A DNA stretch of 64,000 nt from a virus (Duplodnaviria; Heunggongvirae; Uroviricota; Caudoviricetes). The notes beneath the pieces were generated by a model. The model was not told the DNA's origin. It saw only the letters and a program-made list of their open reading frames with translations, and ran no database searches. Made by a program: the position numbers and the translations under genes. This document shows, one piece after another, positions 1-64,000 of this stretch (positions are counted from its first letter, which is position 1; each line of letters begins with the position of its first letter). Where the stretch lies: IMG/VR virus record IMGVR_UViG_3300031758_000002; one strand, 5' to 3'.

Positions 1-207
1 GTTTTGATGCTTTACCCTCCATCATTTCGGCAATATTTATTTTTGTTGTTGACGTATCATTTAAACCCATTTTGTCTAACAACTCTCCCCACTTTTTCAG
101 TGTTTCTTCCTTATTATTTTTCATCTTATTATCTGTTGTTTTCAATTAACATTACTATACATAAGAATAAAGCTCCACCGCACATTGATATTGCAATCCA
201 TTCCATA

Positions 208-780
208 TCAAATTCTTTTAAGTATTAAACATCCATCAACATCAAGTTTTGGGACTGATTTATATGTTGTTATTTTATTTCCACTCCCTTTTACACCTTT
301 TACAGCACCAATTATTTTAGTTTCATCTATAACTTTTTTCATCACAATCTCAACATCCCATTCAGTTTGTTGTAGTGATGCTGGTTTTAAATCTATTTGA
401 TATGATTCTCTATGTTTTTTAAGTTCATCTTCTCGTTTTAAACCAAAATTAGTGGTGTGACATATAACCTGTGACATAACGCCAGCGTCCCACCCTAACA
501 TAACATCCCCCTCACTAAACCTATTATCACCCATCAACTCAAGTGCTTTTTGGAAACCATATAAAACACCTCTTTTAAATGATTTTGGATTTAATGTTGC
601 ATATTGCCCTGTTAATTCTTCAGCCAACTCATCCAAATCATAACCATTCTCAATGACTTGGCAGTTTTTAATAGATAATGATAATCCTTCTTTATTCAAT
701 GATGTTGACGCGATAACAACCCCCTTGTCATCTTCAAGGATATAGTTTACTTCTGTTTTAATCAATTTTGCTTTCATCAA
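208..780 (-). CDS. hypothetical protein (190 aa)
   Basis: Long ORF in the dominant minus-strand gene block. No recognisable motif. Confidence 0.4.
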   Translation of the reverse strand: MMKAKLIKTEVNYILEDDKGVVIASTSLNKEGLSLSIKNCQVIENGYDLDELAEELTGQYATLNPKSFKRGVLYGFQKALELMGDNRFSEGDVMLGWDAGVMSQVICHTTNFGLKREDELKKHRESYQIDLKPASLQQTEWDVEIVMKKVIDETKIIGAVKGVKGSGNKITTYKSVPKLDVDGCLILKRI

Positions 781-1016
781 TCAATCATTTTATAAGTTGT
801 GGATTTAACTTCTTCACCCTTTCTTTTTTCAACCAGTTTTTTGTATTCTTCAATTTTTTCCAAAGCAAGAGATTCACTACTAAATGAACCACAAAATAAA
901 TTATCCCATCTTATTTCTTGTCGTTTAATCCATCCACCTGAAATGTGTAAATAACCTTTCTGTGGTATATATCGTTTCTCTCCATTGTTTCTTTCTTCAA
1001 TCTTAATTCTATACAT
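777..1016 (-). CDS. hypothetical protein (79 aa)
   Basis: ORF with a 4-bp overlap to the upstream gene, typical of phage operon packing. Confidence 0.3.
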   Translation of the reverse strand: MYRIKIEERNNGEKRYIPQKGYLHISGGWIKRQEIRWDNLFCGSFSSESLALEKIEEYKKLVEKRKGEEVKSTTYKMID

Positions 1017-1024
1017 AACCTTTT

Positions 1025-1282
1025 TTATTTGTGAATTACATAATTAGGTTCTTCAGTACTTTGGAATCTATATATTGGTTGATCATACGCACCTATTTTT
1101 ACAGTACTAACTTGTTCGTACCACTCACTAAATGGACGAGCGTATTGTGATCCAAATGATAATGAACGATACACAACAAGTGGTTCATTTGTCTCCGTGT
1201 GATTACACATACAAATGACTTCATATTGTCCACCTTTGTAATGTTGGTATTTTTCTCCTGGTTTTGGGTATTTTGTTGTCAT
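1025..1282 (-). CDS. DUF1653-like small protein
   Basis: Motifs YQHYKGGQYEV...HTETNEPLVVYRS...ARPFSEW match the DUF1653 consensus (YRHYKGG.Y...HTET.E..VVY). Confidence 0.5.
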   Translation of the reverse strand: MTTKYPKPGEKYQHYKGGQYEVICMCNHTETNEPLVVYRSLSFGSQYARPFSEWYEQVSTVKIGAYDQPIYRFQSTEEPNYVIHK

Positions 1283-1294
1283 TGTTAAAATATA

Positions 1295-1501
1295 TTAAGA
1301 GTTTTTCCATTCTTTCCAAGTATCAAAATCCTTAAGGGATTCCAATCTTTCTTTTTCCATTTCTTTTGCTCTAGTTCCAATTCTATAAACATCATCTTCA
1401 ATAGTGTCTTCATTTAATGTTCCTGTCATATATTGAATCATTAATTTCATTGCCTCGTCTATCAACCATTCTACTGGTGATTGTATATTATTGTTCTCCA
1501 T
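1295..1501 (-). CDS. hypothetical protein; start trimmed to the internal Met (MENNNIQSP) to avoid overlap
   Basis: ORF 1295..1558 overlaps ORF 1488..1673. The internal ATG at 1501 gives a compact arrangement. Confidence 0.3.
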   Translation of the reverse strand: MENNNIQSPVEWLIDEAMKLMIQYMTGTLNEDTIEDDVYRIGTRAKEMEKERLESLKDFDTWKEWKNS

Positions 1502-1673
1502 AATGATCCAATTGTTCTTCGTTGAAGATGTGTAATAATCCGTAATCATCCATTTCACCTACAACACGGATATCACCTTTGATTGTCTCAAATACCCCAA
1601 TTATTGTACAGGGGAATTTATAACCTTTTGGTTTCCACGCCTTGTCTCCTACCTTAAATTTTGTTTCTCTCAT
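1488..1673 (-). CDS. hypothetical protein (61 aa)
   Basis: ORF in the block. KVGDKAWKP is a KOW-like sequence, a weak hint only. Confidence 0.3.
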   Translation of the reverse strand: MRETKFKVGDKAWKPKGYKFPCTIIGVFETIKGDIRVVGEMDDYGLLHIFNEEQLDHYGEQ

Positions 1674-1711
1674 AATTCTTTTTTCTAATAATAAGAAATT
1701 AATATGAAATA

Positions 1712-1740
1712 AAAAACCCCTCCGATTAAGGAAGGGTTAA
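1712..1740 (-). terminator. rho-independent terminator (hairpin CCCTTCC-loop-GGAGGGG plus T-run on the minus strand)
   Basis: Plus strand reads AAAAAACCCCTCCGATTAAGGAAGGGTT, immediately downstream of the gene ending at 1757. Confidence 0.5.
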
Positions 1741-1756
1741 GTATTTTGAATCTTTT

Positions 1757-2026
1757 TTATTTTGTTAATTCAATTTCTTCGTAAAGATTATTGTTTTCTG
1801 CGGAATTTACTCCATAATATTCTAACACCACATTACAACCACATTCAGAGTTAAACCTTGAGGTATCGGTGATTAAAATTTTATCACCACTAACCTTATG
1901 TGTTACAAAGTCACCTGGACTAAATTTAAACTTTCGTTTGTAATATTCTTCATCACTACAACCACATCCTGTTAGAAATAGGATGGTAACAACTATTATC
2001 ACCATCCCAAATAATCCCTTAACCAT
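1757..2026 (-). CDS. putative lipoprotein (89 aa)
   Basis: N-terminal hydrophobic stretch followed by a LTGCGCS lipobox-like sequence. Confidence 0.45.
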   Translation of the reverse strand: MVKGLFGMVIIVVTILFLTGCGCSDEEYYKRKFKFSPGDFVTHKVSGDKILITDTSRFNSECGCNVVLEYYGVNSAENNNLYEEIELTK

Positions 2027-2976
2027 TATTTATTCAAGTTTAAGAACATTCCTGAATTACCTGCCACCGTTGTTGGTAACTTCCCATCCCACGAATTTGC
2101 TTTCAAATATTCAATATACAACGGTGTTAACCTATCTTGTTTAATCTTGATTGCAAGTGCTGCGGCATTGGCATTAATAACTGTCTCAGCAGAATCCGCT
2201 CTTGCCACCGCAACCTTTCTTTTACCTTCCGCGATTGCTGCGATTGCCTGTTGTTCTGACGCTTCAGCCTGTTGTATCGCCTTTGTCTTTGCGATAATTG
2301 ATTCTTGTAACGCTTCAGGTGGTGTAATATTCGTTCTCAACTGTGAAACATCAAACCATTTTGTCAATCGTTTATTACATTCCGCCACGATTGCCGCCTC
2401 AAATTGTTGACGATTACTAAAGATACTATCAACTTCCCATTTATTTGCTTCATCATTAACTGCTCCAACGATTGCATTTTTCAACCATCCTTGTTCAATA
2501 TCTTTAACCTCAAGACGAAGATTAACGAACATATCACCAATCGCATCAGGTTTTAATGAGTAGTTAAATGATGGTTTAATTGTTGCTGAGAATCCACCTT
2601 TTGTAATTACCACCTGATCATCATACTCAATATGTTGTTGGTAAGTTGGGAACTCAAGAACTTGTTTAAACCAAGTATTATACATAACCCACCCTGTTGT
2701 ATATTGGTAATTTTGTACACCTCTGTTGTCACCAGTTAAGTTTACAATAATACCCTTATGTCCCGCATCAATTCTTTCAACCGCAAATGGTTGGAATAAC
2801 GATACAAGAGTTCCAAAGACAAAAATACCAAGTGGTTTAAATAACCACGCCGCATTAAACTTTTCTCTATTATCTCCCCATCTGTCTGTACTTGTTACAT
2901 ACATATTACCTCTTGTTTTCATTGCGAATACTACCGCCGCAATCAAACACACTACAAAAATTACTGTACTAATCAT
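2026..2976 (-). CDS. SPFH/band-7 (prohibitin/HflK-like) membrane protein
   Basis: N-terminal TM helix, then a band-7 core and an Ala/Glu/Gln-rich coiled coil (QQAEASEQQAIAAIAEGKRKVAVARADSAE) typical of HflK/C and stomatin. Locally GC-richer DNA. Confidence 0.65.
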   Translation of the reverse strand: MISTVIFVVCLIAAVVFAMKTRGNMYVTSTDRWGDNREKFNAAWLFKPLGIFVFGTLVSLFQPFAVERIDAGHKGIIVNLTGDNRGVQNYQYTTGWVMYNTWFKQVLEFPTYQQHIEYDDQVVITKGGFSATIKPSFNYSLKPDAIGDMFVNLRLEVKDIEQGWLKNAIVGAVNDEANKWEVDSIFSNRQQFEAAIVAECNKRLTKWFDVSQLRTNITPPEALQESIIAKTKAIQQAEASEQQAIAAIAEGKRKVAVARADSAETVINANAAALAIKIKQDRLTPLYIEYLKANSWDGKLPTTVAGNSGMFLNLNK

Positions 2977-3167
2977 TTTTCTTCTTTCTTATTGTTTGTT
3001 AAAATTTTTATTGTTTCGTTTCCCATTATTCCAAAGATCCCTACCATACCAACGAAACCTAAAAGTTGGAGGAACCCGTTAACATTTCTACTTACGACAT
3101 ACTCACCGTAAAGTGATGCGATGACAATAAATGTCAACCACATCAAAAATAATTTAAAATATTTCAT
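2973..3167 (-). CDS. small membrane protein (64 aa, 2 TM)
   Basis: Two hydrophobic helices. 4-bp overlap with the SPFH gene. Confidence 0.4.
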   Translation of the reverse strand: MKYFKLFLMWLTFIVIASLYGEYVVSRNVNGFLQLLGFVGMVGIFGIMGNETIKILTNNKKEEK

Positions 3168-3212
3168 ACTGATTTTTTTATATTGATTACAATACTACTA
3201 AAAAAATTTGAA

Positions 3213-3842
3213 TTATCCAAATGTTTGGATCTTTGCATTCACCTCAACTAAATCCGTCCAAGTACCTAAGTATGTTACCGCCCTTACTTTTCTATTATCA
3301 ATCCAAACATATTCTTGATTATCACTAATTCTTGGTTTGTCCATAATTAATTGATGAAATTTGAATCCATGTTCCCAAAGCCATTTTAATGTAACCACTC
3401 TATCCTTTTCCTCCCTTGCGGTAAAAAAAGTAATGGTGTGTCCTTCTTCCGCCCATTTATTAATCTGTTCCAATGATCCCTGAATAACTTTTGCAGTTGG
3501 GTATAGGTGAGAGTCCTCGTTCTTAATGTCATCACAAATTGTTCCATCAATGTCAATCAAGAATATTTTTGATTTAGGTTTGTTTGGTATGTTTATTTTC
3601 CCAACAAACTTATGATACCCTTTTTGAGTTTTTTCATCATAGTAACAAACAGGTATTACATCAAAATCTACTTCCATTAACTTGGGTGGATTTGTTTCTT
3701 TAACCCATTCTTTACTTTCATCAGATAAACTAAATGATTGTCCATTAACATCCCACTCTTTTGTTGTCTTTAACCACCACCCACCTGGTGATGTATATCC
3801 GTTATCTTCAAATGGTTCGTAATATTTTAAATAACCTTTCAT
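3213..3842 (-). CDS. HAD-superfamily phosphatase (nucleotidase / PNK-phosphatase-like) with N-terminal extension
   Basis: HAD motif I FLIDIDGTICDD, motif II FFTAR, a Lys motif (MDKPR) and a terminal acidic motif (WIDN). Confidence 0.6.
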   Translation of the reverse strand: MKGYLKYYEPFEDNGYTSPGGWWLKTTKEWDVNGQSFSLSDESKEWVKETNPPKLMEVDFDVIPVCYYDEKTQKGYHKFVGKINIPNKPKSKIFLIDIDGTICDDIKNEDSHLYPTAKVIQGSLEQINKWAEEGHTITFFTAREEKDRVVTLKWLWEHGFKFHQLIMDKPRISDNQEYVWIDNRKVRAVTYLGTWTDLVEVNAKIQTFG

Positions 3843-4102
3843 ATTAATCCTAACTCCTTTCTATACTTTTTCATTTTATCTCTTGCAATTTGAAACTCGT
3901 CATTATCACAAGCCTTATGTCCTTTCATAATTGCCTCCAATATTTTTGACTCATTATCACAGATATAAGAAATTTTTTCAACATTACTTAACCCATCATC
4001 CAAAGTTTCATCAAACCAATACTTAACATTTTCTACTTTATTACCGTTAAGTTTTTCAAGTAATTCAAGTACTTCTGAATATGTAAAATTATCCTTAATC
4101 AC
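3839..4102 (-). CDS. hypothetical protein (87 aa)
   Basis: ORF with 4-bp overlap. Confidence 0.3.
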   Translation of the reverse strand: MIKDNFTYSEVLELLEKLNGNKVENVKYWFDETLDDGLSNVEKISYICDNESKILEAIMKGHKACDNDEFQIARDKMKKYRKELGLI

Positions 4103-4231
4103 AATTAATAATAAATGTATTTATCATGATCCCTATCTTCTTCTTTTTCTTTAATTGGTTTTTTAACGCTTTCAATCACAATTTTAATTGTCTCTGGAAA
4201 TAGTTGATTCATTCCCACACCAAAACAAACT

Positions 4232-4543
4232 TCAATGACATTTTTTTCCTTCATAACTGTTTAATGTTTTTAGATTCCATTTTATTTCATATTCTTTTTT
4301 TTTATATGTTCCCATATATGTTGGGACGATAATAGTATCTTTAATATCTAAACAGAAGGTGTCTGCGGGTATTTCCAAACAAAGCCAACCATCACTACTA
4401 TGGTAGTGCCAATGATCGGGTTGTTGTACTAATGTATCAGACCATTCAACAGGATACTTTTCAAGATAATAAACATCAACATATGTTGTTCTACACCCAA
4501 TAAGAATAGAGATTAATCCAACAATAAACAATAGTTTTTTCAT
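4232..4543 (-). CDS. putative lipoprotein (103 aa)
   Basis: Signal peptide MKKLLFIVGLISILIGC with a lipobox Cys. Confidence 0.45.
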   Translation of the reverse strand: MKKLLFIVGLISILIGCRTTYVDVYYLEKYPVEWSDTLVQQPDHWHYHSSDGWLCLEIPADTFCLDIKDTIIVPTYMGTYKKKEYEIKWNLKTLNSYEGKKCH

Positions 4544-4797
4544 TATTTAATTATCGCTTTTTCCAATGTGTTAATTAATACCTGAACTTTTTCCATCTTA
4601 TAAAATCTAATAGATGGATCAGTATTAAATATTTCAACATACCATTCTTCACCTACCAATTCTCCTTTGGATGGTGTAATAAGTGTTAATCCATTTACCA
4701 CATCATACGCATAGTAATAATCAGGATTTTCTTGTCCTTCAAAATCAATAATTTCTTCACTTTTAAACCCTAAAAGTATTAGTTCTCTCTCAGTCAT
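4543..4797 (-). CDS. hypothetical protein (84 aa)
   Basis: ORF, 1-bp overlap. Confidence 0.3.
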   Translation of the reverse strand: MTERELILLGFKSEEIIDFEGQENPDYYYAYDVVNGLTLITPSKGELVGEEWYVEIFNTDPSIRFYKMEKVQVLINTLEKAIIK

Positions 4798-4899
4798 TTT
4801 TTCTAAGTTTTTTTTTAATTCGTTTAATAATTATTCCTTTAATGTAATGATCCAATTCAAACATATAAGGAATGTGCATTCTCATCCAATCCCAAAGTC

Positions 4900-5139
4900 T
4901 TAACATTTTTCTTCAATTTTAATTCTGTCGTGTTTATTTTTAAATTGATATAATATCCTTACCAAATCTTCAATAGAATCAAATGCCCATCTTTGAGTTT
5001 CAATAACAAAGAAGTCTCCACCACCACCATTCTGTGTTTTAACTGTAATGAATTGATATTCATTTGAACAACAATCGTTGTCCTGAGTAAATGTGATTTT
5101 AAATTCTTGATCAATAATAGAAGGTTTATCTGACATCAT
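4900..5139 (-). CDS. hypothetical protein (79 aa)
   Basis: ORF. Confidence 0.3.
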   Translation of the reverse strand: MMSDKPSIIDQEFKITFTQDNDCCSNEYQFITVKTQNGGGGDFFVIETQRWAFDSIEDLVRILYQFKNKHDRIKIEEKC

Positions 5140-5398
5140 TCATAATTTTATCTGTGAATACATTTTCATTAACATCGTGTTTACCAAGGTTATAAGAAAC
5201 ATAAGTCTTGTCCTCATAATAAACACGAATCATAAGGAACCCTAATTCTGAAATATACACTGTTTCAATTTCACCAACACCCTTTGGTGTGTTAATCTTT
5301 GGATTCTTCATTTCACAAATATAATAAAAATTTTTAATTCTCAAACATATCTTCACACCAAATTGGTGTTTTTTCTCCAACATAGGATCCACTAACAT
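5126..5398 (-). CDS. hypothetical protein (90 aa)
   Basis: ORF. Confidence 0.3.
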   Translation of the reverse strand: MLVDPMLEKKHQFGVKICLRIKNFYYICEMKNPKINTPKGVGEIETVYISELGFLMIRVYYEDKTYVSYNLGKHDVNENVFTDKIMNDVR

Positions 5399-5585
5399 TA
5401 AAACTGAAATGTTCTAAGGCATCTTCCAAAGTCATATCTTCTTCGGTGATTAAGATTTCAATACATTTTCTCACAGAATAAATTAATCTCATTGATTTTT
5501 CATCAATTCCAATTACCGCATCGTCAAATCCATCCGCCTTCAGGATTTCCTCATCTTGATAATACTCCACAATTTCTTCTAACAT
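5334..5585 (-). CDS. hypothetical acidic protein (83 aa)
   Basis: ORF. Overlaps the previous one, so the start is uncertain. Confidence 0.25.
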   Translation of the reverse strand: MLEEIVEYYQDEEILKADGFDDAVIGIDEKSMRLIYSVRKCIEILITEEDMTLEDALEHFSFNVSGSYVGEKTPIWCEDMFEN

Positions 5586-5698
5586 AATACTTAATCTTTA
5601 CAACAAACATCAAAAATTATTTGTGCGGTAATAACTATAATGGTTAAACCAATTACAGATAAATGCATAACTTGTTCAATAATACTTAACATACTTCT

Positions 5699-6052
5699 TT
5701 ATATTACTATTTTATTATCAACTAAAATAGGTTGTGGTAATCCATCTCCCCATCCAACATTTTCAAATGCTTTCGGGTTAGTGAATTCATCTTCCATCTC
5801 CAATTCAAACTCTCCACCACTACTTAGTATCTCTGTTAATTTTTTTAATGAATTCTCATCATTAGGTACTTGATTAGGTGTTGCCATTATTTTTAGACAT
5901 TCACTTAATTCTTTTCTTGTCTCACCACCAACACAAGTTTTAATCTCATTGTTTGGGGTTAGATATAAATCATTTTTCATTATTGGTTGTTTTGCAACCA
6001 CATACGGTAACTCATTTGGATCAACCAATACCAACTTTACACTTTTTCTCAT
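5699..6052 (-). CDS. hypothetical protein (117 aa)
   Basis: ORF. Confidence 0.35.
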   Translation of the reverse strand: MRKSVKLVLVDPNELPYVVAKQPIMKNDLYLTPNNEIKTCVGGETRKELSECLKIMATPNQVPNDENSLKKLTEILSSGGEFELEMEDEFTNPKAFENVGWGDGLPQPILVDNKIVI

Positions 6053-6357
6053 TTTTCCACTTTTTTATAGATGTATTTCCAATTATAATTTCCACATTGT
6101 CCACAAGAATCTCCTTCATCAGATTCTTCCGTATCGTATTCGTATTTTTCAGAAGTAGTAACAACCATTTCAGCAATCTGATACCAATCATTCATACCGA
6201 GTTTATCCTTTAATGATTTTAATTCATCAATTAATTCGTCCTGTAAGTCAGTAATCATTTCAGGTTTCCTGTTATCATATTCGTGCATGAATAAAGACTC
6301 ATCATCCACCATAACATCAGGTCCAAAACAACCCTCACTAATTTCAATTTTTTTCAT
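6049..6357 (-). CDS. hypothetical acidic protein with C-terminal CxxC (102 aa)
   Basis: ORF. CGQCGN motif. Confidence 0.35.
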   Translation of the reverse strand: MKKIEISEGCFGPDVMVDDESLFMHEYDNRKPEMITDLQDELIDELKSLKDKLGMNDWYQIAEMVVTTSEKYEYDTEESDEGDSCGQCGNYNWKYIYKKVEK

Positions 6358-6695
6358 AACCCTAATCTATGATTTCTGTTCATTTCTAAAATAAACTTTT
6401 TTAGACTTTCAACTATTATATCGGCATCCATTTTTTTATACAAATCAGGATATCTTTCCACAAGTAATTTATTTTCTTCAAGTTCATTACAACTGGTAAG
6501 TATATCCTCTAACATTGATTTGAAGATGTGTTCTTTATCTTTCTCCATATTTTTTTCAAATATCATACCCTCAAGTTCTTGAGTATAATCAATTAACTCT
6601 TCAACAGGATGTAAATCTATTAGATGTTCATTACCTTTAAATATTTCATATATACTCTTCATAGTGTTTATTACATAATGTTCTATACCAACCAA
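6354..6695 (-). CDS. hypothetical protein (113 aa)
   Basis: ORF. Confidence 0.35.
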   Translation of the reverse strand: MVGIEHYVINTMKSIYEIFKGNEHLIDLHPVEELIDYTQELEGMIFEKNMEKDKEHIFKSMLEDILTSCNELEENKLLVERYPDLYKKMDADIIVESLKKFILEMNRNHRLGL

Positions 6696-7041
6696 TATCT
6701 GTTCTCATATTACCCTTTTCACCACAGGTTTCACAGATTTCATAACTATCTTTTTCAGCTTTAACAATTCTTTCATAAATCTCGTTAGAACCTTCATTAA
6801 TATAAAATCTAAGACCACCAAATTTTTCTTTAACTTGACAAGTTTGTTTGTTCCACCCAAGTTTAATTAAATCCTCAATTAATTCTTTAATTAATGGGTA
6901 CCAACCACTATCAACACCAAAGAATCCACATTTTGTAATCGGTGGTCTGTCTGTGTAATACCCATTCTCAAGTCCGCCTATGGACTCAAGGTATTTATTC
7001 ATTTCTTCTTTAGTCATATCAATATTTTTTACAATTCCCAA
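6646..7041 (-). CDS. hypothetical protein with C-terminal Cys cluster (131 aa)
   Basis: CETCGEK...CNKH zinc-ribbon-like sequence. Confidence 0.35.
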   Translation of the reverse strand: MGIVKNIDMTKEEMNKYLESIGGLENGYYTDRPPITKCGFFGVDSGWYPLIKELIEDLIKLGWNKQTCQVKEKFGGLRFYINEGSNEIYERIVKAEKDSYEICETCGEKGNMRTDIGWYRTLCNKHYEEYI

Positions 7042-7203
7042 ATATCTTTTTTTCTTTTTTTGGTAAACTTAAATGAAAACCATAAAATAACTTTTTGAAT
7101 TCCTCTTTTAAATGTTTTCATCTCTTTATATTTTGATTTTGGGAATCTCCCGTGATTCCCCATACTATCATAATCAGCACACCCAACTATATCCTTCATT
7201 TTA

Positions 7204-7785
7204 TTAATCTTTCAAATATTTTAATATCTTTTCTTTAACCCCAGATTGTTTAATACCTTCGTTTGATTTTGGTGTCAATACAAAATTATCTATCGCCCAC
7301 TCATCTTTCCAGGGTTCACCAATTTTACCCATATTCAAGTCATCAATAGAGACCCAATGAGTTACTTCAGGGTGATCATGAAGATATTGTCTAATTTCAA
7401 TTGTTCGTGTTTGTTCTAAATCCCATCGTGGGGACCAAATAAATAAATTACCATGAACTGTACACGTACCTATGTTTGGTGTTAATGATATTGGTTTTTT
7501 ACTTATTCCGTGTAACTCATAGTACTCACCAAGTTCTTCTAGTGTAGCGTGTAGTTTCCAATCTGAAGATACCACAATCTCAGCTCCTGTTTCTTCAAGA
7601 ATTTCATTAAGAACTTTAACCGACTTAGTGTCAAAATCATCAAAACGAAAAGATACTGGAGCGTCTTTTTTTTCCTTACTACTATCAGGGTTTTCACTAC
7701 GATAGTTTGCCCATTTTTTCGTTCGTCCTCCCCAATTATTGGAAAGACAAATAACTCCATCGTGATCCAAAAATATAACTTTCAT
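7204..7785 (-). CDS. HAD-like phosphatase
   Basis: Motif I VIFLDHDGVI and a late acidic motif WVSIDDLN. Confidence 0.55.
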   Translation of the reverse strand: MKVIFLDHDGVICLSNNWGGRTKKWANYRSENPDSSKEKKDAPVSFRFDDFDTKSVKVLNEILEETGAEIVVSSDWKLHATLEELGEYYELHGISKKPISLTPNIGTCTVHGNLFIWSPRWDLEQTRTIEIRQYLHDHPEVTHWVSIDDLNMGKIGEPWKDEWAIDNFVLTPKSNEGIKQSGVKEKILKYLKD

Positions 7786-8024
7786 TACCCCTCAATTTTG
7801 TTTATGAATGATTGTCGTTTGGATGTTACCATTGCCTCAAGTGGCCAAATAACACTATACTGATAATCTCCCCAATACTTGTCAGGAGTGTCTCTCCTTA
7901 GTTGATCATTAAAATTTCTAATCAATTTTTTGGCAGTAAAAGTTTGTTGGTATGTCTCACAAGAGTCAATAACCTTTTCAATCCATTTTGCAACATCTCC
8001 GTAGTGATTACTTCTTTTTTCCAT
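7785..8024 (-). CDS. hypothetical protein (79 aa)
   Basis: ORF, 1-bp overlap. Confidence 0.3.
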   Translation of the reverse strand: MEKRSNHYGDVAKWIEKVIDSCETYQQTFTAKKLIRNFNDQLRRDTPDKYWGDYQYSVIWPLEAMVTSKRQSFINKIEG

Positions 8025-8235
8025 ATTCTTTAATTATTTTTTCAATTTCTTCCATTGTGAACCATATCTTATGTTCACTTTCGTGTACCTCACGAAAATA
8101 CTCAATTAATTCTTCAACATTCATTACATATTTTTTTTGTGTTTAAAAAAATACGCAATTAATAAAACTAATGATGTATATAATACAAACAACAATAATC
8201 CCATATCACAAATATAATAATTTTTTTTATATAAA

Positions 8236-8265
8236 ACAAACCCCCAACTTACATTGGGGGTTTTA
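8236..8265 (-). terminator. rho-independent terminator (CCCCCAA-loop-TTGGGGG), bidirectional-looking
   Basis: Plus strand reads AAAACAAACCCCCAACTTACATTGGGGGTTTTAT, downstream of the gene ending at 8445. Confidence 0.6.
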
Positions 8266-8444
8266 TATAGTTTGTTTCAAAGATTAAAATAGGTCAAAAA
8301 AAGAGTTTTAAGCTTTAATAAAATGCAGGTTGAGTATTTGAATGTTCAATTTTAGTGGACTATTTCTATATCATAATCAATTATCAAATCAGCCGATCGT
8401 ATAGTTAGAAAAACCAATACTTTTAACCTTATCCCCAAACCATA

Positions 8445-8879
8445 TTAAATCTCAGTGGTTGCATTGAAAATATCCAACTTATCTTGGATGTTCTCAATTC
8501 TATCCTCCATTGACTTAACCATTTCATTTCTTGTTACCAATGAAATTTCAGATGTCATCACCAATTCACTCTCCATTCGGTATCTATCTTTGTTTGATTT
8601 ACCTTCGGTACAATCCATTTTCTTAAGAGCCTGAATCATTGACTTCAATTCTGACATATAAAAAATGTCCCCCAACACCGGAGTGTTTGCCTTATGGATT
8701 TTAGATTTTAATTCAGCCAACTCTAAAGTGTCTTTACTGATTTGGTTGAATAATACTTCCGTGCTATATGGTCGTTGGTTACCTACTTCAACAGAGTTGT
8801 ACTGTTGCATTAATTTTGTATTCTCACCAATACTTTTGACGAGTTTATTTTTTGCTTTTAACGCTTGTTTAATTGTCAT
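8445..8879 (-). CDS. hypothetical protein (144 aa)
   Basis: ORF. Confidence 0.4.
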   Translation of the reverse strand: MTIKQALKAKNKLVKSIGENTKLMQQYNSVEVGNQRPYSTEVLFNQISKDTLELAELKSKIHKANTPVLGDIFYMSELKSMIQALKKMDCTEGKSNKDRYRMESELVMTSEISLVTRNEMVKSMEDRIENIQDKLDIFNATTEI

Positions 8880-8951
8880 AACTTTATTTTTTATAAGTGA
8901 AAGTTTAGGTTTTTTATTTTATTGTGTCAATAGTAAACTAAAATTTTATTT

Positions 8952-9158
8952 TTAAATAAGATGTTCATTCCCATTCAATATGTTAACAATCTTTCTTGCC
9001 AAAGTATGTTCTTCAGTATGGTAAAAAGTATCATTATTGTTTCGTAGATATCTTCTACTCCAATATTTAATAAACAAAAGATCCACTTTTTTTTCAATTA
9101 TGAATCTTTTGTTTCGTTCATCAAGAACCATCCTATATTTTCTTTTACCCAATCTCAC
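8952..9158 (-). CDS. hypothetical basic protein (68 aa)
   Basis: ORF. Confidence 0.3.
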   Translation of the reverse strand: MRLGKRKYRMVLDERNKRFIIEKKVDLLFIKYWSRRYLRNNNDTFYHTEEHTLARKIVNILNGNEHLI

Positions 9159-9199
9159 TTTGCAAATATAGTAAAAGACTTTAATTAAAACAAATTTAT

Positions 9200-10174
9200 T
9201 TATGGTAAATCGTCAAAATCTCTTAAAATTGCAGGATAATTTCTCATTGGTATAGTCATCGGTACTAACCTTGGTGCCATTCTTGGTACCAATCTTGGCT
9301 CTTCCATCATCATATCCTCAACAGGAATTGGAAGTTCATCCATAGTTTGTTCGGTTAGTTCTATAATTTCGTCTTTCCCATTGAAATAATGTTTACGACT
9401 CTTAATTTTTTCTTCAGGTGAGAACAAGTCATAATTAGTATGATTAGTTTTAACATCCAACCACTCAAAAAGTTTTTTAATCAATTCATTAGGTAAACCA
9501 GTTTCAAATGAATCAATATGATTATCAACTTCATCATATATACCAATTTTAACCTCATTATTACTATGAATACCAAACTTTCTGTTTGTCTTTTTATTTA
9601 TTACATAAATCAAAACTCCTTGTGCCGAATATCTATAGAAGTACTCACCATCGTTCTTCATTGATGTACACCACTTTGTTCCAAACCCATATGTAATCGC
9701 AGCATCGTGAGTTAATGGTTTAAAGAATAACCATTCATCGTCGTCGTGAACAATCATAATATCCTTTTTGGATTTTTTCAACATCTCTTTAGTTGCTGCC
9801 TTTCCAACTTCCCTAATTATGTCGTTGAAATCTTTATATGTTGATATGTCCGTATTTTCCACCAATCCTCTTTCAAGATATTCTGTAAATAGGGGAAGTT
9901 TATCCAAATTTTCCACATTGAAATAATTTACACACAACCAATTCAAAAGTGTCATTTTTGAATCGGGTAATTCTTTAATTATTTTTACTGTTGGTGAGTC
10001 ATTTTCATTCCCGCCCCAATACATATCATTTTTACGAATTTCAATACCATCTTTTAACATCTTAATTAATAAAGGTGTTAACTTTTTTGTTTTAGTCGGA
10101 TCCAATTTGGAAATCAAATCAATTAAATTGATATTCAAATCAGGATTCTGTTCTTTTAAATGTTTTAGTCCCAT
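9200..10174 (-). CDS. hypothetical protein carrying a conserved FKP...WCTS...YY domain (paralog of the 37045..38889 core)
   Basis: WLFFKPLTHDAAITYGFGTKWCTSMKNDGEYFYRY...LIYVIN aligns to NLYIFKPNG...AHGRPWCTSRIGGGNLYYNYR...LYYVID in the LRR protein. The C-terminus has a PRLVPRMAPRLVPM repeat. Confidence 0.45.
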   Translation of the reverse strand: MGLKHLKEQNPDLNINLIDLISKLDPTKTKKLTPLLIKMLKDGIEIRKNDMYWGGNENDSPTVKIIKELPDSKMTLLNWLCVNYFNVENLDKLPLFTEYLERGLVENTDISTYKDFNDIIREVGKAATKEMLKKSKKDIMIVHDDDEWLFFKPLTHDAAITYGFGTKWCTSMKNDGEYFYRYSAQGVLIYVINKKTNRKFGIHSNNEVKIGIYDEVDNHIDSFETGLPNELIKKLFEWLDVKTNHTNYDLFSPEEKIKSRKHYFNGKDEIIELTEQTMDELPIPVEDMMMEEPRLVPRMAPRLVPMTIPMRNYPAILRDFDDLP

Positions 10175-10178
10175 AATT

Positions 10179-10424
10179 TTATCTTAATACAATTGGATGA
10201 ATAATAAAAAATATTTCTTCTGTTCTACCATCAACCTTAACAACTCTATCGTTTTTCAACTCAAGATCTGAAGTCCCATATTCTTCTTTAAGTCGATTCA
10301 TCTGAGATTTGAGTTCTTTTTTTGCATCATTTTCAAATTTAAAATAACCCACATATGAATCACATCCGTGTCCTTTTTCATACACACCAAAAATAATTTG
10401 TCTTGTTTCTATTCTATTTTTCAT
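10179..10424 (-). CDS. hypothetical protein (81 aa)
   Basis: ORF. Confidence 0.3.
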   Translation of the reverse strand: MKNRIETRQIIFGVYEKGHGCDSYVGYFKFENDAKKELKSQMNRLKEEYGTSDLELKNDRVVKVDGRTEEIFFIIHPIVLR

Positions 10425-10833
10425 TTCTTCTTTCTCTTTTTACTATTGATAAAACCTCACTTAAATCCCAATATGTACTTTTTATTCCACCTCTATCATC
10501 AAGGAATATGTTTGCATATATCTTACCATTCATCCCATATGGTTTATCCCACTCAGGATGCATTTGATTTACCCCATGAACTTCAATACCCAACTTTTCA
10601 ACTTGTTCTTTTGCGGTTTCCAATTGTCGTTCACTTCTTGCAGTATTAATTAAAAATATAATACCTTCTTTTTGACATTCCAAAATCAAGTCAACAACTT
10701 TTTGACAATGTTCTTTTAATTCTTCATTATATGGAATTATTGTGTCATCAAGATCACAACCAATAATCAATTTACCATTTTTTAACCATTCAGTTGCAAG
10801 TCGGTTAATGAAGAAATTTGCGTGATGTCTCAT
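10414..10833 (-). CDS. HAD-like phosphatase (139 aa)
   Basis: Motif I IIGCDLDDTII, INTARS (motif II) and IFLDDRGG (motif IV). Confidence 0.55.
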   Translation of the reverse strand: MRHHANFFINRLATEWLKNGKLIIGCDLDDTIIPYNEELKEHCQKVVDLILECQKEGIIFLINTARSERQLETAKEQVEKLGIEVHGVNQMHPEWDKPYGMNGKIYANIFLDDRGGIKSTYWDLSEVLSIVKRERRNEK

Positions 10834-10834
10834 A

Positions 10835-11101
10835 TTAAAATCTACTTGAAAGTTTTTTAATTAATTCTTCTTCTTCGTTTGTTAGTAGGTAATAATTGTT
10901 CCATAGTTTTGTGAGGTTATCTCTTAATTCTTTTTCTCCTTGAGATTCTATATCACCTCTAACAACTTTTCTTATTTCAGGATTTGGGTGTGATTCTAAT
11001 ATGCCGTCATCGTGTAACCACTGAGCCATAGTTCTTTTGTCACTTCTATCCATCTCATCGTAGACATCATCAAGGTCCACATAAACTCTAACACTACTCA
11101 T
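10835..11101 (-). CDS. hypothetical acidic protein (88 aa)
   Basis: ORF. Confidence 0.3.
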   Translation of the reverse strand: MSSVRVYVDLDDVYDEMDRSDKRTMAQWLHDDGILESHPNPEIRKVVRGDIESQGEKELRDNLTKLWNNYYLLTNEEEELIKKLSSRF

Positions 11102-11140
11102 AATTTCTTTTTTTAATTATATGAAAAAATGATGACTCCA

Positions 11141-12271
11141 TCAATGGGAGTCACCAACATTATTTTTCTCCCCATATATTAAATAATCAGGATTGATAAC
11201 CTTTGCAACTTTATGACGATCACCAGTCACAGATTTAACAACGATACCTTCGTGAGGAACTTTGGTTCCTTTTATAAAATTACCGAAGACATATTTATCT
11301 TGTTCTTCTTTACTCCAAGTTCCTTCATATAATACTTCAACTTGTGGGAGTTCCAAACAATCAAAATGAACGGTTTCTTCAAGGTGTGGTTGATAAACAC
11401 CATCAACTTCAACATCAAAACCAACAAACTTTATTTCCTCCAAACCATATTCATAGTTTTTTTGGATTCCTTTACCATAGATTTCCCCATAGATAGTAAG
11501 TCCTTGTTCCAAAGATTCAGGGTAATATGTATCCTTAACATGATCCCAAAGTTTTTTTCGTATGTCATATTTGTTGGCAACTTCTCTCCACACATCAGTA
11601 TCGTAGAATCCTTGAGAATCAGATCCTTTCTCCACATTATGAGAACCATACACATATTCAAACTCAACCCACTCATTACCGAAGAACTTTTTCACTCTAT
11701 CCCACAAAGAAAGTTTTTTCTTTCTAACTATTCCAAATCTGGCATTAGTTCCGTGTATTTTACGGGTGATAACAACCTCATCTTCTTCGGTGAACATATC
11801 AGGAACATTCTTCATGTTTGGGAATTTGTGATAGATATGGAAGTTTGGATTTTGGTGGTATCTAACTTTCTTACCTCCACCCAAAGTAACCATTTTAACC
11901 GGTGGTTCGTATTTGGTTATTCCAAGTATTTCCATCATATCATCACCTTCATTAACATTGTTCACCAATGATTTTGGTGCCAAGTACTTGAATGGTATTA
12001 ACAAACATTCGGAATAAAATCCACGAAGTTTTACGGTTCTAACTCGTTGTCCTTTACGAAGGTAGTTAGTCACTTCCATCAAGTCAGACAATGCTTGTGG
12101 TATTACCGCATCAGTGGTTGCAACAACAACTTTATCTCCTTCTTGGTATTCACCTTTTTTGGTTATCGCCTGCCATCCACCAACAAGTACAAGTTCTATG
12201 TTGTCAGCATTTGGTATTTCAACTACTGAACCTATTTTTCCAACATATGCTACGCTATTTTGATTTTCCAT
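11141..12271 (-). CDS. ATP-dependent RNA ligase, Rnl2/Rnl5-like, with N-terminal extension (OB fold by analogy to Rnl5)
   Basis: Nucleotidyltransferase motif I ITRKIHGTNARFG (KxHGxN as in T4 Rnl2 EKIHGTN) at about residue 172. An N-terminal module of about 130 aa precedes it. Total 376 aa, similar to DraRnl/NgrRnl. Confidence 0.7.
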   Translation of the reverse strand: MENQNSVAYVGKIGSVVEIPNADNIELVLVGGWQAITKKGEYQEGDKVVVATTDAVIPQALSDLMEVTNYLRKGQRVRTVKLRGFYSECLLIPFKYLAPKSLVNNVNEGDDMMEILGITKYEPPVKMVTLGGGKKVRYHQNPNFHIYHKFPNMKNVPDMFTEEDEVVITRKIHGTNARFGIVRKKKLSLWDRVKKFFGNEWVEFEYVYGSHNVEKGSDSQGFYDTDVWREVANKYDIRKKLWDHVKDTYYPESLEQGLTIYGEIYGKGIQKNYEYGLEEIKFVGFDVEVDGVYQPHLEETVHFDCLELPQVEVLYEGTWSKEEQDKYVFGNFIKGTKVPHEGIVVKSVTGDRHKVAKVINPDYLIYGEKNNVGDSH

Positions 12272-12374
12272 TATTTTCTATTAACATAATTTGTTATTAA
12301 TTTATCCACATATGGTCTCAACATTACACCCATACAAATTCCTCCTACAAGATACACTATCATATTTTCTTTTT

Positions 12375-12674
12375 TTACAATTTTTCAAATTCTTCTTTTA
12401 CCAAATCTATTTCTTCATTCAACCTCTCAAGTTCTTTGGTTATCATTTCTTTAATAATCTCTTTGTTATAGAAACTAACCTCACCTTTTCCGTTGAAACC
12501 TCCAGAGTGTGTAAATCCAATCGTGACACTCAAACCACAAGATTTAAGCGCAGATTCTAATTTATACTTCTGTCTTTCCAATCTATCAAGATCTTCTTTA
12601 ACTTTTTTTGCTTGTTCAAATTTTTCTACTTCCATTTTGACAAATATATTAATAATTTTTTTATACCACAACAC
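12375..12674 (-). CDS. coiled-coil protein (99 aa)
   Basis: Heptad-rich K/E sequence. Confidence 0.35.
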   Translation of the reverse strand: MLWYKKIINIFVKMEVEKFEQAKKVKEDLDRLERQKYKLESALKSCGLSVTIGFTHSGGFNGKGEVSFYNKEIIKEMITKELERLNEEIDLVKEEFEKL

Positions 12675-13300
12675 TACCCCAAACTTTCAGGATAATACAA
12701 TAATGTTGGGTTTTTTTTAGCGATGTCTATATCAGGAAATCTCTCCTTGAAAGTCTTAACATCAAACTTACCAGTTATCAAATGCCACCCATTCTTTGTT
12801 GGTATAACCGCTTCAATTTTTTTACCTTCAGGTTTAAGATAATTAATAAATTGTGATAGTTCAGTAACGGCATGAAAATCGGTTACGTCAATATCCACAA
12901 TCCACCGTTTCTCTTGAGTTTTAATTTGCCCAACAACTGAATCAAATAAACCTTTTTGGTTTGATACACCGTCTCTAATCCGTTCGGCAAGTATTGCCAA
13001 CATATTTAATGACACATCTTTGTGGTTTTGTTTTTGGACATGGATATATGCACGAGCCTTAAACATTTCACAAAGTTGTTTAATCTCATCATATCTTTTT
13101 TCCAAATATGGGATGGACTCAATACAATAAGTTTTAATTGTTCTTACTGATTGGTGATTATCCCTTTCACCTTCCGGTTGATCCTTCTTTCGTTTAAATA
13201 CATATAACATATAGAAGTCACCATAATGTGAAAAATTCAATAATGGTTTTATTAAATCTATGTTATCAATCTTGTTCATTTTCATCATCATAATATTCAT
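12674..13300 (-). CDS. hypothetical protein; weak AEP (primase-polymerase)-like motif pattern
   Basis: WIVDIDVTD (hhhDhD), TKNGWHLI (sGxGxHh-like) and PDIDIA. See findings. Confidence 0.3.
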   Translation of the reverse strand: MNIMMMKMNKIDNIDLIKPLLNFSHYGDFYMLYVFKRKKDQPEGERDNHQSVRTIKTYCIESIPYLEKRYDEIKQLCEMFKARAYIHVQKQNHKDVSLNMLAILAERIRDGVSNQKGLFDSVVGQIKTQEKRWIVDIDVTDFHAVTELSQFINYLKPEGKKIEAVIPTKNGWHLITGKFDVKTFKERFPDIDIAKKNPTLLYYPESLG

Positions 13301-13802
13301 CTACTTTCATTGAAACTGGTGGGGTGAAATCCCAAACAGTGTTTTCAAACTCTGTGATCCATTCATTCAATTCTTCTCTTGTCCAAAATGGAGCAAAATG
13401 TGGACGGTAACTAAACGGAACATTGTCTTTATTTTCCCAATCTTCAAGTCGTTGTGTTACATCCTCAATTAGGTTTTTATCCTTATTGTACTTATTCCAT
13501 TGTCTATAATCATCTTCGGATTTGATATACATAACATCACCATAATTATAAAAATCCATCTCAGGGAATTTCAAATTTGGGTTGTTGGTATATACATCAA
13601 CAATACCATTGTCTCCATTGTATTCACCACAAAGTTCTTTTAAAGAATGTAAACTACTTGGTCTTTCTTCCCACACACTACCGAACTGACGAACAGAACA
13701 GATATACAAATACCCATCATCATATGAATGAATAAGTCCTTCAATTTTATTTCTTAAAGAAATAAGTTCGTCCATTGTAAGTTTAGTTAAGTCCATTTTC
13801 AT
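13266..13802 (-). CDS. hypothetical acidic protein (178 aa)
   Basis: ORF. Confidence 0.35.
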   Translation of the reverse strand: MKMDLTKLTMDELISLRNKIEGLIHSYDDGYLYICSVRQFGSVWEERPSSLHSLKELCGEYNGDNGIVDVYTNNPNLKFPEMDFYNYGDVMYIKSEDDYRQWNKYNKDKNLIEDVTQRLEDWENKDNVPFSYRPHFAPFWTREELNEWITEFENTVWDFTPPVSMKVDEYYDDENEQD

Positions 13803-13860
13803 TTTACAAAAGTAATCATTTTATATTTACCAAACAATATTTTTGGATATTTATTTTAAT

Positions 13861-14310
13861 ATGAACCTACAAGAATCCATAAGAAGAATATTAAGGGAAG
13901 AAACCATAAAAGATAAATATAAAAAAGAATATATTAATTTTCATGGTAACATGGAAGGGTTTGATGACAATTGGGATAATCTGTTTAATAAAGATTTTAA
14001 TGATGGTGGTTTGATGAATATACCTGAATATATTGAATTGAGTAGATTAGTTAATATTATTGGGGAATTTAAAAAGGATAAAAATATACATTGGATAAGA
14101 ACCTCTGATGAATATTTATTTTACGATACGGATTGGTTGTTTTTATCCGATGTTAAAATAAATGATAACGCTAAAATAATCAGAATAAAAACACACAAAT
14201 CAAATATTAATTTAGATCAAACAATAATTCAAAATTTAACTTTTAATTATGAAAAAGAGATTACCTTGAAAAACTTGGATTTAGAAAATTATGAAATAAT
14301 AAAATATTAA
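13861..14310 (+). CDS. hypothetical protein, member of the N-terminal LQE-IRRILREE propeptide family (paralog of 14313..14639)
   Basis: ATGAACCTACAAGAA start shared with the next gene. N-terminus MNLQESIRRILREE. Confidence 0.45.
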   Translation: MNLQESIRRILREETIKDKYKKEYINFHGNMEGFDDNWDNLFNKDFNDGGLMNIPEYIELSRLVNIIGEFKKDKNIHWIRTSDEYLFYDTDWLFLSDVKINDNAKIIRIKTHKSNINLDQTIIQNLTFNYEKEITLKNLDLENYEIIKY

Positions 14311-14312
14311 AT

Positions 14313-14639
14313 ATGAACCTACAAGAAAACATAAGAAGAATATTGAGGGAAGAATTATTGAATGAAACAAAGTTCTTCCGTAGAAGAATTGATTTAGATG
14401 AGGTTAAGAAGTTACTTTCAATTAATGCACAACAAGTGTATTACGAAACTGAAAGTTATAGAGGTTTTAAATATGACTTAACTTTAAGAGCGGTAGAATC
14501 AATTATGTGGAATAATTATGAACTTGGGTGGGAGGATTTACCAGAACAAGAGGAAATAGACTTTGTGACAGAAGTTTCTGATATGCTTGAGGACACGATT
14601 AAACAGTTATACAAATTTTATCATAATAAAAGATTCTAA
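14313..14639 (+). CDS. hypothetical protein, paralog with N-terminal MNLQENIRRILREE
   Basis: First 14 aa nearly identical to the upstream gene. The rest is divergent. Confidence 0.45.
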   Translation: MNLQENIRRILREELLNETKFFRRRIDLDEVKKLLSINAQQVYYETESYRGFKYDLTLRAVESIMWNNYELGWEDLPEQEEIDFVTEVSDMLEDTIKQLYKFYHNKRF

Positions 14640-14641
14640 AA

Positions 14642-15052
14642 TTACATCATTAACAAATCTGTTGTGTTCAAATCTTCACCATCAATGACAAAACAAGCAT
14701 TTTGTAGTTGGTGAACATATCTCATAGGTTTAATATCACTAAAACCCTGAATTCCATATAAACCTTTATAAAGGTGTGTTAGTGTAATACTTTCAGTTTC
14801 CCACCAATGAAATTCACCAATACCAGGTGCGGTATCTGACATTTCAACAAAATGAAGTAAGTCTAGTATTTTTTCAGTTATCTCAACGGGTTTGAAGTCA
14901 TCAATGTGTATCGGTAATCCATCTTCCGTTCCTATGTATAGTCCGTTAAATGCGATTGCTCTAACTTCTGTTGGTGTTCCAAATAGTGGGTGGGTAACAA
15001 TACTACCCACCCTTAATTCATTCAGTTTCATACAATCCGTTTTTTTGATCAT
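14642..15052 (-). CDS. hypothetical protein (136 aa)
   Basis: ORF. Confidence 0.35.
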   Translation of the reverse strand: MIKKTDCMKLNELRVGSIVTHPLFGTPTEVRAIAFNGLYIGTEDGLPIHIDDFKPVEITEKILDLLHFVEMSDTAPGIGEFHWWETESITLTHLYKGLYGIQGFSDIKPMRYVHQLQNACFVIDGEDLNTTDLLMM

Positions 15053-15344
15053 CTTCCATTATTTTTCTTAAAAGAGACTCTCTATTATATTTTCTAATCA
15101 ATTTGAATATCTCGGTGATATCTGTAAACTCGGATGGTGGTGAGTCATTTCTACCTGGAAGAAACATCACAGTAAATCCGTGATTTGCTTCAAACTTTTC
15201 AGTTACTCTTATACCACATATCTCATTAATATAAATCCACGGGAAATTTCCTGAAAGTTTAACTTCAATACCAATCTTGTTCAATCTATCAACAAACACC
15301 TTTAACTTATCGGTGCTCAATTTTGTATTATCTATTGTTTCCAT
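15018..15344 (-). CDS. hypothetical protein (108 aa)
   Basis: ORF. Confidence 0.3.
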   Translation of the reverse strand: METIDNTKLSTDKLKVFVDRLNKIGIEVKLSGNFPWIYINEICGIRVTEKFEANHGFTVMFLPGRNDSPPSEFTDITEIFKLIRKYNRESLLRKIMEDDQKNGLYETE

Positions 15345-15348
15345 AACA

Positions 15349-15552
15349 TTAATATTGTTTAATTACATCCCCTCTTAAATAAATGTTATCAAATGACACA
15401 CCATTTACAGATTCAACACCAAGATGAACTTGTCTACCTTCAATTTTGGTAATCACACCAGAATCTTCTACAGATCCTGTAATTCTATTAACTACCTTAA
15501 CATAGTCACCCACTTTGATGTCCCTTCCGTTTTTATCTGTCGTTTTTTCCAT
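15349..15552 (-). CDS. hypothetical protein (67 aa)
   Basis: ORF. Confidence 0.3.
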   Translation of the reverse strand: MEKTTDKNGRDIKVGDYVKVVNRITGSVEDSGVITKIEGRQVHLGVESVNGVSFDNIYLRGDVIKQY

Positions 15553-15743
15553 ACCACAAATATAAGAATTATTTTTTAATATGACAAAAAATAAACAACA
15601 TTAAAACGATTGTTGATCATCGGACGTTATATGAAATATTTAAAAAATTTCATTTGCGTTTAAAATAATAATCTCTTATCAGTATTTGAAATATATTACC
15701 TAAACAAAATCCTATAAATCCTATTAAAATTAGTAGTTCCATA

Positions 15744-15956
15744 TTATTTTACATTATCAATTCTTTTTTTAAGAATTTTTTTCGCCTCTTCAAGGGTTGG
15801 GAAGTAAGATAACAATTTCCAATGTCCTCCCACATTTATATACGGATACCAATAAGTGGATTTATTAGAAACCCCCCTTTCAATTTTAACATCGTATTGT
15901 CCGTATTTACCTTCGTATACGTGTCCAGCAACATCTTTATTTAACTTTAATACCAT
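15744..15956 (-). CDS. hypothetical protein (70 aa)
   Basis: ORF. Confidence 0.3.
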   Translation of the reverse strand: MVLKLNKDVAGHVYEGKYGQYDVKIERGVSNKSTYWYPYINVGGHWKLLSYFPTLEEAKKILKKRIDNVK

Positions 15957-16128
15957 AACACTCCAATTTTTTATCCGTTACATTCCACAAATCTTTTTTT
16001 CCTTCCGTCATATGACAATTGTGTTTCTTACCGGTTCTCTCAGCAAAATCAACAATCATATCATTATGACGATTACGGACGATATGAGGACATTCTTTAC
16101 AGGGTTTTTTCATAACACAAATATACAA
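15937..16128 (-). CDS. small Cys/His-rich protein (63 aa)
   Basis: KKPCKECPH...HNCH, a possible zinc finger. Confidence 0.3.
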   Translation of the reverse strand: MYICVMKKPCKECPHIVRNRHNDMIVDFAERTGKKHNCHMTEGKKDLWNVTDKKLECYGIKVK

Positions 16129-16151
16129 ATTACTTTTTAATAAAACAAAAA

Positions 16152-16184
16152 ACCTCCCAACATTTCTGAAGGGAGGTTAAATAT
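16152..16184 (-). terminator. rho-independent terminator (CCTCCC-loop-GGGAGG plus T-run on the minus strand)
   Basis: Downstream of the gene ending at 16203. Confidence 0.6.
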
Positions 16185-16202
16185 TTTTTATATGTTATAC
16201 TT

Positions 16203-16550
16203 TTAGTATTTAATAATCCAAGTCACTCCCTTTCCAAAATTGGGTGATGCATGAGAATTAATATCTTTAGATTCTAATGATTCTATTTTATCCATTATTT
16301 TTTCACGATTACCGTCAACAGGTGACGGTAATTGAGTAATAATGTATTTAACATATTTAGTATATTTAAGTTTCTTTCCTGAAACATCACCCTTTTTAAT
16401 CTCAATCTTACACCCACTAGGTAAACCCAATTTTTTTCTCAACTGAAAAACGGTTAAGTCTAATAAATCAGATTTAGATTCATTTTCTTTAATCACACGA
16501 TTAACAATTCTTGTCAAGTCTGATTCGGTTAGTTTAATTATTTTTTTCAT
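16203..16550 (-). CDS. small basic protein, tandem paralog 3 of the MKK(V/I)I(R/K)LTESDLTRIV family
   Basis: N-terminus MKKIIKLTESDLTRIVNRVIKEN. Confidence 0.5.
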   Translation of the reverse strand: MKKIIKLTESDLTRIVNRVIKENESKSDLLDLTVFQLRKKLGLPSGCKIEIKKGDVSGKKLKYTKYVKYIITQLPSPVDGNREKIMDKIESLESKDINSHASPNFGKGVTWIIKY

Positions 16551-16554
16551 ATCA

Positions 16555-16887
16555 TTATTTTATATAAAACCAAAATGAGTTTTTACTTGCGTTACCAAGT
16601 TTAAATAAGTTACTTTCAAATTTATTATTTAGTTTCTCAATGATTTCTTCAGCAATCTCTTCGGTGTCATCCCCCGATTGTTTAAAACTAACCATAAATC
16701 TGTCATATGGTTTATCTGACGATTCTTTATAACCACCTTTCCATTCATCCTCACCAATGTAATCATCCATAAGTTTTTTTAACACATCCTCAATTTTTTC
16801 ATTTGATGGTTTTTTCTTATTTTCATTGATCACTCGTTTAACAATCCTTGTTAAATCTGATTCGGTTAATCTTATTACTTTTTTCAT
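16555..16887 (-). CDS. small protein, tandem paralog 2 of the MKKVIRLTESDLTRIV family
   Basis: N-terminus MKKVIRLTESDLTRIVKRVINEN. Confidence 0.5.
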   Translation of the reverse strand: MKKVIRLTESDLTRIVKRVINENKKKPSNEKIEDVLKKLMDDYIGEDEWKGGYKESSDKPYDRFMVSFKQSGDDTEEIAEEIIEKLNNKFESNLFKLGNASKNSFWFYIK

Positions 16888-16891
16888 AACA

Positions 16892-17188
16892 TTAAATATC
16901 TAAATTTTTAACTTTAATTCCTTTTGTATTTCTTTTTAAACCTGATGGTGTTGTATCGTCAGTTCTAAAACTACAAACAACATCAAACATAGCTTTTTTA
17001 AAATGGTGGAATGTTCCTTTTTTTCCATGGTATTCACCCTTTATTTCCAATTCACCATAAACATCTTCCAATTCTTCTTTTGACATCTTTAATATTTCAG
17101 ATTTACTTTGTTTCTTTTTGGATTCGGTAATAACCCTTTGGATTATTCTTGTCAAGTCTGATTCGGTTAGTCTTATTACTTTTTTCAT
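16892..17188 (-). CDS. small basic protein, tandem paralog 1 of the MKKVIRLTESDLTRI family
   Basis: N-terminus MKKVIRLTESDLTRIIQRVITES. Confidence 0.5.
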   Translation of the reverse strand: MKKVIRLTESDLTRIIQRVITESKKKQSKSEILKMSKEELEDVYGELEIKGEYHGKKGTFHHFKKAMFDVVCSFRTDDTTPSGLKRNTKGIKVKNLDI

Positions 17189-17226
17189 TTTACAAATTTA
17201 TTAATAAATATCTGATTAAACAAAAA

Positions 17227-17256
17227 ACCCCACTCTTATTTGAAGTGGGGTTTGTA
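17227..17256 (-). terminator. rho-independent terminator (CCCCAC-loop-GTGGGG)
   Basis: AAAAAACCCCACTCTTATTTGAAGTGGGGTTTG, downstream of the gene ending at 17261. Confidence 0.6.
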
Positions 17257-17260
17257 AAAT

Positions 17261-17629
17261 TTATTTCTTAATCGGAACTGTGTCAACTGGTTCAAGTGTC
17301 ACTTTGGTGATTCCTTTTCTAATGAAGTTAAGTTCCTTTGCGGTTCCGTAACTCAAATCAATCACAAAACTTGATGATTTTGGTAACCTGTCGTTGATCT
17401 TAACATATCTAACAGAATCATTACTTGTGTTTGTTACTTTCACAATTGTTCCGAACTTAAAGTACTTATGAGCCGCAGTTAAACTGTCTTTGTGGAATAG
17501 TTCTCCTGATGATGTCTTTCTACCTGTCCAATGTTGTCCGTAATAAGATGCGGTTCCTGTGTAGATTTTTTCTGATGATTTAAATGATAATAGTGTAATT
17601 AGTGGAATAAATAATAATAGTTTTTTCAT
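17261..17629 (-). CDS. RlpA-like double-psi beta-barrel (DPBB) domain protein with signal peptide
   Basis: Signal peptide, then GTASYYG...GRKTSSGELF...AAH..FKFGT.VKVTN..N..SV.VKINDR, matching the RlpA / rare lipoprotein A consensus. Confidence 0.65.
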   Translation of the reverse strand: MKKLLLFIPLITLLSFKSSEKIYTGTASYYGQHWTGRKTSSGELFHKDSLTAAHKYFKFGTIVKVTNTSNDSVRYVKINDRLPKSSSFVIDLSYGTAKELNFIRKGITKVTLEPVDTVPIKK

Positions 17630-17674
17630 ATTATGAATAATAAAAAATCCTCCACAAAAGTGAAGGATTATATT

Positions 17675-18925
17675 TTACCGTTTAAATTTAAACTCTTTTT
17701 CTATTTTTCTTTTTCCGTATTTTTTCTCCATTATTTGTTGGTGTAACTCCCAATTAAGAATTGATTCGTTGGTTTGTTCTTTTTCGTCAGGAATAAGTGA
17801 ATATATTTTTACAAGTCGTTTAATTAATTTTGTTGCAACATAGTTAAATCTTTCACATTCATCAACAAAGAACTGACTTTCTCTATTACGATATTTGGCA
17901 AGTTGATTTAAATATTTATGTCTAACTTTTTCCAATCCTTCATCGTTCTCACGCTTAACACCCATACCTAACATTCTCATAAAATTAGCCATTTCACTAT
18001 CAACACTATCCGTCATTTTATCAAAAATATCTCTTTTAGCACTAATAAGATTAATATAAACTATATCCATAACTACCTTTATTTTTTCCTCTTCAGTCAT
18101 ATTTTCATAATCCACATCTGCGTGTTCTAATAAACCATCCACACGATCCATTTGATTATGTAATTCTTCCATAAAATGTTCAAAACTAAAATCTCTAATT
18201 TCTTTTAGTTCTTTAACAACACTATCATTTTCAAAAAATTCTCTAAACTTTTCTCTTGTTACTCCAGTTAATTTCATTCTTGTTGCCATTTCAGTTGGTC
18301 TAACAAGATTTTCAACATATTGAATGAAATAACTATATCTCATAAATTCACTAATAACCGGAATTCCGAAGTTTAACCCTTGACTTGCATATGCTTGATA
18401 ATCAGCATCTTTCCCTATCAAGTCAGTTGTCTTTTTTTGTTTATCAAACTTATGTTTAATTTCGTGAGCAATTACAGATATTAATTGAACTCTATCATTA
18501 GTAAAGTAATTATAAGGGTCTTGGGAATCCCAATCATCCCCATTTGATGCAAAATGTAATTGTAACTCAATTGTGTTATCCTGTTTATGAACCTTCATTA
18601 GTAGTTTTCTATCAAAATTAAATTGATTTGCAACACCGGCTGATATCATAGTGAATGGTCCATCATATTCATCCATTTCGTGAACTTGAACTGCTAACTC
18701 TAATTCGTGTATTTTATAATCAGATATTGTTAAATCTAAATTATCTTCAGTAAATGTTTGTGTTGTGTCGTAATCATCCATACCTTTTAATAGGTTTAAT
18801 ATGATTTCATATAGTTCTTCAGCCGATTCAATGATTCCTTCAGGAACTCCAACGGCTTCATTCAGTAAGAGATTATTTACAATAATCTCAAGTTGATTTT
18901 CAGTAATGATTAAATTTTTCTTCAT
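17675..18925 (-). CDS. HExxH zinc-metallopeptidase-like protein carrying the family N-terminal motif (MKKNLIITENQLEIIVNNLL)
   Basis: VIAHEIKHKF HExxH motif. The N-terminus is homologous to the MKKVIRLTESDL family. 416 aa. Confidence 0.45.
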   Translation of the reverse strand: MKKNLIITENQLEIIVNNLLLNEAVGVPEGIIESAEELYEIILNLLKGMDDYDTTQTFTEDNLDLTISDYKIHELELAVQVHEMDEYDGPFTMISAGVANQFNFDRKLLMKVHKQDNTIELQLHFASNGDDWDSQDPYNYFTNDRVQLISVIAHEIKHKFDKQKKTTDLIGKDADYQAYASQGLNFGIPVISEFMRYSYFIQYVENLVRPTEMATRMKLTGVTREKFREFFENDSVVKELKEIRDFSFEHFMEELHNQMDRVDGLLEHADVDYENMTEEEKIKVVMDIVYINLISAKRDIFDKMTDSVDSEMANFMRMLGMGVKRENDEGLEKVRHKYLNQLAKYRNRESQFFVDECERFNYVATKLIKRLVKIYSLIPDEKEQTNESILNWELHQQIMEKKYGKRKIEKEFKFKR

Positions 18926-18951
18926 ACATATAAATATAAAGGAGTTGTGAT

Positions 18952-19605
18952 TTAACCCACAACTCCAACCAAACCATCCAAATGATGATCACCACTCATG
19001 TCAGAACCAACAGGTATTTTACCCATAATTCTAATGATATCATCAATATTATATGGATCCATACCGTTACCATCAACACCAACATCCATTCTTTTACCAT
19101 TACCAAATTTACGGTGTTCAGGTAAGTGAACATGACCGTGTAAATGAATAACACCTTTATTCAATCCGTTCCAACTTTGTAATGGGTAATGACAAAGTAC
19201 AAAGTCTTTCCCATTGATGTTCACCTCCAAATAGTGTTGTACACTCAGGAATCTCCCTTGTACATAATCACGGTTGTTCTCAATATGATGATCATGATTT
19301 CCAAGTACGAGGTGAATGTTGTGACAAACCAATCTTTCAAGGAAGATTCCAATATTATCAAATCCTCCGAATGAAACATCACCCAACATAATTAAGGTAT
19401 CATCTTGTCCAACAACACTATTAATACCGTCAACCAATCGTTGGTTCATTTGTTCAATAGTTTGAAAATCACGAGTAGAATCTACCGGTACTTCACCATC
19501 TTGTGTTCTCCAATTTGTCACACCACGACATATATTTTTGTGTCCATAGTGAGTATCACTTGTGATGAACACTTTTCCTGTCGTTAATATTTTTTTAAAT
19601 CCCAT
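18952..19605 (-). CDS. calcineurin-like metallophosphoesterase
   Basis: MPP motifs ITSDTHYGH, LGDVSFGG and LGNHDHH, plus the later His motifs. Confidence 0.7.
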   Translation of the reverse strand: MGFKKILTTGKVFITSDTHYGHKNICRGVTNWRTQDGEVPVDSTRDFQTIEQMNQRLVDGINSVVGQDDTLIMLGDVSFGGFDNIGIFLERLVCHNIHLVLGNHDHHIENNRDYVQGRFLSVQHYLEVNINGKDFVLCHYPLQSWNGLNKGVIHLHGHVHLPEHRKFGNGKRMDVGVDGNGMDPYNIDDIIRIMGKIPVGSDMSGDHHLDGLVGVVG

Positions 19606-19633
19606 AATTGCAAATATATTGATATTTATTGAA

Positions 19634-20224
19634 ATGAAAAAGTTTTTATTATCCTTATTTTTTATTTTCCCTTTTATTTTATTATCTCAAAAACCATTAA
19701 GAGATAGTGTAATCATTAAAAGTGATATTTTTACCGTTGTTTATTCTGAGAAATTAGAACAACCTTTATCTGTGAGTTATACCGTGGATTGTCCGTCAGG
19801 TAATGCATCAAGATCTGGTATGGATTTCTTCACTTGTGATTCTGTTAAAACATCTGACTCAAAAGATTATGAAAATAACATTTGGGACAAGGGACATATG
19901 GCACCTGCCGCAGATTTTAATTGTGATAAGATTATGTTAAAGAAAACATTTAGTTACCTTAACTGTACATTACAACAACAAGATCTCAATAGAACCACTT
20001 GGCGTTTATTAGAAGCGTATGAAAGAGAATTGGCATTAAAGTATGAGGTGTCTGTTATTGTAATTTGTGTATTTTCAAAAAAATCCACAATACTCAAATC
20101 AGGCGCCACGGTTCCTGATGGATATTATAAGAAAATAACTTATAATGGTAAAACAGAAACTTATTACTTTAAAAATGAAAAACCTTCAACAACCGATTTT
20201 AAAAAGTTTTTGGTTAAAGGTTAA
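19634..20224 (+). CDS. secreted DNA/RNA non-specific endonuclease (Serratia NucA / EndoG family)
   Basis: Signal peptide MKKFLLSLFFIFPFILLSQ. Catalytic-region motif NIWDKGHMAPAADF (DRGH-type). Start set at the internal Met after antisense overlap with the neighbouring gene. Confidence 0.65.
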   Translation: MKKFLLSLFFIFPFILLSQKPLRDSVIIKSDIFTVVYSEKLEQPLSVSYTVDCPSGNASRSGMDFFTCDSVKTSDSKDYENNIWDKGHMAPAADFNCDKIMLKKTFSYLNCTLQQQDLNRTTWRLLEAYERELALKYEVSVIVICVFSKKSTILKSGATVPDGYYKKITYNGKTETYYFKNEKPSTTDFKKFLVKG

Positions 20225-20603
20225 TTTCAAAACGATTACGCATATTTTCTAAAACTTGTTCGGGAACATTATGTTCATTTACACCTCCGTGTCTATTCTC
20301 AACTACAATAGTGAATACTTTATACCCATGTTCTTTCGCCATATCAATGTATGGTTGCATCTCCCACTCTTGTGTGAATGTATTTGAAACCACAATCTTG
20401 GGATATTCCAATATCATATCAGATTTAACAAAACTCTGACACCATTGATGCGCATCTTTTATTTTAGTGAAATCAAAATTATACACACCATTCTCATCAA
20501 TGAAGAACATATCCGCTTCATAGTGTTGTCCACCTAAAGTTTTTGCAAATGTTGATTTACCACTACCTGGTATTCCTCTTACGATATATAATGTATTTTC
20601 CAT
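20214..20603 (-). CDS. P-loop kinase (AAA_33 / polynucleotide-kinase-like)
   Basis: Walker A VRGIPGSGKSTFAK at the N-terminus, like the T4 Pnk kinase domain. 129 aa. Confidence 0.6.
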   Translation of the reverse strand: MENTLYIVRGIPGSGKSTFAKTLGGQHYEADMFFIDENGVYNFDFTKIKDAHQWCQSFVKSDMILEYPKIVVSNTFTQEWEMQPYIDMAKEHGYKVFTIVVENRHGGVNEHNVPEQVLENMRNRFEINL

Positions 20604-20637
20604 ACCACAAAGATATGAAAAAGAATTAAATAAAAAA

Positions 20638-20660
20638 AGGAACCTAAGTTCCTTTTATTT
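20638..20660 (-). terminator. rho-independent terminator (GGAAC-loop-GTTCC)
   Basis: AAAAAAAGGAACCTAAGTTCCTTTTATTTT, downstream of the gene ending at 20660. Confidence 0.55.
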
Positions 20661-21520
20661 TATTGTGGTCTGTTTTGTAGATTTGATACAAACTTAGCCG
20701 CCTCTAAACCTTTATCAATCATTTGTTGTTTTGATGGTACCAATTCTAAATTCTTTTCAGTTTCAATAGTACCAATTGGTTTAAGTTCCAACTTTGATAT
20801 TGGTTCCAATCCTTTACATTCAATATTTAATTTATCAATAGCCTTTTGGAATTTAGGTGTCGTCAATTCACACCATGTTTTTTTATCAGTTTGTTTAGTT
20901 GTGTACCATTTTCCATCATCAGTTTTTGCATACATCCAAGTTTTATCATTCGGAATATAACAAACTTGCTGATTTGTGAATTCTTTCTCAACAAATTTAC
21001 ATCTATTATCTGTTTTTGGTTTTTGTTCTTCACCACCACCTCCAACTACTTTATCAGATTTTAATTTATTTCCATCACAGAATAATTTATTCATTGCAGT
21101 TTTAAATGGTTGTCCAGTCATTACAATTTGTTCGTAAGTTTGTTCACTACCTTCAAATCTTAATAAATAATCACCACAAATAAATTTCCCTTTAGACCCT
21201 GATTTAACCAAAGGACCTGTAAATTTACCTGTTGAGTCTTCTTTTTTATAGTAAACATCTACGGATAGACTTTTACCGTCGGTATTTTTTTTCACTGTCT
21301 CACCTTTTTTAATGTAAACTCTAGGTGCACTACCCCCATACTGAATTGCGTGTACTGTAAACTCTTGAAGATTCTTAATTGTATATGTTCCATCATCATT
21401 CAATGTTTGTTCAGAGATAACATCTTTTTTTACACCATATTGCGATAATATGTCTTTTTTTTCTTGTTCGGAAATTAAAATTCTTCTGATATTCATAACT
21501 TTTTTATTTATAAATATCAT
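20660..21520 (-). CDS. hypothetical protein. N-terminus contains the NIRRILISEQ variant of the family motif; probable start at Met9 (21496)
   Basis: MNIRRILISEQEKK resembles MNLQENIRRILREE. Confidence 0.4.
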   Translation of the reverse strand: MIFINKKVMNIRRILISEQEKKDILSQYGVKKDVISEQTLNDDGTYTIKNLQEFTVHAIQYGGSAPRVYIKKGETVKKNTDGKSLSVDVYYKKEDSTGKFTGPLVKSGSKGKFICGDYLLRFEGSEQTYEQIVMTGQPFKTAMNKLFCDGNKLKSDKVVGGGGEEQKPKTDNRCKFVEKEFTNQQVCYIPNDKTWMYAKTDDGKWYTTKQTDKKTWCELTTPKFQKAIDKLNIECKGLEPISKLELKPIGTIETEKNLELVPSKQQMIDKGLEAAKFVSNLQNRPQ

Positions 21521-21614
21521 AAATAAAAAAAAGGAACCATTTCTGATTCCTTTTTTTTGGGTCGTCCATTAACGGATCGATCTACCACCACCTTGTTTTT
21601 CTAAACAAGGAAAC

Positions 21615-22064
21615 TTATATTCTATGCATCCACAGGTAATAATCCGTTTGATTCCCTGAACCCATTGTAATGTCGGTGAATTTAAGTCCGAGAATTACTC
21701 CACTAGTTAAATTACCTTCAAATATTGGTCCAGTTAAATTACCCCAAGGTGTGTAGTTCATTGTTAGTGAATACGCAGATGCGGTTGTATAAAACGAGTA
21801 GGTTGCGGTATTACCATTAAAAGTATACGAATTAATTGTGTTAAAGACAAGTGTATCACTAATCGTAATAATTGCACCAATACCATTAACTCGGTAACCA
21901 TCAATAACCCATGTCTCACCAATTAGGTTTGTTGCGGTATCAATCACCGTTGTATCCGTCACAATAGGTTGTGGTGGAATTGGTGGTGGGTAAGGTGGTG
22001 GGTTAGTCTTTTGACAAGAAACAATCACCAACATAATGGTGATAAAATAAATTAACTTTTTCAT
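21615..22064 (-). CDS. putative lipoprotein with Pro-rich linker (149 aa)
   Basis: MKKLIYFITIMLVIVSC lipobox, then PPPYPPPIPPQP. Confidence 0.45.
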   Translation of the reverse strand: MKKLIYFITIMLVIVSCQKTNPPPYPPPIPPQPIVTDTTVIDTATNLIGETWVIDGYRVNGIGAIITISDTLVFNTINSYTFNGNTATYSFYTTASAYSLTMNYTPWGNLTGPIFEGNLTSGVILGLKFTDITMGSGNQTDYYLWMHRI

Positions 22065-22067
22065 ATA

Positions 22068-22343
22068 TTACTTTGTTATTAATGCCTCGATTTTACTTTT
22101 GATTGGTTCAACCATATCAATGTCTTTAGTTCCTGTCACAATAATGGAATCTTTCAAGAATCGGAATGGGATGTTAATTAAGAATGTATCTCCGTTGAAG
22201 AATCTTAAATCATTCTCAAGTTCCAAACACCCGTGAACCATCTTCAAAAAAATTTTGAATTGTGTCTCATCAATAAATACTTCGTTTAGTAACTCTCCAA
22301 ACGATTCGTTAATAATTCTGATTTTAAATGCCGTCTTATTCAT
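22068..22343 (-). CDS. hypothetical protein (91 aa)
   Basis: ORF. Confidence 0.3.
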   Translation of the reverse strand: MNKTAFKIRIINESFGELLNEVFIDETQFKIFLKMVHGCLELENDLRFFNGDTFLINIPFRFLKDSIIVTGTKDIDMVEPIKSKIEALITK

Positions 22344-22360
22344 ACCTCAAAGATATTAAA

Positions 22361-22738
22361 TTATTTCTCAATAACAAATTTTCTACCCACTTTTTTTAAT
22401 TTTCCAACAAGATCGTTTTCGTGATGAATCCCACTATAAAACCCTGAACCATCATTCCACATACCAAACTTGTTGTTTTTGTAAACATTCTCACCATCAA
22501 AAGTGATATAGTCAGGTTGTTCACCTTTTGGAAGTTTTGTTGCTCTAATCATCTCACGATTCTCAACCGCTGTGTAGTTGTTACTGTAATCGGCTCTACA
22601 AAGGTATGTTGCTTCTCCAACAACAACTTTCTCTCCGTTGAGAGTTGCGTTCTTATTAAATTTTTTCTTGTAAGTGTAAATGTAAGTCCCCATATGTTTT
22701 TTATTTCTACAAATATACAAATAAAAATGATACGGCAT
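22361..22738 (-). CDS. hypothetical protein (125 aa)
   Basis: ORF. Confidence 0.3.
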   Translation of the reverse strand: MPYHFYLYICRNKKHMGTYIYTYKKKFNKNATLNGEKVVVGEATYLCRADYSNNYTAVENREMIRATKLPKGEQPDYITFDGENVYKNNKFGMWNDGSGFYSGIHHENDLVGKLKKVGRKFVIEK

Positions 22739-22870
22739 AAAAAAATCCCAAAAAAAATCAACTACGAAAATTTTTGGGATTTCATTAATGTTAAACCAAC
22801 AATAAATTAGAAGGGAATGTTGTTTTGTATCACATAAATATATTGTAGTTAACCAAAAGACAATTTTTTT

Positions 22871-23299
22871 TTACAAAAGTGTTAAAATTAATCTAAATAA
22901 TGGGTCTTTATGGTCATCAATTGGTAAATCCATGAAATTAAAGTACCCACATTCGCTATGTTCGTGTCCATCTTTAGCCATATCCAAATCAGGATATATC
23001 TCTACATCTGATTGGTAATAGTAGATATACATCATCCCTTTAACTTCACCATTTTTAGTATATGTATTAAAAGTACCAACTAATCTTATGTCATTAATCT
23101 CATTAGTTAAATCAATATTAGTTTCCTCATAAAACTCCCTAATTGCAGTTTCTTTAGGTTTTTCACCATACTCAACACCACCACCAGGAACCGACCATAT
23201 ATTAGGTGAAGACTGATCAGGACTTCTTTTACAAAGTAAAAATTTATTACCACACTTGACAAGTATTCCCGAAAATCTTTTTAGTTTTCTATTAGCCAT
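22871..23299 (-). CDS. Nudix hydrolase
   Basis: Nudix box GGGVEYGEKPKETAIREFYEETN. Start placed at the internal MANRKLKRF Met; the longer ORF extends to 23374 through hydrophobic low-complexity sequence. Confidence 0.7.
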   Translation of the reverse strand: MANRKLKRFSGILVKCGNKFLLCKRSPDQSSPNIWSVPGGGVEYGEKPKETAIREFYEETNIDLTNEINDIRLVGTFNTYTKNGEVKGMMYIYYYQSDVEIYPDLDMAKDGHEHSECGYFNFMDLPIDDHKDPLFRLILTLL

Positions 23300-23357
23300 T
23301 ATATTTATGTATATGGATATAATAATAAATAACAATTTGTTCAATGTCAAATGTGTA

Positions 23358-23657
23358 ATGACATCAAAAGACACTCAACAAGGTATGATGGGTAAAAAAT
23401 TTGATGATACATTTGATGGAATGTTATTTATAATGAATGATAGTGAACATTCTTTTTGGATGAAGGATTGTATAATTCCTTTGGATATTATCTATATAAG
23501 TAACAATACTATTGTTAAGATACATCATAACTGTGAACCTTGTACTTCTAACCCATGTAAGAGATATCCTGGTAATGGTGATATGATATTAGAAGTTATG
23601 GGCGGAACCTGTGAAGAATATGATATTACAAAAGGAGATAGAGTATACTTTGATTAA
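23358..23657 (+). CDS. DUF192 (COG1430) domain protein
   Basis: GMLFIMNDSEHSFWMKDCIIPLDIIYISNN.IV.I...EPC......YPGNGDMILE matches the DUF192 consensus. Divergent from the Nudix gene. Confidence 0.55.
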   Translation: MTSKDTQQGMMGKKFDDTFDGMLFIMNDSEHSFWMKDCIIPLDIIYISNNTIVKIHHNCEPCTSNPCKRYPGNGDMILEVMGGTCEEYDITKGDRVYFD

Positions 23658-25066
23658 CCTTCTTGAACTTTCTCTTTCAATAATCTAACAAATTCATTCT
23701 GAATCATTTTAGTAAATTTCACATACGCAGCGTCCTCATTTTCAGAACTATATTTGTATTTCCCTTGAGGTGGTCTTTTACTTCTACCCATATAATTTAA
23801 TCCCGAAATGTTAGTTATACATTTATGTCCTCCACTATTTGATTGGATAATGTCCCAAGCAGTTACGGTAACACTATCAAGTAAACTCATCTCTTCATCA
23901 GTTAAATCGGTAAATGATTTTGACATTGCCGTATCAATATCTCTCATAAAATCTTTACCGTCTTTTGATTTGAATTTATCTCCGTATAACGCTCTAAAAT
24001 CTTTATATGTGAACCCAACAGATTCAGGTGTAAATCCTTTTCCTGATTCTGATATCCACTTAATTGTTGATAATGGAATATCCCTATCTTTTAATTGTGA
24101 TTCCCATTTTCCTAATACTTCATCTTTAATCTCACCTAAGTTAACTCCTTTAAGTGCTCTTTCTTTTTTGAATGGGTTACAGGATGCTTGAACCAATCCT
24201 AACGGCCAAGCAATAACTAAGAAGTCGGCATCAGGATTATTTCTAAATGGGGTGTATCTATCATAAGAACCTGGTTTCATCATTGATCCACCACCATATT
24301 GTACAATAATGTTGTCATCAATTTTAACATTAGGATGTGACTTCATCGTTTGGACATACATTTCCTTATTCTTTTCAAGATCTCCAACCTCAGCGTATCC
24401 TTTACTCATCATTTGTCCTCTAATATTATTCAGGATACTCATTAATGATGGATTTGCGGTTAAAACAATTTCTTCAAGAAAACCTGGTTTATTTTTATAT
24501 GCTAATAATAGTTTATTAACAACCAACCCCATTAACATTTTATTTCTTTGTAATGTTTTATCCTTATCTAATTTGAATAGGTAGTTCATCACTTGTTCAG
24601 GTGCGATATCGTGTTTTGCATAATCTGCAGAATCCACAGTTGATATTAATGTAATGTCTTCAGGTGAGAAAATATCTTTAGGTGATATTGTTTGAGATAT
24701 TGTTTCAACATTCGATCTTGATGATCTAAAACTTGTTGATGTTCCTTGTTCAACTCCGGCTTGAGTATCGTGGTGATCGGTATGAATAACAAACATTGGT
24801 TTTCCGTGGGCAAAATCTACCAGTACAGGCATTGTATCACCTTCAGCATCTAATTTCTTAACTGAAAATTCTTTATCCCCGTATTGGATTATTTCGGCAT
24901 CAACAACTTTAATACCATTATTCTCCAAATAGTGTTTCATTGCAAGTGCGGTAGTAACACCATCTAAATCTTGGTGAAAATATATTTTAGCTTTAGGGTA
25001 TCTTTTAGCTAATTTGTTAATATCCCTTAATCCTGATTCTAATATTAAATTTTTTCTCATAACCAT
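23654..25066 (-). CDS. DHH/DHHA1-family phosphoesterase (RecJ/NrnA-like)
   Basis: DHH motifs FHQDLDGV and VIHTDHHD. DHHA1-like GGGH motif in SNSGGHKCI near the C-terminus. 470 aa. Confidence 0.65.
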   Translation of the reverse strand: MVMRKNLILESGLRDINKLAKRYPKAKIYFHQDLDGVTTALAMKHYLENNGIKVVDAEIIQYGDKEFSVKKLDAEGDTMPVLVDFAHGKPMFVIHTDHHDTQAGVEQGTSTSFRSSRSNVETISQTISPKDIFSPEDITLISTVDSADYAKHDIAPEQVMNYLFKLDKDKTLQRNKMLMGLVVNKLLLAYKNKPGFLEEIVLTANPSLMSILNNIRGQMMSKGYAEVGDLEKNKEMYVQTMKSHPNVKIDDNIIVQYGGGSMMKPGSYDRYTPFRNNPDADFLVIAWPLGLVQASCNPFKKERALKGVNLGEIKDEVLGKWESQLKDRDIPLSTIKWISESGKGFTPESVGFTYKDFRALYGDKFKSKDGKDFMRDIDTAMSKSFTDLTDEEMSLLDSVTVTAWDIIQSNSGGHKCITNISGLNYMGRSKRPPQGKYKYSSENEDAAYVKFTKMIQNEFVRLLKEKVQEG

Positions 25067-25127
25067 AAATACCTTTCAGATCCAAAATGTAAATACCATT
25101 TGTCTTATTGTTTAAAAATTCTTATGT

Positions 25128-25472
25128 TTGTATAAATCTTTAAAACTTAAAAATATGAAACAGAAATTTAATGAATTCGTGGAAAGGTATAAACCTTTAT
25201 TTAGAAATGTGGTAGTTGTGTCGTTTATTGTGGTTTCGTTGTTTGCGGGATTTTACGCAGGTTCAGCATATAATAACGAATATGGTCCAAAGAAACCAAC
25301 CATCCATATGGTTAAAGTTAATCGTAGTCAGGTTAACTTAGCATTAGATGAACATAACCATCTAATTATCATTGACAAGAAAACTGGTGATTACACAGTT
25401 TATCAAGATTCAATCGGTGTTTCGGTGTTTAAACTATACGCTAGAAATATTTTCTCAGACACATCAAAATAA
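25128..25472 (+). CDS. membrane protein (114 aa, 1 TM)
   Basis: N-terminal TM helix VVVVSFIVVSLFAGFYAG. Confidence 0.35.
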   Translation: MYKSLKLKNMKQKFNEFVERYKPLFRNVVVVSFIVVSLFAGFYAGSAYNNEYGPKKPTIHMVKVNRSQVNLALDEHNHLIIIDKKTGDYTVYQDSIGVSVFKLYARNIFSDTSK

Positions 25473-25478
25473 TAGATT

Positions 25479-26027
25479 ATGAAAGTATCCAACATTTTAA
25501 AATTGGTATACTTGATGGGATGTCTTGTTACCATTATTACCTTATCAGGTATGTCAACGATTGAGATTCAATCTAATAGTAAATTCACGAATGAAGGATC
25601 AGGTATTCCAAATTCACCAATTTCTATTCGGATGTATGAATGTATTGAGAAATACTCTGATGAATATAACATTCCTAAGTATGTTGCATATAATGTGGCG
25701 TATAAAGAAACAACATACAGAGGTCCTTTTGATTGGAGGTACAATCCCGAAAGAATCTCTTGTGTTGGGGCTTTGGGTCCGATGCAGATTATGCCTATGA
25801 CATCTTATTCAATTAATAAAGTAAAATATTCAAATCATAAAATTATGACTGATATTGAGTTGAACATTAGGACAAGTATGAAACTTCTACGAAAACTTTA
25901 TAATAAATACGGTGACTGGAATGTTGTTTGTGGTTGTTATAACACGGGTAGACCTATTGTAAATGAGTATGGTAGGTATTGTGGAACTAACAAAAATTAT
26001 AAGTCAAAGTGGTTATCACTTAAATAA
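25479..26027 (+). CDS. lytic transglycosylase (SLT domain) with N-terminal membrane anchor
   Basis: AYKETTYRG...GALGPMQIMPMT resembles the SLT catalytic region (E-S/T...GA.G.MQ..P.T). Confidence 0.55.
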   Translation: MKVSNILKLVYLMGCLVTIITLSGMSTIEIQSNSKFTNEGSGIPNSPISIRMYECIEKYSDEYNIPKYVAYNVAYKETTYRGPFDWRYNPERISCVGALGPMQIMPMTSYSINKVKYSNHKIMTDIELNIRTSMKLLRKLYNKYGDWNVVCGCYNTGRPIVNEYGRYCGTNKNYKSKWLSLK

Positions 26028-26031
26028 AAAA

Positions 26032-26053
26032 TCCCCACCTTTTGAGTGGGGTT
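26032..26053. terminator. bidirectional rho-independent terminator between convergent genes
   Basis: AAAAAATCCCCACCTTTTGAGTGGGGTTTTTAA. Confidence 0.6.
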
Positions 26054-26073
26054 TTTAATTTATAATTTTTTAT

Positions 26074-26949
26074 TTACCCATAAACAACTTCACCCATTAC
26101 ACATAGTTGTAAGAATACATCGGCATCTCCAGCATCCGCATTTTCCAATAATATATTTTTCCAAACTTCAGGATATTCACTTTTTATTTTTGTTATTGCC
26201 TCTAATATTCTGTTCATATCAATATGTCCAAGTTTAGTATTTTCAATGTCTTCCTGATAACTCTTTTCATCAACCATATCATCACTATCACCAATATTGT
26301 AATCACCATCTTTTAATGCTCTCCTAACATCATAATATTCTTCCTTATCGTAGAAATCAATTGACCCACCTCGTAAGACATATTCACCAACCGCTTCAGA
26401 TTTTGATTGCCCATATGATTTTATATTTTCAGGTAAATCAATTAAATACCAATAATTGGATCCACCCTCAAGAGCGGTAACTAAAATATCAGTTATGTCT
26501 TCTTTTGTTAACTTTCTATTTAATTGTTCTTTCTCCCATTTTTCGCTTCTGATATTCCAAGACATTGAATATGCTCCTCCGTGTATATCTCTATCAATAC
26601 CATCTTTAACATACTCTTCAAAATCAAAATTTTCAAGGTTCTTTTTATTTCTTTCGTATTGTTTTACTTTACCCTCATATTCTTTAATCATATAATCAAA
26701 ATATTTTTCAGGTATATCAGGATTATTTTTAATATGACTTTTTATTTTTTCCAAAATTTCCGCATGTTCCTCACCCTCCTCAACTTCTTTTTTTAACCAT
26801 TCATATTGTTGTTTAACATTTTTTCTAACAAATTCTTCAATTCGTTTCATTTCGTCCTGTGTAAACCCATATTGATTTACCTCATCTGACTCTGAAATAA
26901 GATTTGACTTTAAATATTTTAATTGTTTTTCGGTAAGAAATATTTTCAT
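26074..26949 (-). CDS. hypothetical acidic protein with family-like N-terminus MKIFLTEKQLKYLKSNL
   Basis: N-terminal LTE motif and amphipathic helix similar to the MKKVIRLTESDL family. 291 aa. Confidence 0.4.
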   Translation of the reverse strand: MKIFLTEKQLKYLKSNLISESDEVNQYGFTQDEMKRIEEFVRKNVKQQYEWLKKEVEEGEEHAEILEKIKSHIKNNPDIPEKYFDYMIKEYEGKVKQYERNKKNLENFDFEEYVKDGIDRDIHGGAYSMSWNIRSEKWEKEQLNRKLTKEDITDILVTALEGGSNYWYLIDLPENIKSYGQSKSEAVGEYVLRGGSIDFYDKEEYYDVRRALKDGDYNIGDSDDMVDEKSYQEDIENTKLGHIDMNRILEAITKIKSEYPEVWKNILLENADAGDADVFLQLCVMGEVVYG

Positions 26950-26969
26950 ACTTTATTTTATATTATAGG

Positions 26970-27296
26970 TTAGTGTCCGTAATCAATAGGTAAATATCCA
27001 CTCAAATTATAGGTTTCTTCCAACCATATTTTTAGAATATCTTGTATTTGTTCATATTCCATATCAAAAATGGATTCAAAAAATATCCAAATTCTTGTGT
27101 AATCAATAAAAACAAACTTATTTTTATCATCTTGATAATAGTAAAATAACGGTTTTTTATCCTTATTAACATAAAATGTTCTATCATAGTTAACAACCTT
27201 AGTTAGATTACCGAATTTATTATTCAACCAATTTAACGCCAGTCTGTCCCTTTTATTTTCCGTTATAATTATTTTCATATATGAATAAATATCCAT
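26970..27296 (-). CDS. hypothetical protein. Internal Met gives MKIIITENKR, family-like; probable start 27278
   Basis: ITEN motif as in MKKNLIITENQL. Confidence 0.35.
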   Translation of the reverse strand: MDIYSYMKIIITENKRDRLALNWLNNKFGNLTKVVNYDRTFYVNKDKKPLFYYYQDDKNKFVFIDYTRIWIFFESIFDMEYEQIQDILKIWLEETYNLSGYLPIDYGH

Positions 27297-27307
27297 AAAA
27301 TAAAAAA

Positions 27308-27331
27308 ACCCACTTTTAAGGTGGGTTTTAT
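27308..27331 (-). terminator. rho-independent terminator (CCCAC-loop-GTGGG)
   Basis: AAAAAAACCCACTTTTAAGGTGGGTTTTAT, downstream of the gene ending at 27333. Confidence 0.55.
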
Positions 27332-27332
27332 A

Positions 27333-28181
27333 TTAGAGTTGTTCTTCTTTTATTTCCTGTAAGGTTTTAAAGTAATTTACTCTCGTATTGGCTATCTCGG
27401 TATAGTTTGGTGATAACTCAATACCTAACCATCTTCTTCCCAATACTTCAGCGGCAACTAATGTTGTTCCACTACCAGCGAATGGATCTAAAATCACATC
27501 GTTTTTGTAGGATAATATTTTGATCGCTTTAGTTGGGATGTCCATTGAGAACGTCGCCTTGGTGAGTGATTTAGTATCTGCAAAGTAATTCCACTGACCA
27601 AAAACAAGTTCCATAAACTCCTTCTTATCTTGTTCTTCATATACAACTTTCTTTTTTATGGTTCCATCCTCCTGTTCAATTTCAGTAGGTGTCCCTTTCC
27701 ACTGAGGTTCTCCCTTAACCTTTTTAATGTGGTGTTTTTTGTATGCAAGTATTACACACTCCTTTGGATTATAAATATACGGACTTGACGGACTCATCCA
27801 AGATCCCCAAGCAGTTGTTTTACTACGATGAGGTGAATCTTCTTCTAAATCCACGATACCGAAGAAACCAAACCCAATTTGTTTCATTAATTGATACATT
27901 TCAGAAACAAAGAAAATTCTTCCCCCTTTCTTTTGTCTATTGATTTCATATGGAATATTCAACGCGATTCGTCCATCATCTTTCAAAACATTATATGCTT
28001 CAGTTAACCAATTTTTGGCAAATACCAAATACTCCTCAAACTCCACATCATCATCGTGGGTATCATACGCAATCCCGACTCCGTAGGGTGGTGATGTGAC
28101 GATTAAATCCACAGACCCTTCAGGTAATGTTTTCATCACCTCAATACAATCTCCTGTTATTATTTTTCCTGTTTCTATCAT
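27333..28181 (-). CDS. DNA methyltransferase, beta-class N6-adenine/N4-cytosine (pfam01555-like)
   Basis: Motif IV DLIVTSPPYGVG comes first, then motif I ILDPFAGSGTTLVAAEVLGRRWLGIELS. That order defines the beta class. Confidence 0.8.
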   Translation of the reverse strand: MIETGKIITGDCIEVMKTLPEGSVDLIVTSPPYGVGIAYDTHDDDVEFEEYLVFAKNWLTEAYNVLKDDGRIALNIPYEINRQKKGGRIFFVSEMYQLMKQIGFGFFGIVDLEEDSPHRSKTTAWGSWMSPSSPYIYNPKECVILAYKKHHIKKVKGEPQWKGTPTEIEQEDGTIKKKVVYEEQDKKEFMELVFGQWNYFADTKSLTKATFSMDIPTKAIKILSYKNDVILDPFAGSGTTLVAAEVLGRRWLGIELSPNYTEIANTRVNYFKTLQEIKEEQL

Positions 28182-29017
28182 TTTTTCTCCAATGTTTCAA
28201 TGTGGTGTTGCAAATACCACAATGCTTTTTTAAGATCCTGTAATTCTTTATCTAACTCTTTCTTACCCGCTCTTGAGATATACTTCACAGTATTACCAAG
28301 GGAGAATCCTAAGTCCCAAGCATCAATCACCTTGATTGCTTCATATGGGTTTGACTCTCCCCCATAGTGGTTAGGGTGATTTACTTGTTCCTTTTTTTCT
28401 TCCATTTCTTTTTTCTTTTTGTGAGCCCAAAATACTCCATCAATATGATAGGTATTAAATCCTTGCCAGTCAAATGATTCAATTACATTATTAACACCTT
28501 CAGTAGGATCTTTTGAGGACTTATAATCATCCAAATATACAATACCATCATCATTAATAAAATTAATCACATTATTAATATCACCTCTAACGCATTCCTC
28601 AAAGTGGCACCCATCAATCTCAATAAAATCAAATTTTGTTTTTGATGTGTCTAAAACTCTTGGAACAACCTCAAGGGAGTTACCAGGAAATAAACTCAAA
28701 TGTATGTTCCACTTCCTGTAATGCTTGGCAAGTATTGAGTGATTGTTAACAGTACTCTCATATTTACAGTCATCAAATACAAAAACAATTATTGGTTTCC
28801 TATTAAAATCAGGATCTTCATTAATTATTTTCAATAATGTCTCACATATTAAAACCATTGAATGTCCTTCATTGAATCCTATTTCAATAATATTTCTTGG
28901 TTTAATTTGGTATACCAAATCTTGTAGGGTATGAATCCTTTCTGGGTACCAACTAATGTTACCCTCACCCTTACCAAACATCATTCCGGGTAATTTGTTA
29001 AATATATTATTTTCCAT
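28178..29017 (-). CDS. class I SAM-dependent methyltransferase-like domain fused to a C-terminal DUF3310 domain
   Basis: Motif I-like IIEIGFNEGHS and acidic FDFIEIDG / VYLDDY. The C-terminus (HPNHYGG...YEAIKVIDAWDLGFSLGNTVKYISRAGKK...DLKKALWYLQHHI) matches DUF3310 as I remember the family. Confidence 0.5.
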   Translation of the reverse strand: MENNIFNKLPGMMFGKGEGNISWYPERIHTLQDLVYQIKPRNIIEIGFNEGHSMVLICETLLKIINEDPDFNRKPIIVFVFDDCKYESTVNNHSILAKHYRKWNIHLSLFPGNSLEVVPRVLDTSKTKFDFIEIDGCHFEECVRGDINNVINFINDDGIVYLDDYKSSKDPTEGVNNVIESFDWQGFNTYHIDGVFWAHKKKKEMEEKKEQVNHPNHYGGESNPYEAIKVIDAWDLGFSLGNTVKYISRAGKKELDKELQDLKKALWYLQHHIETLEKK

Positions 29018-30206
29018 TTAAATCAAATTTAATTTCTTTTGTAGGGATATTACTTCCATCCATTGTTTTACCATCCAATTCAAATTCTTCATCATTGAAG
29101 TATTCTTTTAATAGTTCATCGGTTGGGATTGTTTTATAATCCATCTTAAGGTTGTCCATATCAAGTTTATAATTCATTTTATGTTTGATGTCGTCAATCT
29201 CTTCAGCGTTTCTTAATGATTCACATATTTGATAAATGATTTTATATGGATCAGCATTAGATGATGGTCGTCTATCTTCAACATATCCCTTCCATTCTTT
29301 TGCGGTTGATTGTGGAACTCTAATTGATGCACCTCTATCTGAAATACCCCAACTAAACTTATTAATTGATTGGGTTTCAAATTTACCCGTCAATCTTAAT
29401 TCATTTGATGAACCATAATTTTCAATATGTTCTTGGTGTCTTGTGGCAAAACTTGAGAAAATTGATTTAAAATGATTTTCACCACCTTCTTCCCTCATTT
29501 TATAATTTGAGAAGTTTGTGTGAAGTCCAGATCCATTCCATTCACCTTTTTGGATTGGTTTTGGGTGTAGTTCAATCCCATAATTATATTTTTCGGACAA
29601 CTTATGTAATAGGTATCTAGACATCCATAAATCATCTCCTGATTTCAATTTACCTTGAGAGAATACTTGATACTCCCATTGTCCAAGTGCAACCTCGGCA
29701 TTTATTCCTGTTATGTTAATCCCATACCTTAAACATAAATTCATATGTTCTTCAACAAATTCTCTACCCGCAACATATTCTCCAACACCACAATAATATT
29801 TACCTTGTGGTTCCAAGTTGTTTTCATCGTGGCCTAAAATACATTTATTTTTTCTATCATAGATAAAGTATTCTTGTTCAAAACCAAACCACAAATCCTC
29901 TTGTTCATTACCAAGTAATGATCTGGTATTTGATTGATGTGGTGTTCCGTCTGAATTCATAACCTCACAAAGAACATACACACTACCAAATTTATCATCC
30001 AAATAATGTCTTACAGGTTTTAAAATACAGTCTGAAGTCCCAGTTTCTGCTTGGTTTGTTGATGATCCGTCAAAGTTCCATTCAGGAAATCTACCCGTTA
30101 TAAATGAATTTTTTATGTCATCGTAATTAACAATTTTTACCTTACTTCTTAAATTTGGTTCCGGCATATATCCGTCTAACCACAGATATTCAAGTTTAAT
30201 CTTCAT
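29007..30206 (-). CDS. glutamine synthetase, type II (eukaryote/GlnII-like)
   Basis: GSII signatures EYLWLDG (YIWIDG), GKYYCGVG (GPYYC), FEQEYF, EWNGSGLHTNFS and ASIRVPQ. 399 aa. Confidence 0.8.
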   Translation of the reverse strand: MKIKLEYLWLDGYMPEPNLRSKVKIVNYDDIKNSFITGRFPEWNFDGSSTNQAETGTSDCILKPVRHYLDDKFGSVYVLCEVMNSDGTPHQSNTRSLLGNEQEDLWFGFEQEYFIYDRKNKCILGHDENNLEPQGKYYCGVGEYVAGREFVEEHMNLCLRYGINITGINAEVALGQWEYQVFSQGKLKSGDDLWMSRYLLHKLSEKYNYGIELHPKPIQKGEWNGSGLHTNFSNYKMREEGGENHFKSIFSSFATRHQEHIENYGSSNELRLTGKFETQSINKFSWGISDRGASIRVPQSTAKEWKGYVEDRRPSSNADPYKIIYQICESLRNAEEIDDIKHKMNYKLDMDNLKMDYKTIPTDELLKEYFNDEEFELDGKTMDGSNIPTKEIKFDLNGK

Positions 30207-30394
30207 TTGTTTTTATTTATATATTTTATGATTTCATCCTCAGTTTTTCCTTCGCAGAACATTTTGAACACTTCATTTGAAAAGTCGTCACTAATAATAA
30301 TTGCATCGGCTGATAGATATCTTGATAGGTTATCAAGATTATTAATAATATTATCTTTTCTGAGTATCCTCTTGTTGAATCCCATTATTTTCAC
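30203..30394 (-). CDS. hypothetical protein (63 aa)
   Basis: ORF, 4-bp overlap with the GS gene. Confidence 0.3.
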   Translation of the reverse strand: MKIMGFNKRILRKDNIINNLDNLSRYLSADAIIISDDFSNEVFKMFCEGKTEDEIIKYINKNK

Positions 30395-30492
30395 TCTTTA
30401 ATTTGTGATACATTTCTCTAACTTTTTTACCCAAATCACTATCGTTTGGATTTTCCTTAACCAACTTTTCAAAAATTTCTATTATATCCATA

Positions 30493-31284
30493 TTACTTAA
30501 CTTTAATTTGTATCACTTTTTTTTCTTTCCCATACATTTCTTGATTAATATATGAAATCAGTTTTCTTTTGAATAATGGTAGTAATGTTTCATTGATTGG
30601 GAATATATCACTACATTTCATTTCAAACACAGGTAATGATGGTTTTTCTTCATCAGAACTCCATTGAGAAAATGTATTAATTATTTTTGGTATAGTCAAC
30701 TTATCTTTTGGTTCGGAATGAATTAAATTTACAAGTGTTTTTTTCTCAATGGAACCTCTTGATGCTGGTGTTATGTTGTACTCCCAAACATATAAACTAT
30801 TTGTTTTATTCTCATTGTAGTAAAAGTATCCTTTGTTTAACGATAGATTTTTTTTGTTCTTTTTAATTTTAACTTCAATTGTTTCAAACACGACTGACCA
30901 CACGGACTTTGCAACATTGAAGTACTCCATTAGTCTTGGTGCGGAAAATTTTAATATACTAATAAACTCTTGAGTTTCTTCCTGTGTCATGTCAGGAATT
31001 TGTTTGATTTTCAAATCCTTAACAAGGAGTTCATCATCAATCGTATCAAACTTCTTATCAGTATAAATTAATTTTTTATCTTTAATTAGGGTTTGAATAC
31101 TTGCCAAATGCAATGACAACTCTATGAAACCAGGATATAGTTCCATATTATCAAGTTTCTCTCCCATTTTTTGGAAGTAACTTAATAATTTATATTCTTT
31201 GTGTTCTTGATCAATTGGTTTTTCAAATAACCAATCTGTTTCCATTATAAATTCAATTCCTTTATTTTTCTTTTTTCTTGCCAT
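30493..31284 (-). CDS. hypothetical protein (263 aa)
   Basis: ORF. Confidence 0.4.
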   Translation of the reverse strand: MARKKKNKGIEFIMETDWLFEKPIDQEHKEYKLLSYFQKMGEKLDNMELYPGFIELSLHLASIQTLIKDKKLIYTDKKFDTIDDELLVKDLKIKQIPDMTQEETQEFISILKFSAPRLMEYFNVAKSVWSVVFETIEVKIKKNKKNLSLNKGYFYYNENKTNSLYVWEYNITPASRGSIEKKTLVNLIHSEPKDKLTIPKIINTFSQWSSDEEKPSLPVFEMKCSDIFPINETLLPLFKRKLISYINQEMYGKEKKVIQIKVK

Positions 31285-31320
31285 TTATTCAAGTATAATA
31301 AAGGTTTTGTCATCTGTAAA

Positions 31321-32829
31321 TTATTTATCGGTTATCATTACAACATAACTTTGGTTACCCAAATTAATAATATCATATGTTGAGTCGTAACCATTCAAAA
31401 TACCATAATCCTCATCACCAGCAACATCTTCAATAAATGCCTTTTCATCAATAAAATTATCAACATCCATGTCGTAATTTCTCAACCAACTTATAGGGTC
31501 ATTAGAAATTTCGTATTTTTTATCTTCAACCCTTTCTTCAACCGAATCTTCATCCAAATCACCATCAGGATTTTCTTCAATTTCTTGTATTTCATATTCA
31601 ATATCAGAAATTCTACTTTCACGATCATCTTGGTGATCGTCAGTGTCTTCATCATCATATAGTTGACCTGGTTGAACTATCGATCCGTCTTTATATAATA
31701 CCCACTTATTTCCTTCATATTTTAATTGAAATTCGTGTTCTTCATCTTCATCCCAAAAATCAAATACAGTTCCATTTTCTTCTTTTGTTGGGTACTTTAT
31801 TGGAAACCTGACTCCTTCATTTTCATAAACCCATTTCTCCATTTTAAGAACCCAAAGTTCATCTTTTTGACTTCTACTTAAATCTTTTACAACGTCATAA
31901 TTATCAGGATCATCATATATCCATTCTCTAATAACATCTTCAAAATAGTCGGCAACCTCATCACCATCAATATGTCTTTCAACCGTATATTGATTAAAGT
32001 GTCTATATCCTCCATCATCCAATAATTGTTCAACCCATTCTTTTTTTGATTCATCCGCTTCATATTCGGTTCCAACGGCAATTGTCACATCATTAAAATC
32101 ATCATATGTTGTCATAAAAGATAACATATTATAATGTCCAAAACTTTTGGGTATCAATCCATAAACATCATTATTTTCCTTTCTTAATAAATCATCAATG
32201 TCTTCTTGTAATTCATCGTATTCACTTTGCAATTCAGATAAAAGTTCCTCATCATTTTCCGCTTCCATTCTATCAGAAATATTAAGTTGTCTTTGTTCTA
32301 AATTTTTTAATTCTCTTTTTTCTTCTGATGTTATTTCTTCTATCTCACCATTTTCAACAAGGTACTGAAACGCAGCATTTGCTTTTAATCCCTCATCATC
32401 AATGTTCGGATAATCTAAGTCCCACACACCATTTTCTCTTCTTTCTTGGGCATCATCCAATTCTTTTCTTCGTTTCCTTATCTTTTCTTTAGACTCCAAT
32501 GGTGTATTATAGTACCATTTAGACCCCGTAATTGTCACACCATTTAAAGTTTCTAACTTTGATCTAGTTGCCTCTAATGATCCTTGTAGATATATTGTTC
32601 CAAGATTTGTAACTGGTTTACCTGATATATCTAACCTACCGTTTACTTTTATTTTCTTACCTCTAAACCTTCTTGTCTTTTCAAGAGCCGCACCATTATA
32701 TCCAGTTACAGATAATAACTGTTCATATTCATTTGCGGGAATTTCAATAAATTCAGATTCTTCTTCGTTGAGTTTAGTTTTAATTATTTTAATTAAATCT
32801 GATTCGGTAAGTCTAATTACTTTTTTCAT
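31321..32829 (-). CDS. large acidic protein (502 aa) with family N-terminus MKKVIRLTESDLIKIIKTKLNEE
   Basis: First 13 aa identical to the tandem triplet at 16.2-17.2 kb. The rest is highly acidic (D/E-rich). Confidence 0.5.
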   Translation of the reverse strand: MKKVIRLTESDLIKIIKTKLNEEESEFIEIPANEYEQLLSVTGYNGAALEKTRRFRGKKIKVNGRLDISGKPVTNLGTIYLQGSLEATRSKLETLNGVTITGSKWYYNTPLESKEKIRKRRKELDDAQERRENGVWDLDYPNIDDEGLKANAAFQYLVENGEIEEITSEEKRELKNLEQRQLNISDRMEAENDEELLSELQSEYDELQEDIDDLLRKENNDVYGLIPKSFGHYNMLSFMTTYDDFNDVTIAVGTEYEADESKKEWVEQLLDDGGYRHFNQYTVERHIDGDEVADYFEDVIREWIYDDPDNYDVVKDLSRSQKDELWVLKMEKWVYENEGVRFPIKYPTKEENGTVFDFWDEDEEHEFQLKYEGNKWVLYKDGSIVQPGQLYDDEDTDDHQDDRESRISDIEYEIQEIEENPDGDLDEDSVEERVEDKKYEISNDPISWLRNYDMDVDNFIDEKAFIEDVAGDEDYGILNGYDSTYDIINLGNQSYVVMITDK

Positions 32830-32923
32830 ATTTTATAAATATTATTGATATACCAAAATTATTTACAAAATACATTCTATTAAGATATTTATAAGAAAAT
32901 AAACCTAATAAAAACAATCAGCT

Positions 32924-33070
32924 ATGGGGTGTGGATGCAAAAATAAGAACAATGGTGGAACTCCCGCTACTCAACAAGCACCGGCTCAAGGACAGCCACA
33001 GCAAGTAAAAAATGCCACTGTTCAAGAGTCAGTTAAAAAAATCGTTGAGAAGTATTATAACAAGAGGTAA
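32924..33070 (+). CDS. small ORF (48 aa, MGCGCKNKNNGG...), GC-richer than its surroundings
   Basis: Not in the supplied track (shorter than 60 aa). Followed by a hairpin plus T-run at about 33095-33125. Confidence 0.25.
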   Translation: MGCGCKNKNNGGTPATQQAPAQGQPQQVKNATVQESVKKIVEKYYNKR

Positions 33071-33136
33071 TTTATTTCTACCAAAGAAATTAATGGGTGG
33101 TTACGGAAGTTTCCACCTTTTTTTATATTTATAGGT

Positions 33137-34153
33137 ATGTCAAAAGTTTTAGATTTAGTAAATAAATTCAATAATGGTGAATGGGATGATATCTCTGATG
33201 TATTCGGAGGTGATGTAAAAAGATTTTATTCCTATGTAAAACGCGCAGGATTTTTAAATTATTTTGATTTAGATAGTATACACTACGAAGATGAACGGTT
33301 TGTAAATGAGTTGATGTTATATCGCCTACAAAACGATCCTTCATATCTAAACGAGATTGTTCAGGGTTTTTTAAGTGATGTTGAAATTCGTGGTGATGGT
33401 TATTATTTAATGTTGAGTGACTTATCTGAGTTATCCGATTTTTTTAAGGACAACCAGTATTCAAGAGAATATAACGATAGAGATATTGTAAAAAATGTTT
33501 TAGATGAGGATTGGTGGGAACCTTATAGTGATACCGTTTACGATGTTTATAAAGATATTGTTGAAGAACTTAACGAAAAGAATATGAAATTATTAGCCGA
33601 GAGAGTTTTAGAATTGGTTGGTAATCAAGAATTATCTTTAGATGATTATAAAAGTGAATTGTTTAGAGATATGTCGGATGACGATGGTAGATTTATCATT
33701 ACTGAATCAAATGTGATGTCTGTTGTTGAGGATGAGGACTCTATGAATTCATTATTTAAAGGTGATTTAAATGATTTGATGAATAGTTTTCGTTGGTTGG
33801 GTGATGAGGCTTACAATCAGGCATATAATGATGAAGTGTACTCGGAGGTATTTGATGAGTTATCAACTTACTTTGAGGGTAAGCACAGTTGGGTTGAAAA
33901 CAAAAACGGTTTAAAAACCGTATATATACCTTATATTAAAATTAAAAACATTAAAAGTGATATTGAGAATTTTTTAAATTCATTTGCTGGATATGAGGAT
34001 ACTTTATTTGAATATGGTGATTACTCATCAATGTTACGCCATTACATGGGCGATAGTGATGATTTTTTAAGAATCAGGGTTCCTGACTATCCAGATAATA
34101 GAAAAGTTGTTGAGAATATCAATGACGGGTTACCTGATCGTCTTTATTACTAA
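33137..34153 (+). CDS. hypothetical acidic protein (338 aa)
   Basis: ORF on the plus strand in a short plus-strand block. Confidence 0.45.
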   Translation: MSKVLDLVNKFNNGEWDDISDVFGGDVKRFYSYVKRAGFLNYFDLDSIHYEDERFVNELMLYRLQNDPSYLNEIVQGFLSDVEIRGDGYYLMLSDLSELSDFFKDNQYSREYNDRDIVKNVLDEDWWEPYSDTVYDVYKDIVEELNEKNMKLLAERVLELVGNQELSLDDYKSELFRDMSDDDGRFIITESNVMSVVEDEDSMNSLFKGDLNDLMNSFRWLGDEAYNQAYNDEVYSEVFDELSTYFEGKHSWVENKNGLKTVYIPYIKIKNIKSDIENFLNSFAGYEDTLFEYGDYSSMLRHYMGDSDDFLRIRVPDYPDNRKVVENINDGLPDRLYY

Positions 34154-34205
34154 ACTATTTATAATGTTGTTTTAATTTCATACACATTATAAAAATTTAA
34201 TAGTT

Positions 34206-34904
34206 ATGAGATTAATTAACAAAAATTCAAAAAGAGGAATCGTAAATTTATTTGCCGACTTTATTCTCTCAAAAATCAACAAAACAGAAAAATCAATTAT
34301 CCAAGTCACAGATTGTGGTGCATTTATGGTTGTTAATGGTTTAACAACATCAAATGAGTATTTAGACATAAACGAAATTAAAAATGAGTTCAAGGAATCT
34401 TTTGGTGATACCCTGAAGGAGCTGGAAATGTCAGATATTAATACCATTGATGTTGTTAGATATAATCAGGATATAAACACAATTCATAAGGGTTGGGTTA
34501 TGGTAAAGAAAGATATTTTTGTTGAGGAACCTGAACCTGATATTTCAGAAATATCAATTTCATCAGAATTCCCATATGGTTATAGTTTAGATTGTGGAAG
34601 GTTAAACACATATTACTCACATTACATAATGAACCATATGTTTAATTTATTAGGTGTCAATGAAGTATCATTTTATTTCACCACTGAGGAAGATAATAAT
34701 GAAGATTTAAAAATTAAAATTATATCCGACTCAAAAATTGACAAGAAATCAATTAAGTCACTTATTCTTGATGTATTTGATTTTAATATGGACTCATTTA
34801 GAGAGCGTTTGTCGGATTATAATTTAATTGATGATGTCCTGAATCCTGATGGTGAAAAACCGTACCTTAAACAAGATTTATTAGAACATATAATTCTATT
34901 CTAA
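34206..34904 (+). CDS. hypothetical protein (232 aa)
   Basis: ORF. Confidence 0.45.
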   Translation: MRLINKNSKRGIVNLFADFILSKINKTEKSIIQVTDCGAFMVVNGLTTSNEYLDINEIKNEFKESFGDTLKELEMSDINTIDVVRYNQDINTIHKGWVMVKKDIFVEEPEPDISEISISSEFPYGYSLDCGRLNTYYSHYIMNHMFNLLGVNEVSFYFTTEEDNNEDLKIKIISDSKIDKKSIKSLILDVFDFNMDSFRERLSDYNLIDDVLNPDGEKPYLKQDLLEHIILF

Positions 34905-34910
34905 CAAAAA

Positions 34911-34931
34911 ACCCCATCCTAAAAGGTGGGG
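34911..34931. terminator. bidirectional rho-independent terminator between convergent genes
   Basis: AAAAAACCCCATCCTAAAAGGTGGGGTTTATTTTTT. Confidence 0.65.
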
Positions 34932-34939
34932 TTTATTTT

Positions 34940-35224
34940 TTATTTCTCAATCCATTCTCTAATTATCTTGACACCGTCTTCTAAATCTTGATAATCTCTA
35001 TCAGGTGCAAATAATTGACTAATCGGTTCTGTCTCAGGATTTTCAATTAACATAAATGCCGGAACAAATTCATTCTCTGTTATCTCAACAAACATATTAT
35101 ATTCCTCTTCATATTCGTCAATGTCGCGATCAACAAAATCAATCCCTTCTTTAACTAACATATCTTTCATCTCAACACAAAAAGGACATCCTTCCATTGT
35201 GAATAATACTACTACCTTATCCAT
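34940..35224 (-). CDS. glutaredoxin-like protein (CPFC active site)
   Basis: TMEGCPFCVEMKDML near the N-terminus. 94 aa. Confidence 0.6.
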   Translation of the reverse strand: MDKVVVLFTMEGCPFCVEMKDMLVKEGIDFVDRDIDEYEEEYNMFVEITENEFVPAFMLIENPETEPISQLFAPDRDYQDLEDGVKIIREWIEK

Positions 35225-35531
35225 TGATTAATTCTTGAACTAAACCTTTTATTTCATTTTCTTGGAGAACCCCAACTCTTGTGTTAGTTACATTCCCACC
35301 ATTAAATACTTTAATTGTCGGTACGCTCCTAACCCCTAATGCCATTGCAACTTCTCTGTTTTGATCAACATCCATCGTATACATCTGTACATTAGTAGTA
35401 TTTTCAGTTGCAACTCTTTCAAAAATTGGTTTCATCATTTTGCAGGGTCCACACCAAGTTGCCCATAATTCAACGATTACTTTCTCACCATTATTTATTT
35501 TTTCTTGTAATTGATTTCCTGTAATTTCCAT
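35217..35531 (-). CDS. thioredoxin
   Basis: Canonical WATWCGPCKMMKP active site. 104 aa. Confidence 0.8.
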   Translation of the reverse strand: MEITGNQLQEKINNGEKVIVELWATWCGPCKMMKPIFERVATENTTNVQMYTMDVDQNREVAMALGVRSVPTIKVFNGGNVTNTRVGVLQENEIKGLVQELING

Positions 35532-35532
35532 T

Positions 35533-35874
35533 TTATTTTAATCTTGTTAAATTTTTTATGAATAACACAACTTCATCAAGTTGTGATATGTCGTATATTA
35601 CTTTTATTTTATAAGTAGTCTCAACCTCCATTTTAGATAAATACAAATAGATACCAGCATTATTTCTAAAAATACCTTCAGTATGGATTAAAGAACCTCC
35701 ATAAGATTTACTATCAAGATACTCAATTGTAAATCGTTTAGTTAATAAAAGTTCAGGTGTAATCGGAATATAATCCATACACTCAATAACACTGTACACT
35801 TTATTCGTTTTCTCCAATAAAGAAGTAATAAAGTCATCAATCTTTTTAAAATATTTTATTTCACTATTCTCCAT
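35533..35874 (-). CDS. hypothetical protein (113 aa)
   Basis: ORF. Confidence 0.35.
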   Translation of the reverse strand: MENSEIKYFKKIDDFITSLLEKTNKVYSVIECMDYIPITPELLLTKRFTIEYLDSKSYGGSLIHTEGIFRNNAGIYLYLSKMEVETTYKIKVIYDISQLDEVVLFIKNLTRLK

Positions 35875-35883
35875 AATAGAAAA

Positions 35884-35902
35884 GGAGGGTGATTAACCCT
35901 CC
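35884..35902 (-). terminator. rho-independent terminator (GGAGGGT-loop-ACCCTCC)
   Basis: Downstream of the DUF932 gene ending at 35910. Confidence 0.5.
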
Positions 35903-35909
35903 GTTGTTT

Positions 35910-36665
35910 TTAAATCATTTCTTCGGCAAGTTCCCAAAGTTTTGTGTTGATGTTGTTTACCGCCAAGATACTTTTAAGATCTCGTAGTTTTGACTTTCGT
36001 CCTGTTTTAGTTCGGTAGTCAAACCCTCCTCGTACAAACTTCTCTTGTACTACATTGAAGGTTGTCCACAAGTCGTTATTACTATCTTCCACACGATTTG
36101 GTGTAAGGATGTCAACAAGTTGGTTGTCAGTTGGGATTGATCCTTCAGCCCATCGGATTTTTGACGCTTTCTGAACATATTGAATTTGTTCGTCAATGGT
36201 AAGTTCTCGTTCCATCATTCGTCCAACAGATCCTTGGATTGTTGGTAGTTTCTTTGCAAAACCGTCCATCAATCGTTTCACATCGTCAAGTTCAAACCCA
36301 CTGTGTCTAACATTAAATTTGTCGGCAACTGATGTAGGTACTGTAAGTCCGTTAGAACATACCAATCGGTGAAGTCCAGCACTGACTGAGAATGTTGACA
36401 TACCATTGTGTGAGTTACGAACAATTGCTTCAACCAATGTGTCTCCAACTGAAGGAAGTTCTCCATTACGGAATCTAATTTGATGGGTTGCGTGAATTCC
36501 TTTACCTGTTTGTTTAACATCTGAAATTTCCCAACCTTCACGATCGAAAAATTCAATGACTTGATCGGTTGGTACAAAGACATACTTGTCAGACAACTTG
36601 CTTGATGCTGATGTTGCGAATACTGAAGGGGCTACGGATTTGATAAGTTCTGGTGTATAAATCAT
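35910..36665 (-). CDS. DUF932 (phage/plasmid-like TIGR03299 family) protein
   Basis: IVRNSHNGMSTFSVSAGLHRLVCSNGL matches the DUF932 core. GC content is clearly higher than the flanking DNA. Confidence 0.55.
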   Translation of the reverse strand: MIYTPELIKSVAPSVFATSASSKLSDKYVFVPTDQVIEFFDREGWEISDVKQTGKGIHATHQIRFRNGELPSVGDTLVEAIVRNSHNGMSTFSVSAGLHRLVCSNGLTVPTSVADKFNVRHSGFELDDVKRLMDGFAKKLPTIQGSVGRMMERELTIDEQIQYVQKASKIRWAEGSIPTDNQLVDILTPNRVEDSNNDLWTTFNVVQEKFVRGGFDYRTKTGRKSKLRDLKSILAVNNINTKLWELAEEMI

Positions 36666-36732
36666 AATGTTTTGGTTTTAATTACATCACAAAGATAGTA
36701 ATTAATTTGTAATTGCCAAATACGAAATGAAA

Positions 36733-37029
36733 TTAATTTAAAATAATATCCCCAAACTTTGTTTTTTGGATAAACCCTTCCACAACTTGTTTAGGATTTA
36801 ATTTATCCGATAGTTCAGGTATTTTAAGTTCCACCACAATATCAATAATTTGATTTTTTGTCAAAACAATATCTTCACCTTTCTTATAGTTCTCTTCACA
36901 CTTCTCTCTCAATTTATGATAGAACTCTTCTTTCTGAAGATTACCTATCAATTCAATTAAATCGTTTGGATTACTCTCAAAGAAATTAATTAATTGTGAT
37001 ACATAAATTTCAATATCAACATTACTCAT
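36733..37029 (-). CDS. hypothetical protein (98 aa)
   Basis: ORF. Confidence 0.3.
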   Translation of the reverse strand: MSNVDIEIYVSQLINFFESNPNDLIELIGNLQKEEFYHKLREKCEENYKKGEDIVLTKNQIIDIVVELKIPELSDKLNPKQVVEGFIQKTKFGDIILN

Positions 37030-37044
37030 ATATTCGGATTTAAA

Positions 37045-38889
37045 TTAGTCTCTTGAAATATAGTAAAAACCATCACCTTCTTCAACCATCATATTCTTTA
37101 ATCTTTCAGGTATTACAACACTTGGATTTGATCCCGATAACGCAATAAGATCCAAATACTCTAAATCCGCTAAAGACTCAGGTAGACTTTGAAGATTTTT
37201 ATTATTCTGTAATGTTAGGAATGTTAATCCTTCCATTCTTCCTAATTCTTCAGGTAGTGATTTTACACAATTCTCAAGTACCAATGCTATTATATTTGTA
37301 AACTTACCAATGCTTGCCGGTATATCCAAATCAAGAGAATCGTTTGATTTATTTGATATTGTTAAATATGTAATACTTTCAGGTAAATTTTCAAATAATT
37401 CATCAAAACCAAACAATGCAATATATTTTGATGACGCATCATTCGGGTATGTAATCTTAACAATGTTGTCACCTTCTGTTGCCAACTGTCCGGCATATTT
37501 AACCTTAAGTTCTTCCTTAAGATTTTTCATTCCCGGCATATTAATCAAAGCAATATCCGCGGTGGTAAGATTATTTAAAGTTTTGGTTCTCAACGAATCA
37601 ATCTTTCTTGCCAAATAATATTTAACAACATCAGGTTCTGAACTTGTAATCATATCACCTGTTAAATCCATACCCAAAGAAATATATTTCTTTTTAAGTT
37701 CTGAAGGTAAATTAATATAAACTCTTGGTTTGTTTGTTAGGTTTGGACTTGCAATTTCTAACCAAAACTCAGCATCTTCAACCGAACCAAGTTCTTTAAC
37801 TGCATCGTCTTGAACATTAATATGTTTGTATTTTCTTAATAATCCTTTTTCTCTATCAGTAAGTGGATCTGGAGTAAATAAGTATTCTTTGTCTTTTAAC
37901 TTCGGAACTTTAGATGAGATTGTATCCCAAGTCTCTGTTCTGTGTCCTGAATATCCACCAGCCATGTTTTTACCATCGGCAATTCTTTTTCTTCCATACT
38001 CATCAACCAAGATAACAACCGCGAAGTTCAAATCATCAAATGGGGTATCTCTGTCAATAACATAGTAAAGTGTTAAGTTATTTTCCAAACGATAGTTGTA
38101 ATATAAGTTACCACCACCAATTCTTGATGTACACCAAGGTCTTCCATGTGCTAATCTAATACATTGTTCTTTACCGTTTGGTTTGAAGATATACAAATTA
38201 TCTTTATCGTAGATTGTTTCAATATCTTTAAAGTCGTCACCTTTTTTCTTTGGTGTATCATCTCCGTCAGGTAAATGATCCAATGCCGCCTCCAACTCAT
38301 CAAATGACATTAACATAATCGGTGGCGTATTTGCTTCCAATCTATCATACAAATCAACATATCTTTCAATGTAAGAAAGTATTTGCTCGTTTGTTAAATC
38401 GTTTCTTTCTTTCTTATATTTTTCAAATGCCGCCTTGGTAATAATTCCACCAAATTTATTTTGTATCAATTCAACCAACTTCAAATAAGGGTATCTCATA
38501 ATATCCCTATTAGGTTCAGGTAGATAATTTCTTATCTCTAAGAATTTCTTAATCATAGACTTAACTTGTCTTTGATCAGAACCTTTACCAGGACCCTTCA
38601 TATAGGTTTTAAATATATCACCTTCTTCCTTCTTAACTCTTTTTGATAAAATCACAGACTTAAGTTGATCATATGTATATTTTGTAATGTCTCGTTTGTC
38701 GGCAGGTAATCCGTTTTTATATTTATCAAAATCACCAATATAACTTTTAATATCATCCTCAGAATCTTTAGTTTCGTTACTAAATTTAAGGACAAGTTGA
38801 TTCATTAATTTATTTGATATTTCTGTTAATCTAAATTTAGGATCAACATTTTCTACGATTACCGATGATAAAATTTTTACTAATTTCAT
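37045..38889 (-). CDS. large protein with a central FKP-WCTS-YY domain (paralog of 9200..10174) and C-terminal leucine-rich repeats
   Basis: LRR-like LxxLxLxxN repeats (LTYLTISNK, LTFLTLQNNKNLQSLPESLADLEYLDL). Shared core NLYIFKP...RPWCTS...YY.Y...YYVID. Confidence 0.45.
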   Translation of the reverse strand: MKLVKILSSVIVENVDPKFRLTEISNKLMNQLVLKFSNETKDSEDDIKSYIGDFDKYKNGLPADKRDITKYTYDQLKSVILSKRVKKEEGDIFKTYMKGPGKGSDQRQVKSMIKKFLEIRNYLPEPNRDIMRYPYLKLVELIQNKFGGIITKAAFEKYKKERNDLTNEQILSYIERYVDLYDRLEANTPPIMLMSFDELEAALDHLPDGDDTPKKKGDDFKDIETIYDKDNLYIFKPNGKEQCIRLAHGRPWCTSRIGGGNLYYNYRLENNLTLYYVIDRDTPFDDLNFAVVILVDEYGRKRIADGKNMAGGYSGHRTETWDTISSKVPKLKDKEYLFTPDPLTDREKGLLRKYKHINVQDDAVKELGSVEDAEFWLEIASPNLTNKPRVYINLPSELKKKYISLGMDLTGDMITSSEPDVVKYYLARKIDSLRTKTLNNLTTADIALINMPGMKNLKEELKVKYAGQLATEGDNIVKITYPNDASSKYIALFGFDELFENLPESITYLTISNKSNDSLDLDIPASIGKFTNIIALVLENCVKSLPEELGRMEGLTFLTLQNNKNLQSLPESLADLEYLDLIALSGSNPSVVIPERLKNMMVEEGDGFYYISRD

Positions 38890-38938
38890 TTGATGTTTTT
38901 ACTATAAATATTACGATAAATAAAAATGAATAAATTAA

Positions 38939-39778
38939 TTAATAATTCAGTATAAGTAATTCTTCACCCATATTTTGTTTGGTACCTTTTTTGGCTGCCG
39001 CCGCCTTAGCGAATTCTTTTTTCTCCCAACTATATTGTTCTTTAGGGAACCATTCCGATAACAACGGGAAGTCATAATACGACAAACTAAATTTACCTTC
39101 CATTCCTTTTAATATATTTGCAAGTCTTTCATGATCTTCTCTGTCAAAATCGTGATTTGAATAGTAATTTTCAGTTTTCCAATATGGTGGATCAACATAA
39201 AAATATGTTGTTGGTGAATCATACTTTTTAATGACATCCTCAAAATCCATATTTTCAACATCCGTAATTTTCAAGAAATGTTCTACCCAATCAGGTTTAG
39301 ATAATTTATCTCTAAATGTAAGATACTTTGATTTGTATTTACCTTTCAAGTCAATGAATGAACTTGTCTCAGGTTTAGAACCACTAAAAACCTGTGTAAG
39401 GACATAAGCGTATTTAGCAGCAACTTCATAATTACCAGGTTCTACACTGAAACCTTCACTAAAAATTTCAGCCTGAAACCTGATAAACTGTTCTTTATAA
39501 ATTGGTGGAGTTACTTCTACACCAAATTTCTGACAATCAATTGCGTTAATTGCATTCAATAATTCAGTTGGGTTCTGAATACATTTAAACAGATTGTAAT
39601 TAAGTGGATTAAAGTCGTTATAAACAACTTTCTTTAGGTTTGGGAACTGTTTTAAGTCCATGTTGAAGAAACACCAAAACATCCCTCCGAATGTTTCAAC
39701 ATATGTTTCCATATTATTATCATAGAAAGGGACTATCCACTTTCCAATTTTACTCTTACCTCCGATATAACTTAACAT
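38939..39778 (-). CDS. Dam-like DNA N6-adenine methyltransferase (D12 class)
   Basis: N-terminal SYIGGKSK (Y.GGK) and late YVDPPYW (DPPY). Confidence 0.75.
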   Translation of the reverse strand: MLSYIGGKSKIGKWIVPFYDNNMETYVETFGGMFWCFFNMDLKQFPNLKKVVYNDFNPLNYNLFKCIQNPTELLNAINAIDCQKFGVEVTPPIYKEQFIRFQAEIFSEGFSVEPGNYEVAAKYAYVLTQVFSGSKPETSSFIDLKGKYKSKYLTFRDKLSKPDWVEHFLKITDVENMDFEDVIKKYDSPTTYFYVDPPYWKTENYYSNHDFDREDHERLANILKGMEGKFSLSYYDFPLLSEWFPKEQYSWEKKEFAKAAAAKKGTKQNMGEELLILNY

Positions 39779-39812
39779 AGGTAAAGTATAAGATATTTAT
39801 GATAATCAGTCA

Positions 39813-40001
39813 ATGAATATTTTTTTTAAAAAAGATTACAAAAGTTTTGGCAGAACCAAAAACTTCACTATCTTTGTATTGTTGATGTGGTTGAGTAATC
39901 AATATTATCAACAGGTTGTCAGAATCCTATTAAACAAACTGACCGCTAATGACTGGGTGAATCGGTCTGGGTTGATTACCTCAATTTTAGGAATGAAATA
40001 A
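39813..40001 (+). CDS. hypothetical protein (62 aa)
   Basis: ORF followed by terminator hairpin 40007-40030. Confidence 0.3.
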   Translation: MNIFFKKDYKSFGRTKNFTIFVLLMWLSNQYYQQVVRILLNKLTANDWVNRSGLITSILGMK

Positions 40002-40023
40002 TTGTAACCCCATCTCTAAAAAG

Positions 40024-40536
40024 GTGGGGTTTCTTGTATTTATATTATATATGAATTTATTACCATTACTTAAGAGTATAATTGTTGAGAGTGTTCCTAT
40101 TAAAAATGTTACCATTAATGGTCAACCATTGAGTATCGTTCAAACTTATGAATCTTTCCGAGCTATTACCGGTAGTGGTGAATTTATTAGAGTCCCAACG
40201 GATGAAATCATGGACTCAATGTCGGACATATACGATGTTTTAATTAATCAATCATTTATTTTATTTAATACCTGTAAACATAAATGTGCATTATTGATTC
40301 GTGATTACCGTTTAGGTTTTGATTATCAATTATTTACTCATTACAACATAAAAAATAATAATCTTAAAATAACAATAAATACCTCAATCCGTCACCCAAA
40401 AAAATTATTCAATAATGTTAACACTAGAGAGATTATAATAACAAGAAATGATGATATTGTGATAAGAGAATCAATTATTAACCAATCATTCACTTATAAA
40501 ATAATTGGTGATATAATTATTTATTATCAAAAATAA
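40024..40536 (+). CDS. hypothetical protein (170 aa)
   Basis: ORF. Confidence 0.35.
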   Translation: MGFLVFILYMNLLPLLKSIIVESVPIKNVTINGQPLSIVQTYESFRAITGSGEFIRVPTDEIMDSMSDIYDVLINQSFILFNTCKHKCALLIRDYRLGFDYQLFTHYNIKNNNLKITINTSIRHPKKLFNNVNTREIIITRNDDIVIRESIINQSFTYKIIGDIIIYYQK

Positions 40537-40540
40537 CATT

Positions 40541-40717
40541 ATGAAACAAGAAGTAGAACAATCAAAAAAAGAAGCAACACAAGTTACAGGATGTAGTCAA
40601 TGTAAAAAAGGTATGAGTAAAACACAATGGGGATTATTAATATTCTCATTATATATGTTTGGTGCCGGAATTTACGGTACCATCCAAATAATTAAAGATG
40701 TAATTTCTTTATTTTAA
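40541..40717 (+). CDS. small membrane protein (58 aa)
   Basis: Not in the track. MKQEVEQSKKEATQVTGCSQCKKGMSKTQWGLLIFSLYMFGAGIYGTIQIIKDVISLF has one TM helix. Confidence 0.3.
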   Translation: MKQEVEQSKKEATQVTGCSQCKKGMSKTQWGLLIFSLYMFGAGIYGTIQIIKDVISLF

Positions 40718-41643
40718 TCCCTTTCAAATCGGACATGCTGGTTAACCAACAAGTCACCTATCACTTCACCTTTAAACCCTTTTGATTTAACTCTTAAGGG
40801 TTTTGTTGTATCAAATGTCTTTGGGAATCTTAACCTTACCGTACCGTCAGGATGAGGTATTTCAAAATCACTCTTCTTCAAATCATCCAATGTGAAATAA
40901 GCATTATAAATTAAGTGAGGTCCGTACTTTTCAAAATTATTATCAGAAACCAATTTAACTCTAACAACTAAGTTACCATAAACACCGTTTCTAAAATCCC
41001 CAACACCTTGTAATCGGATGAATTGTCCATCATCAATACCATTAGGTAATTTAACTTCAACAGTTTTCATCTCATCTTTAGTCCCACTACCATTACAAAT
41101 ATGACAAGGATTTGTAATAACTCGTCCATGTCCTGAACAAGTGTTACAAGCAACTTGTACCATTTGTATAAACATACCAGACCCCATCTGTCTCACTACA
41201 GAACCTTGTCCATTACATTCGGGACAAATTTTCTTCTCACCCCCACTACCATTACATGGATCACATTTTAATTTCCTACGATATGTGATTTCTTTATTCG
41301 CACCCAAATATGATTCAGTAACTTTTAATTCAGTATCAATAACTAAATCATGTACCACATTTTTTTGTCTACGATTACCAAATGCCTGATTAAACATCTG
41401 TTGGAATATATCGTCACCTCCTCCCATTCCTGCAAATGGGTTCTTTCTTCTCATATCATACTCTTGTCGTTTGTTATCGTCACCAATAGTATCATATGCT
41501 TCAGCAATTTGCTTAAACTTTTCCTCATCACCACCAGCATCAGGGTGATTTTCTTTTGCCAGTTTACGATATACTTTTTTTATCTCATCTTGGGTTGCAG
41601 TTTCAGGAACACCTAATATGTCGTAATAATTCGGAATATTCAT
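40714..41643 (-). CDS. dnaJ: DnaJ (Hsp40) co-chaperone, type I (J domain plus CxxCxGxG zinc-finger repeats)
   Basis: J domain NYYDILGV...AKENHPD (HPD tripeptide). Four CxxCxGxG repeats (CDPCNGSG, CPECNGQG, CNTCSGHG, CHICNGSG). C-terminal substrate-binding domain. Confidence 0.85.
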   Translation of the reverse strand: MNIPNYYDILGVPETATQDEIKKVYRKLAKENHPDAGGDEEKFKQIAEAYDTIGDDNKRQEYDMRRKNPFAGMGGGDDIFQQMFNQAFGNRRQKNVVHDLVIDTELKVTESYLGANKEITYRRKLKCDPCNGSGGEKKICPECNGQGSVVRQMGSGMFIQMVQVACNTCSGHGRVITNPCHICNGSGTKDEMKTVEVKLPNGIDDGQFIRLQGVGDFRNGVYGNLVVRVKLVSDNNFEKYGPHLIYNAYFTLDDLKKSDFEIPHPDGTVRLRFPKTFDTTKPLRVKSKGFKGEVIGDLLVNQHVRFERD

Positions 41644-41687
41644 TTATATAGTATTTTAATTATATTTAATTACAAAGATATGAAAAA

Positions 41688-42326
41688 ATGGACAATTTCA
41701 CAATTGTATTATTCAAAAATAAGGTAAAAAAGAAAATTATAAAGAAGTTTAAAACTAAAGTTAATGCTACAAAATATTATAAAAACTTAATAGAAGAAAA
41801 TAAAAATGTATTTTTTGGTGTTGAGACTGAGAATGGTAAAAAATGCGTCTACGAACTTGCATTAGTTTCAAAGATGGATGAGTCATCACCATATTTTGTT
41901 AGAGATGATTTTGGTAGAACAATAAAAATTGAACTTGAAGATCCAAACTATACTATAGTTGAAATTACTCCATATAGAAAAGAGGAACAACTATACGATA
42001 TTAAAAATAAAACTAAGATAGGTGTTGATAAGTTTATGAGGAAACATCTACCTAAAATTGGGGTTAAACTTTTATCGAAAATTAATAACAAAATTGTTAT
42101 CCAACATGACAGTGATATAAATCTATTTTCATTAAAGAGTGAAGATGATTGTGATAGATTTGTTGATGGTGTGTCTAATTATATGATTAATAAAGGTAGA
42201 ATTGATACTATTATTGTTAAAGATTCATCACCACAACAAAAGAAATACCTTTATGATTTATTATCCAGTAATGGTATTCCTAAATCGGTTTTATATAGAC
42301 GATTTACGACTTATAAAAGGGAATAG
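41688..42326 (+). CDS. hypothetical basic protein (212 aa)
   Basis: ORF, divergent from dnaJ. Confidence 0.4.
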   Translation: MDNFTIVLFKNKVKKKIIKKFKTKVNATKYYKNLIEENKNVFFGVETENGKKCVYELALVSKMDESSPYFVRDDFGRTIKIELEDPNYTIVEITPYRKEEQLYDIKNKTKIGVDKFMRKHLPKIGVKLLSKINNKIVIQHDSDINLFSLKSEDDCDRFVDGVSNYMINKGRIDTIIVKDSSPQQKKYLYDLLSSNGIPKSVLYRRFTTYKRE

Positions 42327-42605
42327 TCTCCCAATAAAACTCCTTTTTACAGGTGCTACATTTATTTTTGAGTCGTCGTATTGACCCTCCAAAATAAAAA
42401 CAACCTCAACTCCTGATATATCAATTTTAAATTTTTTATGTCCTTGATCGAGTTGTCTAAAATTTCCTAATACTTCTTTGAAGTCTCCCTCATTCAATTC
42501 AAAAACTATTACGGATTTACCTTTTGGGAACATTGATTGAGTGGCATCAGTTATTAATGCTAATTTTTCCATTATCCCATTAACATTTTTTTCAGTTTCT
42601 GCCAT
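42291..42605 (-). CDS. hypothetical protein (104 aa)
   Basis: ORF. Confidence 0.3.
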   Translation of the reverse strand: MAETEKNVNGIMEKLALITDATQSMFPKGKSVIVFELNEGDFKEVLGNFRQLDQGHKKFKIDISGVEVVFILEGQYDDSKINVAPVKRSFIGRLFPFISRKSSI

Positions 42606-42716
42606 ATTGTTAGTTTAACTTTATTCGTATTTTTTTGAACTATGTCTTCTTTTTTAAAATTTTTAATCTCATTTAGAAATTTTATTTTTTCAAGTTCAAG
42701 TTCTTTCTTATCTTTA

Positions 42717-43163
42717 TTAATCTCGTTCTTCAACCAATCCTGCATCCCTTCCAGTTGGCTCAGTGGTTTCTTCGTCATCTTCTAATTCAATTTTAGGATC
42801 ATTTATGTCAAATTTCAAAGCTTGTAGACTATTTAAATTTTGTTTTTCAAAAATCGCTTTCAACTCATTTACCTTGTGTTGGAATAACCTGTCTTTTTCT
42901 TCTCTTTCTTTATTGTAAGAGATGACATTTTTAATACTATCAATTAATTGGTTTGTTGAGGTTTCATTAAACTCAGCAACAAATGAGAAGAACCTATAAC
43001 CTGTTGTTGTTTTTTCATTCTCCATTACAGATTTCTCATTAACATATTTTTTAGGTAACTTCCATGTTTCAGGAAATTCAATGTCAAAAGATAAATAATT
43101 TTTAATTTTCCTAACTGATTGTAAGTAAGGAAATAGTATACTGAATTCTTCAAATAATCCCAT
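42717..43163 (-). CDS. hypothetical protein (148 aa)
   Basis: ORF. Confidence 0.35.
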   Translation of the reverse strand: MGLFEEFSILFPYLQSVRKIKNYLSFDIEFPETWKLPKKYVNEKSVMENEKTTTGYRFFSFVAEFNETSTNQLIDSIKNVISYNKEREEKDRLFQHKVNELKAIFEKQNLNSLQALKFDINDPKIELEDDEETTEPTGRDAGLVEERD

Positions 43164-43354
43164 TAATTTGATTGTATTAAATATGTTATGATGTAAGATA
43201 TGAATAAACCTAAATAAATAGTTTCCCTACTACTCATCACAAATTTTTTCGGTTCAGATTGTAGTAGGGAAACAGTAAATCTAAAAACAATTCTAAATAC
43301 TGCAATTAGTGAGAACACAAATACAAAAAGATATATAGTATTTATGTTAGTCAT
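43163..43354 (-). CDS. small membrane protein (63 aa)
   Basis: Two hydrophobic helices. Confidence 0.3.
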   Translation of the reverse strand: MTNINTIYLFVFVFSLIAVFRIVFRFTVSLLQSEPKKFVMSSRETIYLGLFISYIITYLIQSN

Positions 43355-43355
43355 A

Positions 43356-43529
43356 TTACGCAGCTTTTTTAGATTCTAGAATTTCACCTCTTAATTGTTG
43401 TAATAAAGATTTTAATTCTTGGGAAGTCTTTCTTGCTCTAGTTCCCGCACTTTTATTACCACTGTTGAACTTCGTTACATCAACACTAAGTTCCTCTGTA
43501 AGTGCTTTAATTTTTTCTAATGTTTCCAT
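43356..43529 (-). CDS. histone H1-like (Hc1-type) DNA-binding protein, 57 aa
   Basis: Not in the track. METLEKIKALTEELSVDVTKFNSGNKSAGTRARKTSQELKSLLQQLRGEILESKKAA. The GNK(A/S)AGTR(A/V)RK core is characteristic of Bacteroidota/Chlamydia Hc1 proteins. Confidence 0.55.
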   Translation of the reverse strand: METLEKIKALTEELSVDVTKFNSGNKSAGTRARKTSQELKSLLQQLRGEILESKKAA

Positions 43530-43595
43530 TTTGTTAATTAAAAAAAGTTTATTTATATTATCATAAATCTAAATTAGTTAACTCTAATGTCAATA

Positions 43596-44066
43596 TTATA
43601 CTGACATATTTTTATCTAATGATTTATATATACTTGATATCATATCCAAATCAGATTTTGTAAAAGGTTTTTTCCTGTCGAATAAGTCGTTAAAGAATGT
43701 TCCTATTGAACTTTTTATTTTGTTCTCCTTTTGATTATAGAATATGTCAGTGAAGAATGATAAGAAATACTCATAATGATCCCCTTTTTTATTAAAAGTA
43801 ATTTCTTCTTTTTGAAAGTTCTCAATTGTTTTATTCCAACACCATTCAAAATGTTTTAAATTATCTTCATCAGATAATACTATTTTGGTTTCACTATTTT
43901 TGTCGTCACCCAAATATGTGTCTAAAATCAAATAGTATAATGAAAAACTAAAGTCATAATATAAATCCATTTTTTCAGGTATTATATTATTAACTCTAAA
44001 CCATATGTCCACATCATCGGGATCCATTGGTTTTGCTATATAATTAAAAAAATTCTCCATAGACAA
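43596..44066 (-). CDS. hypothetical protein (156 aa)
   Basis: ORF. Confidence 0.35.
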   Translation of the reverse strand: MSMENFFNYIAKPMDPDDVDIWFRVNNIIPEKMDLYYDFSFSLYYLILDTYLGDDKNSETKIVLSDEDNLKHFEWCWNKTIENFQKEEITFNKKGDHYEYFLSFFTDIFYNQKENKIKSSIGTFFNDLFDRKKPFTKSDLDMISSIYKSLDKNMSV

Positions 44067-44107
44067 GTATCTATGGAGAATAATAACAAAGATATTTTTT
44101 ATGTAAA

Positions 44108-45457
44108 TTATTGTGTCTTATCTTGATAACCAATCAACGACTTCATTCTATCGAACTCCTCATTAAGTTTTTCAATTTTTTTGTTTTCAACTGATTCAAG
44201 TTTCATCATAACTTTACTTGCTTTATCTGTTTCATTACCTGTTTTATCTGAAACTACTGGTTGTACAGATTTATTATATGCCTTTCTTTTTAGTTTACCA
44301 AGTAAATTATCTTTTCTTATTTTGTTTCTTTTCTTGTTTGTTGGTGTTTCAACCGCATTTGCCCATTCAGGGTTATTACCCGTTCTAGATGAACCTTCAA
44401 TGTTATCTGTCATCCAATCCTCATTTGGAGCTATCCCATCATTGAAGTCTAAGTTTTCTAATGCTGCGGCGGTAAAGTTATCTACATAATCCTGTACAGC
44501 ATTTGATGGTACATAAGCCATTTTTTCCATTTTTTCAATTTCACCATTACCCATAGGAAAATGTTTAGGATTCATTTCATACTTACCTTTAGATCCGTCT
44601 TTAAGATAATCTTTCATTTTCTTCTCAAAACTTTTCATATAGTCATCTTCTTCTTTTCCCGAACCTTTATGTGACTTTTCATATGCCATATACCCTGCAG
44701 GTGTTTTACCTGTTTTAATCGTATTTTTTGTTTTACTTTCTTCTTTAATAATACCCTCAATAATATCTATTATTTCATCTTCAGTAAACAATGCGGTTTC
44801 ATTAATGTATTCTAATTTATATAAAACACCATTATCATTTTGTCTTTTACTTTCTTTAACAGTATATTTTTTACCATCAACAGAAAAATGAGATTTACCT
44901 TCTTTTTTAGCATTGGCAAGAGCTCCTGAAAATGCGTTGCCTTCTTCCATTTCCGTATTTTTTCCTTTTTTTCTAAGTAATCTAAAATCTTCCGAATCTA
45001 TTCTTCCATTTTTGTTTTTATCCAAACGAGATTGTTTACCATGAAGTCTTTCATCGATTTCACCTCTATTATCATTATATTCTTTTTGATCATAATATGA
45101 TTGACATCTTTCAGGATCCATATCGTAATATTGAGCACAGTATTCTTCCATATCAAATCCTGGCATAGTCCATTCAGAATCTTGTCTTGATAATTCCTTT
45201 TTTTCGTTAGGGAATTTACCTCCTTTGGATGTAACATACCTACTTTCTTTCATCTCTTCATTCATGTATCCACATTCCATACATTCACCTTCTTTCATTT
45301 CACCTCCACATTCACAAGTTTCTCCTTCTTGGACATAGTCAAACGATTTCCCTGGAGGATTAAATTTTAATTTTTCCATTATCTCATCAGCCTTTCCTTC
45401 TAAAGTTTCGGTTAGAACTTTTCTAAATAAATTATCGTAATAAGTGTTACTTTTCAT
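44108..45457 (-). CDS. K/E-rich hypothetical protein with N-terminal Cys cluster (449 aa)
   Basis: CECGGEMKEGECMECG, and one EF-hand-like loop DKNKNGRIDSED. Confidence 0.4.
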   Translation of the reverse strand: MKSNTYYDNLFRKVLTETLEGKADEIMEKLKFNPPGKSFDYVQEGETCECGGEMKEGECMECGYMNEEMKESRYVTSKGGKFPNEKKELSRQDSEWTMPGFDMEEYCAQYYDMDPERCQSYYDQKEYNDNRGEIDERLHGKQSRLDKNKNGRIDSEDFRLLRKKGKNTEMEEGNAFSGALANAKKEGKSHFSVDGKKYTVKESKRQNDNGVLYKLEYINETALFTEDEIIDIIEGIIKEESKTKNTIKTGKTPAGYMAYEKSHKGSGKEEDDYMKSFEKKMKDYLKDGSKGKYEMNPKHFPMGNGEIEKMEKMAYVPSNAVQDYVDNFTAAALENLDFNDGIAPNEDWMTDNIEGSSRTGNNPEWANAVETPTNKKRNKIRKDNLLGKLKRKAYNKSVQPVVSDKTGNETDKASKVMMKLESVENKKIEKLNEEFDRMKSLIGYQDKTQ

Positions 45458-45482
45458 AATTGTGTTTTTATAATAAATATCG

Positions 45483-46184
45483 TTATTTGTTTGTTTTTCT
45501 TAACTCATATAAAATAATGTCTTTTATATGTTCCTCGTGTAAGTTATAGGTGTTACTTACTTTCTCAATAACATTTTTAACAGTTTCGTTTTCAAATATA
45601 TTAAGAGCCTTAATATCTCCCTGATTACAATAGGGAAATCGTTTACATTTTTTTTTAACCTGAACGAATTTTCCTCCTGGTATCTGTGTCTTCCTTGATG
45701 GTTTCCAATTCTTCTTACTTGTGGTTTTTGCCCAAATACTAGGTCCTTCATACGCACCAACTCCATAACCTGAAGACGCGGTTTCTGTGGCTTCAACTTT
45801 TTTGGGTTCTTCACCTGAAAACAATGGTGTTGTTATATCAGATCCCGAACTTCCAGTTCCTGTTGCCTCTTTAGTTTCAGTCTTATCTTTACTAATTAAA
45901 GATTTTAAGAAATCTTTAAGTTCTTCAGGTTTCTTTAATAATTTTCTTATTTCACCTTTGATTTTATTATTAGTTAATTTTTTATTTTTAACTAATTTCA
46001 TAATGTCGGATAAATCAACACCATCTTTAAGATAATCTTTTGATTTATTTCTAATATCATCATCTTCCGACTTTTTATTTTCAGTAAATTCTTTTCTCGC
46101 TTTTGCTTGATCAATACCTGTCAATCCAATCATATTGGCTTCTTGGTTGAATTGTTTTTTAAATAAGTCGGTTAGGTTTTCCAT
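45483..46184 (-). CDS. hypothetical basic protein (233 aa)
   Basis: ORF. Confidence 0.4.
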   Translation of the reverse strand: MENLTDLFKKQFNQEANMIGLTGIDQAKARKEFTENKKSEDDDIRNKSKDYLKDGVDLSDIMKLVKNKKLTNNKIKGEIRKLLKKPEELKDFLKSLISKDKTETKEATGTGSSGSDITTPLFSGEEPKKVEATETASSGYGVGAYEGPSIWAKTTSKKNWKPSRKTQIPGGKFVQVKKKCKRFPYCNQGDIKALNIFENETVKNVIEKVSNTYNLHEEHIKDIILYELRKTNK

Positions 46185-46429
46185 TACGCACTTCTGAATT
46201 TTGATTCCCAGAAACTTCTTTGTTGATACATTATCGTATAGAATTCTCTGAATGATTTTATTATTAAGTCTTTTACATCTTTTTCTAGTTTACCTCTCTT
46301 CATTTCTTTGGAAATTCTATCTAACAGTTTATCTTCAAACTGTTTCACAGTAGTTGATCCTAAGAAATCTTTAATCTCTTTTCTAACCAATGTTTCAATT
46401 TCTCTTTTATCTGTTTGTGATAGTGCCAT
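46184..46429 (-). CDS. hypothetical protein (81 aa)
   Basis: ORF, 1-bp overlap. Confidence 0.3.
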   Translation of the reverse strand: MALSQTDKREIETLVRKEIKDFLGSTTVKQFEDKLLDRISKEMKRGKLEKDVKDLIIKSFREFYTIMYQQRSFWESKFRSA

Positions 46430-46872
46430 TATTTAAAAATAAGTATATAGGTTAATGCACCAATTATCGCCCCTCCAACAATTTCAATAACTGTATTTTT
46501 GGTTTTAATTTTTTTAATATCTTTTCTTAATCCTTCATTTTGTTCTTCAACAATTCCAAATTTTTCTTGTTCCTTTTGAATTTGTAACTCATAATTATCT
46601 TCTTTAAGTTCCATTGTAGTGATAATATCGTTTTGAACACTTACTTTGTTTTGAGTTTCTTTAAGTTCTGTTTCAGTTAATTTAAGTACTTCAGTTAACT
46701 GATCTAATTTATTTAAATCTAACGCAATTTGTTTTCCAACACTATATGGGAAACAAATCTGTGTTGTGTCCTTTTTAACTTGTCCAAATGATAACAATGG
46801 AACGAATAACAATAATGTAATTAATAAATTTTTCATCTTAATACTTATATCTTTTATGGAATAAACTGTCAA
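46429..46872 (-). CDS. membrane-anchored coiled-coil protein (147 aa)
   Basis: N- and C-terminal hydrophobic helices flanking a coiled coil. Confidence 0.35.
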   Translation of the reverse strand: MTVYSIKDISIKMKNLLITLLLFVPLLSFGQVKKDTTQICFPYSVGKQIALDLNKLDQLTEVLKLTETELKETQNKVSVQNDIITTMELKEDNYELQIQKEQEKFGIVEEQNEGLRKDIKKIKTKNTVIEIVGGAIIGALTYILIFK

Positions 46873-47191
46873 TTTGAGATGGTTTCATTCCTGTTATTTC
46901 TTCACCTTTTTCTTTATAATATTCTTTTATTATAGTTTTTTGGTTTCTGACTTGTGCAATTGTTGAGTCAATCTTACTTAGTTCTGTCTTATATTCTAAG
47001 ATTCTTTTATCAAGCAGTTGTTGTTTTTTTAAAATTGAGTCAATGTCTTTATCTAATTGTTCTAATTTATATTTATCTAATTCTGACATTTCAGGTTTTG
47101 GTGTAAATAAATAAACCATAAAGTACATAACAAATAATCCAACCCCAACAAATAGGATGTATTTAAAATTGGTATTTAAGAATTGTTTCAT
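46838..47191 (-). CDS. membrane-anchored coiled-coil protein (117 aa)
   Basis: N-terminal TM helix followed by a coiled coil. Confidence 0.35.
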   Translation of the reverse strand: MKQFLNTNFKYILFVGVGLFVMYFMVYLFTPKPEMSELDKYKLEQLDKDIDSILKKQQLLDKRILEYKTELSKIDSTIAQVRNQKTIIKEYYKEKGEEITGMKPSQIDSLFHKRYKY

Positions 47192-47808
47192 TTTTCAGGT
47201 GTTTTCTTTTTTGATGCAATCACTTTAGACCACTTAGATTTAAATTTCTCGTAGTATGTTTGTAGTTTATTAACAAATTCTAAGAATTCATCATCCAACT
47301 TAATCATAGTACCATTTATGTATACCCCTTTAGTTTCACCAATTGAGAAGAAGAACTCAAGATCCAATTCTGTAATTTTACCTGACCATTCTACATTATT
47401 TTCATAAACATTTAGTTTATTGAAGTCCACAATTTCCGCCACTTCCGCAACAAACTCATCCATACTTTCTTGGAATGCGATTTTATCATCGGTTGTTAAT
47501 TGTATATCAGTACTATCTGTTCCATGAAGAACTAAAATTCCGCCCGAAATTCTATATGCTTTTTTCTTTTCAGGTTTACTCTCTGTTTCTTCTTCACCGC
47601 TATCAGCAGTCTCATATTCAATTTCTTCTTCTGAGTCCCCTAATGGATTAATTTTTTTTGTTATATCAGTTGTTGGGTTAGACTGTTCAGTTATCATACC
47701 ATAACTTTTTCTAATTCTATTAGACTCTTCGTTTAATAAATCCCCCCCAAGTAATCTTCTTGATGATTCTAATAATTTTTTTAGTTCCTCGTAATTATTC
47801 ATTTTCAA
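47188..47808 (-). CDS. hypothetical acidic protein (206 aa)
   Basis: ORF. Confidence 0.35.
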   Translation of the reverse strand: MKMNNYEELKKLLESSRRLLGGDLLNEESNRIRKSYGMITEQSNPTTDITKKINPLGDSEEEIEYETADSGEEETESKPEKKKAYRISGGILVLHGTDSTDIQLTTDDKIAFQESMDEFVAEVAEIVDFNKLNVYENNVEWSGKITELDLEFFFSIGETKGVYINGTMIKLDDEFLEFVNKLQTYYEKFKSKWSKVIASKKKTPEK

Positions 47809-48391
47809 TTAGCTTTATAAATTGTTCAAAATTAAAAGCCGGACTAACATCAGTAAATTCACTATCAAAATTACTTTTAGTCACAATACCTTCATATCTT
47901 TCAACACCATTTATTTTAGTATTATGTCCGATACATTCTTTTGTTATAGAGAGTTCTTTCATTAAATGATTACATAATTCGGCAGTTTTTTCTATCTGAA
48001 TTTCAGTATATGGTTGCCAAAAAAAGTAATCTCTCCACTTTTTTTCATATATCTTCTCCTTATAAATATTACCAATCCAATTAATGTGTGAATTTTTTAA
48101 TGGTTCTTTTTCCATCCATCCTAAATTCTCTAAACATACTATGATTGAGTTCCTATTTATATTGGGTTCTGAAAAATAATTAGAGTGTTCATTATCATTT
48201 AGAAGTTTTAAAATTTTACCTTCTCGGTTAACAATATAATTTGGAACTTTGTCGTATTTTCCGTTATATCGGTACTTTAAAGACATTAAATAGTTTTTAA
48301 CATCTCTAGATGTATGAGATAAAATTATTTGTTTTTTCTTCTTTTGTTTTCCCGTCGGTTTAAATTCTCCGTATTTTACAACATCAATCAT
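47795..48391 (-). CDS. hypothetical protein (198 aa)
   Basis: ORF. Confidence 0.35.
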   Translation of the reverse strand: MIDVVKYGEFKPTGKQKKKKQIILSHTSRDVKNYLMSLKYRYNGKYDKVPNYIVNREGKILKLLNDNEHSNYFSEPNINRNSIIVCLENLGWMEKEPLKNSHINWIGNIYKEKIYEKKWRDYFFWQPYTEIQIEKTAELCNHLMKELSITKECIGHNTKINGVERYEGIVTKSNFDSEFTDVSPAFNFEQFIKLIENE

Positions 48392-49476
48392 TCTTTTTTA
48401 TATACTAATCTTTTTTTATTTTTTACTTCATTAATATCTAATTCATATTTATCAATTGTATCAAACAATTCATCAACAACTAAATCAGGGGATGATGGTT
48501 TTGGCGTATCATTTTCAATATCATCTGATAACTCCTTGGATATATCATAATCAATAAAACTATACTCATTGACTTGATCGGTAGTTGATCGGTAGTTCAT
48601 CGGTAGTTCATCGGTATCATTAACTTGGGGGGTACTTGGAGGGTAGTTAATGGGTACTTGGGGGGTGTCTTCTTCTTTTCTTCTTGACTTAAATGCTTGG
48701 TTTGTTGCAATAACCAATGTGATTGCTAAAGGATCGAATACAAATATTAAAATTAAAATAAATAAATTTGCAGTCCTTTTAATTTCCCAATCAAGAAGTT
48801 CACTTACATACTTAATAGCCCCAAGTTCACTACCAGATATTTCTTGAGATTCCATATCTAAAATTTCAATGTCAAGTTTAGTAATACTATCATTCATTGA
48901 ATCAATTCGTTTTGCGATAGTGTCTCTTCTAACTTGTGCTTGTGATAGTTGTGTCTCAAATGATCGTCTATTCGCATTATTTGCTCTTGTAACTACTTGT
49001 CCAGTTCTACCGTCCACAGATTGTGTGGTGGTGTTATTTGAAAGTCCGTCTCTCAACTTTGTTATATCCCCATTAAGAATTGTTTTTTCTTTAGAGAGTT
49101 CGTCTTTTATTTCTTCAAATCGTTTCTTTTTAACTTCAACATTTTTGACTTTTTTCTCATTTATTTCAAGTTTTGCAATGTTTCCCTGAAACCCTGTACT
49201 CAATAATCCATAAATCCCTAAAGAGGTTATAATTGATAAAGTCACCAATGCAATCGTCATGTATATCTTCAACGCGCCATATGTTTCCTTCCATTTGTCA
49301 TGAAGATATGTTGCAATAGCAATTTTTGATATCTCCAAAAATGAACCCATTATTATTACTGGTATTGCAACGCCAATAAAAACAATTGATAATCCAACAA
49401 CACTATAATAGGCAGCAGTTCCCGATAAACCTATCGCACAAAATAATAAAAACCAAGGTAAAAATTTTTCTTTCAT
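48388..49476 (-). CDS. membrane protein with N-terminal TM helices, long coiled coil and Pro/Thr-rich C-terminus (362 aa)
   Basis: Three or four N-terminal TM segments. Contains the 11-bp tandem DNA repeat at 48580-48625. Confidence 0.4.
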   Translation of the reverse strand: MKEKFLPWFLLFCAIGLSGTAAYYSVVGLSIVFIGVAIPVIIMGSFLEISKIAIATYLHDKWKETYGALKIYMTIALVTLSIITSLGIYGLLSTGFQGNIAKLEINEKKVKNVEVKKKRFEEIKDELSKEKTILNGDITKLRDGLSNNTTTQSVDGRTGQVVTRANNANRRSFETQLSQAQVRRDTIAKRIDSMNDSITKLDIEILDMESQEISGSELGAIKYVSELLDWEIKRTANLFILILIFVFDPLAITLVIATNQAFKSRRKEEDTPQVPINYPPSTPQVNDTDELPMNYRSTTDQVNEYSFIDYDISKELSDDIENDTPKPSSPDLVVDELFDTIDKYELDINEVKNKKRLVYKKE

Positions 49477-49517
49477 ATTATTAAACTATACCTAATAAAT
49501 ATAAAAGATAAAGAAAA

Positions 49518-49538
49518 ACCCCCATTTTAGGTGGGGGT
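49518..49538 (-). terminator. rho-independent terminator (ACCCCC-loop-GGGGGT)
   Basis: AAAAACCCCCATTTTAGGTGGGGGTTCAT, downstream of the gene ending at 49567. Confidence 0.6.
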
Positions 49539-49566
49539 TCATATATGATAGGGCTGTTATTTTAAA

Positions 49567-50013
49567 TTAACGATCCTCAATTGTAAATCCAGAAGAATCA
49601 ACTTCAGGTCCATTATCAATTATTGTCTCAACAACAATTTCCTCGTTAATAAACCTGGATACCGACGCAAATTCAATTTCAACATCATCCATAATACTTT
49701 TCTTAAACTCGTTACACTGTTCTTCATTCTCAAAAGAACCACACTGTGTTGCTGGTGAATGATATGTCTTTATTCTGTACGCACCATAAGGATTTTTAAG
49801 TTCCGAAACATTCATAATCAGATTTTCAAAATGATAATCATCACTTCCGTCTTTGGTGATGAACCTTCCGGTACCGTCCCTTTGGAATGTTTGTGAGTAG
49901 TGATACCCACAGTTATTACAACTTACATATTGTTCCCCTGTTTTGTAATAGAAGTCACTAAACGCTTCGTGTTTACAATTTGTACATTCAATATAATCAA
50001 TTACGCTTCCCAT
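49567..50013 (-). CDS. zinc-ribbon protein (148 aa)
   Basis: CTNCKHE...CNNCGYH forms a C4 ribbon. Confidence 0.4.
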   Translation of the reverse strand: MGSVIDYIECTNCKHEAFSDFYYKTGEQYVSCNNCGYHYSQTFQRDGTGRFITKDGSDDYHFENLIMNVSELKNPYGAYRIKTYHSPATQCGSFENEEQCNEFKKSIMDDVEIEFASVSRFINEEIVVETIIDNGPEVDSSGFTIEDR

Positions 50014-50054
50014 ATTATTTTTTAATTTCCCAATAAGGTTGTTTTTGTGTATGT

Positions 50055-50080
50055 GGGGGGTTATACCCCCCCATTTTTTT
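50055..50080 (+). terminator. hairpin GGGGGG-TTATA-CCCCCC plus T-run, oriented for the plus strand
   Basis: GTGGGGGGTTATACCCCCCCATTTTTTTAG. The T-run lies on the plus-strand side although the flanking genes are on the minus strand. Confidence 0.4.
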
Positions 50081-50582
50081 AGTTTTGTTTAAATGATTTG
50101 TCTGCCCAAGTTTTTGCTCCCATTCTACCCCAAAGTTCCATGTCACACATATCAGGGAATGACTCTCTCATTGTCCCAACAGTTAACACATCCAAGAACC
50201 CTTTGTCGATTGAGTACCACTTACCACCTTTAATTGTGTAAACATTCATCCACTGTCCGTACTCATTTTTTGCTTGGATATTAACCAATGAGTTTTTTTG
50301 GTATCCACGAATAACACTCGCCGCAGTTCCTTTAGTGTCGTGGATATTGATGAATCCTGCCTGACATTTATTTGCGATACGGAATTCGTATTCTTTGTCC
50401 GCATCTTTAAGGTGGTTTGAAACCGAAACTGAAATTCTTTTACCTTTTACTGTGGTGTTGAATGATCCGTAGAATACGTCTCCTGATAATGTTCCTTCGT
50501 TTACTTTGATGATGTCGTTTGTCATAATATTTCGTTTTAGATACATTACAAATGTAATGATCTTTTTTAAACCACCAAACAA
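50079..50582 (-). CDS. hypothetical protein (167 aa)
   Basis: ORF. Confidence 0.35.
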   Translation of the reverse strand: MFGGLKKIITFVMYLKRNIMTNDIIKVNEGTLSGDVFYGSFNTTVKGKRISVSVSNHLKDADKEYEFRIANKCQAGFINIHDTKGTAASVIRGYQKNSLVNIQAKNEYGQWMNVYTIKGGKWYSIDKGFLDVLTVGTMRESFPDMCDMELWGRMGAKTWADKSFKQN

Positions 50583-50599
50583 AAAGTATAGAAAATTAT

Positions 50600-51400
50600 T
50601 TAGATATAATCAAATAATTCAGAACTCTCATTTCGTAACCTTCTCAAAGCTCTTTCTTTAATCTGTCTTACTCGTTCTTTAGTTAAACCAAAATCACCTC
50701 CAATATCTTCCAAAGTTCTTGGTGTTCCACTAAGTCCAAAATAATCCTCAATAATTACTCGTTCTCTTTCATCTAAAACACTAAGTGTATTGATTAATTT
50801 TTCTTTAAGAATGTCCGCAGTATTAAAAGCCGCATCAGGAGCGTCTGCATCCATATTTGGTATCATATCAAGGAATGTATCTCCCTCATCATTGATATTC
50901 ATATCTAAGTCAATCATTGATGGTAAAGATGAGAATTTATCCGATAGTTTTCCTCCATTATTCTCAATTTCTTTTTTAGCTTTATGAAGTTCCTGAACAA
51001 CATTTACAGGAAGTCTAATTGTTCTCGCATTGTCATTTAAAGACTGAATAATAGATTGTTTAACCCACCAAACGGCATATGAAATAAATCTCAAATTTTT
51101 ACTCCAATCAAAGTTTTTAATTGCTTTCAATAACCCTAAGTTACCCTCAGCAACCAAATCAGGAAAATCCAAACCTTGATTTTGATATTGTTTTGCAACG
51201 GTAATAACAAATCGTAAATTACCTGTTAACAACTCCTGTTCAACTTGTTTTCGTTGTTTGTCAGTTAAAGTATCCGACATCATAAGTTTAGATAATTCTT
51301 TTTCCCTTTCAGGTGTCATAACTTTAATCTTCCTAATATCCTTTAGGTAGTGAGAGATTTCATCCTGATTAATGGGCATTCCTGTTCCTTTTTCCTTCAT
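50600..51400 (-). CDS. sigma-70 family RNA polymerase sigma factor (regions 2-4)
   Basis: Region 2 LRFVITVAKQYQNQGLDFPDLVAEGNLGLLKAIKNFD. Region 2.4/3 RFISYAVWWVKQSI. Region 4 HTH TLEDIGGDFGLTKERVRQIKERALRRLR. Confidence 0.8.
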   Translation of the reverse strand: MKEKGTGMPINQDEISHYLKDIRKIKVMTPEREKELSKLMMSDTLTDKQRKQVEQELLTGNLRFVITVAKQYQNQGLDFPDLVAEGNLGLLKAIKNFDWSKNLRFISYAVWWVKQSIIQSLNDNARTIRLPVNVVQELHKAKKEIENNGGKLSDKFSSLPSMIDLDMNINDEGDTFLDMIPNMDADAPDAAFNTADILKEKLINTLSVLDERERVIIEDYFGLSGTPRTLEDIGGDFGLTKERVRQIKERALRRLRNESSELFDYI

Positions 51401-51405
51401 ATATT

Positions 51406-51966
51406 TTATTTTGAGTATTGTTCCAATTTTAATTTCTCCGCCTTTGTGAGTGAATTTATTCCCTTGTCATTGATTTTATCTAAAAGTTCGTCCAATGACA
51501 TATTACACACATCTTCATTTGTTTTATTGATAATAAATGGACTACCTTGATTAATCATATCCATAAACATATCAAAAATCGCACCATCATTACTAATATC
51601 TTCAGAACTAACAGTGAAAGTATTAATCTCAATCTTATCCTCCTCATCAATAGACAATAGGTGATTTTTTCTATCCTTACCCATATTTGTTGCCATCTTA
51701 CCATTAAATGGTATTAAGGTAAACATAATGTCTTCTAATTCTTCAAAAACCATCTCAACATACATAGACATTTCTTCATATTTTAACTCAGATTCAAAAT
51801 GAAAAATTGCGTTACCATCACCATAAATGTATTTTATCTGTTCTGAAATTACAATGGGTTGGATTTCTTTACCAATTTTAGTGGTTAAGGCTTCACTATC
51901 CATAGTTTCACTTTCACCGTACACAAACATTAGATATCTCATATTGTTTTTTTTACAAATATACAA
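51406..51966 (-). CDS. hypothetical acidic protein (186 aa)
   Basis: ORF. Confidence 0.35.
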   Translation of the reverse strand: MYICKKNNMRYLMFVYGESETMDSEALTTKIGKEIQPIVISEQIKYIYGDGNAIFHFESELKYEEMSMYVEMVFEELEDIMFTLIPFNGKMATNMGKDRKNHLLSIDEEDKIEINTFTVSSEDISNDGAIFDMFMDMINQGSPFIINKTNEDVCNMSLDELLDKINDKGINSLTKAEKLKLEQYSK

Positions 51967-51973
51967 ATAATTA

Positions 51974-52885
51974 TTAATCCAACAAATTTTTAGATTCTTT
52001 ATTATTTTTTCTTTTCAATAAAGCATCTTCTTTAGATAAAAGGAATTTAACCTTTGGATTAGGTGTTTCATTAGTGTATGGTTCAATATTTTGTATTCTT
52101 AGATTTGATAAATCGACATATTCTTCATTGATGTCAATACCCAAATAATTCCTGTTATTAAGTTTCGCCATCTTCAATGTCGTTCCACTACCACACATAG
52201 GATCTAATACTATATCACCTTCATTACTCCAAGATAGAATATGATCCTCAGCCAATGATTCCGGAAATATTGCAGGATGTTGGAATGCAATGTCGTCTTT
52301 GGATGAGAACCCTTTACCATTATTAACATACCATACATTATACCTTGTACCGAATTCAGATACAACAAACTTGTCAACCTTTTTAAGGTTTCCGTCTTTT
52401 TCTCTTTTTGATGGATCACCAAAATTACTATGTCCCGCCCATCTATTTGGTTTATCTTTTAATAGATTAACCGTTTTTGGTTTCCCTTTTGAAAGGACGA
52501 ACATATATTCAAATACTTGTGAGTATCTACCTGTTTCAGGAAATGGGGCTCCATTCTTATGATAAATCATCGTATCGTACAATGTAAATCCAATCTCCTT
52601 AAATTTAAGTGCTTGTCTGAATGAACTACCAGTTTCTCCACCATTTTTTACTTGATCATTTACCACCCAAATAACAACACCACCCTTCTTGGTTACTCTA
52701 TATAACTCACGAGCCATTTCCACAAATGGGAAACTAAATCCATCTTCAAAGACAACCTCATCCTTAATTTTTCCATTATAAGTTCTTAAGTTATCATACG
52801 GTGGTGATGTTACAGTTAAATCAAATGTATTATCCTCATATCTTTGTAATACTTCAATCGCATTACCTAAAATTACTTCATTCAT
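51974..52885 (-). CDS. DNA methyltransferase, beta-class N6-adenine/N4-cytosine
   Basis: Motif IV DLTVTSPPYDN precedes motif I IVLDPMCGSGTTLKMAKLNNRNYLGIDIN. Confidence 0.8.
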   Translation of the reverse strand: MNEVILGNAIEVLQRYEDNTFDLTVTSPPYDNLRTYNGKIKDEVVFEDGFSFPFVEMARELYRVTKKGGVVIWVVNDQVKNGGETGSSFRQALKFKEIGFTLYDTMIYHKNGAPFPETGRYSQVFEYMFVLSKGKPKTVNLLKDKPNRWAGHSNFGDPSKREKDGNLKKVDKFVVSEFGTRYNVWYVNNGKGFSSKDDIAFQHPAIFPESLAEDHILSWSNEGDIVLDPMCGSGTTLKMAKLNNRNYLGIDINEEYVDLSNLRIQNIEPYTNETPNPKVKFLLSKEDALLKRKNNKESKNLLD

Positions 52886-53571
52886 ATTTTTTCAAAAATT
52901 AGTTTTTGGTATACTTTATTGTTTTTAAGACTACCACAAAAAATATTTTCACTATAGTCAATATTTGATAAAAATTTAAGTGTAGTAAAACTACTATTAT
53001 TTTTAGCCTCACCTTTCCAAAAATCTTTATCCAAGTTAATTAACATACCGAAAATACCATCAACATATTTTTCACTTTCCTTAACTTTTTTATCACGATT
53101 AATTGATAATGATATTAATAAAAAAATATCCGCTTTTGATGTTGTATGTGTTGCACCTGTAAATGCGGTATCGCTTTGGGTTACTTTAATTTCAATTATA
53201 ATAATTTCACCGTTAAACTCAAATATAGCGTCAAAAGATTTACCCTCAATTTCTTCAGTATTAACAATCTCAGTAATTTTAAGTACTTTAATATTTGCGT
53301 CGTTATAGGTTGAGAGAATTGTATTTAATTTGTAAACTAAAAATGATTTAACACCATCATATGATAATCTGGTTGTAGTCAAAACTGTGTGTTGTCTTAC
53401 ATCATCTTCAACATCTTTCACCCATTCATTAATTGTCAACCCCTCCCTATTCGCAATAGGGAATATGGTTAAAGGAATTTCGTTATCAATATACTCAACT
53501 AAATATTTTGCAAACTTTAATTTTTTTAAATGAATAACTAAATCCCTAACCAAAATTTTCTTATCTCTCAT
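52882..53571 (-). CDS. hypothetical protein; candidate PD-(D/E)xK nuclease (possible restriction endonuclease partner of the downstream methyltransferase)
   Basis: FDAIFEFNGEIIIIEIKV provides a D...E-x-K arrangement. 4-bp ATGA overlap with the methyltransferase gene. Confidence 0.3.
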   Translation of the reverse strand: MRDKKILVRDLVIHLKKLKFAKYLVEYIDNEIPLTIFPIANREGLTINEWVKDVEDDVRQHTVLTTTRLSYDGVKSFLVYKLNTILSTYNDANIKVLKITEIVNTEEIEGKSFDAIFEFNGEIIIIEIKVTQSDTAFTGATHTTSKADIFLLISLSINRDKKVKESEKYVDGIFGMLINLDKDFWKGEAKNNSSFTTLKFLSNIDYSENIFCGSLKNNKVYQKLIFEKI

Positions 53572-53623
53572 TTTAAACTTATTTACCTAAATATAAGAAT
53601 AAAAATCCACTTAGTCATCTATC

Positions 53624-55999
53624 TTATTGATATACCTTTGAAATATTATCTTCTTTTCTAATCTTAACGATGGTGTCCGCCCACTGATTAACCATTGGGT
53701 TGTGTGTAATGACAAATATTTTCTCAAAATATTCTTTAATTTTAATAAAGAATTCTGAAACCATTTCCAAATTGTCGTTAGATATTTTTCCGAACACCTC
53801 ATCAAAGACAATTATATTTGGTTTTGGTAACGAACAAATCTTACTTAATACTGATCTCAATGCCAATGATGCAATTGTTTTTTCATAACCTGAACCTGAT
53901 GTCATTAATTTCTCAACACCAGTACCGTTGTCAATCATCATAAACTCAACTTCATTCTTATCGTTAATTCTAACTTCAAGTTTGAAGTATGAACTATCCT
54001 CCATTAGTCTTTGAAGTTCTGAGTTTATTATCGGCATCATAGTTTTCATTATGATTTTAGATATCCCATTTTTACCGAACGCCTCCAAATATATTTTATA
54101 TAATTTTTCTTTTTCAGATTCCTCCTGAATTTTGATTATTGTATTTAAATTATTTTTAATCTTATCTTCCAACGAGGTGATTTGGTAAGTATTATTATTG
54201 ATTAGTGTTTGTTTTTGAGTCTTTTCTCTTTCAAGTTCCTCAATTCTAATACCTGCTTTTAACAACATACCCTCAATCTTCTCATTTTCCTTAATTTTTT
54301 CAATCAATTCGTTATACCTTCCTAATTTTTGTTTTAAATTTTCAATTTTAAGATTATAACTCTCAATACTCAAATCATATTTTTCTTTAATAAGTTTGTT
54401 TTTCTCATACTCATCAAACTCTTTTTTAAGTTGTACAAATGCCTGTTCTTTGCCTGATAAAACCGTCATTAACCCCTCTTTTTCCTCTTTTTGCCTATTA
54501 TAACCATCAAGTTCGGCAATTTTAGATTGGGTGATTGATGCCATCATTAAATCAATACCACAGTGTTCGCATTTAATTCCACCATCAACGGAACTCTTTA
54601 ATTCCTCAATTGATTTAATCTTACTCTCAACTTGGATTTTTTCCTTGAATACTTCGTTATATTCTTCTTTAACCTTATCGTGTTGATCCTCATAATAAAA
54701 AGAAGATGGTTCAACTACCTGTAATTCATTTGACTTCTTAATGATGTCACCTTTTTGATACTCAAATGAGTTAATCTCATCTTGTACCTTATCAGGGTTT
54801 GTTTGAGCAATATCATTATCTATATCAGTATGTTTCTTTTTTAACATATCGTCACGATAATCCTTACCCTTTGTTAAGTTTACTTCAACTTGATTAAGTT
54901 CGTCTTTCAATGTATCAATACTAGTTTTAAAATTTTCAATATCAGTTTCATATTGTTCATTATCACTTTTTAATTGCTCAGTATTATAAACATTAGATAA
55001 CATTGATTTAGAAAAATCAGAATAAATTTGTTTTGCAGATTCTTCTTTTTTCTTTAAAAACTCCAACCCCATAAACCTTGAGAGTACCTGTCCTCTTGCC
55101 GTTGGTTTTGATTCCAAAAGGTCCTCAAGATTTGTTGCGGTGGTTAAAATTGTCATTAAGAAATCATCTTTAGAACCGATTGATGTTTTAATGAATTGTT
55201 CGGTTTCTCGTCTTTGTTCACCAGTAAAGTTTTGTAAACTACCGTCGGAAAGTTTTTTGAAGAAGTCTAATTCGGTTTTAACATTCCATTCACCTTTCTT
55301 AGACATTTTTCTTTCGATGTTTCTAACAATAATATATTCTTCACCATCAATAATAATTTCACCCTTTACAACTACCGAGTTTTTATCGGTAAATCGATTA
55401 AAGATTTCTTCCGCCTTTGATGTTTTTGTTGTCTCATTAAAGAATAGGAACATTAATAAATCCACCGATAATACTGTCTTACCACCAAAGTTAGGTGGAT
55501 TAGATTCAACTACTGTAATACCATTACATTTATCAAAATCAATACGCTGATTATCACCATATGATAAGAAATTAGAGAATTCAATATTTTTGATATACCA
55601 TTTCTTAAATGATGAGGTTTCATCTTCTGATTCAGACATTTTATTCTCAACCATTCTATTGATTGACATAACCTCATCAATACGATTTTCATACCCCTTA
55701 GACTTAAGAAATTGTTTCAACAAATCAGTTTGATAATTTGTGTCCATAATGTTTACAGACACATCAACACTTTGCATAGTATCTTCCTGAATGTTTTTAA
55801 CTTTTGTGATAACATTCACATTAGTGGAACCGTACTTCTTTTGGAAGTAATGTTTAACACTCTTAATCTTATCTTGTGTGAAATTCTCTGAAATGTCTTC
55901 CCATACTACTTGAATAGGTGGGTTTTCAAATTTAGAAAACTCTAAATCTTTTATCATAATTTTATAATTAAATGTTTTTGGTGGATTAAACAGATCCAT
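53624..55999 (-). CDS. SbcC/Rad50-like recombination ATPase (T4 gp46-like) with about 130-aa N-terminal extension
   Basis: N-terminal strand IKNIEFSNFLSYG and degenerate P-loop NFGGKT. Central long coiled coils. CEHCG hook-like CxxC. C-terminal signature SGYEKTIASLALRS and Walker B IIVFDEV. Confidence 0.65.
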   Translation of the reverse strand: MDLFNPPKTFNYKIMIKDLEFSKFENPPIQVVWEDISENFTQDKIKSVKHYFQKKYGSTNVNVITKVKNIQEDTMQSVDVSVNIMDTNYQTDLLKQFLKSKGYENRIDEVMSINRMVENKMSESEDETSSFKKWYIKNIEFSNFLSYGDNQRIDFDKCNGITVVESNPPNFGGKTVLSVDLLMFLFFNETTKTSKAEEIFNRFTDKNSVVVKGEIIIDGEEYIIVRNIERKMSKKGEWNVKTELDFFKKLSDGSLQNFTGEQRRETEQFIKTSIGSKDDFLMTILTTATNLEDLLESKPTARGQVLSRFMGLEFLKKKEESAKQIYSDFSKSMLSNVYNTEQLKSDNEQYETDIENFKTSIDTLKDELNQVEVNLTKGKDYRDDMLKKKHTDIDNDIAQTNPDKVQDEINSFEYQKGDIIKKSNELQVVEPSSFYYEDQHDKVKEEYNEVFKEKIQVESKIKSIEELKSSVDGGIKCEHCGIDLMMASITQSKIAELDGYNRQKEEKEGLMTVLSGKEQAFVQLKKEFDEYEKNKLIKEKYDLSIESYNLKIENLKQKLGRYNELIEKIKENEKIEGMLLKAGIRIEELEREKTQKQTLINNNTYQITSLEDKIKNNLNTIIKIQEESEKEKLYKIYLEAFGKNGISKIIMKTMMPIINSELQRLMEDSSYFKLEVRINDKNEVEFMMIDNGTGVEKLMTSGSGYEKTIASLALRSVLSKICSLPKPNIIVFDEVFGKISNDNLEMVSEFFIKIKEYFEKIFVITHNPMVNQWADTIVKIRKEDNISKVYQ

Positions 56000-56002
56000 T
56001 TA

Positions 56003-56281
56003 TTATTGTTCTTCGTCTTCAAATGTGGTAGTTTCTTTAATAAGGGTTCCTTCACCAACAGTTTCAATGTCTATGGTGTTTTCTACCTCATTAGGATCAA
56101 CCACACTAAACTGAACAGGTTGATCACCCACTTGAACATTCAACTCCTCGTTTTCTTGGAATTTTTCCATTTGTTCTTGAAGAAGTTTATTAAATGCTCT
56201 TTGCATTTTACCTTTCTCTTCGGCAATTCTCTGATTTCTTTTTACCACTTTCGCTCTGTGTTCTTTCTTTGCTTTTCCCAT
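56003..56281 (-). CDS. hypothetical K/E-rich protein (92 aa)
   Basis: ORF. Confidence 0.3.
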   Translation of the reverse strand: MGKAKKEHRAKVVKRNQRIAEEKGKMQRAFNKLLQEQMEKFQENEELNVQVGDQPVQFSVVDPNEVENTIDIETVGEGTLIKETTTFEDEEQ

Positions 56282-56291
56282 TTTTACTTAT

Positions 56292-56645
56292 TTATAAAAC
56301 ATTATTATTAGGTCGATTTTCTTCAAACCATTCTACTATACCATTAAACGCCCATACAAATCCTGATGCTAACATACCATCAAAAAATATAGATGCGTAC
56401 TGATTTAATCCTATAATTTCATGCCAAGGTGAATACGCAACCAATGACATAAAAAATCCTACCCAAGTTGATGTACACATCATGCAGGACACTAAATCAG
56501 ATATGAACTTAAAGAAGTCACTTATTACTGGTATTCCACTATTACCTGTGTTTTTAAACCAATCTCTTATTCCTTGAAATATTGATCCGTAAACCAATAT
56601 ATTTGACATTCCATATGCCGCTAATAACCAAATTAATATCATCAT
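56292..56645 (-). CDS. membrane protein (117 aa, about 3 TM)
   Basis: Hydrophobic helices. Confidence 0.35.
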   Translation of the reverse strand: MMILIWLLAAYGMSNILVYGSIFQGIRDWFKNTGNSGIPVISDFFKFISDLVSCMMCTSTWVGFFMSLVAYSPWHEIIGLNQYASIFFDGMLASGFVWAFNGIVEWFEENRPNNNVL

Positions 56646-57370
56646 AATCTTCGTGTTAAGTTTGAACCTTTGAGGTATACAGCACCTTGGCTTACCTTCA
56701 TAGATTCTAATTGTTTATTTATTTCTTCTAATTCTTCAATTTTTTTGTCTTTTAATGATAGTTCTTTTCTAAGTTTCTGTAAAGTTTCTCCCATCATTTT
56801 TAACTTTTCATTATTTTCAACTTCTTTAATTACCTCTACCTCCTTGATAATTTCAACAGGAGGTTTGTCTAAAAGTTCGTCTAAATTATGTCTAAGTTCG
56901 TCTAATTCTTCATCCTTTTTAGACATTTCATTTTGGAAAAAATTTTCCATTTCTTCGGTTTTAGTGGAAAATTTTTGTCTTTCTTTTTCTAATTCCTCAT
57001 TTAAGTGGAAAATTTTTTCCGTTAATTCGTTCTCACTAGACTTGTCACTAATATATTCTATTTTTGTGACAACTTTTTCAACAGGGACTTCCTTAATAAT
57101 TTCAATGGGTACTTCTCTAACCACCTCAACTATTTTCTCCACCTCTTTGATAACCTCAATAGGAACTTCCACCCGTTTTTCAACAATCACTTCTTTTATT
57201 AATTGTTTTTCCTCAACAACATCCGTTTTTAAGTCTTTTTCACCTTCATTAAGTGTTTCTCCCAAAAGTCCGTATTTTTCAATATTAAATCCATCAGTAA
57301 AACATTTTTTGATGAATTTATCTATATCGTCAATTTTGTTTAATTCACAAAATGCAGACACTGTCTGCAT
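56642..57370 (-). CDS. coiled-coil protein with EVPIE(V/I)IKEV-type internal repeats
   Basis: Repeats VEVPIEVIKEVEKIVEVVREVPIEIIKEVPVEKVV and later PPVEIIKEVEVIKEVEN. Start trimmed to an internal Met to avoid overlap with the upstream gene. Confidence 0.4.
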   Translation of the reverse strand: MQTVSAFCELNKIDDIDKFIKKCFTDGFNIEKYGLLGETLNEGEKDLKTDVVEEKQLIKEVIVEKRVEVPIEVIKEVEKIVEVVREVPIEIIKEVPVEKVVTKIEYISDKSSENELTEKIFHLNEELEKERQKFSTKTEEMENFFQNEMSKKDEELDELRHNLDELLDKPPVEIIKEVEVIKEVENNEKLKMMGETLQKLRKELSLKDKKIEELEEINKQLESMKVSQGAVYLKGSNLTRRL

Positions 57371-57380
57371 TGTTTTTTTA

Positions 57381-58181
57381 TTAAAGATTTTTGAGTAATT
57401 CGGTTCCATTTTCAATATCCTCAAATGATTTAATTTCAAACTTTAAAAATGGCTTGGGGTTGAATAAGTCCGTATAGTTATATTCTTTTGTTTCTAAATT
57501 ATAAACTCCATATCCATGTCTACCAATACTTTCACCAATATTTTGTTGTATTGGGCTACCTATCATATAACCTTTACCCGTTTTAAAGTTAAATTCTTGT
57601 CTTTTATGGATATCACCACATAATACAACATCAAGTCCATTGAACTTTTCAACATCATACGCCTCCTCTCCAAAGTCAAATCCCAAATCGGTTTTCATTC
57701 CTTGAATTGGTCCGTGAAACAATCCCACTTTTATTCCTGTTGCAACATTCAAATCAGGAGGAATATTCCCTTGATATTGCGAGTACACACACCAACTAAT
57801 ATTCTCATCTTCATACACACCTCTATCTCTATAATAGAAAATGTTTTTATTATTTAACGAATTAATGATTGGTGTAAGTGCGTCTAATCTTTCAACATTG
57901 TTTACAAGGAAATCGTGATTACCAGGTATAATGATTGTTGGTGCAATAAATGAACATTCCAAAAGCAACCACCGAACCATTTCAATAAGTTCGGGAGTCA
58001 TTTGATTTTTAGAGTGAACCAAATCACCAGTGAATACAATTCTATCAGGATTGATTTCTCTCCATTGGTTAATCGCATCTTCCATTATTGACTTATACAA
58101 ATCATGATCTTTATAAAGACGAATGTGTAAATCAGAAAAGTGTATTATTTTTTTTATCATTCTGTGTCTTTTGTACCGCAA
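57381..58181 (-). CDS. Mre11/SbcD-like metallophosphoesterase nuclease (T4 gp47-like)
   Basis: MPP motifs IIHFSDLHI, FTGDLVH, IIPGNHDF, GLFHGPIQG and LCGDIH. Confidence 0.7.
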   Translation of the reverse strand: MRYKRHRMIKKIIHFSDLHIRLYKDHDLYKSIMEDAINQWREINPDRIVFTGDLVHSKNQMTPELIEMVRWLLLECSFIAPTIIIPGNHDFLVNNVERLDALTPIINSLNNKNIFYYRDRGVYEDENISWCVYSQYQGNIPPDLNVATGIKVGLFHGPIQGMKTDLGFDFGEEAYDVEKFNGLDVVLCGDIHKRQEFNFKTGKGYMIGSPIQQNIGESIGRHGYGVYNLETKEYNYTDLFNPKPFLKFEIKSFEDIENGTELLKNL

Positions 58182-58411
58182 TAAATTTCATACGGTGGGT
58201 TATACGGATTCGGTTTTATTGGTAATGGATTAATATCTCTATATCTTTTGAAGTCATCAATCCACTTTTGTTCATCACTAATAACTTCACCCATTTTTTC
58301 AACAATAGGTGTAATATCTATATGTTTATTTTCAAGTTTACCAGCAAGATAACCTTCTAACCAAATATAAAATTCTCTATGTGTCATTTTAATCAAACAA
58401 TTTAAAATCAA
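58157..58411 (-). CDS. hypothetical protein (84 aa)
   Basis: ORF. Confidence 0.3.
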   Translation of the reverse strand: MILNCLIKMTHREFYIWLEGYLAGKLENKHIDITPIVEKMGEVISDEQKWIDDFKRYRDINPLPIKPNPYNPPYEIYCGTKDTE

Positions 58412-58604
58412 TATTCACATGACCACAATCATTACACATATATGTTGGGAATGGTACTAATGTATCTTCCGAACTTCCTGTCATTAATTTAGGCACTTTT
58501 TTAATTAAAACAACCTCCTTAAAGAATTTACATTTACATTTTTCACACTCAACGGTTTCTTGTTGTTTTAAATCAATTTTAGGTCTAATAATATTATCTT
58601 CCAT
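58389..58604 (-). CDS. zinc-ribbon protein (71 aa)
   Basis: CEKCKC...CNDCGH. Confidence 0.35.
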   Translation of the reverse strand: MEDNIIRPKIDLKQQETVECEKCKCKFFKEVVLIKKVPKLMTGSSEDTLVPFPTYMCNDCGHVNIDFKLFD

Positions 58605-58608
58605 AGTT

Positions 58609-58860
58609 TTAATCTTCTAAATATAATGTGAATGTTTCATCACCCATTTTATCTTTAATAATTTCTTGTCCAAACTGAATTTCATCAACTAAACTTCCTT
58701 CTGAACCATCTTTAATTTCAAATTCATACATATTTTCATTCAAATAATCAATGATTTCTTCATTTGTCATTCCTTCCAATTCAGGATAATCTTCTGGGTT
58801 AATTTCAATTGGTTCATATGATTCCCACATTTCATATGATCTTGTCATTCTAATTTTCAT
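58609..58860 (-). CDS. hypothetical acidic protein (83 aa)
   Basis: ORF. Confidence 0.3.
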   Translation of the reverse strand: MKIRMTRSYEMWESYEPIEINPEDYPELEGMTNEEIIDYLNENMYEFEIKDGSEGSLVDEIQFGQEIIKDKMGDETFTLYLED

Positions 58861-58971
58861 TTTATAATATAATTAATTTTTATTTTATATGGTAACTCGT
58901 GATCCCACGATGTTGTATATACCCATATTAATTCCACTGAATTTTCCATATTTAATTATAATTAAATTAAT

Positions 58972-59829
58972 TTATTTTTTCAAGTATTTTGACATATCCA
59001 TATTCAAAATAGTATTGATAACTTCTTTAGGTACTCTAAATTCTTCAAACTTACCTTCATCACTCAAATGAACAATAATACCACCATATAATTTGGTATT
59101 TTCATACTTAGAACCTTTTAACATTTTCAATATTAACTTTGAATAGAACGGTAACTGTGTAAAGTAGTGCCCTAAGGCGTTATCACTCAAACTTTGAAAT
59201 GGTGGTTTCATTTTTTTGGTAAAGATGTTATCCTCAAAATTTTTCTTTTTGTTTGTCTTCCAATCGGTAATAATTAAACCAAATTCAGTACCTTCTCTAT
59301 TCATTATTAACCAAAATTTATCTGGTTGTCCAACATATCCAATCTCATTACACCCTAATACTATTTCAGTATCCAATAATACAGCTCCCCTTTCTTTCAT
59401 CAATTCCAAAAAATCAGTACCCGCATGAATCATAGAATCTCCCTTTAATATTTGTGTGAAATCACAATCAAATATTGGTTGTCTAACCTCCTTTTCAATT
59501 CCAAACATTTCTAAGGATTTTTGTTCAAGAAAGAAGTGGACTCTAGAACCCATATTTGTAGAATAGGTTCCCGCATCTGACCATTCTTTCAATAAACGAG
59601 CCTTTTCTTCAGGGTCACCTTTAGCCTTCTTTTCAGCAATTCCATCCGAGTCAAATTCGGTATAAAATAACTTCATCACTTTTGATACTGACGGCCAATC
59701 ACTTCTCAAGTTACCCGATGAATCAATCATTGTGTATGTGTGACTATCTTCCTCAAAAGTTAATTGTAGTTCCTTTTGTTTGTTTTCAATAATCTCTCTT
59801 ATCTCCTTTGCAATTTCTTTTAAATCCAT
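58972..59829 (-). CDS. PD-(D/E)xK family nuclease (phage exonuclease / Cas4-YqaJ-like fold)
   Basis: GQPDKFWL...GLIITDWKT gives PD...(D)-x-K spacing typical of the family. Confidence 0.45.
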   Translation of the reverse strand: MDLKEIAKEIREIIENKQKELQLTFEEDSHTYTMIDSSGNLRSDWPSVSKVMKLFYTEFDSDGIAEKKAKGDPEEKARLLKEWSDAGTYSTNMGSRVHFFLEQKSLEMFGIEKEVRQPIFDCDFTQILKGDSMIHAGTDFLELMKERGAVLLDTEIVLGCNEIGYVGQPDKFWLIMNREGTEFGLIITDWKTNKKKNFEDNIFTKKMKPPFQSLSDNALGHYFTQLPFYSKLILKMLKGSKYENTKLYGGIIVHLSDEGKFEEFRVPKEVINTILNMDMSKYLKK

Positions 59830-60728
59830 TAATCTCGTATTTCAATATAATAATCATTTATTTCTCCCTTCAAATCACAAACATCCTTATCATCAGGTAA
59901 TTTGATAATTTTTATTCTACCCCATAGAACTCCACCATTTAATTCGTGATAAAGTTTAACTGCGTTAACCCACGCATCAGCATCCAAACAAATAATAATA
60001 TCACCTTTAGCTTTATTATATATTGATTCAAACAATAATTCTGACATATGTTTTCCGAGCATTGGTATTGAGTTTTCTAAGAAAATCCCGTCAAAAGCAC
60101 CTTCAACAAGGTATATATCTTTGTTCCAATCAATTAAATTTTCCCAAAAAATAATTTTTTCTTTCTCGGCTTCGGGATTTCGGTATTTAGCTTTAGTATA
60201 CGGATCCCAACTTCTACCTATGTAATAGTTAAGTTCTCCTTTTGCACTATAAGATGGAATAATTATCCTACCAGAATGACTACCATTATCACAGAACCCA
60301 ATTTGGTATTTTTCAATCATATAATCGGAAATTCCCCGATTATATAGGTAATTTATTGCTTGTTGTCTAATTGGATATCTTGGATTAACATCCTTAAATA
60401 ACTTATACTCTTTTGGTAGTTGGACTTTAGGTTTTTTCTTTTCTTTCACCTGAACAGTTTCAGGTTTAAGGATGTTATATAATTTTTTATGTTTTTTATT
60501 CCCGTATTTATCAAAAAGTTTACCCAAAGATCCGTGCGTACCCTCACTTTCAGAACAAGACCAACATTTATAAACATTTGTAAAATAATTTACCTCAAGG
60601 TTGGATTTGTTTCTATCGTCGTCACATACGGGGCAATTGAAGGATATTTGTCCTCTATTTGGGTAGTGTAATCCGTGATCCCCCAAAACATCCTCCAATA
60701 ATTCAACCAAAGATTCATTTTCATCCAT
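59829..60728 (-). CDS. DNA primase, DnaG-type (zinc ribbon plus TOPRIM)
   Basis: Zn ribbon CPVCDD...CWSC near the N-terminus. TOPRIM residues YLVEGAFDGIFL (Glu) and ICLDADAWVNA (DxD). Confidence 0.7.
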   Translation of the reverse strand: MDENESLVELLEDVLGDHGLHYPNRGQISFNCPVCDDDRNKSNLEVNYFTNVYKCWSCSESEGTHGSLGKLFDKYGNKKHKKLYNILKPETVQVKEKKKPKVQLPKEYKLFKDVNPRYPIRQQAINYLYNRGISDYMIEKYQIGFCDNGSHSGRIIIPSYSAKGELNYYIGRSWDPYTKAKYRNPEAEKEKIIFWENLIDWNKDIYLVEGAFDGIFLENSIPMLGKHMSELLFESIYNKAKGDIIICLDADAWVNAVKLYHELNGGVLWGRIKIIKLPDDKDVCDLKGEINDYYIEIRD

Positions 60729-60815
60729 AAATTATAATATAAACATAAATTATGGAATAATCAAACTTCACAAGTTTTTACATTCCTTTATATTTATCTA
60801 AGATAACAATAGTAA

Positions 60816-61037
60816 ATGCCAACAGATATAACAATAAATAATATTTCAGGTTCAACACCATTTGATGTTTATGTATGTGATACAGGATACACAAGTTGTA
60901 TTTATGTATCAACAATCGTAAGTGGTGACTTACCATATACCTTTGAGATTCCACCAGTGTACTCATCTTTAACTGATTTTATAGTTAAAATTGTGGATGA
61001 TAATAATTGTGTTGTAACTGACACCGTAACCGTTTAA
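60816..61037 (+). CDS. hypothetical small protein (73 aa), probably co-transcribed with the Thr/Pro-linker protein
   Basis: ORF ending 2 bp before the next gene. A competing antisense ORF 60778..60966 was judged less likely. Confidence 0.3.
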   Translation: MPTDITINNISGSTPFDVYVCDTGYTSCIYVSTIVSGDLPYTFEIPPVYSSLTDFIVKIVDDNNCVVTDTVTV

Positions 61038-61039
61038 GT

Positions 61040-62152
61040 ATGTCTTGTTTTGGTCAATATTGTGTAAGTGGTACTTCATCATCTTTTGATGGTACATATT
61101 TTTCCGCAGGTACTTACGATGCGGGTTATGATTATTTCACAGGAGATACATATACTATTTATTATTCAACAGGACAAACTCAATGGTGTTTAGCATTAAC
61201 TTTAGGGGATCCAAATTGTTTATTATTTGGTAAATCACCTTGTGTAAGTTCTTGTCCTGATTTATGTGATGAACTTTTTAGTTCGGGTATTTGCCCTACA
61301 CCAACTCCATCACCAAGTGCTGCTTGTTCAATAGATTTTGATGCGATTTTTGATTGTGATGTACCCACAACACAAACTCCAACTCCGACACCAACTCCGA
61401 CATTAACCCCAACAATGACACCAACCTCAACAAACCCTTGTGGTGGGATCGGTATTAATGTTTCGGGTATTACATATACACCAACTCCAACACCAACTCC
61501 AACATTAACTCCAACACCTTCACCTGAAATTACCAGACCATGTAATTATACAGGTTTAGTAACATTTAACACTCTTGATGATTATATTAAATGTCCAAAT
61601 AGCAAACAATTCAAAGATTGTTTAAATGGATTTATTTATTCAACCACTGATGTTATATTAAACCCGACAGGTGGTACTCCAGTAATTGGTATGGTATATG
61701 AGGCGGAAGTGAATGAGATAGATGTTTGTATTGAGTACATTGGTACTGCGGATAATATTAGTGGTGTTGATATTATAGTCTTGAACACTGAGAATGGTTT
61801 AGTTTCTGAAGGAGGATGTCTTGTTTGTATTCCACCTGTTAGTTCAACTCCAACACCTACACCAACACCTACACCTACATTAACACCAACTCAAACTCCT
61901 GATGTTTGTTGTGAGTATAAAGTAACTAATTTACTATATACTGCAAATACTTTTAATATTAAAAACTGTAGTAATAACGAGACTCAAGTAATAAACATAA
62001 ATGGTGGTTCAACAATTACTGTAAAATCATATAAGATACCTGTAGGTAATAACATTAATATAGTTTTTATTGATTGTCCTTGTGTTACATTAACTCCGAC
62101 ACCAACTCCGACATTGACTCAAACACCAACACCAACTCCGAGTTCACCATAA
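61040..62152 (+). CDS. Cys-rich modular protein with (TP)n linkers; putative virion fibre/adhesin-type structural protein
   Basis: Four TPTPTPTPTLTPT-type linkers separate Cys-containing modules. Rich in T, N and G. Confidence 0.45.
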   Translation: MSCFGQYCVSGTSSSFDGTYFSAGTYDAGYDYFTGDTYTIYYSTGQTQWCLALTLGDPNCLLFGKSPCVSSCPDLCDELFSSGICPTPTPSPSAACSIDFDAIFDCDVPTTQTPTPTPTPTLTPTMTPTSTNPCGGIGINVSGITYTPTPTPTPTLTPTPSPEITRPCNYTGLVTFNTLDDYIKCPNSKQFKDCLNGFIYSTTDVILNPTGGTPVIGMVYEAEVNEIDVCIEYIGTADNISGVDIIVLNTENGLVSEGGCLVCIPPVSSTPTPTPTPTPTLTPTQTPDVCCEYKVTNLLYTANTFNIKNCSNNETQVININGGSTITVKSYKIPVGNNINIVFIDCPCVTLTPTPTPTLTQTPTPTPSSP

Positions 62153-62207
62153 AAAAAAATATCGTCTAAAAAGACGATATTTCAAATTATCCTTTATCTA
62201 ACCGATA

Positions 62208-62816
62208 TTATTTCCAAATTTCTTTTGAGTTCATATATCCTAATACACAGGTATAAGCATCGGTTTGATCAAAATTTTCTTTCTTTAAGGTGTTATTTTT
62301 AGTGTACAACCATTGGATTTGAGGTTCTTTTTTTGCCACTAAATCCCAAATAATTTGTTTCTTATCTATGTCTTTTGGAAGTCCCCCAAATAAAACATGC
62401 TTACCTTTATCATTAGGTTGTACTAATTCAGGGAATGCAAATTTTCTTGAGTTATATGTTGATATAAATTCGGGAACTATACCTAACGCATCATAAATTT
62501 CTTTACATATTAATGTGTTAAATCTTAAAAGAGTTTGAATTGTATAGACATTATTTGAGTTCAACAACGGTTCCTCAATAACTACATTAACAATCCCTAA
62601 ATTTTTATATTCGGATAATTTTGTTCTGAATATTTCAGATTTAAGTAACAACTCCATCATTTTATTATCTCCAAAGTCTTTTGCTTTTGGTCTTGGTGAG
62701 ATGTGAGTTAATTCTAATAATTCTTGTTCTTTAATATCAAATAATGCCCACCCAATGGTTCTTGTTGAGACATCTAGTCCAAGGACTTTTGGTGAATTTT
62801 TAATAGTTTTAGTCAT
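62208..62816 (-). CDS. RuvC-like (RNase H fold) Holliday-junction resolvase
   Basis: N-terminal VLGLDVSTRTIGWALFD (catalytic Asp) and VVIEEPLL (ExQ-like Glu motif). 202 aa. Confidence 0.5.
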   Translation of the reverse strand: MTKTIKNSPKVLGLDVSTRTIGWALFDIKEQELLELTHISPRPKAKDFGDNKMMELLLKSEIFRTKLSEYKNLGIVNVVIEEPLLNSNNVYTIQTLLRFNTLICKEIYDALGIVPEFISTYNSRKFAFPELVQPNDKGKHVLFGGLPKDIDKKQIIWDLVAKKEPQIQWLYTKNNTLKKENFDQTDAYTCVLGYMNSKEIWK

Positions 62817-62866
62817 AAAAAATGATTTATTAATAATATAACAACTATTAATTAAAATTAAAGTTT

Positions 62867-63970
62867 TTAGAAATCTAACTTAACTACGAACTGTTGGATA
62901 CCTTGTCTTAGAACTGGTGATTGTAGTTTGGACATTACTAATATATCTTTATTTCTATCCAATAATGCAATCTCAGTAATATATGATTTAGTTCCTTGAG
63001 TCCAAGTAGGATTTGATGTGTTTAAGAATTCAGCATTACTCAAATTAATCTTATATTTCATTTCATATATTGTTGCTTGGATATCTGTTTCCAAACCACC
63101 ATAAAAATAAAATTCATCACCAAAATTTAATGTTTCACCTGTGGATCCTAATGTAGTTAAGGATATGTAATTATTTAAATTATAATATGGTGCTGCGTTG
63201 TATAATTCAGGTGTAATTACGAATGTCGTGCCTGTAATACCATCTTGAGTTAAATATCCATTAATTGTTGACGCACTAATAACATCGGTATAATCAATTA
63301 TTCTCCATTGAGTTGAGTCAGGTCTATTTCCTGTTATAACTTTTTGACACAGAATTTCAAAATTAGTACCAAAATATCCTTGAGGTAAGTAGTTACAAGA
63401 AGTAATACAAGGTGTTCCAGCACTGTATGAAGGTTGTACCATACATCCGAATTCCGCACCAAATCTTAATGCAACATTTTTAGATGTGTCAGGATTACAA
63501 TCATTATTATTACCGATTACTTTTGAGTAATAATTACAATGTAGTGAATCTGTAAAACCAGTTTGATTTGTGAATCTATAAGTCACATACATAGTTTCGT
63601 TATTTCCTGTTAAGATACCATCTACCGTTGTTGTTGGTGTTCCACAAGTATTTGGGGTTACTAAGGAAACTTGAGGTGCTGGTAAAGTCCAGTTTCTATT
63701 TGACTTATATGACATCGCCGCAATTATTTCCTCATCATCAATAATAACTATCTTACTATCAGGGAATACTTTACCAATTCTACTTGGGTATCCATCAGCA
63801 TTTGCGTGAGTATCCCAAAGATGATAATATCTAATACCAGGTTGATTCATCCCTGAATTTTTATTTGATTGTATGTATTGGACATCAAATAGATTTTTAT
63901 CTTCAAACCCCGCAGGATCAACCCAAAATGTTTCTCCCGAACAACACGCAGGATTTTTATGCCACATCAA
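62867..63970 (-). CDS. hypothetical protein, beta-rich, N/T/G/Y-rich (possible tail fibre / receptor-binding protein)
   Basis: Composition and size only. Confidence 0.35.
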   Translation of the reverse strand: MMWHKNPACCSGETFWVDPAGFEDKNLFDVQYIQSNKNSGMNQPGIRYYHLWDTHANADGYPSRIGKVFPDSKIVIIDDEEIIAAMSYKSNRNWTLPAPQVSLVTPNTCGTPTTTVDGILTGNNETMYVTYRFTNQTGFTDSLHCNYYSKVIGNNNDCNPDTSKNVALRFGAEFGCMVQPSYSAGTPCITSCNYLPQGYFGTNFEILCQKVITGNRPDSTQWRIIDYTDVISASTINGYLTQDGITGTTFVITPELYNAAPYYNLNNYISLTTLGSTGETLNFGDEFYFYGGLETDIQATIYEMKYKINLSNAEFLNTSNPTWTQGTKSYITEIALLDRNKDILVMSKLQSPVLRQGIQQFVVKLDF

Positions 63971-64000
63971 CCAAGGTAGATGTAATTTAAAGTTTCTTGC

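What the first reader, a model, noticed from the sequence alone, without database searches (positions are those of the whole stretch)
43356..43529. Unannotated 57-aa histone H1-like (Hc1-type) gene
An ORF below the track's 60-aa cutoff, in a 240-bp gap, encodes METLEKIKALTEEL...FNSGNKSAGTRARKTSQELKSLLQQLRGEI. The GNKxAGTRxRK core matches the Hc1 / Bacteroidota histone H1-like family. A phage-encoded nucleoid protein could compact phage DNA or remodel the host nucleoid. It also points to a Bacteroidota host.
Basis: partly seen in the sequence, partly recalled or inferred. Interest (0 to 1): 0.65.

Follow-up and report, generated by a model that had tools for sequence, protein, structure and literature searches.

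The report
Jumbo-phage Hc1-domain small basic protein
The 57-codon ORF is a real, strongly conserved gene for a small basic helical-hairpin protein of the bacterial "Hc1" family, carried by freshwater jumbo phages of Bacteroidota; the same family was already reported in such phages, and the protein lacks the part of chlamydial Hc1 that is known to bind DNA, so "histone" is a name, not a shown function.

Summary
The ORF at 43356-43529 (minus strand) is real. It matches Pfam PF07432 (Hc1) end to end (E 6.5e-21, 74 bits against a cutoff of 23.5). Among 49 phage alleles dN/dS is about 0.11. It keeps the same neighbours in all 80 related viral contigs examined and is the best-conserved protein of that block (84% against 44-62%). 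The identical protein is already on 62 public contigs (longest 312 kb) with PF07432 precomputed. A 2025 paper on aquatic jumbo "moraphages" (Bacteroidota hosts, DnaJ, sigma factor) already reports PF07432 proteins. The novelty is therefore low.

- The protein is only the conserved N-terminal domain of chlamydial Hc1, to which the literature assigns dimerisation. The lysine-rich DNA-binding tail is absent.
- The predicted fold is a two-helix hairpin (pLDDT 96), not a linker-histone winged helix.
- Hc1 alone does not identify the host, because a cyanophage and Planctomycetota also carry the domain. A Bacteroidota host is nevertheless supported independently, by canonical Bacteroidota promoters and near-absent Shine-Dalgarno sites.

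The most likely function is a dimeric small protein that binds nucleic acid through its invariant basic helix 2. This is inferred, not shown.

The parts
43356..43529 (-). Coding sequence (57 aa plus stop) of a stand-alone Hc1-domain (PF07432) protein. Predicted acidic helix 1 (residues 2-22), turn S23-G24-N25, basic helix 2 (residues 26-56) that opens with the invariant K-S-A-G-T-R-A-R-K.
   Evidence: ORF. Pfam E 6.5e-21 over model positions 1-56 of 57. dN/dS about 0.11. AF2 pLDDT 96.3. Charge per helix and invariant columns.
43530..43595 (-). 66-bp upstream intergenic region with two blocks conserved across the phage lineage. Block 1 is TTGACA (43593-43588), 16 nt, TAGATT (43571-43566), a promoter-like pair. 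Block 2 is TATAAATAAAC (43557-43547), whose conserved core is WAATAAAC, about 25 nt before the ATG. There is no Shine-Dalgarno sequence.
   Evidence: Promoter scan. Alignment of 48 unique upstream sequences. TTKAC is present in 48 of 48, with TAnnTT at 15-19 nt in 31 of 48; AATAAA lies at about -24 in 47 of 48; the canonical Bacteroidota consensus occurs in 0 of 48. Its function as a promoter is inferred.
43163..43354 (-). Downstream 63-aa gene with two hydrophobic segments. Its ATG lies 1 nt after the Hc1 stop codon, so it is probably co-transcribed. It is part of the conserved block.
   Evidence: Sequence. Adjacent and co-oriented in 70 of 80 viral loci. No Pfam, PHROG or PADLOC hit.
43596..44066 (-). 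Upstream orphan gene (156 aa from a TTG start; 143 aa in most public gene calls, 154 aa in one). It is the conserved 5' neighbour of the Hc1-like gene.
   Evidence: Adjacent and co-oriented in 80 of 80 viral loci, median 62% identity. No family hit.
42717..43163 (-). 148-aa orphan gene, a conserved member of the same syntenic block.
   Evidence: Adjacent and co-oriented in 79 of 80 viral loci. No family hit.

Best explanation
The ORF is a real gene of a freshwater jumbo phage (about 300 kb, Bacteroidota host, moraphage-like). It encodes a stand-alone copy of the conserved N-terminal domain of the bacterial Hc1 family (PF07432). The protein folds as an antiparallel two-helix hairpin with an acidic helix 1 and a basic helix 2. 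The most likely mechanism is that hairpins pair into a small helical bundle, the role assigned to this domain in chlamydial Hc1. The invariant basic surface at the hairpin tip and along helix 2 (K26, R31, R33, K34, R47) would then contact the nucleic-acid backbone. That would make it a small architectural, nucleoid-associated-type protein acting inside the infected cell on phage or host DNA.

Shown: the gene is real and under strong constraint; it belongs to the family; it has the domain only; the fold is confidently predicted as a hairpin; it is fixed in the lineage with conserved synteny.

Inferred: dimerisation, nucleic-acid binding, the target (phage or host DNA), and expression from the conserved upstream promoter-like element.

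My confidence is about 0.95 for the identity of the gene and about 0.4 for the nucleic-acid-binding mechanism. The figure given here is for the mechanism.
For: - Family: PF07432 at 74.4 bits, E 6.5e-21, full length. There are 968 homologues, all with PF07432 precomputed among those listed.
- Constraint: dN/dS about 0.11 with saturated dS. It is the best-conserved protein of its block, 84% against 44-62% for neighbours, including DnaJ at 55%.
- Lineage: 284 relatives in IMG/VR; the best 80 are all at least 78% identical, on contigs up to 321 kb. The clade is monophyletic, 98% NJ bootstrap.
- Fold: helix 2-22, turn, helix 26-56, pLDDT 96.3. The nearest solved folds are dimerising hairpins and the rRNA-binding uL29 hairpin, none of them significant.
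- Charge: helix 1 is about -2 and helix 2 about +5 in phage and bacterial members alike. N25, A28, G29, T30, R31, R33, K34 and R47 are invariant across phyla.
- Literature: full-length Hc1 condenses DNA, and its conserved N-terminus mediates dimerisation (PMC2848022).
- Published context: PF07432 proteins occur in aquatic jumbo phages with DnaJ, a sigma factor and Bacteroidota hosts (PMC12619734).
Against: - In the only experimentally studied member, DNA binding is assigned to the Lys-rich C-terminal tail. That tail is absent here: the alignment covers only positions 5-58 of the 121-position HctA model.
- Net charge is only +2.5 and pI 9.5, which is modest for a DNA-coating protein.
- I found no experimental study of any short stand-alone PF07432 protein.
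- No solved structure exists, and the oligomeric state could not be modelled.
- No expression data are available.
Confidence: 0.4

Rival explanations
1. Protein-interaction module or mimic. The hairpin has no nucleic-acid role of its own. It acts through its dimerisation interface, for example by pairing with the host's own short Hc1-like protein (as a dominant-negative or a hijack of a host nucleoid factor), or by bridging other phage or host proteins.
For: - The literature assigns dimerisation, not DNA binding, to this domain.
- Bacteroidota, including Flavobacteriales, encode 57-63-aa homologues that are 42-55% identical.
- The hydrophobic core positions (L4, I7, L10, L14, V18, A28, A32, L39, L42, L43, L46) are conserved between the phage and bacterial forms.
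- The nearest solved folds include protein-binding hairpins such as the phage anti-activator Aqs1 and CDK2AP1.
Against: - The most conserved feature across all phyla is not the core but the basic, solvent-facing GNK-AGTRARK tip plus R47. That looks like a ligand site shared by hosts and phages.
- The phage clade is not close to the Flavobacteriia/Bacteroidia type, which a mimic of the current host's protein might be expected to track.
- No partner gene is conserved across phyla in the bacterial loci.
Confidence: 0.25
2. RNA-binding or translation regulator. The basic hairpin binds RNA (mRNA, rRNA or the ribosome) and modulates translation during infection.
For: - The moraphage paper's reference list includes Pedersen et al. 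1994, whose title states that Hc1's interaction with DNA and RNA represses transcription and translation in vitro.
- Ribosomal uL29 hairpins are among the closest solved folds: 6o8z_Z and 5ngm_AW, TM 0.72-0.86.
Against: - The fold matches are not significant: no hit reaches E<=1e-3.
- In Hc1, nucleic-acid binding in general is assigned to the missing tail.
- There is no Rfam- or context-level link to translation genes.
Confidence: 0.15
3. Late-expressed packaging or virion protein that neutralises charge and condenses the about 300-kb genome inside the capsid. This is the speculation offered for moraphages.
For: - It was suggested in PMC12619734.
- In the window the upstream block reads TATAAATA, the T4 late-promoter consensus as I know it from the literature.
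- The gene is fixed in a lineage with very large genomes.
Against: - The TATAAATA reading is not conserved; the consensus across relatives is WAATAAAC.
- The gene lies among small orphan genes, DnaJ, methyltransferases and a sigma factor, not among structural genes.
- A net charge of +2.5 per 57 residues makes it a poor polycation.
Confidence: 0.1
4. A chance ORF, or a decaying remnant with no function.
For: It is short and has no Shine-Dalgarno sequence. ORFs of 30-50 codons occur by chance throughout this AT-rich window.
Against: - Pfam E 6.5e-21.
- dN/dS about 0.11, with the third codon position variable in 57 of 61 columns.
- The start codon and length are conserved in 80 viral loci.
- Lack of Shine-Dalgarno sequences is the norm in this genome.
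Confidence: 0.01

Closest known systems
PF07432 'histone H1-like' proteins reported in moraphages (aquatic jumbo phages; Perez-Hernandez et al. 2025, Arch Virol, PMC12619734)
   Same: The Pfam family is the same. The setting also matches: freshwater jumbo phages of 200-307 kb, predicted Bacteroidota hosts, DnaJ chaperone, sigma factor, glutaredoxin, exonuclease subunit, and no function known (against window).
   Different: I could not compare sequences directly, because the moraphage genomes are only on Zenodo. Membership of the window in that lineage is therefore likely but unverified. The paper treats the protein as a linker-histone homologue. Here it is shown to be the Hc1 N-domain only, with a hairpin fold.
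Chlamydia trachomatis Hc1 / HctA (about 125 aa)
   Same: The N-terminal domain is homologous (PF07432). The query aligns to positions 5-58 of the NCBIfam HctA model.
   Different: The phage protein stops where the Lys/Ala-rich C-terminal tail of HctA begins. That tail is the part assigned to DNA binding and the basis of the 'H1-like' name. The score is 21 bits against the 100-bit equivalog cutoff.
Short stand-alone Hc1-domain proteins of Bacteroidota, Balneolota and Planctomycetota (57-63 aa; often annotated 'histone H1')
   Same: The length, the hairpin architecture, the acidic helix 1 and basic helix 2, and the invariant GNK(A/S/T)AGTRARK core are all shared.
   Different: Identity is only 36-59%. 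The phage copies form their own clade (98% bootstrap) with Ser at position 27 and a loop one residue shorter than the Bacteroidota, Balneolales and Chitinophagales forms. They share no neighbouring genes with the bacterial loci.
'Histone H1' of Synechococcus phage S-SRM01 (QPX48246.1, 62 aa) and Hc1-domain ORFs of huge phages LR756500, LR745206 and LR756502
   Same: These are phage-encoded PF07432-type hairpins in large genomes of 240-642 kb.
   Different: Identity is 35-54%. They branch separately from the window's clade, which implies independent acquisitions. LR745206 and LR756502 carry an insertion of 14-21 aa in helix 1, and the host of S-SRM01 is a cyanobacterium.
Eukaryotic linker histone H1/H5 (winged-helix globular domain, PF00538)
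   Same: Only the historical name. That name derives from the compositional similarity of the Hc1 tail to the H1 tail.
   Different: There is no Pfam match even at E<=10. The predicted fold is a two-helix hairpin, not a winged helix. The Lys-rich tail is absent.

Membership tests
Pfam PF07432 (Hc1 domain) | Score above the curated gathering threshold over the whole model | tested here: met
   74.4 bits against a cutoff of 23.5, E 6.5e-21, residues 1-55 on model positions 1-56 of 57.
Pfam PF07432 (Hc1 domain) | Conserved GNK-x-AGTR-x-RK core | tested here: met
   GNKSAGTRARK is present. N25, A28, G29, T30, R31, R33 and K34 are invariant in 44 phage and bacterial sequences.
Chlamydial HctA/Hc1 (NCBIfam NF051889 equivalog) | Full-length match above the equivalog cutoff | tested here: not met
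   21 bits against a cutoff of 100; only model positions 5-58 of 121 are aligned.
Chlamydial HctA/Hc1 (NCBIfam NF051889 equivalog) | Lys/Ala-rich C-terminal nucleic-acid-binding tail | tested here: not met
   The protein ends at residue 57, and no residues follow helix 2. Net charge is +2.5. The role of the tail is taken from PMC2848022 and PMC3469542.
Chlamydial HctA/Hc1 (NCBIfam NF051889 equivalog) | DNA condensation activity | not testable with these tools
   Needs biochemistry or expression with nucleoid imaging.
Eukaryotic linker histone H1/H5 | Winged-helix globular domain (PF00538) | tested here: not met
   No hit at E<=10. The AF2 model is a two-helix hairpin.
Moraphage lineage (PMC12619734) | Aquatic jumbo phage genome of about 200-307 kb | tested here: inconclusive
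   The identical protein lies on lake-metagenome contigs up to 311,818 bp, and relatives on IMG/VR contigs of 274-321 kb. This is at or slightly above the published range, and the completeness of these contigs is unknown.
Moraphage lineage (PMC12619734) | Gene content: DnaJ, sigma factor, glutaredoxin, exonuclease subunit 2, PF07432 protein | tested here: met
   DnaJ, sigma factor, glutaredoxin and thioredoxin on syntenic contigs, SbcC/gp46-like, PF07432.
Moraphage lineage (PMC12619734) | Placement inside the clade in MCP, TerL and PolB trees | not testable with these tools
   The reference genomes are only on Zenodo. The nearest records in the phage collection are distant, at most 26-30% identity for the nuclease subunit, and there is no megablast hit.
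Moraphage lineage (PMC12619734) | Bacteroidota host | tested here: met
   There are 13 TTTG-N17-21-TAnnTTTG sites against 4.57 +/- 2.05 in shuffles. Nine of them lie in sense just upstream of genes, and Shine-Dalgarno-like motifs occur in 3 of 108 genes. This is an inference from signal type, not a demonstrated host.

The most novel reading that the evidence does not exclude
The stand-alone Hc1 hairpin is a distinct, so far uncharacterised class of small chromatin or nucleoid protein. It would bind DNA through its invariant basic helix-2 surface without any Lys-rich tail. A whole lineage of jumbo phages of Bacteroidota would have fixed its own ancient copy as a near-essential factor, to organise its 300-kb genome or to silence the host nucleoid. 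This would also give the first function for the widespread 'histone H1' genes of Bacteroidota and Planctomycetota.
Probability: 0.2. Interest if true: 0.6.

Novelty: already known. Interest (0 to 1): 0.3.

Why it matters
As an annotation, this adds little. The identical protein and its Pfam assignment are already public, and the presence of PF07432 proteins in aquatic jumbo phages has been published.

What this analysis adds is a correction and a sharper question. The phage protein is the tail-less N-terminal domain of Hc1. It is a confidently predicted helical hairpin, unrelated in fold to linker histones. Arguments borrowed from chlamydial Hc1 or eukaryotic H1 (genome compaction) therefore do not transfer automatically.

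It is also the most conserved gene of its neighbourhood across a large phage lineage, more conserved than the phage DnaJ. It forms a phage-specific clade that is not a recent host capture. That makes it a good, cheap biochemical target: 57 residues, with an obvious R31/R33/K34 mutant. Such work could give the first function for a family widespread in Bacteroidota, Balneolota and Planctomycetota.

Tried and rejected
- Megablast of 7 kb around the gene against 50,697 phage records found no match. tblastn with the SbcC-like protein found only distant hits, so no cultured or deposited close relative could be used.
- PHROGs has no family for the protein, PADLOC has none, and the syntenic neighbours are orphans in Pfam, PHROGs and PADLOC.
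- PDB searches by sequence, by profile and by fold gave nothing significant. The BFVD fold search gave only sub-threshold hits, some already named 'Histone H1'.
- The primary papers on Hc1 domains (PMC177758, PMC1217221) are not held, so the domain assignments are cited second-hand from PMC2848022 and PMC3469542.
- Gene context in 71 bacterial loci shows only clade-level synteny and no partner conserved across phyla.
- I considered that the gene has a canonical Bacteroidota promoter and rejected it: 0 of 48 upstream sequences match the full consensus. The window's site is a near match (aTTG-N19-TAGATTTa).
- I considered a T4-type late promoter (TATAAATA) and rejected it as a lineage feature, because the conserved core is WAATAAAC. 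In the window that motif lies within 30 nt of a start codon for only 3 genes.
- Literature searches for work on the short bacterial forms, or on the S-SRM01 protein, found nothing.
- Caveats on my own computations. The NJ tree rests on about 57 columns. The dN/dS is a pairwise Nei-Gojobori estimate with near-saturated dS, so the ratio is approximate.

Full report
**Observation.** The minus strand of 43356..43529 carries an ATG-to-TAA ORF of 57 codons encoding METLEKIKALTEELSVDVTKFNSGNKSAGTRARKTSQELKSLLQQLRGEILESKKAA. It fills the 241-bp space between the flanking ORFs of at least 60 aa, 43163-43354 and 43596-44066. ORF length alone is not evidence in a window of 31% GC, so the case rests on what follows.

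**It is a real, constrained gene.**
- Pfam PF07432 (Hc1) matches residues 1-55 to model positions 1-56 of 57, at 74.4 bits against a gathering cutoff of 23.5 (E 6.5e-21).
- The large protein database holds 968 homologues. The 120 listed are 56-83 aa long and all carry PF07432.
- I extracted the orthologue from 80 IMG/VR loci and aligned 49 unique alleles by codon. Median pairwise dN is 0.17 and dS 1.44, giving dN/dS of about 0.11. Variable columns by codon position are 32, 23 and 57 of 61.
- The start codon and the length (56-60 aa) are conserved.
- No Shine-Dalgarno sequence precedes the ATG, but only 3 of the 108 window genes scanned have one.

**Where it lives.**
- The window is phage DNA. 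It encodes an RNA ligase (phrog_968, 3.5e-61), an SbcC/gp46-like nuclease subunit (phrog_77, 2.9e-41), a sigma-70-family factor (phrog_351, 4.5e-53) and a complete three-domain DnaJ.
- The identical 57-aa protein is recorded on 62 public contigs, the longest 311,818 bp. Gene callers there already predict it, with PF07432 precomputed.
- IMG/VR holds 284 relatives. The best 80 are all at least 78% identical, on contigs up to 321 kb.
- In all 80 of those loci the gene sits in the same co-oriented block: 156-aa orphan, Hc1-like gene, 63-aa two-segment hydrophobic protein, 148-aa orphan, with DnaJ within a few kb.
- It is the best-conserved protein of that block, at a median 84% identity against 44-62% for the others, DnaJ included.
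- The stop codon of the Hc1-like gene is 1 nt from the ATG of the 63-aa gene, so the two are probably co-transcribed.

**Already in the literature.** Perez-Hernandez et al. (Arch Virol 2025, PMC12619734) describe 'moraphages'. These are mostly freshwater jumbo phages of 200-307 kb with predicted Bacteroidota (Flavobacteriia) hosts. They have DnaJ/DnaK chaperones, a core sigma factor, glutaredoxin and exonuclease subunit 2, and they lack an RNA polymerase of their own. [quoted passage not shown] The window matches every gene-content item I could test. Their genomes are available only on Zenodo, so I could not confirm clade membership by sequence. In addition, the cultured cyanophage S-SRM01 has an annotated 62-aa 'histone H1', and BFVD contains viral hairpins named 'Histone H1'.

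**What the protein is and is not.**
- NCBIfam's HctA equivalog aligns the query only to model positions 5-58 of 121, and scores 21 bits against a cutoff of 100.
- The phage protein is therefore the N-domain alone. It ends at residue 57, with net charge +2.5 and pI 9.5.
- No linker-histone (PF00538) match appears even at E<=10.
- AlphaFold2 with a 32-sequence alignment gives a very confident model (pLDDT 96.3): helix 2-22, turn 23-25, helix 26-56.
- Foldseek finds no significant PDB neighbour. The nearest are generic antiparallel hairpins that act as dimerisation modules (CDK2AP1, SSV1 D-63, phage Aqs1, designed homo-oligomers) or as the rRNA-binding uL29.
- PDB sequence and profile searches are empty.
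- In both phage and bacterial members, helix 1 is acidic (about -2 to -3) and helix 2 basic (about +5).
- D17 is acidic in every sequence (D in 98%). N25, A28, G29, T30, R31, R33, K34 and R47 are invariant across the jumbo phages, other phages, Bacteroidota, Balneolota and Planctomycetota.
- Hydrophobic positions follow a heptad pattern with extra apolar residues (L10, L43, I50/L51). I read this as compatible with a dimer-of-hairpins bundle; that is an inference.

**Evolution and host.**
- Among one genome for each of 185,579 bacterial and archaeal species, the best match is only 59% identical (Balneolales). It is followed by Bacteroidota, Phycisphaerae/Planctomycetota and others at 36-55%, all short proteins.
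- None of those loci shares neighbours with the phage block, and the bacterial loci show no partner conserved across phyla.
- In an NJ tree the window's phage clade is monophyletic (98% of 200 bootstraps) and separate from four other groups:
  - the Bacteroidia/Flavobacteriia type;
  - the Balneolales/Chitinophagales type, with which huge phage LR756500 groups;
  - the Planctomycetota type;
  - the S-SRM01 cyanophage protein, and the LR745206/LR756502 proteins with their helix-1 insertion.
- Phages have therefore acquired the domain several times, and this lineage's copy is old rather than a recent host capture.
- Hc1 alone is thus a weak host marker. The Bacteroidota host is nevertheless supported independently. 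The pattern TTTG-N17-21-TAnnTTTG occurs 13 times against 4.57 +/- 2.05 in shuffles, and none of 100 shuffles reached 13. I know this pattern from the literature as the Bacteroidota -33/-7 promoter consensus. Nine of the sites lie in sense within 65 nt upstream of start codons, and Shine-Dalgarno usage is almost nil.

**Expression signals.** The 66-bp region upstream of the gene contains two blocks conserved in the lineage.
- The first is TTKAC, present in 48 of 48 unique sequences at about -61. In the window it reads TTGACA at 43593-43588. A TAnnTT follows 15-19 nt downstream in 31 of 48; in the window it is TAGATT at 43571-43566.
- The second is an AATAAA(C) block at about -24, present in 47 of 48. 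In the window it reads TATAAATAAAC at 43557-43547.
- None of the 48 matches the full canonical Bacteroidota consensus. The window's own site is one base off in each element.
- The conserved blocks are not a common motif elsewhere in the window.
- I therefore treat the region as a gene-specific promoter or leader of undetermined class.

**Mechanism.** I commit to the following reading, at about 0.4: a dimeric or oligomeric helical-hairpin protein that uses the invariant basic tip and helix-2 surface to bind nucleic acid, acting as a small architectural protein during infection. For it are the family's only studied member being a nucleoid condenser, the universally conserved exposed basic motif, and the strong constraint. 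Against it are the missing DNA-binding tail, the modest charge and the absence of any experiment on the short forms. The rivals are:
- a protein-interaction module or mimic of the host's Hc1-like protein (0.25);
- an RNA or translation regulator (0.15);
- a late packaging protein (0.1);
- a chance ORF (refuted).

**Verdict.** The family call is right and the host call is right, though for reasons other than those given. The 'histone/nucleoid' function is unproven and rests on the half of Hc1 that is absent here. The finding is already known at the annotation level. Interest is modest, and lies mainly in the protein being an easy and well-motivated biochemical target.

Noticed in passing
window 9163-9194, 15557-15588, 16118-16149, 17193-17224, 22348-22378, 25099-25130, 36690-36720, 50549-50579, 51956-51986 (also 5316-5345, 8209-8240, 22072-22101, 39846-39876): There are 13 exact TTTG-N17-21-TAnnTTTG sites (Bacteroidota-type -33/-7 promoter consensus) against 4.6 +/- 2.1 expected. 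Nine lie in sense 33-63 nt upstream of start codons, several leaving almost no leader. Only 3 of 108 genes have a Shine-Dalgarno-like motif. Together these mark a set of genes probably transcribed by host RNA polymerase, and they point to a Bacteroidota host.
   Followed up: partly
window 40714-41643 (-): Phage-encoded full-length DnaJ with the J domain, the CXXCXGXG zinc-finger domain and the C-terminal domain. It is conserved (median 55% identity) within about 5 kb of the Hc1-like gene in 79 of 80 related viral loci.
   Followed up: partly
window 50600-51400 (-): Sigma-70-family factor (phrog_351, E 4.5e-53; regions 2 and 4 on syntenic contigs). Its target promoters are unknown. It has a canonical Bacteroidota-type promoter just downstream of it, at 50549-50579, in front of the next gene.
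   Followed up: no
window 44108-45457 (-) and 44081-44052 (-): A 449-aa highly charged orphan protein with a Cys-rich N-terminal stretch and only a weak EF-hand-like hit. It is followed by the only terminator-like hairpin of the 2-kb region (13-bp stem plus T-run). This suggests a transcript boundary just upstream of the 156-aa / Hc1-like block.
   Followed up: no
window 51974-52885 (-) and 38939-39778 (-); L001-L006: By synteny with contigs that carry the identical Hc1-like protein, these 303-aa and 279-aa ORFs correspond to an N6/N4 DNA methyltransferase (PF01555) and a Dam-type methyltransferase (PF02086). A thioredoxin/glutaredoxin pair and a DUF932 protein lie further along. I did not scan the window's own ORFs directly.
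   Followed up: no
window 11141-12271 (-) and 53624-55999 (-): RNA ligase (phrog_968, E 3.5e-61) and an SbcC/gp46-like nuclease subunit (phrog_77, E 2.9e-41). The latter has only 26-30% identical relatives in the 50,697-record phage collection, so the lineage has no close deposited relative there.
   Followed up: partly
L160 (LR745206, 635 kb) 3001-3192 and L161 (LR756502, 642 kb) 3001-3213: Two huge phages encode Hc1-domain proteins of 71 and 78 aa, with a 14-21-residue insertion inside helix 1 and RIRK/RIRR in place of RARK. They appear to be a separate acquisition from the window's clade.
   Followed up: partly
L158 (Synechococcus phage S-SRM01) 4013-4201 and 7259-7693: The cultured cyanophage with an annotated 62-aa 'histone H1' also carries a Dps-like 'DNA starvation/stationary phase protection protein' about 3 kb away, so two nucleoid-type genes lie in one neighbourhood.
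   Followed up: no
window 42572-42778 / 42717-43163 and 42291-42605 / 42572-42778 (-): Successive small genes downstream of the block overlap by 62 and 34 nt. The same overlaps are called on the syntenic public contigs. Either true overlapping genes or mis-set starts could explain this.
   Followed up: no
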